A stretch of DNA of 64,000 bases, from positions 7,938,001 through 8,002,000 of the forward strand of contig CM097885.1 in the NCBI GenBank assembly GCA_044892525.1, in the 5' to 3' direction. This document shows, one piece after another, positions 1-64,000 of the stretch; the first letter of the stretch is position 1, and each line of letters begins with the position of its first letter. Made by a program: the position numbers and the translations under genes. The DNA comes from Schmidtea polychroa. Lineage: Eukaryota. Under the pieces are notes generated by a model that made no database searches, was not told the origin of the DNA, and saw only the letters and a list, made by a program, of their open reading frames with translations.

Positions 1-1141
1 TGATATTACCGTACTCTAAAGGATTTACATATTATAAGCGAGAGAAAACCATTCGTGTCTAATTCAAGTAAATAGTGCCAACAATATATGTAATTTTGAC
101 AATTTGCAACATTAAATATGATCTGAAATCCAGATTTTATCATCTTTTCAGTGATGCTAAAATTATTTTATTAATGAAATGGTGCACTGGTGGTAAAATT
201 TTGACAATGTGATTTCAAAAATTTCAAATTAAAAATTTAATTTTGTTATTATTTTTAAGTTCAAAGATCAATTTAATTGTAAGTTTTATAGTCTATTTTG
301 TGGTACATAATTTAATTAATAATAATTAAAATCTAAAAATCTGTTCGTCAACATGTTAACTTCGTGGGAAATTATTTCATACATGCCTACTAAATTTTCA
401 AATCTGACACTTATTTATAAATTCGATATAATTTACATTATAAATTTAATTATCTATTTATTGATATCTAATATACTTTGGAAAATTTATTAGCAAAAAT
501 GTTATGTGTAATATAAAATTAATTAAATTATCTAATGCACATTGATTGCTTAAATGAAAATGTTTTTGATTTTGAATTTTTAATTTGACCAATTTCCTTA
601 AAAATTTGAACAAGTAGCATATCGAGTATGCTGATCAAAATTATTGTTATCAGTTATTAACATTACATGAACACGATATTCTTGAATTTAAAATGCAATA
701 AAATTAAAAGAATAATAATATTTTGTCGGAATTTATCAATTTGAGTTACAAAAATTTGAAATTAATTCCAGCAGAAATATTTTTTGATTAAAATATTTTT
801 ATAAGACTTAAAAAATCATCTATGTTCTCTAGATATGTGAGTGAATATGTATGTTTGTCCATAATGTAATAAGGCCCCTATTGATGGTTTTCAAATTTTT
901 TTAAAGTCATTATGTATTATCATAGTGAGAGAATTATGCATTTTGATTGATAAAATATGATGTATAAACAAATGTTCAACATTTTTGGCGAGGTTTTGCT
1001 ACTACTTTGCATAAATTAACTTAATGAGCAATTAGTTTGTAGATATTTTTTAGATACATTAATTTCTCGTAATTTATTTGTCATTATATAGGTGTAAATA
1101 GTAGTTATTAAAATTTAAATATTATTAACATTCACGACGGA

Positions 1142-1196
<55 letters not shown>

Positions 1197-1367
1197 TATA
1201 TTGATAATATATAAACAAATTATAAAATACATAAGTTTTAAATTATAAATAAAAATTTTCAATAATCAATTATATTAAAAATTTTGAAATTATTAAAAAT
1301 ATTATTTTAATTATTTTTTTTAATTATTTAACATAACTATTATTAATATACATCAACATACAAAAAC

Positions 1368-1615
1368 TTAATTAAAAACATTCAACACACAAGTATTCAC
1401 TGCATTCTGCACATTGATTTTAGGATTAAAGGTTCTTATCAATAATGCTTCACATATCACACGCTCAACACAATTATCAAACTTTTTTGATAAGATTTTA
1501 AAATCAGACATTCCTAATTCTCTCATACACACTTTATTGTGATCCTTAATATTGGACACTCCCTTCGGTCGACAGTGTTCTTGAACTTGAGTACAGAGAT
1601 GACACGTGAATCAAT
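1368..1615 (-). mobile_element. Penelope-like GIY-YIG endonuclease 3' fragment
   Basis: FKILSK...ERVICEALLIRTFNPKINVQ; homologous to 10926-11200. Confidence 0.7.
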
Positions 1616-1756
1616 ATTCAACGAAAAAGGAAGTTGAGAACAAATAATTTCAAAAAATAGTAATATATAAAAAATATATATATAATATATATAATATATA
1701 TAATATATAATATATATAATATATATAATATATATAATATATATATAATATATATA

Positions 1757-1789
<33 letters not shown>

Positions 1790-3310
1790 TAAATTGCTTT
1801 CCAGAATTTCAAGGGAATGTTTTGTCAAAAAATTCAAGCAAAAATTATACATTTTATTAGAGTAAATTTTCTTTAGAGGCAAAAACGAAACAAAAAATGG
1901 AAATTGGCAGTCACGAGAACTTTTGTCAAAATATTGTAATAATTTAATAGCATGCGTACTAGATTAGCAATCAGTTTCGAATTCAAAAATATTTGGTGGA
2001 GGGGGGGGGGGTGAGTTCATTCACATGAATTATTAACATATACAGACGGTGAATGGGAATTAGTATTTCTTTGAGTAAATGATCTGTTCCATTTATTATA
2101 ATAATTTATGATATTTTTGTCAATATGTTTACAGTAGTTTCTCCAAAATGAAAATAAAATAATTAGACAATTGATTGAAATGATTAATTTAATTCAAAAT
2201 AGTAAAAATAATTTAATTATAAAATAAAATATTATTCTAATACATTTGGAATTTATTATTATTATTATTAATATTATTATTATATATCTTGTTAAAACAA
2301 AATAAAATATTTTAAAGAAATATTGTAAATTAAAAATCGGAAATCAAAAAAATTAAATGATAATTGAATATTCAGACATAATATTTTAAATATTAAAACA
2401 AAAATTAAATTTATTGATTTTAAACATTTTAGGATTTTTTTGAAAATTTTATTGGTATACTAATTATATTTTATTAAAATAATTTCATTTTAATTCAATT
2501 TCCAAAGAAATGGAATTGTTAATATAATATTTCATGTTAATTTTAACACTATATTTATTATGCATTAAGAGTTTATGAGAAATAGTGTAAATATATATGA
2601 CAGTTCTATTTTTTTATTTTATGTCTAAAATATATTTTATTTTTGACAATTTATAATTATTTTACACTATATTGATGTTTATTTGGTAATTTTAATTTAT
2701 TTGATAAATATTTAATAAATTAATGTAATAAAATACCTGATGCATCTATATATGTGTGTTTGTGTGTTATGTGTATGAAACTTTGATGAATCCAGTTTCC
2801 TATTTCATAATTATGATTACATAGCAGTCTCTAACATTCTAGATTTATTATTTTTGATTATGATGTAATGATGTAAAAATATATAATTATTTTAAAATAT
2901 ATAGTAATTTTAATTTATTTGAAAATGTGTTATATTTTGTATATGGCATATGTCAATAATAAATAATAATATAATTAATAAAAAAATTATATAAAAAAAT
3001 TTATTTATAAATATTATAAATATATAATATAATATTAGTAATTATATTGAAATTTATGTAATAAAATCGATTTAATTAATTAAACAAATGAATTATTAGT
3101 AATTAATTGAACATCGTGTTTTAATTTATACTTTTAGTACATTCTATATAATATTCTATATAATAAACCTTAATATATTATTAGTTAATTGTTTAAAATG
3201 GTAACAAGTATTCCTCGAGAATAGATTAGTGATGCAGAAATTGAGTAAAGGCAGTTATACTTGTCCAGAATATTTTTAACAAATAACTGACCATAATGAT
3301 CATATTCTAC

Positions 3311-3443
<133 letters not shown>

Positions 3444-3589
3444 AAATACTGACCAAAGCATTTTGAACCTGATTAAATTGACGGGTTATGAGGTTTAAGA
3501 ATGGTTATAAGTACTGTTGTCAAATGTATTATTCAATTATTATAAATGTTTATTTATTTATATTTGTAATTTATACAATTATTATGTAG

Positions 3590-3961
3590 TTCTACCATCA
3601 GTCCCAGTGATTTATTATCGGCAGAAGAAACTTACCGATCATACATTAATCATAACTCCAATGAACAAAAACAATTACGTTGTCAATCCGAAACTTATTC
3701 TTGAATGCTTCACGAATGGTCTGGTGACCCCCTTACAATTTATATGGTATTGGAATCGACAAGTTGTCAGTGAAACAAATCAGCCAGAAGTTTCAATTAC
3801 AAGTCTATCGAATAACGGATCACAAATTGAACTGAGAATTGATCAACTGAAATCCAATGACAAAATTCAATGTCGAGTCGAAAATAAAGCCTCAAGAATG
3901 ATAAGAAAACGAATGAAAAGTTACATTGAACTTTCTGTAACAATAACAATACTATTTTACA
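3590..3961 (+). CDS. Exon of nephrin/Sns/SYG-2-like multi-Ig cell-adhesion gene (one Ig domain)
   Basis: Bounded by tgtag| and |gtaagt; 372 nt, phase 1-1. Reads LPSVP...LILECFTNG...FIWYW...DKIQCRVEN (Ig C-W-C). Confidence 0.85.
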
Positions 3962-5270
3962 GTAAGTTCACTTTTTAAAATATCAAAATAATAAAAATAA
4001 TAATATAAAATATTTAGTATATTTAAACAAAAAATGAAAATATATTTTTAATTTTTATTTATTTTAAATCCAGTCATACAAATGTCTTGTTTGGCTTAAA
4101 ATCTTTTTTATCAATAAAAATATTTATTTTTATTTTTTCAACAAAAACAACATTTGAAAAAAAAATCTGAAAAATTTAATGGGAAAATTCCGATAATGTA
4201 TCAGAAAAATCCTTTTGAAAATAGTTGTTATCTAATCAGATTAATGTATTTACTTACGGCTGAGAAAGTCGAATAAATAACCCGTTTGGCCGGCCTGTTC
4301 TTCGGAGGTCTGTGTTCAATTTCATTAATTTGATAAATGTTTTTTTTTCTTGCTGAATATCGCGTTTGGGCTGTAGGGAACCGCAATCGTTAAATGAGAC
4401 TCTCTGAAAAAAAAAATAAACGCCGACAATTTTTGATTTCTTAACCGATATTTCATGTAGATAAACTATAAATGGAATTTAATTATTTCGATGAATTTGT
4501 AAATATAATTTTGTCAATGATATTTCAATTTCTATTATTTTATTTTATTCATAGAATATTTTGTTTAAATCCATGTATTTTTTGATTTTTTATTTAAAAT
4601 TTGTTTATATTAAAGCCTGTGATTGGACAATAATTTTAGTTTGTTAGTATTGCACAAAATTAATTGACATCTAATCAACATATTTTGGAGGGAAATAATA
4701 AAAACAGGTGGTAACTTTTAAATATGTTTAAATGAAAAAGATTTTATTAATTAATTGAAAATAGTTTTCATGCTATTTTTATTTGCAAAGCCTATGGGGA
4801 AATAGGGATAAGTATTTAATTGTGGAAAATTAATAGGAAGTCCTAATTTGTTCATTTGTTTTTACCGGTTTAAGAAAGTGGGCGAAAACGTGCATATGTA
4901 GAAAGTTCAAATGAGAGGATTATATACTAATCTGTTTAAAATACAATTTTCTGATAGTAAATTTACCATTGAGAGTAATATATTTGTACAAATGTATGTG
5001 TGTGTGTTGTAAATAACGTTTCAATATTGTAGAATTTTAAAACTCAAACATTATTTAGTTGAAATTTGTCAAATTACTCCGTGATGACAATTTTTAAATC
5101 TTTTATATTAACTTCGACAAAGTTGAATGTATGTGGCACCAAGCCTCTTGTAGGCTAAATATCTGACGTTCAGTCATCACATAAAGCTGAAACTTAGCGA
5201 ATAGACTCATTGTTTTATTAAACGTCGGTGTTACCTACACAAACATTTCGAAATTGTGTTAAAGACAACA

Positions 5271-5771
5271 CATCAGAAAACGCTAGGAAACGGTTTCTAT
5301 AATGGTAGTTAGGTGCACACCAATTGTTTGCAACTCAACATTTATCAGAAAATGAATTTCATTTATTTTAGCCATTTTAGAAATGACTTTCAAGTAACTT
5401 TTAAAATTTTAAGTAATTTTTAAGAGTTTAATTTTGATATAGATCATTTTAATATAGATCATTTATTCAAGTTTCTAAATATTACTTATATTCAGAATTT
5501 ATTTTATAATTTATTTTAATTACTTTTCAGATATTTTTAAGAATTTTATGAATGTAATTTATAAAAACGTATTTCAGGGCAACGTTTCTATATATCCAAA
5601 GTTTGCATGTATTTAGTATGTGTTGTGTTTGTGTGCAATGTTTAATTTTTGTCATTGCACTATCAATGATAACATCAGCGTGAAATCAAAATGAATTTGT
5701 GTGTTTGTATATTATAAGATAATTGATTTTTTTCATATATTATAGGAAGCGTATTTCAATGGTTTCTGGTG
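5271..5771. mobile_element. Degenerate MITE, same family as 23107-23974
   Basis: Imperfect TIRs CATCAGAAAACGC.../...GGTTTCTGGTG; internal blocks shared with 23270-23390 and 23725-23810. Confidence 0.5.
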
Positions 5772-8700
5772 TAAAACATGAATTTTGAAAAATGATTGTA
5801 TGAATTTGATAATAATTTGAAAGTGTGAGATTTTGCATTCATTTTGTTTTCATGGTTAATTTTTATTATTTCATTTCATTTAGTGACACTAGAATATCTC
5901 TATCTAGCTTAAAATAATCACAATATTTATTGTATTACTGAATAATGGCTGACGATTAAAACACTGATTTTAATAGTTATATTTATTTACATTTTGAACT
6001 TCATCCCCATCTGACGCGATAATTTGAAAAAATATTTTAAGCCAAAATTTCTCATGTCATATGAAAAAACGGATAACTTGGAACTTTCTTATAACAAAAC
6101 GTTAATTTTAGGTTACATTATATTAGAAAATGTATTTACAGGCACTTCTCAATGATGTTCGCTATATGCGATTTTGGATCGCATCTAATAGAAAATACAT
6201 TATCAGAAAACTAACACCCAGACATAAAGATGATTTTTATTACAATCTGGAAAAGAATAATAATTTTTTTTAAAAGAAAGCTCTTAATTTGCAAATGATT
6301 TCAAATAAACAAACAAAATGGATAAAGGCGTTTTAATTTTAAAAGGCCAAACTAAAAAATTGCAAAAATTTTATTTTAAATTTTAATTACGAATATTATT
6401 ATTCTGATGAGTATTAGGATTTTCATCCGCTACAACATTAATATATGTTTGCAAATCACTAAATAAATCCATAAATTTTAATCAATAAATTTTACACTCA
6501 AAAACCTGTCTTTCTTATTTTTTTTATTTAAACAAATTTCAATTTTCCTTTTAAATTAACTTTTTTAAATTTAACAAAATTTCTAATTAGATCTTTAAGA
6601 ATCTATTAACTTCCTCATAATGAGCATTGTACTTTTGTTGAGATTCGTGTAAAGTAGCGCAAAATAAATTTGAATGTGTAAACTTTCAAATATGCCAACC
6701 GAAAAATGCTAAAACTTACAAAGTTCCGAATTAATTAAAAAGTCAAAAATTTGACGTATTCCGGAGGAAATTAATTTAATTAAATAATTAATTTATTAGC
6801 AATGTGGGAAACATGAGGCATGTAAATACTCGAACCATGTGAAAAGCTGAACAATAAATAAGATGATAATGAAATTATGCTTTCTCCCGAAAGATGCGAA
6901 ACGAGATCTTTGAGCAAAGCTGATTTGTCACCTGAATGATTATTTTGTTTTCAATAAATTTTGGTCGAAGGCTAATTCAATTATTTGATTAAGCAGGAGA
7001 AACATCAATATAAAAAGAAAATGCACTGGTAAACAAACGCCAGTTGGTTGAAGAAAAGAAATCAGTGACACTTTGAACAAAAAGTAAAGAATCTAAACTT
7101 TGGGTGACCTGCTTCGCTAGATATTTGGAGAAGAGTGCAGACCGAAAAGAGTATAATTCACAATTGTGTATCGAAACTTGTTGACGTTTAATAAAATATT
7201 CTGCGTTTCCTCTTATTTTAATTATTGAGAGAAATAGCACAAAATCCCAACACTTTTTATCAATAGTAAACATTTTATTTTATAACTATCAATTATTACA
7301 AAATATTTTAACTACCAGTCTTCAATAAAGTTTCATTTTAACGAAAAAATAATTTTATTTTATTTGCAGGAAAATTACTTATTTTATTTAATTTTGAATT
7401 ATAACTTAATTTTTAAAAATATTGTTGGATTTTATGATATCAAAATCAACCGTTGGTTACTCTAACTCCACGTGTTCCAAAATTAATAAACACAACTCCC
7501 AACGTATATTTGTTTTACAGAAAATGTACAATTTTCAATAATTAACGACACTTTTAGTTACCCACAATTTTCTCACAATTTCCGATCGAACTCCGCTCTG
7601 GAAGGTGTCGACCTTGTACGATTTAAAAATAAGTTTCATAATTTTGTTTGATTCCGCACTCTGATCCCAACTCTTTTAATACTTCTTTTCTAACTCTTCA
7701 ATTCCTCTTATAATTCGTTTTTCTTCTTTTATTTTATTCCTCGAAACCCTATCGTCCGTTTCTTATTCCCTACCTAAGGCTACCGCCGATTATGTGAATT
7801 TGAAGTTTCCTTATATACTATCATAATCGTTGTAATTACCCCATTTTTGACCTAATTGGTTTTGACTTCTTTGGTTATCATTCCCTAATTGGCTACTTCT
7901 GTTGACCCTCTTCGTAATTCCCCTTCTTTTGTTTATCCTCGTTTATTCGACTGTTTGGATAATTGCCCTCTGAATTCCTTGTTTGTTTATCCTTCCAAAT
8001 TGCCGCGCTCGGGTTTTCTTCATCGCTCGGGTTCTCCATTGGCTCCGGCTTCCCATTAGCTCGGGTTTCCCATTACCAAATTAATTAATTAATTAATTAA
8101 TATTTTGCTTTTTTCATATTTGCCTGTTAACGACCCTTTCTAAACATTCTCTAACAATTTCTTGCTCATTGTCTTCTTCATTATCCTCTAATCTATCCTT
8201 TTCCCGTTTTCCAGTTTCAATTTCGATAACTTTTCACTTTATTCCACTTCCTCAGGTTTGCGCATTTTTCCATTTCGTGTCTGATTGTACCCTTTTATAG
8301 TTCTGTTTTTATCGTATCTTTCTTTGCTATTGCTTCTCTGCTTGACCGCCATTCAATTTCGGTTTTCCTTTTAATATGAACTATATAATTTAATAATTTA
8401 CTTTTAAAACCTCAACAATATAATTGTATATTAAGATAATTTTAAATTGTATGAATATAAATATTTTAAATTTTGGTATTCAAAACCGAAATCACAAAAG
8501 TTAAGTTTGTTTAAGGGAGATTAAAGCCACATAGTTTTTTATTTTCCCATTTTCACTGAATTAGAGAAGACAAACGGAGTGACTAATCGATACGAAATAT
8601 TGCACAAGTATACACTAGGCCAACCTATGTCACGCAAATCTATGTATTTGTATTTACAGTTTGCAGTAAATTGTTTATCATATTTATGAGAAAGTAGATT

Positions 8701-9953
8701 CGCGTTGCTCCATATAAAAATTTAGAATTAAATTTAGGTTTAGAATAACTTATTTCGGTAATATACAATTCCTGACTAATTCGCGGAAGATAAAAAATTG
8801 TTAGAAAAACTATAATCTTGAGAAATAGCACATTTTTCAAAATCCACCACATTCATATTCACAATTATACAAACATATAAACTTGCCAAATAATACAAAC
8901 TTATAAAAAAATATGTATTTTTGAGATTAATAAGTTTTAGAGTGCATGACTCCTTCGTAAGATAAGAAAAACATGTAACACACTTTATCTATAAATAATA
9001 AAGATATTCAGGGTCACTTGTGATTTTCAGGTGATTTTCACCAAAATGCTGACTTCATTCAACATTACAATTTTAACACAATGATTCACGGTCATACACC
9101 TTGGAAAAATGTAGTAATTACAATTTTGAAAGATTTTTATTTTTTACTCTTCAATTTATCCTTAATAAAAAAACATTAATCAGTTTTATATAACTGTTTT
9201 TTATTATTAAAACAAAAATCAGATAACTATAATATCTGGTTGATCATATCAGTAATCACATGCTACTCGTGTTGATTATTCGAGGCATTTATATTGATTT
9301 ATAGTCGAAATGTAAATGAAGATAAATAGAGATAATAGACAAGTAATTGAAATAGTACATTATAAAAGTAAAATGTATTTGATATATTTTATCCTTTTCT
9401 ACAAGATATTTTTAATTATTTAAAAGCTATTATTGCATAGAATATAAAATTAAATTAAATGATTTGTTTTAATGTAAAAACACATTTTTTGAAAATATAA
9501 CCTAATTGGTATAGCTGAACGTGATATTTATCTATTTCTTTCATTTGTCTTTGTCGTAAATTATGCGAAAATTGTCATGTTAAAGAATGAATACAGCAAT
9601 TTTGGGAAATTCGTTCTGATTGGAAGCATATTTTACCCATTTATTGTCAACGGAAAATCAAGCGATAATTCAGTTAATGCTTATATATTATTTACCGACT
9701 AAAACAAAAAAAAGAAATAATCGCCACATCGATAGCAACTGGTCATTTTTCATCACTTTCAATTAAAATGTGTCGAAAAGGATACCCGGATTCCATTGAA
9801 TTCTTAAGAAAAATACTTATTAATTATTTTATTTTTGACACACGTAGAGTGATATTATTTGTGACATGATGTTCACGCTGATATTAATCTAAGTTTATTT
9901 ATTTATTTATTTATTTTAGTTTTTAAGTAATTAATTAATTTATTTATTGTTAG

Positions 9954-10325
9954 GTTTTCCTGGAGAACCGCAAATCTTGAATTTGTCAGTTTTAAGCAGT
10001 AAAGTCTTTGAAGACAAGGAGACCTTAAATATGGTTTGCCGGGTATCTCCTGTTGGGTCCCCAATTCCGGAAATCCGAATCTATTGGGATTTCAATTCGA
10101 TTTCTTTAAAAAGATTTCGAAATTTCAAGTTAGACAACTCAAACGGCAATAAGATGGAAATCAAGTCTCAAAGAATTACTATAGATTCGTTCAAAGACGA
10201 ACTCAGTGGAAATATTTTTGACTTGCGTCTTTCAAAATGGCATCATGCGGCAAATATAACGTGTTTAATTAAACAACTTTTACTGAAAAATAACTTTTTT
10301 TCTACTGTCAGAATTCACGTTAAAC
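9954..10325 (+). CDS. Exon of nephrin-like Ig gene (Ig domain)
   Basis: Bounded by ttag| and |gtaagt; 372 nt, phase 1-1. Reads FPGEPQI...NMVCRVSPVGSPIPEI.IYW...HHAANITCLI. Confidence 0.85.
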
Positions 10326-10889
10326 GTAAGTAAATTTGCAGTATATATGTAATATTGCATAAAATTACATATTAAAATATAATGTATTTAATAAAAATAC
10401 AAAATAATCAATAAATACAATGAGCGAGGGGCTTAATAGGTGAAAACATAAAAATAATTTATTTCGACAACCACAATAAATTCAAAAATGACATTTTAGG
10501 GTTGTCATTAAAGAAAATCTAAAGACTAAGATGACATAAATTAAAACAAATATCGTGTATGAGGATTTTCCTATATAGAGGATAACGAATTTCTCAAATA
10601 TATGTCACTGTAGTTGAGGAATTAATCAAAAATAAAACAAAATAATAAAAAAATAATGTTGATAAATTTATTAAAAATCCTAAGGATCCATGTTTGAGAA
10701 AATCTGAGTGTGATTTTGTTGAGGTGTGTCAGTTTGATGAGTTAAATAAATTAATTAGTACTAAATTAAACATGAGCCTAAATTTGTGTATTGCCGTACT
10801 CAGAAGGTTTGAAAGATTATAAAGGGAAGATAAGAAAGCAGTTAGGAAATTTAAACTATAGGATAGGGTCAAATTCATGAAAAGTACGC

Positions 10890-11225
10890 AATATATTTAT
10901 TAATAAGTCTAAAACTCCAGTCGAATTGTGTTATGATATCGTTTATCAGTTTACATGTAATGGGTGTAATGCCACATACATTGGAGAGACTTCCCGTCGT
11001 CTCTGTATTCAAGCTCTAGAGCACTATAGACTGAAGGCATTGATCAATATTAGTGAGCACAATAAGGGCTGTAAGAGTAAAACAGGTATGTCTAGATTTA
11101 GAATTTTATTAAAAAATTCAATAATTATGGAGAAAGTGTAATTTATGAAGCGTTATTGATAAAGTCATTGAATCCTAAAATTAAAGTGCGAAATGAGTGA
11201 ATGAGTGTTTTAAATGTTTTTAAAT
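10890..11225 (+). mobile_element. Penelope-like GIY-YIG endonuclease fragment
   Basis: IVYQFTCNGCNATYIGETSRRL...EH, then EALLIKSLNPKI in another frame. Confidence 0.8.
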
Positions 11226-13678
11226 AATTTTTTTTATATTGTATATATGGATTGTTGTTGTTAAATAAATTATTAATAAATTACTAAATTAATTTCAATA
11301 TGTTAAAATTTAAAAAAATATATACATTATTATAGTATTATTTAAATTATAATTTTTAAAAGAATGAAATGCTTTTATTAAAACATTTTTTTATATAATT
11401 AATAATTAATGCAATTAATAAATTTGTTTAAGCATCCTTAATTTTTATAGTTATTATATCCTATCTGATGATGACAGGAAAACTGTCGCTTTCTTATAAT
11501 TAAATCGTTGCCATGTATGTTTAACTATTTATTCAAAAGTAATAAAAGTTAAAAACCTTTATCCACTTAACATAATAATAAAACAAAGTTTCAATTGTTA
11601 GGTTTTTTATTATATTAGTGAACAAGAGGGTCCAGTACTCTATTAAATTAAACATTAGCTATTCAATAATGATTTTCTCTTATTTTGTTTTTAGTAATCT
11701 CCATCAATAAAAGCAATGTTCTTACACATTTTATTTTTAAATGAGATTTTATTATGATTTTTGTGCACTAAAAATTTCTTTTTTATAATCAAAAGTGTTC
11801 CGTAACCATCCAAGTAGACACAGATTGTCACCAAATTAAATATTAATAAATAAGTATATATATATATATATGAAATTAGATATCGAGTCATGGCAAAACG
11901 TGACTATTAATAGAAACTTTGTATGGAAATATTCGAAAAGTAATTAATTCACCTAGATTGCCACTTGTGATTTTAAATAAACTTGCCATTGGAAAAAGTA
12001 AATTTATATTTAAAAAATTAAAATTTCTAATCAGGGATTGAGGTGGACCCTGTGAGTGTAGGGATAAGGTAATGGCACCAAGCAAATACAATATTTATTT
12101 TTTACATTACTGAAGTAAATCGGTGGAAACCTTCAATAAATAAAAACACATCGGGAGTCAGTTTTAGGGCCAGATTTTAATTTAAACAAAGAGTTCAAGA
12201 TAAATTAGTTTTTGTTCATTTTTGTTTCAAAGCTATGAATTTGTAAAGAAAAATTTATTGAATAGAAATGAATGTTATTAATTGAATTATATAAATATAA
12301 TATTAATTACATTTTGAAAGCAAAGCGACTAAATAGTAATTATGACATGGTGTCATAAAATTATTTTATTTTTAACATATTTCAATAAATTTTTACAAAT
12401 TTATTATAATGATAAAAATTAAAAATATTATAAATTTTATAATATTATTATATAATTTATTTATAATTGTACGTTACTTCAATTTGATTGGATCTTAAAT
12501 AAAATAGTCAACTGTGTGTCACTTCAAATTTTATTGGCTAGACTTTAATTACTGTCACAGTGGACCTTAATAATTGGCTAGTGTAAATAATAAAAGGATC
12601 AAAGGTTGACGGGTACAAGATTATGATTTGAGTCAAACTAGAAAAGAGAAAATTCCTCATCATGATTGATCAAAACAATTATTTATAGACACGAAGATTT
12701 AAAAAAAGATTTTACCAATTTTTTCGAAAATTCAGGGAAATAATACAAATTTTGCCAATTAAATTAATTCGGAATTAATTAAAATAAAGATATTTTGATA
12801 ATTTTATTAAATCAAAATTATAGCTTAAAATGTGTTCTTTCATTATTTTCTACTACATTTGATTTAAATGAATAAAAAACATTTAGTGAAAAGATAATTT
12901 AAACAATTGAAACTTAAAAAACATTTACGTCAAATATAATCAAAAGGCACTTCATAAATTAAAAAGACTTCAAAAAATTTTCAAAATAGTTATGACAATA
13001 TTTATTGATAATTTCATTGTTTTATTGGCAAGTTGGTAAAAAATAAAAAACATTTTTTCTAATAAGTGAAATTTAATTTTTTTCTTCTTTTAATCATTTG
13101 AAGGTAATTAGAATTATTAAAACAATTTAACTTAATATAAAATATTAAGTTTAATTTGTTTTTAAATTTTATTTTATAAATATTATTATTATATTCAAAA
13201 AAATAAATTAACCAAATTAATTAATAAAATTTATTTATTTATTATGATGATTTTTAAAATATTTTTTAAAATTAAATTAATCTCTTTCAATATTTTCTCT
13301 TCATTATTTGTCATTAAATGAAAAATTAAAAAGTAATTCTGTTTCAGTATTAAAAAATAAGTCAGAATGAAAAGAAAACAGGCAAATGTAAGACGAATAA
13401 TTATTAGTATTAATTGTCATACTAAAATAATTTCAAAACGGTAATAACAAAGTAAAGGAAATTAATTAAATTGTCAAAAAGATAATTATATCATTGAGCT
13501 AGTATTGCTTCTGTAAACCTTCAATAAATATTATATCAAGTTAATTAAAATATTTTTGTTATTTAATTATTATTTTTTTATTCAATGTATTTTTTAATAA
13601 AGAAATTAATAAATAAAATAAATTTAATAAATAATTCTCTCGAAAATAAAACAAAAATAAACGTTAAGAGCAATATTT

Positions 13679-14603
13679 GGCTATATGTAACAACAGCCCC
13701 CCTAATTGCAATTAAAGAATTAACATTAAAAGGCAATTAAAAATCAATGGCTATATGTTTAATTATTTTAATTTAATTAATTTTTAATAAGTTTTTGAAA
13801 AAAAAGAAAATTAAAAAATAACACAGAATAAAAGTAAAATCAATTTATTGCAAGTGACCTCATCAAATTACAAAATACATCAACTTCTATATAACTCTGC
13901 AATTCACCTACGTGGGTACCATTCATAGCTTTCAATTTTCTCTTTGCATCAGACCAAAAACCTTCGATTACATTGGTGTTAACTTCTGTAATTGGATCTT
14001 TATACCACAATGAATGATTAACACTTTGATGACCCTAAGGTCCAAACAATGACAATGGTGATGGTATATTTATAGCATAATTTGACCTCCCGTATAGACA
14101 GAAAACTCATCAGTCCAAATTAGTGTACCATTTTTTATTTCATTTATCGGTAAAAGAGTAGATTGTTTATACAATTTACTTACTCTTAAATTACTATTCT
14201 TAGAAGAATGATAAGTTAGTGTTTCAAAGGATGACTTATAAAATAAAATTAAAGTTTTCTGAGCAAAAGTATTGTGTTTGAAAAAAACTGCCAGTATGTA
14301 AACTTACTTCACACCTGCAATTGTGCTTCTGCATCTCCAAACAAACGTAGAAATAACCCTGTTTTTTCTAACACATTTCCTAGGTTGACTACAAATTCTA
14401 CATGAATGGTGTTGTTCTAAAAACCAAGCTTCACCAAAATCAAAGGAGTAGACAACTCAGTCATGTCCGTGGACATTTTTATACTTTTATATTTATAGAA
14501 ATAGATAATAATAAAATATGTAATTAATTTAATTGATTTTTATTTGCGTTTTAATGTTAATTTGTTAATTGCAATTAAGGGGCGACTGTTGTTACATATA
14601 GTC
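13679..14603 (-). mobile_element. Merlin (IS1595/ISXO2-like) DNA transposon, internally deleted
   Basis: ~70-bp TIRs (G.CTATATGTAACAACAG); exact 8-bp TSD CAATATTT at 13671-13678 and 14604-14611. Minus strand encodes HQSVNHSLWYKDPITEVNTNVIEGFW. Confidence 0.85.
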
Positions 14604-15099
14604 CAATATTTTATATAAGATAATGTAAAGCAAGCAAATATAATGTAATTTTGATTAAATTTTAATAGCAATAAGAGAAAATTTAATTTATTAATAATTA
14701 TTTCAATTAAAAAGAAACAAATAATTAATTAAATTTTCCAATTAATTATATACATTTTTATTATGTTTTTTAAACTTATTTATTAAAATTTATTAAACCT
14801 GTTTAATTCTGACTACTCGCGTTTGTGTGCGCATAACTACTTTTGCACATACTGAATAGTCAAATTTTGATAGTGTGTGCATGTGAGTGATATAAGAATT
14901 ATGATGATTAGTTATTTATCAATTCTTTTCGCCCAACCATGAAAACACCGAATGACCTTTGATTAACTTTTATTTTCATATTTTAATTGACAATATAGAC
15001 TTATATTTTGACAGACAATGTAAAATATATTAATGACAGAATAAATACAATTTTTGACAAAAAATATAACAATCTATTTAATCAACTATAACTTTTTCA

Positions 15100-16130
15100 T
15101 TAATACATCTTTGTATATAAGTCCACATATTTCTTACATATCCATTACAATCGTTTGCAGTCACCAGAGTACTTCAATAAGCAATAGCATCCATTAACTT
15201 TGTTTCATTCTGTGGATTGGCCCTTTTGTAATCTCCTTCCATTTGCTAAACATATTCTCATTAGGGTTGAGAAAAGGTGAATACGGTGGTAGATACCTTA
15301 GCCCTGTTCACTCATCAATGATAGTATTGACAACTTCTGAACTTCAGTGGAACTTTACATTATCCATTATATATAATGCTCGAAAGATTTTCTTATCAAT
15401 TAAAATCTTCTTAAGGTCACTAATATATTCAATAAATAACTCATTATTGCGCGATTATGATACTTATAAAAAGTTAAACCACGTTTATTCATTGCGCAAA
15501 TTATCGATACATTACGCTATCGAATTTTCGGTATGTTTTCAGTAACCGGCGTGCCTACGCGTGAGCAACCCCGTATTGTCGGCATTGAAACATTAAATCC
15601 CACTTTAACAATAAATATGAGTTTTTCCTCAGAATATAAACTTAAAACGGAACTAAAATTAAGTGCGGAAATCACATCAGTAAAATTTTGTCTTTCGGGA
15701 ATTGGGTGGAGTCTATTTAAAGAATAGTTAAATGAAGTAAATAAATAAACCCGCACACCATATTCATTAAATATTTTTGCTGCAAGAGCGATTAATGAAA
15801 GGACGCAATTCTCGTCAATCCATTTCTTTACTTGCACTTTTTGTGCATCATTAAGTTTCTTACGTTGTTCACCGCCTCTCTTACTTTACTCCCTTACTTA
15901 TTACACCGAGAACGCGGCTTATATCCTGAATGGATGTTTGTTCTTCATACGCAGCAATTACCCTTTCACGATCAGCATTCGATGTAGTTTGATTCTTTCG
16001 CCTTTGTATTGGAACTTTATTTGGTACTTCTACATCGGTGGTCGGATGTGGGAGTTGTTCGTTTTAATTATTTTTGACATTTGTGCTATTTAAAGAATTC
16101 TCCTCAAATTCATTATTTTGATTCATCTTT
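15100..16130 (-). mobile_element. Degenerate IS630/Tc1-like DDE transposase
   Basis: Minus strand reads DRERVIAAYE (HTH), KKWIDENC, KVGFNVSM and YLPPYSPFLNPNENMFSKWK; frameshifted; element ends unresolved. Confidence 0.75.
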
Positions 16131-16578
16131 ACTAATTTGTCAAAAAAGATATTTAAATTCTTAAAATTGAATTTGATATTGTCAATAAAACACTTTATAT
16201 TTTCAATTTATTTTGTTACATTGGCAATAAAAGAGATTAGATTGTCAAAATACGGATGTTGGAAATTATGTACTCAAAAGCCATTAATTCAAGGAATATA
16301 TAGAGTTAATAAAGAAATTCAACATCAGAAATTGACTTCTTGCGCACATGGAGAAGAAGAAACTGAGTTCAGGAAAGAGGAAAGAAACACTAATTAGAAA
16401 ATTCATCAAAAGAAGATTGATAACGTTTCTTTGTAATAAGATATTTTGTTTATTATTTGTAATAATAATAAACGTTGGGAGTGTTGATTCTTATTTATTA
16501 AATGATTCAAATTTGATTCAGATTTATAATTAATCGACATATTTGATACAATGAATTTATTATTATTATTATCATTAA

Positions 16579-16644
<66 letters not shown>

Positions 16645-16822
16645 TACTATTCACTTGATATTATTCACTTGAAAGAGGCAATGACGAAAATTCGTGAATA
16701 TCAAAAACATCGATATATTTACCTATTCACAGTCAAGCATTTTAATAAATACAATGGAAAAGAAATCAGTAGTGACATTTGAAAAAGAAAAAAAAGTTCT
16801 TATAATATTATTATTGTTATTA

Positions 16823-17045
16823 TTTAAAACAATAAAGTGATAATTTAAGCCTTTTGCTGCGAATAATGCATTTAATGAAAATATGTTCGACTATAAGATA
16901 GTCCTTGTCAATCTATAAGGATTATAAGAACTATCTTATAATCGAAAAGTTTTTCATTAAATACATTATTCGCAGCAAAAGGCTTAAATTATCACTTTAT
17001 TGTTTTAAAAATAAATGCTGCTACCAAGAAATCATCACTTTATAC
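16823..17045. repeat. ~185-bp palindrome plus short tail abutting (ATT)n; half copies near 47760, 54905 and 50900
   Basis: Arms TGATAATTTAAGCCTTTTGCTGCGAATAATG / CATTATTCGCAGCAAAAGGCTTAAATTATCA. Confidence 0.75.
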
Positions 17046-17080
<35 letters not shown>

Positions 17081-17091
17081 ATTATTATTAT

Positions 17092-17122
<31 letters not shown>

Positions 17123-17930
17123 ATTATTATTATTATTATGTTAAAAATTTTCAATTTTAATTATCCCACAAAGAAAGCAATAAAACTAAAATATTTTATG
17201 TTTTTCTTTAAAATCTCGATAGAAAACTCAATTAAACAGATGAGATAATGGAAAAGTCAACATTCCGAGAATTTAGTTGAATTTCTTTGCGGAAATTAGG
17301 ATATTATTTGCGATTAATGGGGAAAACTGATAATATCATTATATTCTACATAAAGTTGCGACAAGTGAATTCGACGTATTTTTCTGGTTAAACTTTCAGT
17401 TGAAATTTAAAATTTGTTTGATTTTCTATTAAAGTTATTGTCAATAAATATTTTTGATAATTTGTTGGTAACGGGATAAGGGATAATTTTATGCAAAAAT
17501 ATACATGAAATGTCAAATTTATAATAAATTCATTTTTGCAGTCACTGATGCATTTTCTTATAAATTCAAAGTGCTTTTCACATAATTGATAAATATAGAA
17601 TAATTTGCAGTTAAATCAACATTAGAACATTATTTATGAATAAAATAATTGAATTGTGAGCGTAAAATTCATATATTTTCTCAGGGGATGAAACAATTTG
17701 CCATTGAACAAGGAAATAGATATATCAAATAACCTTCAAATAGGAGGTATAAATTCGAAACGATAAATGAATTAGTTAATTAAATATTTGTTTACCGTAG
17801 ATATTCGAGTATACCATAAAATTGGATAGAAACTTGTTGGTCGCGTTATACTCGGCTGACATTATCCTCGAGTATCTATGGTGCTTCATCAATCACCACG
17901 AATTAGAAGACGAAATAGAGTATTCTGGCA

Positions 17931-18673
17931 GGTAAAAGTCAGAATAGTCGAATATGGAAGTTAAAAAAGAGTCGACAGATCGTCAAAAATTAGCCGACCC
18001 CTAAAAATAACCGACATCCAAAATATCCCAAAAAAATCGTCAATCAATATTGCTGCAAATACGAGTACATCAATATTTAGATTACCCTTGTTAATTTTAA
18101 ATTATTTTATTGTTTAAATAAATGTATGTTTTGTTGATTTGTTTAATAATATCATTGTAATCAGTACCCTTGCGAGTTGTTGTATACCCATAGGGGACAG
18201 AATATTTTGTCGGATAAACTCGGAGTATATATATTAATACTAATAATAATATTAATAATAATATTGTTAACTTTTTATGACCGTTTAATACGCTCCCCAG
18301 TCAAGACCAAAAAAGTGATGTCTGAGAATATACCTTTCACAGTGATAGAATGTCTCAAGGGTGCCAAAGTTTACCGTAACAAAGTTTACCCCCCTCCCCC
18401 GGTATTTAATTATAAATACATTTAGAATATTTACTACCTATTACAGTAATAACATCTCCTAGCTAACTAACCCCTTTTAAAAAAAATGTATTATTTTAGA
18501 CCCCTAAAGATTCGACTATTTTTTTAGGATTTAATATTGTCGACTATTTTTTTGTACTACATTTTCGACGATTTTTTCGGGTTTCAACATTGGCGACGAT
18601 TTTAACCAATTAAAGGTTTTTTCTTTGGCAACGATTTTTTTGGCTTCCATATTCGACTATTCTAACCCTCACC
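17931..18673. mobile_element. Non-autonomous TIR DNA transposon with 8-bp TSD
   Basis: TIRs GGT....GT.AGAATAGTCGAATATGGAAG at both ends; flanks TTCTGGCA / TTCTGACA; subterminal (GT)CGAC repeats. Confidence 0.7.
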
Positions 18674-19488
18674 TTCTGACATGCAGTGGGTCAATAGTTG
18701 ACAAGTAAAGGATTGATAGGGATTACAGTATTAAGTTCAATTTAATTAATAAAAGATTAAAATTATAAAGGATTAAAGGAATAAATCTAAATTATGAATG
18801 TAAGGCCGTAGTATATAAGATTGTTTGATTTTATTTAGATATGTTATTATTGGTCCCTAAAAGTTACCATAAAAAATACATATAAGTCATTACATAGGGA
18901 AAGAATTGGCGCATTTGTCTTCCATCAATATAGGCCTCTTTGCATCATTTCATAATATTTTCGCCGAAAAACAAATTTCCTCTTAAACCCTTAACTTTTA
19001 TTTTTAAAGAGGCTCTGCAATAGTATTAAAATATTTCTATTAAAGCAATGATAATTGTTATAATAATTATAAAATATTAGTAGCAGAAATGACATCAAAT
19101 TCTTCCTGCGACGAAATTGAATAAATTATTTCTTCCTTACTATCCTTCGTGACTTTATTCGCTTTAACAAAATATAAAGATGTCTTTCACTGACATGTTT
19201 TGAACCTCTATGAATTATTATTTTTTAATAATATTGAGCTTGACATATTTTTCCCAGTTATTACTACAATATTTTAAAATATATATTTAAATAAAAATAT
19301 ATAAAAAATTAAATACTGCTTTTGATAATTATTAATCAATAACTTGAAATTCATGATAAATACGAAAATTTGATTTCAATAAAATTATTATTAACATTAA
19401 AAACTAAAAATAATTTAAAAATGTAAATTTAAAATAAAAATTTAACTTTAAACTTATCATTATCATATGATATGTGTTCTTGTCTCAC

Positions 19489-19601
<113 letters not shown>

Positions 19602-19607
19602 TATAAT

Positions 19608-19654
<47 letters not shown>

Positions 19655-19717
19655 TGATGATAATAATTATAATAATAATAATAATGATGATAATAATTAT
19701 AATAATGTGTGACACAG

Positions 19718-20113
19718 ATCCGCCATCAGTTGTAAAGATCTATCAAACAAGTGATCCAATATCGAATGATCAGTTTAGTTATGACGAATATATTTCGTTT
19801 TTTGAATCAATCAAAACAAATGCGAGTATCAGTTTAATTGATGGGCAATTTTATCGGTTCGCCTGCTCGACGAATCTCCATTATACGACATTAAATATTA
19901 ACTGGAGTTTGGCTATGAAAGAGAATTCAAAAGAACAATATAATCTTGATAATATTTCTCAGTCAGAAATTATTGTTGGTCTCTATTACAAACAAACAAA
20001 TTCTTTTGTTGAATTGAAAGCGAGCAAGGAGATTAACAACATGGATTTGCTATGCACAGCCTGGCCAGTCGACAGCGTGATCCTTTCAGCGAGTATTCGG
20101 ATCAAAATCTATT
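19718..20113 (+). CDS. Exon of nephrin-like Ig gene (Ig domain)
   Basis: Bounded by acag| and |gtaagt; 396 nt, phase 1-1. Reads PPSVVKI...RFACST...INW...NNMDLLCTA. Confidence 0.8.
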
Positions 20114-20235
20114 GTAAGTTTGTTTTTATTGGTATATTTAAATAAATAATAATTTAAAATAGATGATAATAATAACATTTTCTGGTTTATAGAATTACGT
20201 TAGACCTGACAAAGGCAAAAATGGTAAATGTTTTA

Positions 20236-20551
<316 letters not shown>

Positions 20552-20899
20552 TTATTTATTATTACAAAAGCATACGTATTATTTAAAATCATAATATATT
20601 AGGATTTACTAAACCTCTACGTATTATGGCAGGTTTGCATTATAGGACATCGGTGAACAAATTCATTAAATTTCAAATAAATAACGATTTGTTCACTTTA
20701 AATATAAATAAATTACATCTTTCTAATTATGAATAGATTAAATATTCATCAATTTACCAAAAAATACACAAAAATACAAAATTTCAATCATTTTTATCAT
20801 TTTTATCATTTTTAAGTGGTCTATTTTGAAGTCATTGAACTAAAATATTTTACATAATAGAATCATTTCTACATTTTTGCTTGAAATTGACATTAAAAT

Positions 20900-21215
20900 G
20901 AGAAGATAGTGGTTCGAATACTCAAAGAAGAATGGATAATGAAATTCGGCGCCCCAAGGATAATTAATTGTAACAAAGGCAAGCTATTTGAATCAAAGAT
21001 AGTAAGGAAGGTTGCAGAAGACCATAATATTGAAATAAAACATTCAAGGCCATACCATCATTCAGCTGAATGGACAGATTGAGAGAAAGTTCCGAACTAT
21101 TAGAGATGCAATATAGATAATACTGAGGTGCATGAATTCAACGTTCCAATAAACTATTAAGAAAACTCCAGTTGAAATGGTGTTTGTAGAAAAGATTTAT
21201 AGTGAATGGTTTTGA
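20900..21215 (+). pseudogene. Ty3/gypsy integrase core remnant
   Basis: KFGAPRIINCNKGKLFES...IEIKHSRPYHHS, then QIERKFRTIRDAI and KKTPVEMVF across frameshifts. Confidence 0.7.
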
Positions 21216-21763
21216 AATACACCGATGGATAAAAGATTCAATCAAATAGAAAATCGCGAATTACAATTTAGAGATTATGTTTTCTTTAAAATGGATATTG
21301 GATATATATATTAATATGGGACCCAGGGAGATTATGAATAAGTTGCACAAGAGGAGTTAAATGGAAAATAGAAGTAATTTAATTAGAAAGCTTTTAAACA
21401 AAGGTAGATATGAGGTATTCTAAAATATAAATTAATTTATTATTGTATGTTGCCTGTATGTTGAACTCCTTACTTATCCATTAATTATTTTTATAGAAAC
21501 ACTCCTGAAACAAATGATGATTTGATTTGTTTAAATACTATTGTGATTAAATAATAAAACGTTGTATTCGAAATCTTTATTTGAAATGGATTCAATAAAT
21601 ACCAGAAGTTTTGTAGCTATTATTAATAATATAATAACTTTTTTCCAATTTCAACACTGATTTATCTTCCATTGAAATCGTAACAGCTTAATTGTGAATC
21701 AATAAATATATCAAAAATGTCGATATATTTACTGATTCGTAGTCAAGTTTTTAATAAATACAA

Positions 21764-21878
<115 letters not shown>

Positions 21879-22492
21879 TATTTCAATAAATTTCCATAAA
21901 ATATTGCCTAATTAAAATCGATATTCTCTCAAAATCAACTGACAGTAAAAACAAATTTATAATTCTATTATTCGAACATTTAAACAAAATATTCATCTAA
22001 TGGATAAATATTTAATTAAAACTGTTCTATCGTAAATAAGAAGTTATATCGAAAAATAGGTTTTGCATCCAGTATTTTAGTATTGTATATGAATTAAAAT
22101 TTTCCTGAATAAATAAATAAATAATAAATGTGTCTGTATAATTAGGCAAGAAATCAATTCTTTGGCATATCGCAGACTTCTATCTACGAGTGTTTTTGTG
22201 GACATCCTTACAGTTGTCCCATTGTAATTTTATTCTCAATTTTGACATTTGAGTTATAAATTTTAATTTGTTTTAATAAACACTCATAAACTTTAAACTG
22301 AAATCATATCTGTTACTGCTCTTTTTCTATTTTTTAATTTGAAGCATCCAATTTTATAAATAACTGACCCTTACGTTCGTGTTATTTTTTTATGATAGCT
22401 TATAAGACATGTTGATGGAATAATGCATATTAAAAAGCGTTTTTGTTTACAATCAACGAAATACTTTATTTCCTGATTAAAATATAAAACTA

Positions 22493-22793
22493 CTAGCTGG
22501 GGTACCCGGCGTTGCACGATTCAAAAAATAGTAAACAGATTCCAAATAAAGAAATTTATTTTAATTCATTCATTTCAAAAAATAATTTAAAAAATACATT
22601 AAAATTTAATTTAAAAAATCTCGGTAGTTGCTTCAGGGGACCAAATTTTACAATGGGAAGCTGACTTCTTATGCCTATGACCTGTTCCGAGTTAAAATAG
22701 GGTCACGTGCAAAATTTCAGCACCTTAAGTCCAACGGTGGGGAATTCTATGGGTAACAAATAAACAAACAAACTTTCATCTTTATATATTAGA
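22493..22793 (-). mobile_element. Short non-autonomous Helitron
   Basis: Minus strand begins TCTAATATATAAA and ends CGTGCAACGCCGGGTACCCCAGCTAG|T; internal (CAAA)n. The 5' flank base is not the expected A. Confidence 0.6.
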
Positions 22794-23106
22794 CTGTACT
22801 GATTATGTGAATTATGTAAAAAATAGTCTTGATATAATTGTTCTTTAAAATGTTTTTCCTTAACTTAGTATGAGAACAAGTTTTTTCAAACAATCTGATT
22901 CCATGTTTTAAGACAACTGTTAAAATTTATTGTTTTAATTTTGATTTTTAACTTTGACCCATAAAATACACTCTTGTCAAACAAATTAAAAACGATATAA
23001 ATGAAATATTAAATAAAAAGAAAACAGATCATTGGTTACTATAAAAATAAAAAATATTACTGGCATTTATAATGTTAATACGCTGACGTAATCTTATGTG
23101 TATTTA

Positions 23107-23974
23107 CACCAAACACCGCTGAGATACATTCTCTATAGTGGTGGTTGGGCGTGTAGAGCAATAGCTCACTCGCCAATTTAATGAATTTTCTACTGATAAA
23201 TATGTTGATAAATAAATAAAGCAAAGTTGTCAGTAATTTTTTTTACGTATGAATTTCTCATCATGAAATTTATTTTAGCCATTTTACAAATGGCTTTCAG
23301 GTAAGATGTTAAATTTTAAGTAAACTATAAGACTTGAATTTTGATCCATATAGATATGAGATCATTATTCAAGTTCTTAAATATTACTTTTAATCAACAG
23401 TATAATTATAAATTATCTTTAAGTATTTTGGAATTATTTCGAAGAAATGTGACTCAGATATATTTTTAATTATAATTAAATGAATCAATCACCAAAAATA
23501 TGTATTTTTCTAAAATATGTTGGCAAAAGACGACGAATATGAATAAAATGATTTTTTTTAATTGTTGTAACTTTTATTTCTGAGCTCAATATGAGGGTAT
23601 TCTTTTAGGAAATCAAATCTGGATTGAAAATATATTGAACCAAATTCTTGATATTTTCATTAAAAATATAATTTTAAAAATTTTCAACGATCTTTTTTTT
23701 TCTAAATTTTGTCTAAAGTTAATATAGAAACGTATCTCAGTGATGCATTTCTACGAATCAAACGTTTGTATGTGTTTTTAGTATGTGTTGCGCTTGTGTG
23801 CAGTTTTTAATTTTTCTTCCACTTTTCAGATGTCTATAGTATAAGATTTATCTCACTGAGCTATAAATGAGAACATCAACATATGAAATCAAAGTAAGTA
23901 TGTTTGTTTCCATAATGTAAGATTATTGATTTTTTTGTTATATTATAGGAAATGGTTCTCAGTGGTGTTTGGTG
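23107..23974. mobile_element. Tc1/mariner-type MITE (TA TSD)
   Basis: TA|CACCAAACACCGCTGAGA...TCTCAGTGGTGTTTGGTG|TA. Confidence 0.8.
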
Positions 23975-24341
23975 TATGTGCAACCTGATTTTGACTGACT
24001 GATATATTTACCAATCATTTTTGTGATTAATAGCATCATAAATCATAGTTATATAATACTTGATGGTTAATTTTGATTACTCGTGTCTGTGTGCGCACAC
24101 GTATCCTTCTTGCCTGAGTACAGAGGTGAGTAATCGAGTTTTGATTTTTATTGGAATTTTTCAATTTTCGTTTATGGAATTGTGTTTTGTTGGAGTTGTT
24201 GAAAAAAGTCGTTTTGTTTTGTTTTCGATTTGTATTTATTTTTCTGAACGTTGTTTTTTGTTTCTGGAATTTTTATATTGAAAAGTAGATCCTTTTCGTA
24301 GTTTTTTTATTCCAATTATAAATCAAACTGAAGTTAATGAG

Positions 24342-24455
24342 CTAGTTAAATGGTTTAACTCTAAGAATGGATACGGATTCATTTGTATTTGAAATAAAAT
24401 TAATAATATATAAAGATGTTTGTGCCTTTTAAATCGATTGCAGCTACAAATCAAC
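24342..24455 (+). pseudogene. Cold-shock-domain (Y-box/Lin28-like) fragment
   Basis: LVKWFNSKNGYGFI (RNP1), followed by a degenerate DVFV-like RNP2. Confidence 0.65.
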
Positions 24456-24487
24456 TTCAATAACAGATTTACAAATTCTTTTCGATC

Positions 24488-25040
24488 TTTCAAACATTTA
24501 ATGCAACAATGATGTATGTTGCAATTCAATCAGTTATTTCTTTAGGTCGTACCTCGAATATCGCTTTAGATTCTAGTTATCTTGTATCTTGCACTATGGC
24601 AATTTATGAAAGTTATGTGTTACCTCATGCTATTTGTAGAATTAATTTAGCAGAAAAAGATTTAACTGAATACATAATGAATATTTTGACAGATAGAGAA
24701 TATATTTTTTTCAACTACTGAAGAAAGAAAAATTTATTGATATATTAAAGAAATATTTTATTACATTGCTTTTGATTTTGAACAAGAAATGCAAACTGCT
24801 GTTTTTTCATCGTTACTTGATATGAAAGATTCAAATGTCCAGAAGCTTTGATGCAGCAATAATTCTTGGGAAAGAAAATTGCTGGTATTCATGACGAGAT
24901 TTGATGCAGATGTTCATAAGGATTTATATAGCAATACAGTCTAATCAAGTGGTTCGACAATATTTCTTAGTATTGGTGATCGTATGCAAAAACTAATATC
25001 ACTTTTGGTTTCATCAGCATCAATAAGAATTAAACACTAA
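24488..25040 (+). pseudogene. Degenerate actin fragment
   Basis: [67 protein letters not shown]; frameshifts and deletions. Confidence 0.9.
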
Positions 25041-25321
25041 TTATAAAAAAAATATAATTTTGTTTCATATAATTATATAAATATTTTCCATGACGAAAAC
25101 ACATCCTCTACTTTGCTGTATTTAAATAATTATTTATGAAAAATAATTGCATAAAATTTAAAGAATTTTATCAAAATGTTTTAATAAACTCGATCATATT
25201 TCAAATTGCAAATTTTACTCCAATCCAGCCAAAATAGTTTGGAAATGTTATCAATTTTTCTAATATTCATTTAAACAAACAGATTTTATCTACAAAGTCT
25301 GAAGAAAAAAATTTTTTTTAG

Positions 25322-25447
25322 ATTCTCCCAATAAACCCACTTTATCCGGATACACGTTCGCCAAATCAATTAACGAACACGAAACAATTAATTTGCTATG
25401 CTCCACGAAAAATGGTTATCCACTTCCTGATTTAGTATGGTATAAGG
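25322..25447 (+). CDS. Exon of nephrin-like Ig gene (first part of Ig domain)
   Basis: Bounded by tttag| and |gtaaat; phase 1-1. Reads SPNKPTLSGY...NLLCSTKNGYPLPDLVWYK. Confidence 0.8.
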
Positions 25448-25501
25448 GTAAATATTCAATTAGTTTATTTTATGGGAAATTTAACTGTTTTCCCCTTGCA
25501 G

Positions 25502-25607
25502 AAAATGCAACATTGTCAAATGCTGAGCCAGTCGTATCTAATGGTGATAAAATTTCGTCGCTTCTCTCATTTAAAGTTAGTAGAGAAGATAACGGGAAAA
25601 TAATCAA
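25502..25607 (+). CDS. Exon of nephrin-like Ig gene
   Basis: Follows a 54-nt intron ending cttgcag|. Reads NATL...SSLLSFKVSREDNGKII; its phase 2 donor joins the next exon to give REDNGKIIKCAARN. Confidence 0.75.
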
Positions 25608-27678
25608 GTAAATTTTCTTATCATATTTTTTTAATTATTATACATTATAATTTAACATAATTATAAACTAGAGACTTTGTGGCGTTCTACTCTCGCTTTT
25701 TTTTTGATTTAGTGCAGTACGCTGGTCTTTTGATAAGCTCGATTATCCTGACATTATGTGATGTAATTGTCATTATAAAAATAATCCCTACAAAAAATGC
25801 TTATAAAAATGTCATTGTATTTATTAAAAGGCTTGACTATAAATCAGTAAATATATCGATGTTTTTTTGATATTCACAAATTTTCGGCACTGGCTTTTTC
25901 AAGTGACTTCGATATACATCAATGTATTTACTGATTCATAATCGAGCTTTTTAATAAATACAATGTCAATTGAAAAGAAATCAGTGGTGAAAATTGAAAA
26001 AAGGTTCTTATAAAAATGAGGTTAAATTCTTTATTTTCAATGTGTATTCAATAATTATATAATTTTCCACATTTTTTTTATATAATTATCATCCTAATAA
26101 TAATAATTGAACATATTTAACCCTCATATATCCCTCATTCTCATGGACAATCAGGGTTTTAATGGTTATTTTCGACCAGTACTTATCTTTTATTTTTTAA
26201 ATTTCACAATATATATTTTTTATTTTTAACATTTATATTTCTGTATCACAAAAGAACAAAAGTATTTATTTCGCAATATTAAGTCAATGTTTATGGTCAA
26301 AATATGATGATTAACAAAATATATATTTTACTGCAAATTATAAATAAAATGTTAACCTAAATCTTTTATGCTCAGCTATTTTTATCAGCTTTAATATTTG
26401 TTATTTTAATTATTATAGAAATTTAAACTTTTAAACAGTTTATAAATAAAACTTTATTCATCCCACAATTATTTTTATTCAATGAATTTTATTTAGAAAA
26501 GTTAATAATTTGTTTTAATATATTGCATGTTCAATAGTAAAAGCTATCATTTTGACATATTTTCTACTCTCTTAGGCCCTATCATACACATTTTGGAATA
26601 GTAATGGGGAAACAATGCAATATATTATACAATGTATATATCTACAATGCCAATATTAATTGACGGAAAAGTCTTAAAATAATTAATTCACTTTGAAAAT
26701 GAAAACAATTTTAATATAAATTATTGTCTTGTCTTTCATTCTTTTATAAAAATTAATTAAACAATAAATAATATATAAATGAAGGATTGAATTTGGGTAA
26801 ATATTTCTAAAAATGAAGGCAAGTGAATTAATTTTCTTTCTTTTAATTTCAATTAATTTAAACAATTAGTATTTATCTAAACTTTATACTTTGATGTGAA
26901 TAAATAAATAGAAACAATAATAAATATCACAATACAATAATAACAATTTTTTCTGTTTTTAATAAATAACATCCCTACAAACACATTAATAACACAGCTA
27001 TAACAACAAAAAAGAATTTTCATGCTCTTTTGATTTTTTACTATTTTAATTTTATGTGTACACCTAATTCCAAAATTTAAAAGTTTCTATAATCTTAAAA
27101 AATCGAAAAAGTTATAATATAATAACACACAAACTTACCTGTGTGTAAAAGTTTAATGTTTTAAATAATAAAAGGTTTTATATAGAAATTGAGAAAGTGA
27201 TAGAAAAATAATTTGACATACAAATACAGCACACATAATAAAAAATACATAGTAATGACTCTCAATTATTCAATTTCTTTATTTACTTTCTTGTTTACAC
27301 GAAGGGCTCCTCGACTATATTATAGTTTACACAAATTTACCTTTACCTCTTTTCTAATAAAAACATTTTTGTTATTTTTTCCCAAATTTTATATTATTTT
27401 TTGGAATACTTTTCCAGATTTATATATGAATAAGTAATTACTGACATTCTGTAAATTTAGATTTCCATGCGTTTTATTGCTTATTATAGAATTTATAACT
27501 TATTTTAACTATTTTTTGTGATCTAAACAGTTTCATAATTATAATTATAATTATTATTATTGTATTTATTAAAAAGCTTGATTATGAATCAGTAAATATA
27601 TCGATGTTTTTATAATTGAAAAGAAATCAGGGGTGAAAATTGAACAAAGTTCTTATAATAATAATAATAATAATAATA

Positions 27679-27715
<37 letters not shown>

Positions 27716-27825
27716 TTGTTATTGTTATTGTTTTTATTAGTATTATTATTAATATTTATTAAATGTTATATAAATTATTGGTTAAAAAACAAAAATAAAC
27801 AGCCTAAATACTTAATTAAATTCAG

Positions 27826-28097
27826 ATGTGCGGCAAGAAACATCGCCACCAGCAACTTTGGTATTTCCAGCAATTCAATTGCTATTAGGACAATTTTCCC
27901 TGCAAGATATGTCAAAATTAAATCAATGCCATTTCAATTAAAACAAATCCTAGAAAATACAGTTATATATTTATCTTGCGAAACTGACTCCTCGAATCCT
28001 GCCAGTGATATTCAATGGTGGGTGATACGTTGTTCATTTCTCGATGGTCCAAGATTGGTAAAACGCCTCATACCATGCTCTAAAATCAAACTAAAAG
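27826..28097 (+). CDS. Exon of nephrin-like Ig gene
   Basis: Starts after ttcag|; phase 2-1. Reads CAARN...FPARYVKI...YLSCETDSSNPASDIQWW, matching the nephrin/Sns-type C.S.SSNP....WW motif. Confidence 0.85.
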
Positions 28098-28800
28098 GTT
28101 ATTTTAATATTTGTTTTAATAACTAAAAGAAATTCAATTCCTGCAATGCCTGCAACTTTTACATTGAATATCTAGTTAAATCGAGCATAATCTCTCATGA
28201 ATCATTACATCAGCTTGAAGGTATTGAGGCAGATTAAGCTGTGATAAACATTGATTACAATTTCTTATACAGTGAAACATCGACTTATACGTTATTAGGG
28301 AAACAAGCGTCTTAAAAACATTGATTCACTTAAAATGTCATCATTAATTTATATGGTATGTATTCCTAGCTAAGGTATCACTAATAACAACAGTGGTAGA
28401 CAGTGAGCTAATCCTAAACCACTGCGGTGATGACGACTACATGGAGCGAATTATGCTCCTAAGTCAAGGTTGCACTGTCTTTTAATCAGAACTTTGTTGA
28501 ATTGTTGATTGTTCAACTCCATTAAAGGTTTTTCTTGCAAAAGCTGCTTCGAAAAATTGTGTTAAATAAGTGAAGATTAAATGGTCAGTTATAAGATTTG
28601 ATTTCAAATGTTTGCATTTATTTTTATCTTATCTTTCTCTTATTTCTTTTGATTCAAAATTTAGCTTCAAAATAAGTTTCCTTTTGAGTTCTTCGTCTTT
28701 TTTGAAATAGAACCAGGTATTCATCATGATATATGTGTAATATTAATATTTCTTTTATATTTTCTTACTTCCATTATTGTGTTAATCATTCCCGCATTAG

Positions 28801-29034
28801 AACTTCATCGGGAAATTGTATCCGGAGAATATAACGGCTGGAGAACGATTAGTAAACTGAAATATTCTGTCAAATGGTTAGACAACGAAAACTTTGTCGA
28901 ATGTGAATCAAAATTGCCGAATTCTGACAAAGCCACCTCATCTTTGCATTACGATCGGTTGCGGCTGAATGTAATATTTGGACCACATTTCTCCAAACAA
29001 TACCCCAATGGCTCAGTTTTTCAAGCAGAAGAAA
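28801..29034 (+). CDS. Exon of nephrin-like Ig gene
   Basis: Starts after cattag|; 234 nt, phase 1-1. Reads LHREIVSGEYNGWRTISKL...DNENFVECES...LNVIFGPHF. Confidence 0.8.
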
Positions 29035-29085
29035 GTTTCAAATTAATGAAACATATTTATTAATATTGAAACCAGACTTTTTTAG

Positions 29086-29307
29086 ATTTAAACTTGACGA
29101 TCAAATTCAATGTTTTTGGGAATCCAAAAATCAACCGATACGTTTGGTTGAGGGGTCACAGACTGTTGGAATCAAATTCAAATTTTCATTTGTTTCAGAA
29201 CACATTAAGGATTTTCAATTTAACTCGGTACCACAGGGGTAACTATTCAATGGTCGCTCATAATGATATTGGCAAAACAGAGATTTTCTTCTTCATTGAT
29301 GTCAAAT
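29086..29307 (+). CDS. Exon of nephrin-like Ig gene (last exon before the Polinton-containing intron)
   Basis: Follows a 51-nt intron; phase 1-1, donor |gtaagg. Reads FGNPKINRYVW...LRIFNLTRYHRGNYSMVAHNDIG...IDVK. Confidence 0.85.
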
Positions 29308-31143
29308 GTAAGGACCGTAAATTATTATTTATTAATTTCACTATTAATGTTAATTCTCAACAATTTTAACCCTCTAATTGTACCAGAATATCATTTAAAT
29401 AAATTAAAGCAGTTCTTCATTATATTTTTGGGCTTTACTTAGGTATGATTTCGCAATTTCTTTATGATCATTACCGAATTTCTTCAGAGTAACATATTCT
29501 TGTTTTACTTTTGAATTCATTACCTTTATTACCTTCCTTGATTACGTCGTAGGACAAATGTTTCATATCACTTTGAACTGATGACTTGTAAAATGTTTGA
29601 CCAATCAATCCTTCGGAATCTCGGTAGCTGAATGTTTCCTTGATCATCTGCAATGATTTCAATATTTATGCAATTACTAATAAATCTATAAGTATAATCG
29701 TGTTGATTGAAGTTGGTTAGTGCCATTGATGACAACTAAACTGTGGAAATATATTGCAAAATAAGATGTCCTTTAATTTTTAATTATTTTTTAGTTAATC
29801 AACTCAAAGTTTGAAATGTTTACTGTGAAACAACTGTTAATATAATTTATAAAATTTAACAAGCCATAAATAGAAAATTCTTAAGAATATATTTCATTAA
29901 AAAATGAAAAATTAATTAATTTTCAAATATCATCAAAATTATAATTTTTAAAACCAAACGTAATTAAAATTAATTAAATTTAATAATTAACAAAATTCAA
30001 CTTATAATTAATTTTCTTTATTTTCAATTTAATGAAAAATTTTTTCCCTATTTAACGCAAAATATTTTCTTAATAAAAATAAATAACTTATTTTTAATCT
30101 CCAAATGTTAGAATTGACTTAAAAACCGAAATTTTATTATAATTTTATATTATCTTTAGTAATACAGAAATGCAAATTTGCAAGATTTGAATTTTATTAA
30201 AAATGATTTGTATTTGTTTTAAATATTATTATTGAAGGTTACCCGAACGGTAGTGCAACGCGGGAAATGTACCGGGCCTAAATTTATAATAAGTAAGGAG
30301 ATAGAAACAGTAGTGTGGTTATATACCCAACCAAAACAGCCCCCCCAACAAAAACATGCCTCCAAATCACTTAAGCTATTAGAAAAACAACCTAAAACTT
30401 ATACTTTTATAGTATTTTAACCCTATATTTTGAAAACAACCACCCTTAATGACTCTAACTGTTTTAATCTTTAAAGCCTCAAACTCAAAAGCTTCAAACT
30501 AAAAAGAGAATAGAAAAGAAAATGGCATTATGAAAAAGTTAGAGGGCTATTTGATCTTTATCAGATTATTGATTTTAAATTATATAAATTAAAAAATAAA
30601 TGAAAAATAGTAAAACTGCTCTGAGGGGACAGTGGTATTTTTTTTTTTTTCACTGTCCCCTCAACAGTTTTTTTTGATCCGGATCATTTTTTTTATTTAT
30701 CAACCTCTTTCGTTTATCGAATCTCTTCCAATATACAAGCTGGCCAGACTCATACATCAGAATCAATCCGATAATAGCAGCACACCTTATTATTCGCTTC
30801 TCGCTCGAATACGATTTCATCGGCGTTTTAAGTGTGCTGCTCGAAAGTACAAATGAATTCGAAAGCGAATTCGAAAGAGGTCCGAAAACAACTGAGAAAT
30901 AAATGTTCACATTAAAGAATCGATCCGGGGGTGTTCGAAAGACAGGTGGCGATAATTACCGGTTCGCCACCATCACCCGTTTCAATATTTTTTTTTTCAT
31001 ATTTATGTTTAAAAAATAATTAATTAATAAAAAAAAAAAATAAAATAAAATAAATAAAATAAAATATACAAGTACTTTATAAATATAAGATACCCACACT
31101 ATTTTCAATATTATTTTCAAATTTTTAATATTATTTTATGTTG

Positions 31144-31227
31144 AAAAAAAACTAACCTCAGATGTGATTTGAACCACTATCCATTTGAACCACTGTGCCA
31201 GTCTATTCCCACTGCGCCATCAAAGTT
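31144..31227 (-). ncRNA. Putative Pol III tRNA-like ncRNA unit, left TIR outer copy (type B)
   Basis: Minus strand reads AACTTTGA-TGGCGCAGTGG (A box)...AGTGGTTCAAAT twice (B boxes)...GAGGTTAG-T8. Confidence 0.6.
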
Positions 31228-31376
31228 TGAATTTTTGTCATTTTTTTAATTTTTAATTTATAAAAAAATAAAATAAAATAAAATAAATAAAATAAAATAT
31301 ACAAGTACTTTATAAATATAAGATACCCACACTATTTTCAATATTATTTTCAAATTTTTAATATTATTTTATGTTG

Positions 31377-31460
31377 AAAAAAAAACTAACCTCAGATGTG
31401 ATTTGAACCGCTAGCATTTTGAACCACTGTGTCAGTCTAGCCCACTGCGCCATCAAGGTT
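31377..31460 (-). ncRNA. Putative Pol III tRNA-like ncRNA unit, left TIR inner copy (type A)
   Basis: Minus strand reads AACCTTGA-TGGCGCAGTGG...GGTTCAAAAT...GGTTCAAATC...GAGGTTAG-T9. Confidence 0.6.
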
Positions 31461-31479
31461 TGGATTTTTTGTCATTTTT

Positions 31480-31701
31480 TTAAATAATCGATTCAAGTTC
31501 TTTTATTCTTTCCTGTAATTGTTTTATTTTATCTAATCTTTTCTCAGCTACTTCTACTGCATTCATGTAAAAATGTCGATACTTTTCATTCTCTACCACC
31601 AACTCTTTAATGTATTCTAATGGTTCTTCTTCTCTTCTTTTTATTCTCTTAAGTTTAACTTCATTCAATTCATTTCTCATTCTTTCAATAAAGTCAATCA
31701 T
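31480..31701 (-). CDS. Polinton small coiled-coil protein (73 aa), unknown function
   Basis: AAAATG start context, as in the other element genes; E/K/R-rich heptad pattern; divergent from the major capsid gene; stop codon at the TIR boundary. Confidence 0.6.
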   Translation of the reverse strand: MIDFIERMRNELNEVKLKRIKRREEEPLEYIKELVVENEKYRHFYMNAVEVAEKRLDKIKQLQERIKELESII

Positions 31702-31787
31702 TTTTATAAATTATTTTTTTATTGAATTCCCTTTTATTTTTATTTTTATTTTTCAACTTTTATTTTTATCAACTTTTATATATAAAA

Positions 31788-33080
31788 ATGAATAATATAA
31801 ATCTTAAAATTCAAGAAAAAAATAAATTAAATCTTGATTATAATAAAGAATTTACTTATGAAATTAAAAAAAATGATATTTTAAAAATCTCGCCAACTTC
31901 AGGATCTATTGCAAACTTAAATCGTAGGGGTGATATAGTTTTTCAATCTCTTCAAACATCAAACCCAATAGATATTTGTAATGCCAAATTATATTACAAA
32001 GTAGAATTAGAAATTGAAGCAAACAAAGATATAACCCTAGAAAATAATTTCTTTCCAAATTTATTCTCCAACATGAGATTAAAACTAGGATCATCAGAAA
32101 TTGAAACTGTTTTGCATCCGGGAGTATATTCTACAATGTTAAATTTTATTTTGACTGGTTGTGATTATAAAAACGAATATGGTGAATTAACAGGTTGGAT
32201 TCCTGATGTTAATAAAGGGGATTTAGATAAAGATGGTTTAGATGTAAACCATGGTTACCATAAAAGAGCTGAACTTTATAAATCTAAAAAATTTGAAGGT
32301 TATTTTGAATTAAAACACTTGTTTGGATTCCTTCAAAACTATAATCGTATACTTCATAATGTTTTTATAGAATTCATCTGTAATAGAGTAGAAGGTGATA
32401 AAAGATTGTTCTATGGAGCTGTAGATACAAAAGCTAAATTAAAATTATCAACACTTGAATTACATATACCTGAATGGACATTAAACCCACATTCTGAGAT
32501 TAAACTCCTTGAAAGATTAAATTCCAACAAGTCTATAAATGTAAATTATTTAAATAGAATCTGTAGTGAATTTAGTATGACAGAGGGTTCAACATATTCT
32601 ATAAAGGTAGCAAATTTAGCATACCGACCAAGATATATCTTGATTGGATTCAAAGAAGTAGATTCATCTTTCCAAAAAAATAACAATCTATTTATTCAAA
32701 AGATTGGAGATGATAATTTAAAAACAATCCAAATTCAATTAAATAGTTCTTATTATCCAATAAATAGAATGGAATTTAATATTGAAAATAATGAAAACAT
32801 ATTCCCATATCTAAATTATATTGAAACATGTTATGATTTCAAAGTTGAACCGCAATTAAGTTTAGAAGATTTCAAAAATTTATATTCTATATTTTGTATA
32901 AATGTATCAGACCAAGATGATCGATTAGCCATAAATTATGTTGATGTTACACTTCATGTAACAAAGGATTCTAATTTTAAAGCTAAAGTATATACATTAA
33001 TATTAGAAGAAAAGAAAATAGAAATGAAATTATATGGTGGAAAGATTTCAATTATTGAAAATGTTAGGGGAGATTCTTGA
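31788..33080 (+). CDS. Major capsid protein (double jelly-roll, Polinton PY/hexon-like), ~430 aa
   Basis: Start at AAAAATG (31788). Motifs NNFFPNLFSNMRLKLG..EIE, RPRYILIGF, IQLNSSYYP and FKNLYSIFCINVS; size and context fit. Confidence 0.85.
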   Translation: MNNINLKIQEKNKLNLDYNKEFTYEIKKNDILKISPTSGSIANLNRRGDIVFQSLQTSNPIDICNAKLYYKVELEIEANKDITLENNFFPNLFSNMRLKLGSSEIETVLHPGVYSTMLNFILTGCDYKNEYGELTGWIPDVNKGDLDKDGLDVNHGYHKRAELYKSKKFEGYFELKHLFGFLQNYNRILHNVFIEFICNRVEGDKRLFYGAVDTKAKLKLSTLELHIPEWTLNPHSEIKLLERLNSNKSINVNYLNRICSEFSMTEGSTYSIKVANLAYRPRYILIGFKEVDSSFQKNNNLFIQKIGDDNLKTIQIQLNSSYYPINRMEFNIENNENIFPYLNYIETCYDFKVEPQLSLEDFKNLYSIFCINVSDQDDRLAINYVDVTLHVTKDSNFKAKVYTLILEEKKIEMKLYGGKISIIENVRGDS

Positions 33081-33109
33081 TATAATCCCTGATATTTTAA
33101 CATTTTAAA

Positions 33110-34522
33110 ATGTCTTTAAATAAACCCTATTGGAGATGTGAAACTTGTAATTGTCAAGTTACAAGACATCATAAAGCAAGTCATCTTAAAACTAAAAAAC
33201 ATACAGTAGGTGACCTAATTCCACGAGCTGGAGGCGATTTGCAATCTTCAAAAACAACATCTTCAATATTAAAACCTTTTACTACAGAAAAATATCCAGG
33301 TGAAAGACATTTATTTAAACACAACTATACTGGACCAGGAACACGTCTAGATATTAGATTAGATGAAAATAATAATCCCAAACAAGGAGAAGAACCAATA
33401 AATAGAATTGATCAAGCAGCTTTAAAACATGACATTGCATACAATTCAACAAATCTTAGAGATAGACATGTTGCAGATGTGAATTTAATACATGATTTAA
33501 ATAGTATCCAAAATCCATCAACCCAAGAAAAGATTCAAAGAGCTCTAGTTAAATTAGCAATGAAAGATAAGATTTTCATAGGCTTAGGACACAGTCCGAT
33601 CACCATGGGTGCAAGACTTCCTAGGAAAGCAAAAGATGTTGCTTATAAAAAGATTATCGAACAAGCAGAGATTGAAAGATCCCTCGAGAGTACAGCCAAG
33701 ACTAGTTTACAAACCCCAACAGAATCAGAAATAAAATATGCAAAGGAATTACACCATGAATTTAGAAAAAATAAAAAATATTTAAACGTTCAAGTACATG
33801 AAAAAGATCAAACATGGTCTGCAGATTTAGTCTTTATGCCCAAATCATCAGACCCTGAAAAATATAAAATAATTTTAACTGTAATAGATTTATATACAAG
33901 ATTTGCTTTTGCAAGATGTTTAGAAAATAAAACAGGATATTCTATTACAGAAGCATTTGAAAATATATTTGAAGAAAATCAAAGAATCCCAAAATATTTA
34001 TGGTGTGATAAAGGAACAGAATTTTATAACAAAGTTTTTACAAAGTTTTTAAATGAAAATGATATTAAATTATATTCAACAGAAAACGAAGGAAAAGCAG
34101 TCGTAGTTGAAAGATTAAATAGAACATTAAAAAATAAAATGTGGAAATATTTTACTGCTATTGGAAAACAAAAATGGAACAATGAATTGTTACAAAAGAT
34201 TGTAAATGAATATAATAATGATGTACATAGTTCTATAAAATTAACACCTTTAAATGCTTCCATGAAGCCTGAAACCATTAAAGTGGTAAATATTGAAAAT
34301 GATGTTATTGAAAAACCAAAGTTTAAAATTGGTGACTGAGTAAGAATATTTAAATATAAAAATAAATTTGAAAAAGGATTCACAGCAAAATGGACAAATG
34401 AAATTTTTATTATAAATAAAATAAATTATACAACTCCAATAACATATAGCATCATTGATTTAAATAATGAAAAAATATTAGGTAGATTTTATAATAATGA
34501 GTTACAGAAAACAGATTTTTAA
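33110..34522 (+). CDS. ZnF - parvovirus-VP1u-like PLA2 - retroviral-type (RVE) integrase fusion, with in-frame TGA at 34337-34339
   Basis: ZnF CETC..H..TKKH; PLA2 NYTGPGT...NRIDQAALKHDIAY; DDE triad WSADL/WCDKGTEF/VERLNRTLK. After the TGA the frame continues VRIFK...FEKGF...WTNEIF...PITY...GRFYNNELQK to TAA at 34522. Confidence 0.9.
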
Positions 34523-34533
34523 GTCGACAAGCC

Positions 34534-35340
34534 CTAAAACAAACTTTTCCATATTTCAGCTTCTTCTCTATCCAAATAAATATAATTATATTTTTCTTTC
34601 CAATGATTATCAACAAACATATCAAACATATTCTTATCAGGTTCAACATTTGAAAATAAATCATTATAAATCATATTCTTATCACGGCGATCTAATTTAA
34701 AAAATATAAAACAATTGGAATTATTTCTTATTGAATTTTTATCTAAAGCATAATATGTTTGAGATATATAAATAACATTACAATTATTATGTCGACCTCG
34801 TGTAAAGTAACTCTTTTGAATCTCTTGATTTTTCATATTAACAACATCATCAAATATAACTAGATTCTTTTTATCTTTAGGAAGTAAGTCACAATGTAAA
34901 ACATCTTCAGGTTTATTAGAGAATAAAACTTGAATTGCCTCCTGCCCTTCTTCACAAATATAATCATTTTTATTACTAATATCTGATTCTAAAATCTTTT
35001 CCTTATACCAATCAACCATATCACAAGGTTGAAAAACTTCTTCAGGACACCTATGTTGATTTTTAAAAATATCAATTATTGCTTTTTTAGTTAATTTATT
35101 TTCAAATCCACATTTCAAAAGTTGTAATTCTGGTTGATTTATGGTTGTAGAATAAAAGATTAAATTATTATAATCTAAAAAATCATCTTCAAGTAACATT
35201 CTCAAAACAAGTACATTCTTTCCACATCCAGAAGAACCAACAATTAATAATCTAAAATTATCAGGAAATACTTTATTATTAAATTTACTCTTATGTCTAT
35301 TTAAAATTGGTTTCCAAATTATTGGACTTCGTACATCCAT
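34534..35340 (-). CDS. FtsK/A32-like DNA packaging ATPase (~268 aa)
   Basis: Walker A GSSGCGK(N), Walker B LVIFDD, and FTRGRHNNCNVIYISQ; AAAATG start at 35340. Confidence 0.9.
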   Translation of the reverse strand: MDVRSPIIWKPILNRHKSKFNNKVFPDNFRLLIVGSSGCGKNVLVLRMLLEDDFLDYNNLIFYSTTINQPELQLLKCGFENKLTKKAIIDIFKNQHRCPEEVFQPCDMVDWYKEKILESDISNKNDYICEEGQEAIQVLFSNKPEDVLHCDLLPKDKKNLVIFDDVVNMKNQEIQKSYFTRGRHNNCNVIYISQTYYALDKNSIRNNSNCFIFFKLDRRDKNMIYNDLFSNVEPDKNMFDMFVDNHWKEKYNYIYLDREEAEIWKSLF

Positions 35341-35355
35341 TTTGTTTATTATAAA

Positions 35356-35934
35356 ATGACAACTGAAGAATCTTTGCAAGAATTAATAAATTCAAATAAA
35401 AATAAATCAGTAGTAATTGATGGTAAAAAATATTTTATTGGAAAACATGTAAAAGAACAAGTTAGAGCGAAGCTCCACGAAGCTAAAGAAGGTGGCATTC
35501 TTCCATTAGCTGCTTTAATACCTGCAATCATTGCTGGTTTATCAGGTGCTGCTGGAATAGCTGGAGGAATTGCAACTACAGTTCAAAAAGCTAAAGAATC
35601 TCAAAAGACAGACCTAGAAAAAGAAAAACTACAAACTGAAATCGATTCAATGAAGAAGGTAGGGCAAGCTAAAGGGGGAGTGTCCGTTGGAAAGGGTCTC
35701 TATCTTAATCCATATGAGGGGAGTCGGCAAAAGTCTCAGGGCAAAGGTTTCTATCTTGATCCTTATAAAGGTAGAGGTTTAAATGATTTTTTAAAAAATC
35801 AAATTTCTACATCTGAATCTTTATCTTCAAAAGATAAAGAAGATTTAAAACAAATATGTAAATCTTTAAAGAATGGATGCCTTTGTAAAACTAAAAATGG
35901 TAAAGGATTATACTTGAAGCCCTTCGAACTATGA
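35356..35934 (+). CDS. Putative virion core/membrane-active protein with an adenovirus pX-like hydrophobic segment
   Basis: GGILPLAALIPAIIAGLSGAAGIAGGIA resembles the adenovirus pX C-terminus (GGILPLLIPLIAAAIGA); three GKG(L/F)YL.P repeats. Confidence 0.7.
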   Translation: MTTEESLQELINSNKNKSVVIDGKKYFIGKHVKEQVRAKLHEAKEGGILPLAALIPAIIAGLSGAAGIAGGIATTVQKAKESQKTDLEKEKLQTEIDSMKKVGQAKGGVSVGKGLYLNPYEGSRQKSQGKGFYLDPYKGRGLNDFLKNQISTSESLSSKDKEDLKQICKSLKNGCLCKTKNGKGLYLKPFEL

Positions 35935-35956
35935 TACCATTTTTGATACCATTAAA

Positions 35957-36813
35957 ATGGTATATGAAGAAAGATTAGCACTTTTAAAAAAATTACAATC
36001 AGAACAAGATAAATATAATAAAAAAGATACAACTCAACATGCTGAATCTATAATATTAAATGAGGTAATAACACAACAACAGGGGCCAACAATTAAAGCT
36101 ATAAAAGAGTTGGAAGATTTCAATGAGCAAGCAAAATTTAAAGAGTTAGAAGATAAAAAACAAAAAATAAAAGAACTAGAGTGGCAGGATAAAGAAAAGG
36201 AATCCAGTGAAAACCATCCTGAAAGAAATCAAAGAAAACGCAGAAGAATTTCTAATGTGGAAGAAGAAGAAATGTTTTTAAAAACAAAAGCTCTTAAAGT
36301 TGATCCTAAAATTAGAGATGATTTACCTCCTTCAATTAGACCCACATTTAATACTAATACTGAAGGATATCAAATAATAACAATTAATAAACAAAACTTT
36401 ACTTTATATTCAAATTCAGAAAATAAATCACGTATTCATTCACAAAATGTTTATAATAATGAATATTTAGACTTTGAATTTACAGATGATTTTTATAGAT
36501 TACTTTGTGGATATTCTTCAGATGATGTTGAAGAAATTAAAAAATATTTAAATTTAATAAGATTAATAAGAGCTAGTTCTAAAGCAAAATATATTCAAGA
36601 TTTAAAGAATTATTTAAATAAAAATGAAAGGGATTAATTAGTGAAGGTGGTAAACCAAATCCCATCAATCTTTTTATTGAATTAAGAAAACTATTAGCTG
36701 CAAGGAAAGCAGGACATAATAATTTAGATTCTGATATTTTAAAGATTTCTAAAGATTTGTTAAAACAAGGAATAATTTCAAAAGATAAATTTAATAAGTA
36801 TACGAAGTTATAA
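35957..36813 (+). CDS. Polinton conserved hypothetical protein, frameshifted near 36626
   Basis: The 226-aa ORF stops at 36637. The -1 frame (36628-36813, no ATG) reads KGL...NPINLFIELRKLLAARKAGHNN...DLLKQGII, a C-terminal motif I recall from Polinton proteins. Confidence 0.65.
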
Positions 36814-36835
36814 ATACGAAGTTTCAAAATACAAA

Positions 36836-37300
36836 ATGACTCCTTCAATATTAGATTTTTTAAAAACATTTGGAATAAATGCAAAAACAAATTTTGATTT
36901 AAAAGATTATGCAAATTATTTAAATTTAAAAATTAAAATATTAATGAATGATGAATTATCAAGTCTGGAGAGTCCCCTGAATATAATAATCAATTATCAA
37001 AATTCAAATGAAAAAGGATCTCATTGGGTTTGTATATATAAGAAATCTATCTACTTTGATTCTTTTGGGATTAAACCTACTAAAGAAGTTGAAGATTATC
37101 TCTTGAGGGGTTCTCCGATTGATTCCCCAAATGGTTATACTTTTAACTCTTTACAAGTTCAACCTTTGAATACTAAAATATGTGGTATTTTAAGTTTATA
37201 TGTTTTGTATAGATTGAATAAGGGAGAGGGAAAGGGGCATACGCAGGATTTTGAATCTATAATTCAAGAAATTTATAATGATCTAGAATCTCTACTATAA
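36836..37300 (+). CDS. Adenain-like (clan CE) maturation cysteine protease
   Basis: GSHWV, YFDSFG and QVQ.....CG supply the His-Asp-Gln-Cys catalytic set. Confidence 0.92.
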   Translation: MTPSILDFLKTFGINAKTNFDLKDYANYLNLKIKILMNDELSSLESPLNIIINYQNSNEKGSHWVCIYKKSIYFDSFGIKPTKEVEDYLLRGSPIDSPNGYTFNSLQVQPLNTKICGILSLYVLYRLNKGEGKGHTQDFESIIQEIYNDLESLL

Positions 37301-37348
37301 GGATTTTTACTATAAGAATTTTTACTATATGAATTTACTACTAAAGAA

Positions 37349-38113
37349 ATGGAGCTTCACAACCCTCCGGAAGATAATTTAAAAAAAATGGTAAACATAA
37401 TGTCAGATAAATATTCAAGAACTTTATCTATAAATTCAAAAGAATCAGAGTTTACTATAAACTTTCAAGATTCAATTAAATTAGATCAAAATTTAAATTA
37501 TGAATTGGGGCTATTATGGTTTTGTGCTTATAATACTATTTTTAATATAACTAAAGATAATAATAAATTTACTATTCAAACTCGTGATGGGCATAAACCA
37601 GAAATTATAACAATAGAACCTGGGGCATATGAGATAAAAGATTTAAATGATATACTTTCTAAAAAAACAAATGAAGGTATTAAAATTAAAATGGATATAC
37701 CAACTTCAAAATGTGTAATGACTTTGAAGAATATAAAAATTAGTTTTTTAGATAATTGTTTCTTTCACACAGTTTTAGGATTTAAACCTATGGATATAAC
37801 AATAAAAGAAGATAAAATAATAACATCAGAACATATTATAAAAATAATAAATACAAACACAATAAATATTCATTGTGATTGTATAACAGGTTCTTATAAT
37901 AATGGTAAACAAACAAATGTTTTATATTCCTTTCCCTCAAACACAGTTCCTATGGGATATAAAATAGTTGAAAGAATGAATCCTCCAAATTATTTACCTT
38001 TATGTAGAAAATATATAATGGATATTAATTTTAAAATTCTTAATCAAGAAGGAGAATTGATTGATTTTAATGGAGAAGAGATTTCAATGTATTTACATTT
38101 GAAACAGGTTTGA
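37349..38113 (+). CDS. Minor capsid protein (single jelly-roll penton, Polinton PX)
   Basis: FNIT..NNKF, PGAYEI.DLN, IHCDCITGSY.NG, GYKIVE...P.YLP, NQEGELIDFNGE. The true start could be a downstream Met. Confidence 0.85.
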   Translation: MELHNPPEDNLKKMVNIMSDKYSRTLSINSKESEFTINFQDSIKLDQNLNYELGLLWFCAYNTIFNITKDNNKFTIQTRDGHKPEIITIEPGAYEIKDLNDILSKKTNEGIKIKMDIPTSKCVMTLKNIKISFLDNCFFHTVLGFKPMDITIKEDKIITSEHIIKIINTNTINIHCDCITGSYNNGKQTNVLYSFPSNTVPMGYKIVERMNPPNYLPLCRKYIMDINFKILNQEGELIDFNGEEISMYLHLKQV

Positions 38114-38137
38114 AGATTCATTTTAAATTATTAATAA

Positions 38138-39148
38138 ATGAGTTCTTATATTCCATGTAATAGAGGTGGTGGAACAATAAAAACAGGGTTTAATACAGAA
38201 GAAATATTAACTTTAACAGAAAATAAATATATTAATGAAAGAGGTGATTCAATGAAGGGTGATTTAATTTTAAATGGACACAAGATAAAAGAATTATCTT
38301 TTCCAACTGATGAAGCTGATGCGGTTAATAAAAAATATGTAGATGGTGTTAAAAAATATACTGATTTAACAACAACAAGAATTGAAAGTTCATTAACAAC
38401 AAAAATTGATTCAATGGAATCAAAGCTTAATAATATCGAACAACGATTTAATGATAAATTTGACAAGTTACAAAGTCTGTTAACTGAACAAGTTGTAAAG
38501 TTAAATACTGCTATATTAAATTCTAAAGATAAACAAATTATGAATACTAAATTTAATACAATATATAAAATAATAAATGAGATGATTACATCATTTAATA
38601 AAAGAATTTCAAATTTAGAGTCTCATACAACACACATTAACACCACACATAGTATTAGAAAAAGAGCTGCTGAATTAGAACAGAATAAAACATTATTACC
38701 CCATACATATAAACATTTTATAGAACCAATTTTAATAACAACAAACAGTAAAGAATGGGGTGTTTTTATGGTTGTAAAAATTATTGATCCTTATTTCTTT
38801 TTGTTTGATGATGATAATGAAAGAATGAAATGGTTTGTGAAATGTGATTATAATAGTAAGCTTGAAAAGGGTGATGTTATAATGACTAGTTATGATTTAC
38901 CACACGGAGATTGGTATGTTAATACTCATTCACATGGACTACATAAAGTTAAAAGTAAGAATATTCATTTTTCTAGTTCACTTGTACAATATATAGATTT
39001 AATATTTTATGAAAAAAAGGTTGATGTTGATGAAGTTCGTAAAGCATTGAGAGAATTGTATAAAGATATCCTCTCAACAAGAGTTTCTTTTGATATCCGA
39101 GTATTGGTGCCAGATGGTGCTCAGAAGAATAAAGTCTTATTTTTTTAA
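38138..39148 (+). CDS. Putative fibre/spike-like protein (336 aa)
   Basis: KYINERGDSMKGDLILNGHKI...PTDEADAVNKKYVD tail-fibre-type motif, long coiled coil, then a distinct beta-rich C-terminal domain; directly follows the penton gene. Confidence 0.55.
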   Translation: MSSYIPCNRGGGTIKTGFNTEEILTLTENKYINERGDSMKGDLILNGHKIKELSFPTDEADAVNKKYVDGVKKYTDLTTTRIESSLTTKIDSMESKLNNIEQRFNDKFDKLQSLLTEQVVKLNTAILNSKDKQIMNTKFNTIYKIINEMITSFNKRISNLESHTTHINTTHSIRKRAAELEQNKTLLPHTYKHFIEPILITTNSKEWGVFMVVKIIDPYFFLFDDDNERMKWFVKCDYNSKLEKGDVIMTSYDLPHGDWYVNTHSHGLHKVKSKNIHFSSSLVQYIDLIFYEKKVDVDEVRKALRELYKDILSTRVSFDIRVLVPDGAQKNKVLFF

Positions 39149-39156
39149 TTATTAAA

Positions 39157-39753
39157 ATGGAAGAAGTAAGAGAAGAAAAAATTTACCCAGAATTGAGATC
39201 ATCAGGATATTATTCTTCCAAGGCCTCGGCTCCCACAGAACTTGAAATTATGAGAGTAAAAGAATTTAAATCAGAAACCTTACATTTACAAGATTTATTA
39301 AAGCATTATAAAAAAATTAAAAATAGATGGAATAAAGGGAATACAGTTTTAAAAGTTATAGGTTATTCTTTAGGATTTGCATCTGCAATATTAACAGTTA
39401 TTTTACCCATAACTTTACCAGTTGTTACTCTTGCACCTGTAATACTTGGAAGTATTTCTGTGGCTGATGGTTTCTTAACTGAAATAGTTTCATTATCTTA
39501 TACTTCTAAAAAGAAAAGTTTATATAGAGAAGTTTGTTTATCAATAGAATTAGGAATCTCTAAATTATTTTTATTTCAATTAAAAGCTTTGGAAGATGGA
39601 ATCCTGACAGACGAAGAAATAATGAAATCAAATCAAATAATACAAGATATAAAGAATGAGGTTATAAGATTAAAAAGGGAGGGCATGGTGGCTAATGTTA
39701 TAAGTAATAAAAAAACATCTCGAGAAAAATGGTTAAAGAATTCTTACTTATAA
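39157..39753 (+). CDS. Polinton membrane protein (198 aa)
   Basis: N-terminal IYPEL..ASAP; central hydrophobic hairpin VIGYSLGFASAILTVILPITLPVVTLAPVILGSI; KALEDGILTDEE. Confidence 0.7.
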   Translation: MEEVREEKIYPELRSSGYYSSKASAPTELEIMRVKEFKSETLHLQDLLKHYKKIKNRWNKGNTVLKVIGYSLGFASAILTVILPITLPVVTLAPVILGSISVADGFLTEIVSLSYTSKKKSLYREVCLSIELGISKLFLFQLKALEDGILTDEEIMKSNQIIQDIKNEVIRLKREGMVANVISNKKTSREKWLKNSYL

Positions 39754-39843
39754 AATGGGTGTATTTTTAAAAAAGTAGATCAGGTTGCTATAGTTAAATT
39801 AATTGTCGACATTTTATTATTAAAAAATTAAATATCGTTGGTT

Positions 39844-42800
39844 TCAGTTATGGTTGAAAGCCAACCTATGAATCATTAATTTATGATCTTTAAATTCTTT
39901 ATCACTTAGACCTTTTATATATTCAGGATCAGTATTAAAATATTTAAGTTCTAAACATATAGGATTAAAAACTTGAGAATATAAAGGTTTCTCGATTTCT
40001 CTCTCGGGATAAATAATTTCAACATTATAAATATCAAGATCAGTAATCTTTGTATCATATAACTTATTCAACTTTTCTAGATTTTTTATTATAGGGATTA
40101 AATTATTTCCAATAGGTAGAGCTGTCTTTAAATCACTTAGTATGAATCTCTTATCATCATAATTTGATAATGATACTTTTTGAGATTCTATCAAGTGAAT
40201 ATCATGGTTTTCACTTTTAAGTTGATGTATTTCATCAATTTTATCTTTATGATTTGGATTCAATGTATCTATATAATCTTGATGAGAAAGATTCTTTGCC
40301 ACCACTCTCTGTATTCCTTTACATCTGTTATCCTTTACAGGTTTTTCTTCTTTAGGAAATATAGGATATCTATGTGTAATGGTTTCTTCTGTTTCTGGAG
40401 TTTTAAATATAAATGATCTAGTTATAAATTCAGGGTTTCTAAATGTTTCGTATGAATATTGTTTAGCACGAATAAATATTCCATTTTCTATAGGAGTAAA
40501 AGGTTTTTCATCTTTAAACGAAAATAGTTCTCCAGATGAATTTATTAAATTTGAAAGTATAGGATTTTCTTTCATATCTTTTTGTAAATCATGAGTTCTT
40601 ATTGTTAAAAACATTGAATCTGTATCCATTGCATGCATTGATATATTTGCTCCGTATATAGGTTGTAAGATGTTATAATATGTTTCATACATTTGTAATT
40701 TTGAAAGTTCTAAAATTGTAAACCCTATAAATATTGGTTTGTTATATGTTTTCTCATAATTTTTTAATTCTACTGCAGTAAGATTTTCAGAAAATACTTG
40801 TGCGTTTTTAAATGTAGGCTTTCCTAGCATGCGATTATAACGCTTAATATCTTTGGTAGTATTTGTTAGGAGTTCAATATGAGTATATTTATCAACATTC
40901 TCCATTGTTTTCCCAAAGACTGAATTGTTTAAAATTTTATAATTATTATCTTTAAAAAGATTACCTTCTCTTTTTGCAATGTTTCGGCACCTAATGTTCT
41001 CCTCGATAAAAGCTTTCATGAATGGAGCTTGTTTAAATCTTATGACACTATGAACTTTTTTTAATATCATTCCTCGTGAAAGATAAAATTGGAGGAGTCT
41101 ATAGTGACAAAGATAAAACCTTCGATCTGTTTGATCACAAAGAAGTTTCATTGTTGGAGGTTTATCTTGTGAGATTTGCCATTCAGAAAGTTCGTTGATA
41201 TCAATCTTTCTTCTTATGGGAGCTAAAGGAAAATATCTTGTTCCTGATTTTATATCATCTGGATAGTCGAGGTCGCATTCTATAAAGTAACCTATTGGAG
41301 AATCTTTCGATGTTGAAAGTATTTCTTTCATAAGGTCATCTGTTGGGTTCTCTATTTCAGTGAAATCACCCATTGGTAAAAATTGAGTCATAATTCCTGA
41401 ATATAAAGCTGTTGCATCTATATAAAGTATAAATATAGGATTTTTCATTGTTTCTAATAATTCTTTTAATTCCTCATTGTTAATTTTCATATATGGATCA
41501 TCAGGGTGTTTAGATAGTCTTCGGCTAGTAGTTATTGCATTTCTAGCTTTTATTTCTCTATTCCCCATTACTGAAGAGACTCCTCCTCTAATGTTTGTTT
41601 TAATTTGGTTAAACATATCGAGGTTAGTTAAAAGATCTATAATTTTATCACCTTCTTCTATATTTGAAGTCCAAATGGTATATAACATAGTATCCCAAGC
41701 TAAAGAGGGTGCAGTTATATAATTATAAGGTTTAAGAACAAAAGATTTTGTAAATTCTTCAAAGCAATCTGCTAGAATATAAACATCCAAGGATAAATAC
41801 ATACTTGTATATTCTCCTAAAGTTTTACACTTGAATAATTCCCACATTTTATTTGCTCGAGAATATTCTTGATTTGTAATATGATTTTTTTGAAGTTGTG
41901 AATAGAAATCTTCTTGGCTAGGAAGACTTGTTTCATTATATCTTTCAAACGAGTCAACATAGTCATAAGGATATATTCCTTTTGCTAAACATGTAGGATA
42001 TTCTTCTAGAGGAATATTATTTTTTTCCAAGAATTCTCGAGTGATTTTAAAATTTTCTGGTTTCATTGTTTTTGCTACTGCATCTAAAGACATTTGGAGA
42101 AAGTTTAACGAGTCTATAAATTTTAATTTTCCATATTCAATTGATTTATATTTTTCCTTTGTTAAGCCGATAACTTTGAAAGAGTTTTTAGCATTTTCTG
42201 CGAGGTGTTTAATAAATAGATGTATGTCATATCCAAAAAGATTATGAAATATAGCAGGTATAAATTTAGGAGTATGGCAATTAAGATTGCAATTTTTATG
42301 AGCTGCTCCTCGATAATTATTTTCCTTTATTAAATGATCATGATCTATAACTTTTTCATCAGGAAGAATATTCTGTTTACACATCCAACAGTTGGAAGTA
42401 TTTTCATATTCTTGTTGTTGTTGATTAGAAATATTTTGAGGATAGTTTGTTTTTAATATTTTAAATATTTCATGTTCTAGATCATTTATATTTTTAGTAA
42501 AATGATTCAAGACTTCTTCAGGGGTACCTCCTAGAATTGAATATTCTCTAGATTCTATGAGTTCAGGATAATTACTTTTAAATAATAATTTATAAGCAGA
42601 TGGTAATTGTTTAGTTTTTTTAACACTATTAGGTTTATTTCTTTTTCTTAGAAAGGCTTTCATCCTCTCTGGTTTCATCTTCTCTCCTGAGGAGTTCCAG
42701 GAATCCATGAGTTTATTTTTTTCTATTATTTTTAAATATTGTTTAACCAAATCTTGTTTACGATTTATAGATTCAAAGTCCCCATAAAGCACTCCTACTG

Positions 42801-44163
42801 TTTGTAGTAAATTTGAAAAGTTTTTAAAATACATCTTGGGATTATTAGGCATTTTAATTAAAGCTGGATCATCTTTTTCACAAAATCTTGTATGTTTAAT
42901 CATAGAGTTTTTAGTTGTTGAATAATGAAGACATCTTTTACATGTTCCTCCTCCACTAGTTGGATTCTCTGGAGATGTAAAAGCTTGAAAGTTTTTTATT
43001 AAAACATAATGTTGATTATTTTCTTGTTCCAAGATTAAAAGATATATCTCGTTGTCCTGTGCTCCGTTATCCTTGGTTCCACTATCTGAAATATAAATTG
43101 GAATAATTTCTTTCCCTATAACATGTTCATAAATATTAAGTTTAAGATTATTTAATTTTTCAAATTCTGGAATGTCTTCTAGTTTCATTGGGTGTTTGAA
43201 TCCTTTGGGAAATATTAATTCATTTTCATATTGTTTGTATTTTGAAACTCTTTGGGGATTTGTTGCTTGAGGATGTAAATGTGCAAGTATTGACCAGATG
43301 AAACATTTGTTATCATTATTCTGTACATTTATAACATTTTTAGATTTAAAGGGTGTAGGAATATAAGATTTAGGATTGGGTGGTAATCCTCTCCAATAAT
43401 CAATCACTAAAGTTTGGAAAGAGTTGAATACTAAGTTTGAATCTCCTAATTCATTTTCTACTTCCTCTTGTTTTGCTTCTGCTGCTTTAATTATTTCTTT
43501 GATGGTTTTATCAAATCCTTTAATTGAAAATAAATATTTAAAAGGTATTCCAATTTCAACATCTAAGGGTGTTGTCTTTTCTTCTGCTCCTCGCCAGTAT
43601 TTTGCTTTGATTATAATTTTATATTTTATAACATTATACCTTGTCGGTTTATAATTTTTTAAAGCTTCAGTGAAAGAATTTTTAATATTTTTTTTATTTT
43701 TATTTATATATTCTCCAGGAGTTGCAGGCCCATTAATTTTTAATTGAAATTCATCTATATGATTAAAATTATACCAGTTATATTTTTCTCTTTCAACATG
43801 ATCAGGTTCTCCTTCTGAATGACATTCCTCATCGTCAGAATTTTGTTTTTTATTTTTACATTCTTTTATATGTTCTAAATAATAGAAATTTAGTTTTGTT
43901 GAAAAGTTACAATGAGGACATGTAAATATTTCTCTATTTTTCCCGATACAATTTTCAAAATGTTTATTATATCCAGAATGTAGAAATCTTCCTTTACATT
44001 TAAGACAAAGTTTTGAATTTGTATCATTAAGATTATTTTCTTTTAATAAATGAGCTTTCGATTTTAAGTGAGAAATTAATCCAGTTTTATTTTTAAAAAC
44101 TTTATTGCAAATATTACAATTCATTTTTAGAAAAAAATTTTTTATTGGATACCCTGTTTTCAT
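39844..44163 (-). CDS. polB: Protein-primed family B DNA polymerase (1439 aa) with N-terminal Zn fingers, OTU-like domain and EndoVII-like insert
   Basis: Exonuclease motifs YGDFES, FHNLFGYD, KGIYPYDY and YLSLDV; polymerase motifs YIDATALY, KILNNSVFGK, MDTDS and KGI; OTU-like DNKCF...HY; insert CWMC...DHDH...RGAAH..CN. ORF uninterrupted. Confidence 0.95.
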   Translation of the reverse strand: MKTGYPIKNFFLKMNCNICNKVFKNKTGLISHLKSKAHLLKENNLNDTNSKLCLKCKGRFLHSGYNKHFENCIGKNREIFTCPHCNFSTKLNFYYLEHIKECKNKKQNSDDEECHSEGEPDHVEREKYNWYNFNHIDEFQLKINGPATPGEYINKNKKNIKNSFTEALKNYKPTRYNVIKYKIIIKAKYWRGAEEKTTPLDVEIGIPFKYLFSIKGFDKTIKEIIKAAEAKQEEVENELGDSNLVFNSFQTLVIDYWRGLPPNPKSYIPTPFKSKNVINVQNNDNKCFIWSILAHLHPQATNPQRVSKYKQYENELIFPKGFKHPMKLEDIPEFEKLNNLKLNIYEHVIGKEIIPIYISDSGTKDNGAQDNEIYLLILEQENNQHYVLIKNFQAFTSPENPTSGGGTCKRCLHYSTTKNSMIKHTRFCEKDDPALIKMPNNPKMYFKNFSNLLQTVGVLYGDFESINRKQDLVKQYLKIIEKNKLMDSWNSSGEKMKPERMKAFLRKRNKPNSVKKTKQLPSAYKLLFKSNYPELIESREYSILGGTPEEVLNHFTKNINDLEHEIFKILKTNYPQNISNQQQQEYENTSNCWMCKQNILPDEKVIDHDHLIKENNYRGAAHKNCNLNCHTPKFIPAIFHNLFGYDIHLFIKHLAENAKNSFKVIGLTKEKYKSIEYGKLKFIDSLNFLQMSLDAVAKTMKPENFKITREFLEKNNIPLEEYPTCLAKGIYPYDYVDSFERYNETSLPSQEDFYSQLQKNHITNQEYSRANKMWELFKCKTLGEYTSMYLSLDVYILADCFEEFTKSFVLKPYNYITAPSLAWDTMLYTIWTSNIEEGDKIIDLLTNLDMFNQIKTNIRGGVSSVMGNREIKARNAITTSRRLSKHPDDPYMKINNEELKELLETMKNPIFILYIDATALYSGIMTQFLPMGDFTEIENPTDDLMKEILSTSKDSPIGYFIECDLDYPDDIKSGTRYFPLAPIRRKIDINELSEWQISQDKPPTMKLLCDQTDRRFYLCHYRLLQFYLSRGMILKKVHSVIRFKQAPFMKAFIEENIRCRNIAKREGNLFKDNNYKILNNSVFGKTMENVDKYTHIELLTNTTKDIKRYNRMLGKPTFKNAQVFSENLTAVELKNYEKTYNKPIFIGFTILELSKLQMYETYYNILQPIYGANISMHAMDTDSMFLTIRTHDLQKDMKENPILSNLINSSGELFSFKDEKPFTPIENGIFIRAKQYSYETFRNPEFITRSFIFKTPETEETITHRYPIFPKEEKPVKDNRCKGIQRVVAKNLSHQDYIDTLNPNHKDKIDEIHQLKSENHDIHLIESQKVSLSNYDDKRFILSDLKTALPIGNNLIPIIKNLEKLNKLYDTKITDLDIYNVEIIYPEREIEKPLYSQVFNPICLELKYFNTDPEYIKGLSDKEFKDHKLMIHRLAFNHN

Positions 44164-44230
44164 TTTATTTTTTAAGATTTATATTATTCATTTTTTATAA
44201 TAAAAATTTAAAAAAATGACAAAAAATCCA

Positions 44231-44314
44231 AACTTTGATGGCGCAGTGGGCTAGACTGACACAGTGGTTCAAAATGCTAGCGGTTCAAATCACATCTGAG
44301 GTTAGTTTTTTTTT
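44231..44314 (+). ncRNA. Putative Pol III tRNA-like ncRNA unit, right TIR inner copy (type A)
   Basis: A box TGGCGCAGTGG at 44239-44249; B box GGTTCAAATC at 44282-44291; T9 at 44306-44314; 5' and 3' ends complementary. Confidence 0.6.
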
Positions 44315-44463
44315 CAACATAAAATAATATTAAAAATTTGAAAATAATATTGAAAATAGTGTGGGTATCTTATATTTATAAAGTACTTGTATATTTTATT
44401 TTATTTATTTTATTTTATTTTATTTTTTTATAAATTAAAAATTAAAAAAATGACAAAAATTCA

Positions 44464-44547
44464 AACTTTGATGGCGCAGTGGGAATAGACTGGCACAGTG
44501 GTTCAAATGGATAGTGGTTCAAATCACATCTGAGGTTAGTTTTTTTT
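44464..44547 (+). ncRNA. Putative Pol III tRNA-like ncRNA unit, right TIR outer copy (type B)
   Basis: A box at 44472-44482; B box at 44516-44525; T8 at 44540-44547; 233 bp downstream of the type A copy. Confidence 0.6.
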
Positions 44548-45489
44548 CAACATAAAATAATATTAAAAATTTGAAAATAATATTGAAAATAGTGTGGGTA
44601 TCTTATATTTATAAAGTACTTGTATATTTTATTTTATTTATTTTATTTTATTTTTTTTTTTTATTAATTAATTATTTTTTAAACATAAATATGAAAAACA
44701 AATATTGAAACGGGTGATGGTGGCGAACCGGTAATTATCGCCACCTGTCTTTCGAACACCCCCGGATCGATTCTTTAATGTGCACATTTATTTCTCAGTT
44801 GTTTTCGGACCTCTTTCGGATTCGCTTTCGAATTCATTTGTACTTTCGAGCAGCACACTTAAAACGCCGATGAAATCGTATTCGAGCGAGAAGCGAATAA
44901 TAAGGTGTGCTGCTATTATCGGATTGATTCTGATGTATGAGTCTGGCCAGCTTGTATATTGGAAGAGATTCGATAAACGAAAGAGGTTGATAAATAAAAA
45001 AAATGATCCGGATCAAAAAAAACTGTTGAGGGGACAGTGAAAAAAAAAAAAAATACCACTGTCCCCTCAGAGCAGTTTTACTATTTTTCATTTATTTTTT
45101 AATTTATATAATTTAAAATCAATAATCTGATAAAGATCAAATAGCCCTCTAACTTTTTCATAATGCCATTTTCTTTTCTATTCTCTTTTTAGTTTGAAGC
45201 TTTTGAGTTTGAGGCTTTAAAGATTAAAACAGTTAGAGTCATTAAGGGTGGTTGTTTTCAAAATATAGGGTTAAAATACTATAAAAGTATAAGTTTTAGG
45301 TTGTTTTTCTAATAGCTTAAGTGATTTGGAGGCATGTTTTTGTTGGGGGGCTGTTTTGGTTGGGTATATAACCACACTACTAGAAACCGAGACAGATTTC
45401 AAGGTTTCTTTTTCAAAATATTTTATTTAATTAATGTAAATTATCCAGAGGTTGATAAAGATATGATTTATTTATAGCCAAATATTAAT

Positions 45490-45712
45490 TATTGTATTTA
45501 TTGTAAAGCTTGACTATGAATCAGTAAATATATCGATGTTTTTTTTATATTTACGAATTTTGATCAAAATAACATGAAAAAGGCAGTGCCGAAAATTCGT
45601 GAATATAAAAAAAATATCGATATATTTATTGATTCAATGTCAAGCTTTATAATAAATACAATGTCATTTTAATAGAAATCAGTGGTGGAAATTGAAAAAA
45701 GTTCTTATAATA
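45490..45712. repeat. Palindrome-plus-tail dispersed repeat (other copies near 16680, 21690, 25812, 27558, 53385)
   Basis: ATTGTATTTATT..AAGCTTGACTATGAATCAGTAAATATATCGATG and its inverse, followed by the tail GAAATCAGTGGTG.AAATTGAA..AAGTTCTTATAA. Confidence 0.75.
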
Positions 45713-45779
45713 TTAATCATTATTTATATTACTTAAAAAGTAATTAAAAAGTAATATAACAAAGTAATATTATTGTGAA

Positions 45780-47296
45780 GCTGCTTACGAAAACCTCTTC
45801 AACATTGACACATGCAAGAAAGTTAGCCGCATGTCACCAAACACCATCGAAATGAAGATCAACAAAGTATGGAAACCCTTTGCTGTGGGAATTGGCCTCA
45901 ATAACAGATTAACCAAAAGCTTTGTTACAAAGAATTCCGATCTTCCAAACTTCTACTACCTTATAAGAACTCATAAAGACGGTCCTGTTATCAAAATTAG
46001 ACCAACAAGTAAAAAAAATGACTCCTTTCAAAAATATTAAAACTATTATTAGAAACTGTACCACATCAGCTGCAGAGCAGCAACTGCCTCATGTCAAGAA
46101 TAAATAAAAAAACTACTCACAGAGAATTCAAATACCCCTTCAGTCTTGATGTTGTATCACTATACACATCCATCGAACCAAAAGATGCTATTTAAATGTT
46201 TATAAAAGAAATGTAGAGAAAGCAACTTGTGATTAAAAGAAATGAATACCGCGAATATCATTAAACCTCTTACTGTTATCCTCGAGAAGACATATTTTAC
46301 CTTTGAATAAAATGTCTATGAACAAGTAAAAGGTCTTCCTATGGGGTCTAGTCTATCAGGATTGTCAGCAATCATTTTTATGGATAACCTCGAACGAAAA
46401 ACACTGGGGACCATACAATCCATTGGTTTCTACGCGGATATGTAGATATGATATCTTTATCTCGACAAAAACCAGAAAAGAAGCGGAGGAAATATTTCAT
46501 GCATTCAATGCGGCTCATTGAGATATTAAGTTTGAAATCGAATATCCGGAAGAAGATGAATTAATCAATCTACTGGATTTAAAAATTAAAATAGAATTAG
46601 ATACTCCAGCATTCGGGTTTTACAGAAAATCAACTCGCAAAAAAATATTTATGCACCAAAAATCAGCGCTTCAATACTTAAAGAAAGTACACGTTATAAA
46701 AAGCCAGAAACAAAGGATACCCAATCGATGTACTGAAGAAAACCAAAACTATAATCAACAAATAAATATCTAGGGAAATAACACAAAAAATGATAAAGAA
46801 ATATTTTTATCTGAATATCCTATTCATAAATTACATACTCGACTTCAAGATCCTAAAAGAACTGAAACGCACTGGCCTTCCAATTCGTATACCACATAAA
46901 TCTTGGACATTGAGAAAAGCTCTTGAAAAGAACACAAAAAAACAATTGCAAACGGAAAACTTTCAGACACCGAAAGATCTGTGCTTTCGAAAAAACATTG
47001 TCTATTGCATCACGTGCGATGTATAAAAGGAAATATACATTGGAAGTCCGCTCAGGACCTTGTACCAAAGAGTTAAAGAACATCTAGATCCTGGTGAAAA
47101 ATCCTCGGTATACAGATATCTCCAACAAAGTCAACCAAGGAATGAAAAAAAAATAATTTAATCAAAATCTTAGCGGCTAAGACTTAGCCAATGGAAACAT
47201 CACAAAAGATTTCAGATTTAAGGAAGCAATTCTCATAATAAACAGACGGCCAACTATCAACACTAAAGAAGAAATCAATGAAATCATCAGTTTTTA
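45780..47296 (+). mobile_element. Degenerate Penelope-like retroelement (RT + GIY-YIG)
   Basis: LPNFYYLIRTHK...IRP; FSLDVVSLYTSI; YEQVKGLPMGSSLS; LLDLKI; FYRKST; NIVYCITC...YIG...LYQRVKEH; many stops and frameshifts. Confidence 0.85.
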
Positions 47297-47878
47297 AAAA
47301 AATTAAATTAAAAATTAAAAATAATAATATAAGATAATATAGAAAAATAGATAAAATATAATTTTAGAAGATCATTAGTATTTAAAAATCAAAATAGAAA
47401 CATTTTTTAAAATATTTAAATTGCGTATATAAATAGTTATTGGAAACTATATTTTATACATATTTTAAGATAGTATTTAATAAATTAGGTTTCTACGAGC
47501 TAATTATAGAAGCTTTAAAAATTTTTAAATTTTTCCTTGTGAGTCGTTTTGAATTTTAAAGGATATTTAATTAAAACATCTTTAGAAATTTTATATTCTT
47601 CAGAAAAAAGTTTATTATTATTATTGACCAATGAGAAGTAAAAAAAGGAAATAAAAGAGAAAATTAAGGAGCTTTTTAGAAAATAAAAGAAGCTAAAATC
47701 CATGAAATTGAAAAGGAATATCTTATATTTGAATTTTTTTCATTTGTATTAAATATATTATTCCTAGCAAAGGGCTTAAATTATCATTTAATTGTTTGTA
47801 ATCATCAATTTATACTATAATTATCTCACTTGAATAAAATAAACAGTACAAGCTTTGTGATACCCAGTGCAAATCCCA

Positions 47879-47920
47879 ATAGTAAACTAGTTTCAAGCTT
47901 TTGGCTCTCATCAGTACAAT
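47879..47920 (-). ncRNA. Minimal hammerhead ribozyme motif (GUU triplet)
   Basis: Minus strand reads GUA-CUGAUGA-GAGC CAAAA GCUU-GAAAC UA GUU-UAC. Confidence 0.65.
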
Positions 47921-48305
47921 GCAGGAGACGCGAAGATTTCTCTTCGCGCCAGGTAAGTATACAATATTGCTGATTCAACTCTATTGCATACTTTCCCCGG
48001 TACACTGGAAATCACATCATTTGCAAATTAGCTTGGTCACAAAAAAATCTGTAAACTTGTAAGCATGGCCTATGAAAAATCATAATCACCTCTGCGGACT
48101 AAAAAATTAGTCGATACACAGAAACTGTTTACAAGTGCATCCAATTACTTTTAGTATTTTTAACTTATAAAATAATGTTATAACATTTTTTGTCGGATGT
48201 CTCACTTGAAATCTTCATGTCTCCTGCATAGTACTGATGAGAGCCAAAAGCTCGAATATCTACTATTGGGATTTGCACTGGGTATCACAAAGCTTGTAAT
48301 GTTCA

Positions 48306-48372
<67 letters not shown>

Positions 48373-48547
48373 CACAGAAATTGTTTACAAGTGCATTCGA
48401 TTACTTTTTTTTGTGACTTTTTTTTCTGTGACCAAGCTATTTTGCAAGCGATGTGATTTCCAGTGTACCGGGGAAAGTATGCAATAGAGTTGAATCAGCA
48501 ATATTGTATACTTACTTGGCGCGAAGAGAAATCTTCGTGTCTCCTGC

Positions 48548-48589
48548 ATTGTACTGATGAGAGCCAAAAGCTCGAAACTAGTCTACTAT
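48548..48589 (+). ncRNA. Minimal type I hammerhead ribozyme motif (GUC triplet)
   Basis: GUA-CUGAUGA-GAGC CAAAA GCUC-GAAAC UA GUC-UAC; palindromic ACUAGU helix III. A degenerate third copy lies at 48228-48266. Confidence 0.8.
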
Positions 48590-48624
48590 TGGGATTTGCA
48601 CTGGGTATCACAAAGCTTGTACTG

Positions 48625-48698
<74 letters not shown>

Positions 48699-50982
48699 TA
48701 TTATTATTATAATCATCAGTACCCTAAAAGTGCTTTTCATGATAATATAAACAAAATATTATCGATTTTTATTTTACCCGCGCGTTATACAAACAAATAT
48801 TTAATGTAATTATCATGGAGCTTGCTAAAACAGTCAAAGTGATTCCAAGCCATCATAATTGTGGGAAAACAGTTTATAAATTATTTCTATTAAAACAATT
48901 ACAGTTGTCGTTTTAAAGAAAATTTTTGGTTACGATAAATTGTTATTTTTTTAACGGTTGTTGAGAATTAAGTTACAGCAAAATTCGGTAATAAATACTT
49001 AATTAGTAAAAGTTTTCAATTTTCTATAAGAATTTCGTCTGAAAAGATTTGTTTTAATTAAGTTGATGAGATAAGTATCTTATGCTGGATATCTAATTGA
49101 CGCTTTTTTGAAATATTTTCATAATTAAAATAATTTTATTTGTTTTAATTAATGATGTATATGTGGGACTGTGAATTGTCATTGGACAAAGAACTTTATT
49201 AAGTACGTATATATATTTTTTCGATCTTAATTGAATTGTTATTATTTTGTTTAAACAAAGAGTTTATTTCATGCCAAGAAATATTAATATAAAGATTAAA
49301 AAGGTTTTTCCAGACATTTGAAAGTCATGAAGAAAAGAACTTCTGAAAATGTTCATTTTATAATATTTTTATTCTGGGTACAAATGATAATTTGTTTTAA
49401 TAAAAAATGAAATTAGAGAAAAAAGAAAGCAAATGTATTGAAAATTAAGATCAAGGAAGCTTTTCCCCTTTTAGTCAACGCCAGGTTACTGTCCTATTTG
49501 GGCTTGCCGTGAGACGTATGCATTACCATTTGACTGATGTACCGCACTCTACCAGACACTGTCCTCAAAAATGTTCAATTACATCCGAATATTGCTATTT
49601 TCTCACTAAAACAAATAAATAAAATTTAATTATACTACATCATTGAGTAAGTAGAACAACTTATTCTCTTCTATTGTCAATACGAATTGTGCTCTTAGTG
49701 TTTTACTGATGCAGTTTTAAATGATTTTTCTATGTGCTTTAGAATATATTTCCTTGTTTCTTTTTCAAATATTCCATATACTAAAGAGATTAAAGGTTAT
49801 TTTGTTCAACCAATATGTTTTTTGCAATTCTTTCTGGAATATGTTTAGCAGAAATAAACCTTTTTCGCAGTGTCGTGGTAAGACACAAAAGCGTATCAAA
49901 ATATTCCCTATGGTCTGTTTACTTAAGTAATAGAGATTGAGATTGTCTTGAATGTCTTTGGCTATTTTAGAAGTATACTTCTCAACCTTCCTTTTAAATA
50001 CCTCAATCTTTGCTTTAGTTAATTGTAGGTAGTCTTTCTCATTATTTTGCATCTTTGTCACTGCCATACCTTTTATACTTGTTAATTCTATTGAACATCC
50101 AAAGCTTTTTCGATCTCAATATGTTTCTTTCCTTCCTTTATGAAAAAGGTCCATCATTCTATTTGGATGTTACAGAGCAAGTATTTTGATTCCTTTGATA
50201 AGGTTCTCTCTGGATCAAGAATTTATTAAATTACATTATCTGACTAAAATCATCTAACTCTTTGCCTGTTTGTTATATCAACTAATTAATTAATTATTTT
50301 GTATTTTTGATATAACCTTTACTAAGGACCCACTATCGATTTGAAATTATTATATTCATTTTGTCTTTTCATTTGCCTCCTGCATTTCCCTCAAAAAATA
50401 TTGATTTTTACATTTTTTGTTTTGTACAAAATTCTCTATACATTTTCCATTAATTTATACAATCCCTGCAATGTTGTATTTATTTAAGTTGCGTTGGAAG
50501 TACTTTTTATTTATACCATTCATTAAATTGTCACTTTTGGATAGGATGAATTTCCCTAAATTTTCCTAATGTCAAAACATACACGAAGTCAATCAAAATA
50601 TGAAATATTCTCTACTAATATTAAACAATATTTTGATATTATAACAAAAATATGTAATTTTATTCAGTAAATATTCAATTTAAAATAATTACAAATTGAA
50701 GTTGGGTTATTGCTACATTTCTAACTGTTCTAAGTGCAAAATGCTCCTACATTTCGTTATAAAGAAGTTTTTATCATGTTAAGTGAAAAAATATAACGAA
50801 ATAATTCAGATCTGAAATTTACGGAGGCTTTACTTATCAGAAAATTAATTACAATTTATTTATTATTTAACAAACAAATATTTTCATTTATTAAAATGAT
50901 TTCTTGGTAGCATCATAAATTAAATGTTAAACAAGGACATAATATTAGGGATTATCATATAATTTACTTGTTTGAAAATTTT

Positions 50983-51037
<55 letters not shown>

Positions 51038-51058
51038 TTAATAATAATAATAATAATA

Positions 51059-51133
<75 letters not shown>

Positions 51134-53569
51134 TTAAAGAAGAATGATAAATAAATATTACACAATTAATCAAAAAAACCTGTTACATAACAACATGTCA
51201 AAATCGTAGTTTCAATATCAGAGTTTATTTATGATGTTTGATGCTAGTTTTTGAATATTGTAATATATGTATTTGTGCAGATATTTTGTATCAATAATTA
51301 ATAAACCAATAAATTTCCTTTTAGATATTATGCAATGAAGAGCTATATAATGATGTGTTTCTAATTAACAATTATTATTATTATTATTTTCTAATAATTT
51401 TATTATGAGCAATTATAATATTTTATTTCTTTGATTCAAGTTCGTGTAGTTTAATGTATATTTTTGTATGTATTGCACTGCACATTTTTGCATTACTATT
51501 AATTAATTAAATTATTTATATATTTATTTTATTTATATTTATTTTACAAAAATCGAGTAGCAGTAAAAGTAAATAATTGAAAATTAAAATTAGAAGTTGC
51601 TGTCATATTCAATTTATTATAAATTAAAAATTATTTTTATGTGGAGACATTCCGATATTACCGGATTGACTTTAATTGCTTCATGTCTATTATTTATAGC
51701 TGCATTTATCCCCAATATTATTGGGTTTTTTTTAATTGAAAATTTTCAAACACAGTGGCTGAGTTGTTACTGATATGTTGGTTTCTGGAGGATAATAATT
51801 AATTTCCCAAAATTTCCTCCAACAACTCATCATTCCATGCCAGACAATCCAATCTGGTAAATTATTATTCTTGTTGTTATTTGTGGAGAATTTTAAATTT
51901 TAAACTTTTCTGTCTGTGAAAAGGACAAATTTCTGTTCTGACATTTAAATTACGTTTTTTTAATTCTCCTTTTTTATAAAAAGTAAATTTACAATTTTAA
52001 TCAAATATTCTAATTTTTGTAATGAATTATTTTTGTTAATAAAAAACTTAAAGGACCCCTTTAGTAGTTTGACCCTTTCTCAATATGTTTGATTATAAAA
52101 TATCCCACATGATATACCCTTTAAATGTTTCCCAAAACCACCAATATATACAATTAAACCGTCACATTTAATCTAATAACGAAAGAAAAATAACTAATAA
52201 TGAAAAGGAAAAGAAAATAGCGAAAGAAAATGAAATGGATAATTAAGTTAATTTATGATGGAAATTCCATTAATCTTGTTACGAAGGAGTCGGGGATATT
52301 GAGGACGAATTCAATAGGACTCATTGTAACTTTTGATTGCATGTTATATATATATATATATATATCATTAAAACAAACACAAAATAATTTTTTTATTATT
52401 CTAAATGTGCAACTATCTGCAATAATTTTCCAAATAAGAATATTATATTTTAAAACAAAATCTGGATATATATGATCACATACATTTTTCATTGAGTGCC
52501 TTATTGGGTTTTATAGGCGGGACGGGAATTTCTACATTTGCTGTTAATTTTCTTCAGAAAATCTAATTCTTCTATATCTTTATTTAGTACAAGCCGGTCT
52601 ATTTATGAAGGTCCAGACTGCAATGGTTTTAACAATATCAGTAGACGCCCAGGTAGAAAAAGAATTTCCGCTTAAAGTGTATAATACAAAACTATGTACA
52701 AAAAACAATATTAATATATTTTTATTTTTTGTTATTCAACATGAAATAAATTTATTTTTGATTTTTGGTGATTTTAAACAAAATAAAAAAAATAAAAAAT
52801 AAAATAAAATTTTTTTTATATTGATATGTTTGTTTAAATTATAAAGTCTTTCGTAAATATTTGTTATTGTTAAGAAATAATAATATATTTTTTATGATTA
52901 AGATCTATTTATAACAATTTAAATTAATTCGTAGCTTTATCTTGTTTGTTGGTTTGTCTAAAACCACAAAATCTCTCGAACCATGAATTCAGACGTCATG
53001 AAAATTGCATAGTTATTTCTAGATTTAATGATCCTATAGTCAATGAAGTATCCATTATTATTGCTGGAAATTGATTTCACTGTGAATTATACATTGCCGC
53101 TGATGCAGAAGCGCAAACCAAAAATGTTTTTGACTGCCAAATGTTTAAATAATTACACTAAAAATAATTTGCAATTATTTGATTTGTTTCGGCTTTCTGT
53201 TTTGTAATCTTTTTTTTGTATTCTTTTGTGAATTATTGTGGAAGATGAATTTGATATCTGGAAAAAGCCCAATTTTAGGCAAAGCTGTAAGATAAAGGAA
53301 ATAATTTAAATAATTTAAATTATAAGATAATATGATGAATTTATTAAAAAGAGAGTTTGAAAACTATTAATCAGTAATATATCAACAAACATCGATATAT
53401 TACTGATTTATAGTCTTCAAGCTCTCTTTTTAATAAATTCAATGGAAAAATAATCAGTGGAAAAATTGGAAGAAATAAAAGTTCTTATAATAATAATATG
53501 ATGATAAATTCATAAAAATTTGTATTTTTAAGGAATCTTTCCGATTTTCATCAAGTGCTTGATTTTTAG

Positions 53570-53769
53570 ATGCCCCGGTAATTGTTGGTGAACGGAACTC
53601 AATTATTCATGTTCCATTCAAGCATAATATTTCGGTTAATTGTGAGGTTGCCGCCAACCCATATTCCAAAGCAAATTTTCAATGGAAAATCTCATTTCCA
53701 AATGATATTTTGACACCTTTCAACAATTCTCTCGAGTGGCATATCAATTACACCGTAAAGTGTCCCGAA
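53570..53769 (+). CDS. Exon of nephrin-like Ig gene (absent from the ORF track)
   Basis: tttttag|AT GCC CCG joins 29307 in phase 1 (DVK-Y-APVI). Reads ISVNCEVAANP...NFQWK...KCPE, then |gtaagt. Confidence 0.75.
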
Positions 53770-54484
53770 GTAAGTGAGAACGGATTAATGGTTTACTATT
53801 TCAATTTCTTTATGTTCCCTAAGATCTAGAGCATAGATAAATTCAGGATGACCATCTGGATAAATATTAAAAGGGATAATAGCATATTAAATACCAATAA
53901 ATCAAATGATACCCATTCTAATTTCAGGTTAATTGATATTAGAAAAGAAATGTTAAATAGGAAATGTGTTTAGTTAATAGAATTGACAAACGAGAGAATG
54001 GAATTAGCATATAGTGTGAGGGGATATCACGTGCAAAATACATGGGGTTTTGTGAGGGGGTAGTTTTTCGTGTTAAAATTAGCAGACTGCGACCTAAAGA
54101 AATATCACAATTAATCCAATAACTATTTATATTAGAGTTATTAATTAATTATAAATCATTACTAACTAATTGATATATAATAAGATTTGATCCAAATTTA
54201 CATTAAATATTTAATGAGTAAAATATAAATTAACATAATCACATTATAACAAATCACTATTAAATGTCAAGGTCACACTAATAAATAAAAACTACATAAT
54301 AATTAATAAATTGACTAATACATAAACAATTTATTTGTAATTATATTATATTAGAGTTAAATATTTTTTAAAATAGAATATAGTTAAATAAAATTTATTT
54401 AAAAATATAAATAATTTTTATAAATTAATAAATAATAAAATGAAAATGGGAATGATTTTATAATAAGAAAGTGCCACGCAAAAA

Positions 54485-54685
54485 TTCGAAAAAGAATCAT
54501 ATAGTTTTTATTGTGCTCACTAATATTTGTCGATGCCTTCAGTCATTAAAGTTTACGAGTTTGAGTACACAAATGACAGGAAGTCTCTCCATGTATGTGA
54601 CATTGCACTCATTACATATAAATTTATAAACGTGGTCAGACACAATCCAGCAGAAGTTTTTAGACTTATTAATAAACATATTACC
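54485..54685 (-). mobile_element. Penelope-like GIY-YIG fragment (family of 10890-11110)
   Basis: Reverse complement aligns by eye with 10900-11100 (TAATAAGTCTAAAACT, GGAGAGACTTCC, AATATTAGTGAGCACAATAA). Confidence 0.7.
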
Positions 54686-55887
54686 TACTTTACATGAATT
54701 AGAAATGATATTATTATAAATTAATTATCAAAATTTGACTGAAAATTTCTTATTTTAGTCAGTGATTTCACAAATTTTTGACCAAAAGATATAAAAATTT
54801 GAAATTCTTTTAAATTTGACATGGTGTGTTTGACATGCTGTTGAACAAAGCTGTAGAAGGACTATCCTATAGTTGGAAATTTTGTCATTTGTATTAAATA
54901 TATTATTCGCAGCAAAAGGCTTAAATTATCATTTAATTGTTTAAATTTTAATTAATGCTGCTACCAAGAAGTTATCATTTGTAGTTATTAATTCATCTTT
55001 AAAATTCATGTTCATTTTATGATTATATTTTTTATGATAACATCAATTATAATGATCTATATACTTTTACAAAAAAATTTAATATAATTTATATTAGAAT
55101 AATGTCTCCTAATTTCAACCATAAGCGTGAATCTTCTTTGGTTTTTTGCGTCTTCACATAGTTTTGTGATTGGTTAAATCATCTCAAAATACAAAACTCT
55201 GTATTTAATACTAGTTAGCATGTACATCTATTACAAATATTTTAAAATTTATGTTGAAGTCAGCCATTTAGGAAATGGTTTCGAAATAAGTAATCCTTGC
55301 ATTTTTCCATGGCATTGATGAGTTTGACTTTGTCAACCTTTACATTTCTATTACAAGCTTGCATGCATTTTTGTAATGCGTTGTGTTAGTATGTTTAATT
55401 ATTTGATCTACCATTTATTTACAAAAAGTATATTAAATGATGTTATTCCATCAACATCTAGATATGTTTGAGTGTTTCTATAATATATTGCTGAATCTTA
55501 TTCTTATAAAAAACAATTAACTGCCTAGGAAATTACTAAATTTTAGTTAATTACAAAATTAAGGATGAAGTGCTAAAAACTGTATAATTATTCTCATAAT
55601 ATAATGGCTTTCTCCTTGACAAAGAATTTCAAAATAATTTATGGAACGCTTTTTGATAATCTGAGAAATCGATAAAAATAGTAGAATTAATTCCTATGGC
55701 AAAACAATGGAGAATAATGAGTTCTTACACTGAGATGCATGATTGAACAAAAGAGGGTTCTTGGGTAACAATTTATATGGATTACATTACAGAATGATTT
55801 TAGCTTGCCTATAAATTTTCGATTAAAATTTATTACGATATAAATAGAAAAGGTCTCTAAAATTAGTTAAATTGAAAAAAAGATTTT

Positions 55888-55971
<84 letters not shown>

Positions 55972-55973
<2 letters not shown>

Positions 55974-56985
55974 TTAGGGATAGGCCTGGGGCCTTGACTG
56001 TAAAATAAATAAAAATTACTATAATTAGAAATGGTATAAATAAAAATAATAAAGAATTACTAAAAATTAAATATAGAGTTAAATAATTACTATAATTAGA
56101 AATAAGATGTATATAGTAATATTTAATTTTACTGTAACTATAAATAGTAATTATAATATTGCTAATTATATATTAAATAAATAATATTTATTATAAATAC
56201 TGGTTCAAAACCAGAACCAAGGGAAAAGAATTTGGACGATAAATTGAGGACGATAAAATTGAAGAGAAACACCTGGAAAATTATTTAATTGTTATTTCAA
56301 AGAAACGTGATTAAAGAATCACTGAGATAACTGTAATTAATTCAAGGAATTTGACAACAGTCGCAAGTGTTCAAATTAAATTTAAATAACTCATCTCACA
56401 AGAAGAAATTCCGGTTCAAATTTCGGATTGATTACAACTGTGAAAATTGTCTATAAATTGTCAACAAGAATTGATCAGAGTCAGAAAAAAAAATAAACAG
56501 AGAGAATTTTGAAGAAGATTAGTCTACAATAGTGTTTATTAAACCAGGTAAAATTATTGTGTCAAGGGATAAATTATTATCCTGTGAGAAGTAAATTAAG
56601 TGAGCACAAAGTATTAATCTCATACTTTAGTGTTCCCTGGGAGCCTCAAAATCATTCCCTCTTGCTTTCCCAACTCTTTTAATTACATTGCGATCGTTGT
56701 GCTACTCAGGAGCCATCGATCTCTTGCAGGCTGTGGTAAACAGTAGGGATTAATAAATCCGTGTTCATGTATTCTTTGTACAATAATTGTAAATCATTTT
56801 GTAAATTATTGAATACATTTTTATAAAAAGAGAAAAGAGTTTGTTCTTAATTCAGTGATCTAAACTTATACGCGCAACCACATTAAATATAACATATTTA
56901 TATTTATTTTAATTTATCTATTTATTTTATTCAATCATTAGAGTCATTGTGTTGAGATCTGTAGTCCCCGTGTTTTGATCTTAAC

Positions 56986-56986
<1 letters not shown>
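55972..56986. mobile_element. Probable solo LTR (1015 bp) inserted in (AAT)n
   Basis: TGTTA...TAACA termini; ATAA on both sides; splits an (AAT)n tract; TATAAATA near 56192; no ORF. Confidence 0.65.
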
Positions 56987-57016
<30 letters not shown>

Positions 57017-57762
57017 CTACTGCAATTTCGTATTAAATTTAAAACTTTTTAATTATTAAAGCTTTGCACTGATAACTTACTTGTTGTTTCAAGGTTATTA
57101 AAGTTGATTTTTTCTTTAAATAAGAGATTTTAAATTGCTGCAAAAATAGATTTGGGTAAATAATAAAAGATATTATACAGTCAAACATCAACAATAAATT
57201 TATTGTAAGGCACAAATTTGGAATAATAATTGGCTATTAATATTGATGGAGATCCAAATATTGAAAATGTTTAATTATTCCAAATATTATCCAATCACAA
57301 TTCGTCAAAGCTTTCAAAGACTTTTTCTAGAGAATTTTTGATAAATAAATTCAGAGAATAATTTCCAAATTTTGAAAATTATATATTTTATTGACATTAA
57401 ATTTATTCTCCTTATAGAACATTAAATATTTATTGAAACGAAATCTGCGGGGAAATGAAGTTTAATAAAAATAGATATTTTTTCATATTCTAAACAATTC
57501 GTTTTTTTTAGAATTTACACTTGAGAATTTTCATGGAATAACAGAAATAAGATAAAATATTGATAAAAGTATTTCAAATATAAACCTGATGTGGTATTAT
57601 TATTAAATATTTAAAATAATTTTTAATAATTATTTTATTTTTGTGAATATTTAATAACTACTAATCATTTCAAATATTTAGGAAAACACATTCATTCTTT
57701 CAAATTATTTATTTGCTTTATTTGTTATTATTATTATTACCATTATTATTATTATTATTACA

Positions 57763-57882
<120 letters not shown>

Positions 57883-57894
57883 ATTATTATTATA

Positions 57895-57975
<81 letters not shown>

Positions 57976-59872
57976 GTAATAAATGATTATCAAAGCCTAA
58001 TGGCATTGTGTGAATATATTTCCAGACGCATTAATCTAATTAGTATACGTATAAATATATTAGAAAATTATAAATGATAAAAGTAAGACATTCCAAAAAG
58101 GATAGCGTAAAGATCATATAAATAATTATCATTATAAACTAGGAATGTATTATTTCGAAACCAGAAATATCTCTTTTTTAAGTAGATAAATTTACTATTA
58201 AGAAATTAATAAAAGTTTTTCTATTAAATGTTTGCATTTTGTCATGTGGGTAAGACAAATACTTTTCAGGGAGAACTTTTTTTCTTAATTAATAAATCAC
58301 AAAAATATATTATTCAATTAAAACAATAAAATAATGTGATGATATTATTATATAATCGCAAGTTCCGTTGTCTGTAGATCATAATAAATTTGTAAATATT
58401 TTAGGGGATACTGTAAATTTTGGCAAAATTTTTATTGTGGCTTTGATTGTGATTGTAATTATTTTACTATTTTTCTGCTTTTCTTCATTAGGATCGATAC
58501 ATATCAAATATTTTTCATTTGACTTAATTTCAATAACTTTTAGAAATTTTCTTTTTTTTTCAATGTTTTTGTAAAACTTTCAAAATAATTAACCAATGAA
58601 ATCTCTCGAAAATAAAATTTAAACATTTCTTATGGACAAATGTAATAAATAAATGGATTGACCAGCACTAAGCCAAATATTTGTGTTTATCTTTAAATGA
58701 TTTTGTTTACCTAAAATACATTTCATTTTTTTAGAAAACGATTTTTAACTGTTAAACATGATATTCACCCATAAATATAGAAATTAATTATAAATAAAAT
58801 TAGTGGAGAACGTTAAGGAGTTTAAGAGGATTTGGAAAATTATTATAAATTCATACCAATTTTTATTTTTGTTTATTTCAAATCCCTCGTTGTATAATAC
58901 TGTCAGTATTATTTACTGATATTGTTTCTCATTCACTAATTGGTGGTATTGGTGGTATTGGTGGTATCAATATCTGACAACAACGTGTATTGTAACGAGC
59001 TGATACTATTGTATCCCAAGCAAATGTATGCATGTTCTTGATTATCAACATAAATATTTATGCCATTTGATTTATGGTTAATTTATCCTATTAAAAATGA
59101 TACGAAATAAGACCTTCCAATACTAAAATTAAAAGTATGATAATTATTAAGTTTCCTATATCGAAATAAAATCATCATGGCTGAAATCAGTAAATAAACT
59201 TCCAAAGTTTCTATATATCCTTCCTTATACCCTTCGTTTTAGCTTGAATACTTGTTATATCAATAAAGTATTTTGTCACGAACTGGCAAAGACCATGCTT
59301 GCCTGAACGTGAGATTTAACAGAAATTACAAATAGTCCAAACTAAAAGAAATAATATGGAAAATAAATTCTGCTATTAATGTTTAAAATTGTTTTTACAA
59401 AATCCAGTCTACGATTTCTTCTTCCTAAAAATACACAGTTCCTCCATCAACATATAATTAACATTGATATAATTATACCGAAAAATTTTGCCCTTTGCTT
59501 TCAAAAAGCTTTTCTATTTGGAACTCTTTTTTAACATTAAATGCAAACTAAATTAGTAGCACAGTAAAATCAATTGAAATTATTTTTTATTAATTTGTAA
59601 AACACACCCATTATTTTATTTTTTAATTGTGAATTTCAGTTTCGTGATCTTTCGACAATCTTTAGCAATTCAACAAAGCCTTATGCATCAGTAAGTTGCA
59701 CCACGCCCAGAAAGTTTGCAACTCTCTCAAATTTCCATTCGGTTAATTCAGTAAATTTTCAAAATATTCGTCTACAGTGCTATTATGACAACAACATCTC
59801 ATCGTCCGCTATTAAAAATTTTATTTTTTACATTCATTGTAAGTTTAATTATTATTTTTTCTCATTACTAGC

Positions 59873-60019
<147 letters not shown>

Positions 60020-61158
60020 TCTCGATCGCAATAGCATTGCAATAATTCATTTCTGAATTCATAATGATTAAATTTCAAATAATGATTTATTTCATAATCA
60101 ATCGAAAGTATTCAAACAAATTTTTAGAGAATATAATGCCAATGTAATCAAATAAATAAATAAATATATATAAGTTTTTTGAAATATTTTTTATATTTTG
60201 TAAAATTTCTTTTACAATTCCACAAGTGATAAATATTATTTTTCAAATTTGATTAATTTCAAAGAAGAAAATAATTTTGAAAAATTTAAAAATTGAATTT
60301 GTTTTTAAATTTTGAAATTTGCTTTAATATATTTTGGGTTATTTAAGGTAAATTTATATTCAATAAAATTATACATATAATACATATAAAATCTAATAAG
60401 TAATCTAATAATGAAACACTTAATTAATAATTACTATGAATGATTTGATATGTGTGTATTGTATTTCTGGAACATGTCTCATATTGCATATTTATTATTA
60501 CACAATGTATCCGATTCAAAAGATATAAATACTAGAACTCTTATGTCATGAATAGATTTTTAATTTACTCGTCTTTGAATTGCTTAACATATGAAGAAAT
60601 AAAAGCAGCAATTAACTATTTCAGCTATTTTCTTAAGTAAAACCAGTCTTAGTTCCAATGTTTTATTATAATGATTCGCATCATATAATAGTTTTTGCGA
60701 TCTGTGTTTTCAATGTAAATTAATTTTTATTAAGTACTTCCAACCTTAATATACGTCAAAATATCGATGAATTGTATAAGAAAAGCCAATTTTCTTAACT
60801 TGAACAACTTCAAAACCTTTGGAATATTCTTAGGAATAAATGTATTTTGTTTTACTGTTTAAAATATTACTGATTTATTTAAAAGAAATGTTGAAATTAT
60901 TAAAGTTTCAATGCCAAAGATTTATCTGAAAAAATGTCAAAAGAATTTTAAATTAAACGAATGAGTTGATGTTAATTTTATACAACTTACTGATTTGAAT
61001 TGTTGCCTAATTGTCATGGAAACGGTAACTAAATTTGGAAAATTATGTTTTCAAATGAACTTTTAATTTAATTGTACATAAAATAACAGTAAATAGCTAT
61101 AGACAAATTAATGATATAGTTTAGTACATTATTATTATTGTTATTATTATTATTATTA

Positions 61159-61286
<128 letters not shown>

Positions 61287-61362
61287 CGTTATTGTCATTA
61301 CATTTAATAAAAGTTGCAATGATTTTAACTAAAAATCTTTACATAAATATTTTTATTTTCAG

Positions 61363-61667
61363 CGGCTCCTGAGTTTCAAGCAGTCAGGCAATTTGCATTT
61401 GAAGTAGTTGAAAGCAGTAAAGCAGTGACTTTTACATGCATTTTCAAAGGTTATCCCATAAACTCTGTCGAATGGCACAATTGCAGTTTCGTCGAACCCA
61501 ATTACATGGAATCAATTAAAAGTCGATCAGCGACGAATAACTCGCTCACCAATCAAACATTGCTCCTGCAATCAACAGACATTCAACAAATTCGTCCAAA
61601 TTTCTATCGTGCCGAACAAATATTCTCATATCGTGATTTGAAAATGTTAAACAGAATTTGTTGTCAG
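61363..61667 (+). CDS. Exon of nephrin-like Ig gene
   Basis: Starts ttttcag|CG GCT CCT; phase 1-0. Reads APEFQ...VTFTCIFKGYPINSVEW. The exon(s) linking it to 53769 were not confidently located. Confidence 0.75.
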
Positions 61668-61706
61668 GTTATATACGAAAGTTAAATAATTTGTTAATTA
61701 AGCCAC

Positions 61707-63476
<1,770 letters not shown>

Positions 63477-64000
63477 TAAGTATTTTTGATTTCAGGAATT
63501 TGGCGAAATATTTAAATGATTACTTATAACGAGTAACGTGTGATGCGTTGCTAATTAGATTTTTAAATCCTATTATTAAATTAATAATTAAATTAACCGA
63601 AATCTATGTTAAGAAATAAATTATTACAAATTAACAATGAAATAAATTCAAAAAAATATTGCAATTTTTAATTATTTAAATTAAATTAATATTTTGTTAA
63701 ATTAATTTGTGTAAGTAATGTTTTCTAATCACAACAACTTTCCTTTAATATTGCTGTTACTGTTAAATTTATATTTTTAGCAGAAATACCGGAAATACCG
63801 GTATTGAGCCAAACCAATGCCGGTATTTCGGTACCTCAAAACAATTCCGGTACTACCGTTATTCTAACCACTAGTCAAATTTCTTGTTAAATGTCGTTTT
63901 TGTAATTTACAAAGTTGAAATGCATTATTATTATTATTATTATTATTATCATTGTCATTATCTATAACGTAATTAGGCAGCAAACCGTTATGGAATTGAC

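Follow-up and report, generated by a model that had tools for sequence, protein, structure and literature searches.

A young, probably non-autonomous copy of an Alpha-adintovirus-like Polinton of the PLA2-integrase type in an intron of a multi-Ig gene of Schmidtea polychroa

The 64,000-nt stretch of Schmidtea polychroa DNA analysed here (the window) carries a Polinton/adintovirus element inside a host intron. The question it raises is whether this copy is an intact provirus, able to move by itself, or a young insertion already in decay. A sequence-only reading had described it as a recent and gene-complete element within a nephrin-like gene. The limits of the insertion and the neighboring exons are as follows:

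29086..29307, + strand: host exon upstream of the insertion, Ig domain, phase-1 donor (Pfam Ig_3, E=3.9e-6)
30303..30308, no strand: left target site duplication (TSD) copy, AGAAAC (read from the sequence)
30309..31484, + strand: left terminal inverted repeat (TIR), AGTAGT end (TIR comparison)
44206 (approx.)..45381, - strand: right TIR, ACTACT end (TIR comparison)
45382..45387, no strand: right TSD copy, AGAAAC (read from the sequence)
53570..53770 (end approximate), + strand: next host exon (TTTTAG acceptor, in-frame join)

The element spans positions 30309-45381 (15,073 bp). Its termini, AGTAGT from 30309 and ACTACT up to 45381, are of the (AGT)2//(ACT)2 type, which with (AG)3//(CT)3 makes up the terminus types of Polintons/Mavericks, and its 6-bp TSD is perfect (chance of the hexamer at a fixed place, 3e-4). 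The TIRs are ~1,176 bp each and show seven differences, four substitutions and three single-base indels. TIR length, TSD and element size all fall within the ranges given for Polintons/Mavericks (TIRs of 100-1,500 bp, TSD of 5-8 bp and size of 13-25 kb; PMC10748475). The left TIR contains two 137-nt copies of one segment, at 31015 and 31248 (a duplication with a 233-nt period), as well as a hairpin near 30615-30665; the left end folds no more strongly than shuffled sequences do (z -1.5). On the TSD, the termini and the few TIR differences the sequence-only reading was borne out, and the young age it proposed is supported. TIR divergence was dropped as a clock, since other copies commonly share the state of the right TIR at 30871 and 30340.

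The exon ending at 29307 (GTAAGG donor) and that starting at 53570 (TTTTAG acceptor) join in frame, as had been claimed, reading ...FFIDVKYAPVIVG, and the intron that holds the element measures 24,262 bp. Such a join is expected of any intronic insertion and is uninformative on splicing in carriers. Ig-family matches were found by Pfam in five of the eight putative host exon frames, one of them only at E=0.047. These matches point to a multi-Ig gene with tandem C2-set domains, possibly of the animal cell-surface type; the multi-Ig part of the nephrin-like label stands, and support goes no further. The host gene seems to extend past the window. On the sense strand, AATAAA occurs 55 times in the 15.1 kb of the element and 27 times in the 9.2 kb of remaining intron; since these densities are close, there is no sign of a special risk to host transcripts.

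Between the TIRs, the element carries the following genes:

31480..31701, - strand: 73-aa coiled-coil ORF (weak Pfam/PHROG matches only)
31788..33080, + strand: major capsid protein (MCP), double jelly roll, 430 aa, open (PF21738, E=4.6e-26)
33110..34522, + strand: Zn-finger-like N-terminus, PLA2 and rve integrase, broken (PF08398, E=3.7e-9; PF00665, E=6.8e-12)
34534..35340, - strand: A32/FtsK-type packaging ATPase, 268 aa, open (PF04665, E=1e-8)
35356..35934, + strand: stand-alone pX-like core protein (Adeno_PX, E=0.04, weak)
35957..36813, + strand: conserved gene, broken (frame break near 36625-36640)
36836..37300, + strand: adenain-type cysteine protease, 154 aa (His/Asp/Gln/Cys catalytic motifs)
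37349..38113, + strand: penton/minor capsid protein, open (predicted structure)
38138..39148, + strand: fibre-like protein (PHROG 2710 tail fibre, E=1.7e-5, residues 35-95)
39157..39753, + strand: 198-aa ORF with a hydrophobic segment (33% to a relative in L004, E=2e-21)
39844..44163, - strand: protein-primed PolB (pPolB), 1,439 aa, open (PF03175, E=8e-13)

The ten intronless ORFs of at least 150 aa and the one of 73 aa are separated by gaps of 8-90 nt, so that 12,329 of the 12,721 inner bases are coding, and all 11 genes start with AAATG (107 of the 517 ATGs element-wide do so). Both the tight packing and the A-rich starts had been noticed from the sequence. ATAAAC lies upstream of one of the 11 genes, and no match to TBP (PF00352) was found across the 11 ORFs. 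The element does not show the traits of mini-TBP Mavericks, a TBP gene head-to-head with the ATPase and TATAAAC boxes.

The morphogenesis genes of Polintons/Mavericks are all present, namely the double jelly roll capsid, penton, A32 ATPase and cysteine protease. The MCP shares 52% over 414 aa with a relative in L013; when used as a query against viral contigs it gave two pattern matches and no relatives. The Walker A/B and RGRH motifs of the ATPase agree with those of relatives. The protease was assigned from its catalytic motifs, conserved across 18 related ORFs, and from its relatives, with no significant Pfam or PDB sequence match. The penton model obtained by AlphaFold from a 43-sequence input (pLDDT 86.5; only 37 from a single sequence) matched the mavirus penton by Foldseek (E=1.6e-10) and in structural alignment (VIA Z 13.6, rmsd 8.7, 227 aligned). 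In the fibre-like protein a tail-fibre repeat is followed by a coiled-coil-like stretch and a C-terminal part without assignment; the fibre-like label holds for residues ~35-95 and not for the remainder. PolB has N-terminal C2H2 fingers, an EndoVII-like insert (PF02945, E=0.002, below the cut-off) and exonuclease and polymerase motifs; in motif A it differs at one conserved position from the six relatives covering that site. PDB sequence searches with the MCP, the penton profile, the protease and PolB returned nothing significant. The 198-aa ORF, which matched only hypothetical-protein clusters in the ESM Atlas, may resemble PW/GasderminX.

Two genes of this otherwise full set are broken, both of which the earlier description of a gene-complete element had missed; its identity and morphogenesis set stand, and its intactness does not. 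The integrase is interrupted by an in-frame TGA at 34337-34339, 60 conserved codons short of the normal end at 34522. Relatives at 92-96% identity read through this position to the same end, and of the 90 homologues with sequence as far as the motif, 80 continue for at least 45 aa past it. The second lesion lies in a gene that we take to be PZ/Adintoc-like and that gave no usable match in the ESM Atlas. Its ORF terminates at 36637 (35957-36637), and the conserved C-terminal tail (36628-36813), which lacks an ATG, sits in another frame. Both close relatives (P0156 and P0157) have a single protein including the tail, which is also C-terminal in many matches of 220-283 aa. This frame break may be common to a sub-lineage rather than private, because the listed indels (12 of 35) include none near 36630. 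With two defective genes, the copy cannot be regarded as an intact provirus that acts autonomously.

In the PLA2-integrase gene, the N-terminus is Zn-finger-like by eye. Each of the PLA2 catalytic residues (H, D, Y and D) is conserved in 116-117 of 117 homologues, and the integrase DDE residues in 120/120 (D239), 120/120 (D300) and 117/118 (E334). No chromodomain was detected by Pfam on the read-through integrase, which finishes, like its closest relatives, ~60 aa after KFKIGD; P0113 and P0121 carry a chromo extension. Placement of an intact, parvovirus-type PLA2 between GG/GxG motifs (G41 upstream in 88/94 homologues and G158 in the linker in 119/119) suggests that the integrase may be packaged in virions. 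The strict adenovirus pattern, (M/I/L)xGG or (M/I/L)xGxG, is absent from the protein, and the GxG after PLA2 may have a structural role and not mark a site of cleavage, because published stand-alone PLA2X domains also end with GxG in the excerpted Buck 2024 material. As a novelty, the fusion was ruled out by prior annotation, since "PLA2-integrase" entries already appear in the excerpted supplementary file 2 of Buck et al. 2024 (PMC11071296). In three relatives (L007, L036 and L070), an in-phase A AAA AAC lies between PLA2 and integrase, in L070 with a hairpin beginning 7 nt downstream, so a -1 frameshift from PLA2 into integrase is possible in some relatives. No report of such a frameshift was found in the literature searched, and a pattern scan for further frameshift-type junctions gave six matches, none in a Polinton.

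Two of these entries, Adinto6405 and Adinto15303, have PLA2-integrase starts that resemble the PLA2 region studied here, and the protein end printed before Adinto6405 resembles our penton C-terminus; these likenesses were judged by eye in the excerpt, and the present copy differs in being an integrated insertion with two lesions. Similarly by eye, the GG-xLP and GKGLYLxPY motifs of the pX-like protein, encoded head-to-head with the ATPase, match PLA2X entries of the same supplement. With the Alpha (Mayetiola-class) adintoviruses, as described in the excerpted text of Starrett et al. 2021 (PMC8502044), the element shares a pfam03175-type PolB, rve integrase, FtsK-type ATPase, adenain, hexon, penton and parvovirus-type PLA2. 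Those viruses, however, have one PLA2X gene, whereas here PLA2 sits on the integrase and the pX half stands alone; the pX-like gene looks like the separated X half of the published gene. The PLA2-class virion gene is therefore present in PLA2-integrase form and absent in single-gene form. Pfam detected neither the OTU domain nor the chromodomain in our element, and the C-terminal chromodomain is part of the integrase by which Buck 2024, as excerpted, recognizes adintoviruses. The N-terminal OTU-like region of PolB likewise had no PDB sequence match; published detection used profile or structure.

Vertebrate Mavericks, in the portions of Barreat and Katzourakis 2021 (PMC8097293) consulted, have the same (AGT)2//(ACT)2 ends and 6-bp TSD, and their sizes (12.7-24.6 kb) and TIRs (46-1,447 bp) include those found here. 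Their gene order is unlike that of our element, which, given the integrase stop and the frame break near 36630, falls outside their definition of "intact" (all core ORFs uninterrupted); 96% of vertebrate copies are degraded. The mavirus virophage (Born et al. 2018, PMC6048507, excerpts) shares the penton fold, cysteine protease, rve integrase and pPolB. It depends on a protist giant virus, whereas no helper virus is known for our element, and its lipase-like protein, an alpha/beta hydrolase, is encoded by a separate gene instead of being part of a PLA2-integrase fusion. Cleavage by the mavirus protease occurs at GG|X and GX|G, and mavirus virions contain integrase and a cleaved hydrolase, which is a precedent for such packaging.

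Additional information came from contigs of two studies' runs, X1 and X5. Summed depth over the gene bins was 0.63-1.6 million in X1 (unique-flank contigs, 148 and 245) and 0.13-0.33 million in X5 (43 and 25), that is, hundreds to thousands of times the unique flank in both; these sums add overlapping contigs, are not copy numbers and would also be raised by free viral DNA. One X5 contig (37074-37198, 0 differences) alone has a depth of 11,321. If depth reflects copies, the family looks at least as large as the highest vertebrate Maverick count (287, axolotl; PMC8097293, excerpts). Across the two studies, a single site can have as many as 102 variant contigs, with identities of 90-99%. Among the variants listed (40 of 503 substitutions and 12 of 35 indels), synonymous changes make up 12/17 in the MCP (p=0.002) and 22/35 overall (p=0.0003), against an expectation of 0.18-0.27 and with both tests made against 0.33. 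Such depth and the mostly synonymous shared variants suggest that the family is abundant and under selection, which indirectly supports the recent family activity claimed earlier. At sites where this copy departs from at least 95% of X1 depth, the changes are non-synonymous or nonsense in 5/5 cases (9/31 elsewhere; Fisher p=0.005). The family thus appears very abundant with its capsid gene still conserved, while the studied copy appears to be decaying. X1 is possibly the assembly's own sample. Element contigs in X8 (depth 31-290) were set aside as evidence of expression, the RNA status of this run being guessed and DNA carry-over possible. Pieces 98-100% identical also occur in X15, a highly fragmented run from organism B (longest record 912). 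The host exon is uncovered in X15, which carries no weight in so fragmented a run; horizontal transfer to organism B is a lead only.

Could the copy be intact in the animal, both breaks being assembly or consensus errors? The frame break does lie in A/G-rich sequence, where indel errors would be common, and at two near-private sites, 36825 and 40122, the X1 depth for the letter in the window is close to zero, a result that assembly error would explain as well. The integrase stop, however, is a substitution, a leftover depth of 62,524 at 34337 leaves room for a stop allele, and every other ORF is open across about 10 kb. Moreover, the leftover X1 depth of 259 at 33787 matches the single-copy flank (245), so some private letters look real, and we consider this explanation quite unlikely. 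Programmed recoding, by stop readthrough and frameshift in a functional copy, would account for the well-conserved coding sequence past both breaks and the lack of listed indels near 36630, and a proposal of recoding has been published for the penton and hexon-adenain of adintoviruses (PMC11071296, excerpts). Yet another letter occupies the stop in 95% of X1 and 99.6% of X5 depth, both proteins are uninterrupted in close relatives, and no canonical slippery heptamer into the tail frame was seen by eye, making recoding very improbable.

The high depth might instead come mainly from free replicating viral DNA or gene-less satellites rather than from many integrated coding copies. Summed depth cannot tell these sources apart, and IMG/VR holds a TIR-ended relative of 15.6 kb (L083), but depth is high across every gene and not in the TIRs alone, and the spread of variant contigs in two studies fits a diverse integrated population better than a single replicating clone; we regard this source as unlikely. 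A misjoin, by which a viral contig was placed in the intron in error, is barely credible. By a 31-nt rule no listed contig bridges the left junction, the one covered by the comparison; nevertheless, the TSD is perfect, the ends are canonical, and X1 record 2 (29073-30332) runs 24 nt into the left TIR with 0 differences. As to the polymorphism that the sequence-only reading thought possible, the X1 flank-to-TIR contig is unbranched, with no empty-site fork among the listings, and X5 has another flank haplotype, of which no listed piece crosses the junction.

Based on our data, we interpret the insertion as a young, integrated Polinton copy that is Alpha-adintovirus-like, belongs to the PLA2-integrase type and is no longer autonomous (probability about 0.82). 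In such elements replication of the linear genome by pPolB is protein-primed and starts at the TIRs; the genome is packaged by the ATPase into MCP/penton capsids, which the protease matures, and the integrase inserts the DNA, leaving the TSD. The family would be very abundant in its host with capsid function still selected, and the studied copy, in early neutral decay, would be mobile only with integrase supplied in trans. The fusion may bring integrase inside the particle, and cleavage of the GG/GxG motifs by the protease could there release the integrase and a lipase that breaches membranes, so that reinfection may be a source of new copies. The host probably splices the element out together with the 24-kb intron. 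A bolder scenario, which we hold as rather doubtful, combines hundreds to thousands of recent Polinton copies, retrovirus-like reinfection by particles, a PLA2-integrase polyprotein cleaved by adenain and, in some relatives, a gag-pol-like -1 frameshift. If true, the frameshift would set the lipase-to-integrase ratio, and the host would be a tractable system in which to catch animal Polinton virions.

Taken by itself the insertion is ordinary, its gene set, ends and PLA2-integrase fusion all being on record, and the point of interest is the family. As of Barreat and Katzourakis 2021 (PMC8097293, excerpts), animal Maverick virions had yet to be observed. Virion formation, called probable in the sequence-only reading, may occur in this family and is favored by capsid conservation and the PLA2-integrase fusion. 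A host with a very abundant family whose capsid gene is under purifying selection would be a good place to seek virions, and the fusion predicts that integrase would be found inside the particles, cut at the Gly motifs.

The Polinton/adintovirus copy at 30309-45381 is a real, young and defective element of a known kind, and it shows every Polinton feature that we tested. It spans 15,073 bp, starts with AGTAGT and ends with ACTACT, and AGAAAC lies on both flanks as a 6-bp target site duplication (TSD), the chance of a hexamer at a fixed place being 3e-4. The left and right terminal inverted repeats (TIRs), of about 1,176 bp, differ by four substitutions and three single-base indels. Such termini, a perfect TSD and few TIR differences had been claimed in the sequence-only reading and were recovered here. 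TIR divergence was rejected as an insertion clock, because some of the differences segregate among copies. Each TIR also carries a duplication with a 233-nt period (31015-31384; 44307-44676), whose 137-nt copies share 97% identity, and a GC hairpin closed by a homopolymer loop (30615-30665).

Eleven intronless ORFs occupy 12,329 of the 12,721 inner bases of the element and all start with AAATG, against 107 of 517 ATGs across the element, in agreement with the tight packing and AAATG starts noted earlier.

Identification of proteins encoded by the element
MCP: PF21738, E = 4.6e-26
ATPase: PF04665, E = 1e-8
pPolB: PF03175, E = 8e-13
Integrase: PF00665, E = 6.8e-12; N-terminal parvovirus-type PLA2, PF08398, E = 3.7e-9
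Penton: no library match; identity from structural model

The penton model, built from 43 sequences (pLDDT 86.5), matched best the mavirus penton (Foldseek E = 1.6e-10; VIA Z 13.6, rmsd 8.7, 227 aligned), followed by other viral pentons. His, Asp, Gln and Cys motifs of the protease are kept across 18 related ORFs, and searches with it in Pfam and PDB gave no significant match. The fibre-like label stands for residues 35-95 (PHROG E = 1.7e-5), the stretch on which it rests. The 192-aa pX-like ORF matches Adeno_PX weakly (E = 0.04) and by eye resembles published PLA2X proteins in their C-terminal half. Searches with the 198-aa and 73-aa ORFs led to no assignment, and the 198-aa ORF may be PW/GasderminX-like; a Pfam search of the 11 ORFs gave no match to TBP. 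The pX-like and ATPase genes are arranged head-to-head, with a divergent gap of 15 bp (35341-35355), and their promoters must therefore lie inside each other's coding sequence. Within pPolB (about 42280-42420, minus strand) there is an EndoVII/HNH-like Zn-binding insert, below cut-off (PF02945, E = 0.002), whose motif is present in related loci too.

The same gene cassette is found in related metagenomic loci: 80 loci found with the integrase, most of them on short contigs, also have the ATPase (34), protease (25), penton (20), MCP (16) and pPolB (12). A related locus (L002) has a 444-aa ORF in which a single frame is matched by the protease (residues 16-169) and the pX-like protein (181-386), which recalls the "PLA2X-Adenain" entries in part of the PMC11071296 supplement. 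Another, the IMG/VR contig L083:1-15597, has perfect 123-bp TIRs at its ends and the same core genes, but there a 174-aa PLA2 ORF and a 300-aa integrase ORF are separate and overlap.

The sequence-only reading called the element gene-complete and missed that this copy is broken in two places and is defective. The integrase ORF contains an in-frame TGA at 34337-34339, within the conserved KFKIGD-x-VRI stretch and 60 codons short of the normal end. Relatives at 92-96% identity pass through the stop site to the same C-terminus, and 80 of the 90 homologues reaching the KFKIGD motif continue at least 45 aa past it. A letter other than that of the stop accounts, at the 34337 site, for 95% of the depth in sequencing run X1 and 99.6% in run X5, and is found in the one contig of run X8 that covers the site. 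In the second broken gene (35957-36813), perhaps PZ, the reading frame ends at 36637 and a conserved tail without ATG (36628-36813) is read in a different frame. In both close relatives the gene encodes one uninterrupted protein (263 and 238 aa), and 13 of 25 matches to the tail are proteins of 220-283 aa with the tail near the C-terminus. This frame break may be common to a sub-lineage instead of private to this copy, because the 12 indels listed, of 35, include none near 36630. In PolB motif A, too, this copy deviates at one conserved position from all six relatives covering it.

Contigs of 4 of the 24 listed runs were compared with positions 28700-44200. Because summed contig depth does not measure copy number and X1 is perhaps the assembly's own sample, depths over gene bins of 0.63-1.6 million in X1 (flank contigs, 148 and 245) and 0.13-0.33 million in X5, a second study (flank, 43 and 25), are read solely as a sign of probably hundreds, possibly thousands, of family copies. 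A depth of 11,321, about 260 times the flank, is reached by an X5 contig that matches 37074-37198 exactly. Among the 40 substitutions listed of 503, 35 coding sites were classed; synonymous changes make up 22 of them, and 12 of the 17 in MCP, where a fraction of 0.18-0.27 would be expected; tested against 0.33, the excess gives p = 0.0003 overall and p = 0.002 for MCP. At all five listed coding sites where at least 95% of X1 depth disagrees with this copy, the change is non-synonymous or nonsense, versus 9 of the other 31 (Fisher p = 0.005). The synonymous bias among shared variants and the nature of these five sites match the pattern of a family under selection with a decaying copy. Recent activity, as claimed earlier, agrees with the depth and the synonymous bias at the level of the family, although this copy is defective. 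Pieces of the element 98-100% identical to 37169-37661, 41437-41554 and 42927-43089 also occur in the highly fragmented run X15, from an organism coded B, and could come from a close relative or from horizontal transfer.

The comparison covers the left junction. One X1 contig (record 2) corresponds to 29073-30332 without difference, reaching 24 nt into the TIR, where a formal bridge needs 31 nt, and no fork was listed at this junction in X1. The X5 flank represents another haplotype, set apart over about 1 kb by 10 substitutions and 28 gap letters, and none of the X5 pieces listed crosses the left junction. An X8 contig (4,854 nt) matches exon 28799-29034 exactly, suggesting a spliced host transcript; a 51-bp host intron (29035-29085) has its 5' boundary at the end of an X8 contig piece.

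The element lies in a 24,262-bp GT-AG intron of the AT-rich host (about 26% GC), and the exon ending at 29307 joins that at 53570 in frame, as claimed before. Ig-family matches were found in 5 of the 8 putative exon frames scanned, with C2-set_2 above cut-off in two; a nephrin-like gene is therefore plausible from its domains.

Other features of the window
10881-11138, 45768-47100 and 62343-63476: decayed retroelement-like frames, perhaps Penelope-like; no Pfam match; 380 bp separate one of them from the right TIR
20897-21079: remnant of an rve integrase (E = 9e-5), likely part of an LTR element; tblastn gave no similarity to the proteins of this Polinton
24464-24718: actin pseudogene-like fragment inside the span of the host gene (Pfam Actin, E = 2.3e-9)
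47837-48631: MITE-like element in the same intron, 211-bp inverted arms (96%), (ATT)n core
About 61707-63479: about 900 bp tandemly duplicated (97%)

By the definition in passages of PMC8097293 the element is not "intact"; the same passages describe vertebrate Mavericks as degraded in 96% of loci, with a top count of 287. The element is like the Alpha adintoviruses in PolB class and PLA2, according to passages of PMC8502044, but has no chromodomain, and Pfam and PDB sequence searches gave no match to an OTU-like domain in its PolB. We did not find a PLA2-integrase fusion in main-text passages of PMC8502044, PMC3671162, PMC5803895, PMC4642659 and PMC11296320; it is already known, being annotated for Adinto15303 and Adinto6405 in part of the PMC11071296 supplement. 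Excerpts of other work report a Maverick expansion in the animal genome of Dugesia (bioRxiv 10.64898/2025.12.11.693146) and PIWI silencing of Polintons in Schmidtea (PMC8532177), and those of two preprints (10.1101/2024.03.18.585575 and 10.64898/2026.10.13.758929) add little.

Polintons are described in passages of PMC10748475 and PMC8097293 as replicating from the TIRs by protein-primed PolB, being packaged by the ATPase and integrating with a 6-bp TSD. Likewise, pPolB would copy the genome of this element from its TIRs by protein priming, the ATPase would package it, and integration would leave the 6-bp TSD. Since its truncated integrase is without the C-terminal domain, this copy would most likely need integrase supplied in trans. 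Of 117 homologues, 116-117 keep the PLA2 catalytic residues, and both the PLA2 and integrase domains are present in 105 of 120 listed matches, from a query that favours fusions. A GG/GxG motif occurs on the upstream side of PLA2 in 57 of 67 and on its downstream side in 105 of 115, versus 27 of 1,728 integrase-core windows. Passages of PMC6048507 report that the mavirus protease cuts after GG in GGX and after GX in GXG, and that mavirus virions contain integrase and cleaved hydrolase; according to a proposal in PMC4642659, Polintons package their lipases to enter cells. We infer that the PLA2-integrase fusion would carry the integrase into the particle and so deliver it, although published PLA2X domains likewise end in the downstream GxG and this protein does not contain the strict adenovirus pattern.

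In the window the PLA2-integrase gene is fused in frame. Both domains are matched in 51 of 85 loci, and 39 were kept after removing 11 without anchors and 1 not adjacent; 24 are in frame, and the offset is -1 in 10 and +1 in 5. An in-phase slippery heptamer is present in 8 of the 10 loci at -1 (L019 and L020 look duplicate) against 6 of the 24 in frame, and the junction is the sole break in six loci, all at -1. Loci L007, L036 and L070 have A AAA AAC in phase and otherwise clean frames, and lack a Met ahead of the start motif of the integrase; L025 has an A-run, L082 is lesion-like and the L083 integrase has its own ATG. The downstream fold beat shuffles in L070 (0/200) and L007 (6/200), but not in L036 (131/200). 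A gag-pol-like -1 frameshift could operate at the junction of L007, L036 and L070, judging from these sequences, with slippage in the A-run as a strong rival account of the same offsets. A PLA2-to-integrase frameshift was not found in the literature searched, including part of the PMC11071296 supplement, and bioRxiv supplements and figure maps may hold more; passages of that preprint propose -1 frameshifts for penton and hexon-adenain. The interest of this Polinton rests on the abundance of its family and on two testable mechanistic leads.

What the first reader, a model, noticed from the sequence alone, without database searches (positions are those of the whole stretch)
44231..44547. Polinton TIRs carry four tRNA-sized Pol III units: candidate VA-RNA-like ncRNA genes
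Seen: each TIR has a 233-bp tandem duplication whose GC-rich core reads AACTTTGA TGGCGCAGTGG ... GGTTCAAATC ACATCTGAGGTTAG T8-9 (right 44231 and 44464 on +; left 31460 and 31227 on -). The A box fits TRGCNNARYGG exactly. Taking 44232 as base 1, the B-box TTC starts at base 53, as in a tRNA. ACTTTG pairs with TGAGGT in acceptor-stem register, and the left inner copy has C:G in place of one U:G pair. An oligo-T Pol III terminator follows ~75 nt from the start. The D, anticodon and T stems do not pair canonically, and a second GGTTCAAA B box occupies the anticodon arm, so this is not a decoding tRNA. A CAGT/ACTG hairpin is kept in both variants although its loop differs. Known: adenoviruses, relatives of Polintons, encode Pol III VA RNAs with A/B boxes and a terminal stem that antagonise PKR and RNAi. 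Inference: this element may make two small RNAs (types A and B) as silencing decoys or small-RNA precursors. I do not recall such genes being described for Polintons, but could not check the literature.
Basis: partly seen in the sequence, partly recalled or inferred. Interest (0 to 1): 0.9.

Follow-up and report, generated by a model that had tools for sequence, protein, structure and literature searches.

The report
tRNA-like promoter cassettes in Polinton ends
A young, very abundant virus-like transposon in an animal genome carries decayed tRNA-type promoter cassettes in both end repeats; the promoter signals are kept but the RNA fold is not, so they more likely act as DNA control elements than as adenovirus-style decoy RNAs, and a better decoy-RNA candidate lies just beside them.

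Summary
The four units exist as described, in the 1.18-kb TIRs of a complete 15,073-bp Polinton. A flank-only search finds 1,941 in the genome, and 52 of 52 sampled loci lie in Polinton ends, so this is not a free SINE.

Across copies the A box, terminal B box, their spacing and the T-run are kept. The proposed stems are not: at least 12 different 5' strands, no consistent covariation, folding z about 0. That argues against a VA-like RNA.

The units stand head-to-head with the pPolB start (66-69 bp, 17 of 17 ends). A sister subfamily has two more tRNA-like units 54-56 bp from the capsid start; the same cassette sits in the host rDNA spacer. An earlier scan note on this genome gave that lead, confirmed here.

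Best reading (0.5): TFIIIC/Pol III-bound DNA elements that insulate or damp the neighbouring promoters. No binding or transcript is shown.

A ~320-nt block 220 bp outward folds strongly on the outward strand only (z -4.0 against -1.1). It is the better non-coding RNA candidate, although one selection test on it was not significant. Ten paper searches found neither feature described for Polintons.

The parts
30309..45381 (.). Complete Polinton/Maverick element, 15,073 bp, AGTAGT termini, flanked by a 6-bp target-site duplication (30303-30308, 45382-45387)
30309..31485 (-). Left terminal inverted repeat
   Evidence: 99.4% identical to the right TIR
44206..45381 (+). Right terminal inverted repeat
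44232..44314 (+). Unit A, right TIR: A box 44239-44249, inner B-like box 44266-44273, terminal B box 44282-44291, T9 44306-44314
44465..44547 (+). Unit B, right TIR: A box 44472-44482, second A-like motif at 44491, two B boxes, T8 44540-44547
31377..31459 (-). Unit A, left TIR (inner copy)
31144..31226 (-). Unit B, left TIR (outer copy)
44164..44231 (-). 68-bp head-to-head spacer between the pPolB ATG and unit A; holds a TATA-like run (44191-44199 on the inward strand) and a remnant of the first capsid codons
   Evidence: promoter role inferred, weak in AT-rich DNA
39844..44163 (-). Protein-primed DNA polymerase B ORF (1,439 aa), divergent from unit A
31788..33080 (+). Major capsid protein ORF (double jelly roll), divergent from the left units
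31480..31701 (-). 73-aa ORF of unknown function that ends 20 bp before left unit A and separates it from the capsid start
   Evidence: no Pfam match over cut-off
44704..44761 (+). Hairpin-forming stretch just upstream of the structured block; its 5' edge resembles the host U6/U2 upstream element only weakly
   Evidence: inconclusive
44762..45090 (+). Structured block, candidate ~320-nt non-coding RNA: closing helix, multibranch core, 3' hairpin, then T4/T5
30600..30928 (-). Mirror copy of the structured block in the left TIR (approximate limits)

Best explanation
The units are decayed host tRNA-type Pol III cassettes that this Polinton family keeps as DNA elements. TFIIIC binds the A and B boxes and loads TFIIIB 10-45 bp upstream, on the short spacer in front of the pPolB (and in most copies the capsid) start, and Pol III probably makes a ~75-nt RNA that ends at the T-run. 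The useful product is the bound complex, not the RNA: a barrier against spreading host heterochromatin and incoming transcription at thousands of insertion sites, and/or a damper on the divergent Pol II promoter. Shown: the anatomy, the conservation pattern, the head-to-head spacing, and that a related cassette is shared with the host rDNA spacer. Inferred: factor binding, transcription, the chromatin effect, its direction (protecting or damping) and the direction of capture.
For: (1) Flank-only genome search: 1,941 units; in the first 100 listed, read by eye, the terminal B-box core is intact in 99 and the A box exact in 95, while the 7 bases before the A box show at least 12 haplotypes. (2) In 77 flank-defined units from held loci, common variants fall in 0 of 9 terminal B-box columns and only at the allowed purine of the A box, against 5 of 7, 10 of 34 and 7 of 13 columns in the 5', middle and 3' parts (most of these loci were first chosen by their boxes, so this count is biased). 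(3) No conserved fold; one, two or three B boxes occur. (4) A unit lies 66-69 bp from the pPolB ATG in 17 of 17 pPolB ends, and 37-104 bp from the capsid ATG in 25 of 34 capsid ends. (5) In 20 of those 25, unrelated-looking units D1 and D2 sit 54-56 bp from the capsid ATG, inward of the small ORF that displaces unit A/B. The same cassette lies in ~13-kb repeats interleaved with 5.8S genes, 93-94% identical, and D2 passes Rfam's tRNA cut-off (32.4 against 29 bits). This looks like a second capture of Pol III boxes at the same place. (6) Precedents: TFIIIC-bound B-box arrays in the fission-yeast inverted repeats IR-L/IR-R (PMC7474672, passages); Pol III complexes block or repress neighbouring Pol II transcription (PMC4228148, abstract).
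Against: No binding, chromatin or reporter data. A T8-9 run and a near-constant 74-76-nt length fit a real transcript and are not needed by a pure TFIIIC site. Two of 34 capsid ends (L057, L060) have no unit within 900 bp, and 7 of 34, including this window's left end, have it 294-367 bp away, so adjacency is not required; most loci were picked because they hold units. Copies are young (97-99% alike), so invariance partly reflects descent. Parts of the middle (the second A-like motif and inner B box) are also well kept. The link of units A/B/C to the rDNA-spacer units is weak: best z 3.2 (B-D2) among 24 comparisons, A scores best against host tRNA-Trp (z 2.1), C against nothing. A TATA-like run in 75% AT DNA is poor evidence of a promoter.
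Confidence: 0.5

Rival explanations
1. One reading: the units make functional ~75-nt RNAs that act as decoys of RNA silencing or as small-RNA precursors, like adenovirus VA RNA or the Pol III cassettes of BLV and foamy viruses.
For: Intact boxes, T8-9 and tRNA length. 6 of 7 acceptor-register pairs in the commonest types A and B, and one G-U to A-U change that keeps a pair. Contigs of run X1 (RNA only guessed) cover both units. Viral precedents (PMC7589676, PMC4378190, passages).
Against: Folding z about 0. Stem falls to 3-5 of 7 pairs in other subfamilies, 5' strand hypervariable, T stem broken in all 25 distinct A/B/C sequences. VA's defining apical stem and GGGU/ACCC central domain are absent and the unit is half the size. 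One X1 contig bridges the small ORF into unit A (L099:1170-1488), so the cover may come from a longer transcript.
Confidence: 0.15
2. The units serve mainly the structured block 220 bp downstream: they recruit Pol III factors or open chromatin for an abundant ~320-nt RNA, which is the real effector.
For: Unit and block occur together, unit first, in 60 of 65 ends scored; the two unit-less capsid ends also lack the block. The block folds on the outward strand only and ends in a hairpin plus T-run. Contigs from X1, X3 and X4 cover it. The host's U6 repeat also has a tRNA gene about 480 bp upstream.
Against: Co-occurrence is expected from linkage in a TIR. The spacer is full of T-runs, so read-through is unlikely. 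The block's own promoter is unidentified. It does not explain the D1/D2 insertion next to the capsid start, 700-1,200 bp from the block.
Confidence: 0.17
3. Passengers: tRNA pseudogenes picked up with host DNA and carried along because TIRs are copied as a block; no selected role.
For: Capture of host Pol III-related DNA by Polintons recurs in this genome (D1/D2; an earlier unchecked note on a 7SL fragment). Some ends lack units. Young copies inflate apparent conservation.
Against: Subfamily-level changes pile up on both sides of the boxes and avoid them. All units point outward at similar distances. A second cassette entered the same position and spread to several hundred dispersed copies.
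Confidence: 0.15
4. A host SINE inserted into the TIR.
For: tRNA-like head with A and B boxes; high copy number.
Against: 52 of 52 sampled loci lie in Polinton ends. No SINE body, tail or target duplication around the unit.
Confidence: 0.03

Closest known systems
tDNA/TFIIIC chromatin barriers and the B-box arrays of fission-yeast IR-L/IR-R (PMC7474672 passages; PMC4228148 abstract)
   Same: Several B boxes in a pair of inverted repeats that bracket a 15-20-kb domain; Pol III signals next to Pol II promoters.
   Different: Here the boxes come with an A box, tRNA spacing and a terminator, and travel with a mobile virus-like element; no binding is shown.
Adenovirus VA RNA I/II (PMC7589676 passages)
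   Same: Intragenic A and B boxes, oligo-T end, tandem genes, related virus lineage; a tRNA origin has been proposed for VA genes.
   Different: The units are about half the size, with no stable or conserved terminal stem, apical stem or GGGU/ACCC domain, and lie in the terminal repeats. The neighbouring block has VA-like double-stranded character but no canonical internal boxes.
MHV68 TMERs and the Pol III pre-miRNA cassettes of BLV and foamy viruses (PMC8223928, PMC4378190 passages)
   Same: Viral type 2 Pol III units, tRNA-like and clustered; TMERs also have multiplied A-box motifs.
   Different: No pre-miRNA hairpin within or directly after the unit; a T8-9 terminator follows the tRNA-sized part.
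Cassandra retrotransposons with 5S-derived Pol III promoters in their LTRs (recalled; paper not held)
   Same: A mobile element that carries a captured host Pol III promoter in both terminal repeats.
   Different: Type 1 (5S) promoter in a non-autonomous retroelement, against type 2 (tRNA) cassettes in an autonomous DNA-virus-like element.
7SK snRNA (PMC5499737 passages), for the neighbouring block only
   Same: About 320 nt, 5'-3' closing helix, three GAUC words, 3' hairpin before a U-run.
   Different: No Rfam 7SK match; the GAUC words are not in a 5' hairpin; promoter type unresolved. A resemblance of layout only.
Polinton/Maverick elements of animals ('adintoviruses', PLA2-bearing type; PMC8502044 passages)
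   Same: pPolB, rve integrase, double jelly-roll capsid, A32-type ATPase, PLA2 domain, long TIRs, 6-bp target duplication.
   Different: That paper's main text has no 'non-coding' passage and mentions tRNA genes only for non-animal relatives with other replicases.

Membership tests
Polinton/Maverick (host element) | pPolB plus rve integrase plus capsid and packaging ATPase | tested here: met
Polinton/Maverick (host element) | Long TIRs, AG-starting termini, 6-bp target duplication | tested here: met
Type 2 Pol III gene | A box and B box at workable spacing, oligo-T terminator | tested here: met
Type 2 Pol III gene | TFIIIC/Pol III occupancy and a discrete transcript | not testable with these tools
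   only contigs of guessed-RNA runs were served
Functional tRNA | Cloverleaf with D, anticodon and T stems | tested here: not met
Adenovirus VA RNA | Intragenic boxes A and B and a U-run end | tested here: met
   feature list from PMC7589676
Adenovirus VA RNA | Stable, conserved terminal stem, apical stem and central domain with GGGU/ACCC | tested here: not met
Adenovirus VA RNA | Binds and blocks PKR or Dicer | not testable with these tools
   no assay
TMER / Pol III pre-miRNA cassette | Pre-miRNA hairpin in or right after the unit | tested here: not met
   (no outward-strand 120-nt window over the units below z -1.7)
tRNA-derived SINE | Dispersed free copies with body, tail and own target duplications | tested here: not met
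   (52 of 52 in Polinton ends)
TFIIIC/tDNA barrier | Conserved B boxes at a domain edge | tested here: met
TFIIIC/tDNA barrier | TFIIIC binding and barrier activity | not testable with these tools
   needs ChIP and reporter assays
7SK snRNA (neighbouring block) | Match to the 7SK covariance model | tested here: not met
   the genome search was silent in its controls too
7SK snRNA (neighbouring block) | Type 3 promoter (PSE plus TATA) | tested here: inconclusive
   shares a 7-mer with host U6 at -59 but lacks a conserved C and has a variable A-run (p about 0.04)
7SK snRNA (neighbouring block) | Binds HEXIM, LARP7, MePCE | not testable with these tools
   no assay

The most novel reading that the evidence does not exclude
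This Polinton's TIR is a two-part Pol III module: tRNA-type cassettes taken from the host (twice, once from the rDNA spacer) that insulate and tune the viral promoters, and next to them a gene for an abundant ~320-nt double-stranded-rich RNA. That RNA would be a first Polinton counterpart of VA/EBER-type RNAs, acting as a Dicer/RNAi decoy or as a 7SK-like transcription regulator, and present in about 2,700 copies.
Probability: 0.3. Interest if true: 0.85.

Novelty: new variant of a known kind. Interest (0 to 1): 0.62.

Why it matters
How intact Polintons stay active at thousands of sites in an animal genome, and whether they have non-coding RNA genes like their adenovirus relatives, is open. 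This family gives a direct test: defined Pol III boxes next to the polymerase and capsid starts, natural variants with none, one, two or three units, an apparent second capture from the rDNA spacer, and a candidate structured RNA. It would also be a visible intermediate for the old idea that VA genes arose from host tRNA genes. The degenerate tRNA-like array in the host rDNA spacer is itself unusual.

Tried and rejected
RNA evidence. No RNA holder was listed; all 13 runs were contigs, RNA only guessed or unknown. I laid 4 of the 13 on L099:500-2300, a sister copy holding D1, D2, A, B and the block. X3, X4 and X11 give no cover of the units, and no run covers the stretch just 5' of the block; these holes prove nothing. 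Summed contig depth in X1 was about 3-17 on D1/D2, 140-350 on A/B, 305 on the capsid start and 5,000-10,000 on the block (X3: 8.5 and 62), but contig depth cannot rank parts, so I do not count it. The shared contig start near 44765 can be a graph branch at a variable site, so it is not a mapped 5' end. The block haplotype seen in most X1 depth and in X3 and X4 is in 1,000 of about 2,744 genomic copies; strain differences could explain the skew. X4 (another species label) shows the same letters as X1 and X3, so I do not take it as conservation between species.

Selection on the block. The alignment-based fold looked strong, but the less circular test on the window copy's own fold gave common variants in 13 of 184 paired against 11 of 110 unpaired columns (p 0.39), and 7 alternative pair types kept against 5 broken.

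Relatives. Viral contigs: none. Metagenome contigs: 32 capsid relatives at 24-52% identity, 0 of 32 with a unit by the strict scan; 18 have 300 bp or more upstream of the match and no terminus was recognised, so TIR conservation beyond this family is untested.

Ancestry. A tRNA-Trp origin for unit A (recalled resemblance) is not significant; only five host tRNA types were compared. Spacer homology with the rDNA subrepeat: none. ARAGORN at a lowered threshold is noisy. RNase P, MRP and 7SK searches of the genome gave no match, with uninformative controls. A protein-coding reading of the block: only short ORFs, frames shift between copies. The scan's earlier notes gave nothing by sequence or relatives.

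Full report
Setting. The window holds one complete Polinton at 30309-45381 with AGTAGT ends, a 6-bp target duplication and 1.18-kb TIRs. It encodes a double jelly-roll capsid, PLA2+integrase, an A32-type ATPase and pPolB. The host genome is 781 Mb and about 25% GC. An earlier scan note calls it flatworm-like; I did not test that.

Observation. They exceed chance: 4 hits against a shuffle mean of 0.14, and 1,629 genome matches against 0 for the reversed pattern. They are not tRNAs by ARAGORN or Rfam.

Not a SINE. I sampled 12 of the 41 BLAST hits (one is the window itself) and 40 places hand-picked from the first 100 pattern matches, favouring variant and single units. All 52 lie in Polinton ends, with one to three units per TIR.

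What is conserved. A search by flanks alone gives 1,941 units. In the first 100 listed, read by eye, the terminal B core is intact in 99 and the A box exact in 95, while the seven bases before the A box come in at least 12 forms. In 77 flank-defined units from held loci, common variants avoid the fixed box positions but hit 22 of 54 other columns (biased, since most loci were chosen by their boxes). In tRNA register the acceptor-like stem has 6 of 7 pairs in types A and B and 3-5 of 7 in others, and the T stem is broken throughout. Folding energies match shuffles. The B-box region collapses to one box or expands to three. So the promoter signals and length are kept and the fold is not. Against this reading: the T-run and fixed length do suggest a real transcript, and part of the middle is also well kept.

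Position. Units point outward, head-to-head with the terminal genes. Position 1 lies 66-69 bp from the pPolB ATG in 17 of 17 pPolB ends. At 34 capsid ends it lies 37-104 bp away in 25, is pushed to 294-367 bp by a 73-aa ORF in 7 (this window's left end among them), and is missing in 2. From established knowledge, TFIIIB assembled by TFIIIC would cover this spacer, which holds a TATA-like run; that overlap is inferred.

A second cassette. A sister subfamily has two more A-box/B-box/T-run units, D1 and D2, between the capsid start and the small ORF. D2 keeps the D and T arms and passes Rfam's tRNA cut-off; it resembles host tRNA-Cys in its 5' half. I tested it: that note's region matches the D2 area at 81%, the cassette lies in ~13-kb repeats on unplaced contigs interleaved with 5.8S genes about 5.7 kb away on the other strand, and the spacer has a longer array, D0-D1-D2-D2, 93-94% identical to the Polinton piece. 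The longer array suggests capture from rDNA, but the direction is inferred. A D1 flank has 1,198 genome matches and D2 2,785; from their spacing along the first chromosome, several hundred to over a thousand are dispersed. Whether A/B descend from the same spacer family is weakly supported (B-D2 z 3.2, A and C not).

The neighbouring block. Outward of unit B, 44762-45090 folds strongly on the outward strand only: z -4.0 against -1.1, -115.6 against -89.1 kcal/mol, with 13 against 3 G-U pairs. It has a 5'-3' closing helix, a multibranch core and a 3' hairpin before T4/T5. Among 50-52 distinct copies, two pairs change on both sides (44857/44906, 45031/45065) and four change between G-U and a Watson-Crick pair. 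But paired columns are not significantly less variable than unpaired ones once homopolymers are set aside (p 0.39), and 5 of 12 common alternative pair types break pairing: three at the edge of an A-run, one closing a loop, one an A-C mismatch inside a helix. Two-sided change in a perfect hairpin can also arise by DNA repair within inverted repeats. A 22-mer of the block has 2,744 genome matches spaced like TIR pairs. Contigs from three runs of three studies, RNA only guessed, cover the block; one of them (X1) also covers units A and B, and one X1 contig bridges the small ORF into unit A. Its promoter is unresolved: it shares a 7-mer with host U6 at the same offset but lacks part of the motif common to host U1, U2 and U6. 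No Rfam family matches.

Mechanism. Most likely (0.5) the units are TFIIIC/Pol III-bound DNA elements that shield or damp the adjacent Polinton promoters, with a by-product RNA. Rivals: helpers for the block RNA (0.17), functional small RNAs (0.15), passengers (0.15), SINE (0.03). These are not fully exclusive.

Known systems and novelty. VA RNA's defining fold (PMC7589676, passages) is not met. TMER, BLV and foamy-virus cassettes (PMC8223928 and PMC4378190, passages) need hairpins that are absent. The closest working analogy is the B-box-bearing inverted repeats of fission yeast (PMC7474672, passages) and the extra-transcriptional effects of Pol III complexes (PMC4228148, abstract only). 7SK features are from PMC5499737 (passages). 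Cassandra elements are recalled only. Ten full-text searches (listings and abstract starts seen) and passages of PMC8502044 and PMC6431247 showed no Pol III cassette or non-coding RNA described for Polinton TIRs. Subscription papers, repeat-library entries and supplements were not seen and may bear on this.

Verdict. Real and specific to the element; interpretation shifted from RNA decoy to DNA-level Pol III cassette, with a separate and better RNA candidate beside it. New variant of a known kind; interest 0.62.

Noticed in passing
window 44762-45090 (+) and about 30600-30928 (-): Strand-specific, strongly folding ~320-nt block in both TIRs, ending in a hairpin and T-run; candidate non-coding RNA, no Rfam match.
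   Followed up: yes
L108:1900-2700 (G000:C224, rDNA repeat); also L064: The host rDNA spacer holds an array of degenerate tRNA-like Pol III units (D0, D1, D2 x2-3, period about 240 bp) on the strand opposite the rRNA genes, about 5.7 kb upstream of 5.8S.
   Followed up: partly
L053 (G000:C4:55.02 Mb), L100 (G000:C1:269.25 Mb): Host tRNA genes lie in long single-type tandem arrays (851 tRNA-Trp and 998 tRNA-Cys pattern matches, periods 281-284 bp); U6, U2, a U1-like gene and 7SL are arrayed too.
   Followed up: no
L109:130-205: Each 793-bp U6 repeat carries a divergent tRNA-Lys(CTT) gene about 480 bp upstream of U6, recalling the tRNA-linked U6 genes of trypanosomes (recalled).
   Followed up: no
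window 31480-31701 (-): 73-aa ORF, outward-reading, present in only some subfamilies, no Pfam match over cut-off; covered by an X1 contig.
   Followed up: partly
window 44168-44191 (-): A remnant of the first capsid codons, ending in a stop, sits just upstream of the pPolB ATG, so both terminal genes seem to share one promoter design.
   Followed up: partly
L014, L057, L058, L065, L111 outer ends: Subfamilies share the inner TIR but swap the outer 250-400 bp; several carry a second, internal copy of their own terminal word facing the true end.
   Followed up: no
window 33110-34339 (+): PLA2-like domain and integrase are in one reading frame in this copy, and the frame stops soon after the integrase core.
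   Followed up: no
window 47837-48631: 211-bp inverted repeat, 96% complementary, 373 bp apart, outside the Polinton; possibly a small non-autonomous transposon.
   Followed up: no
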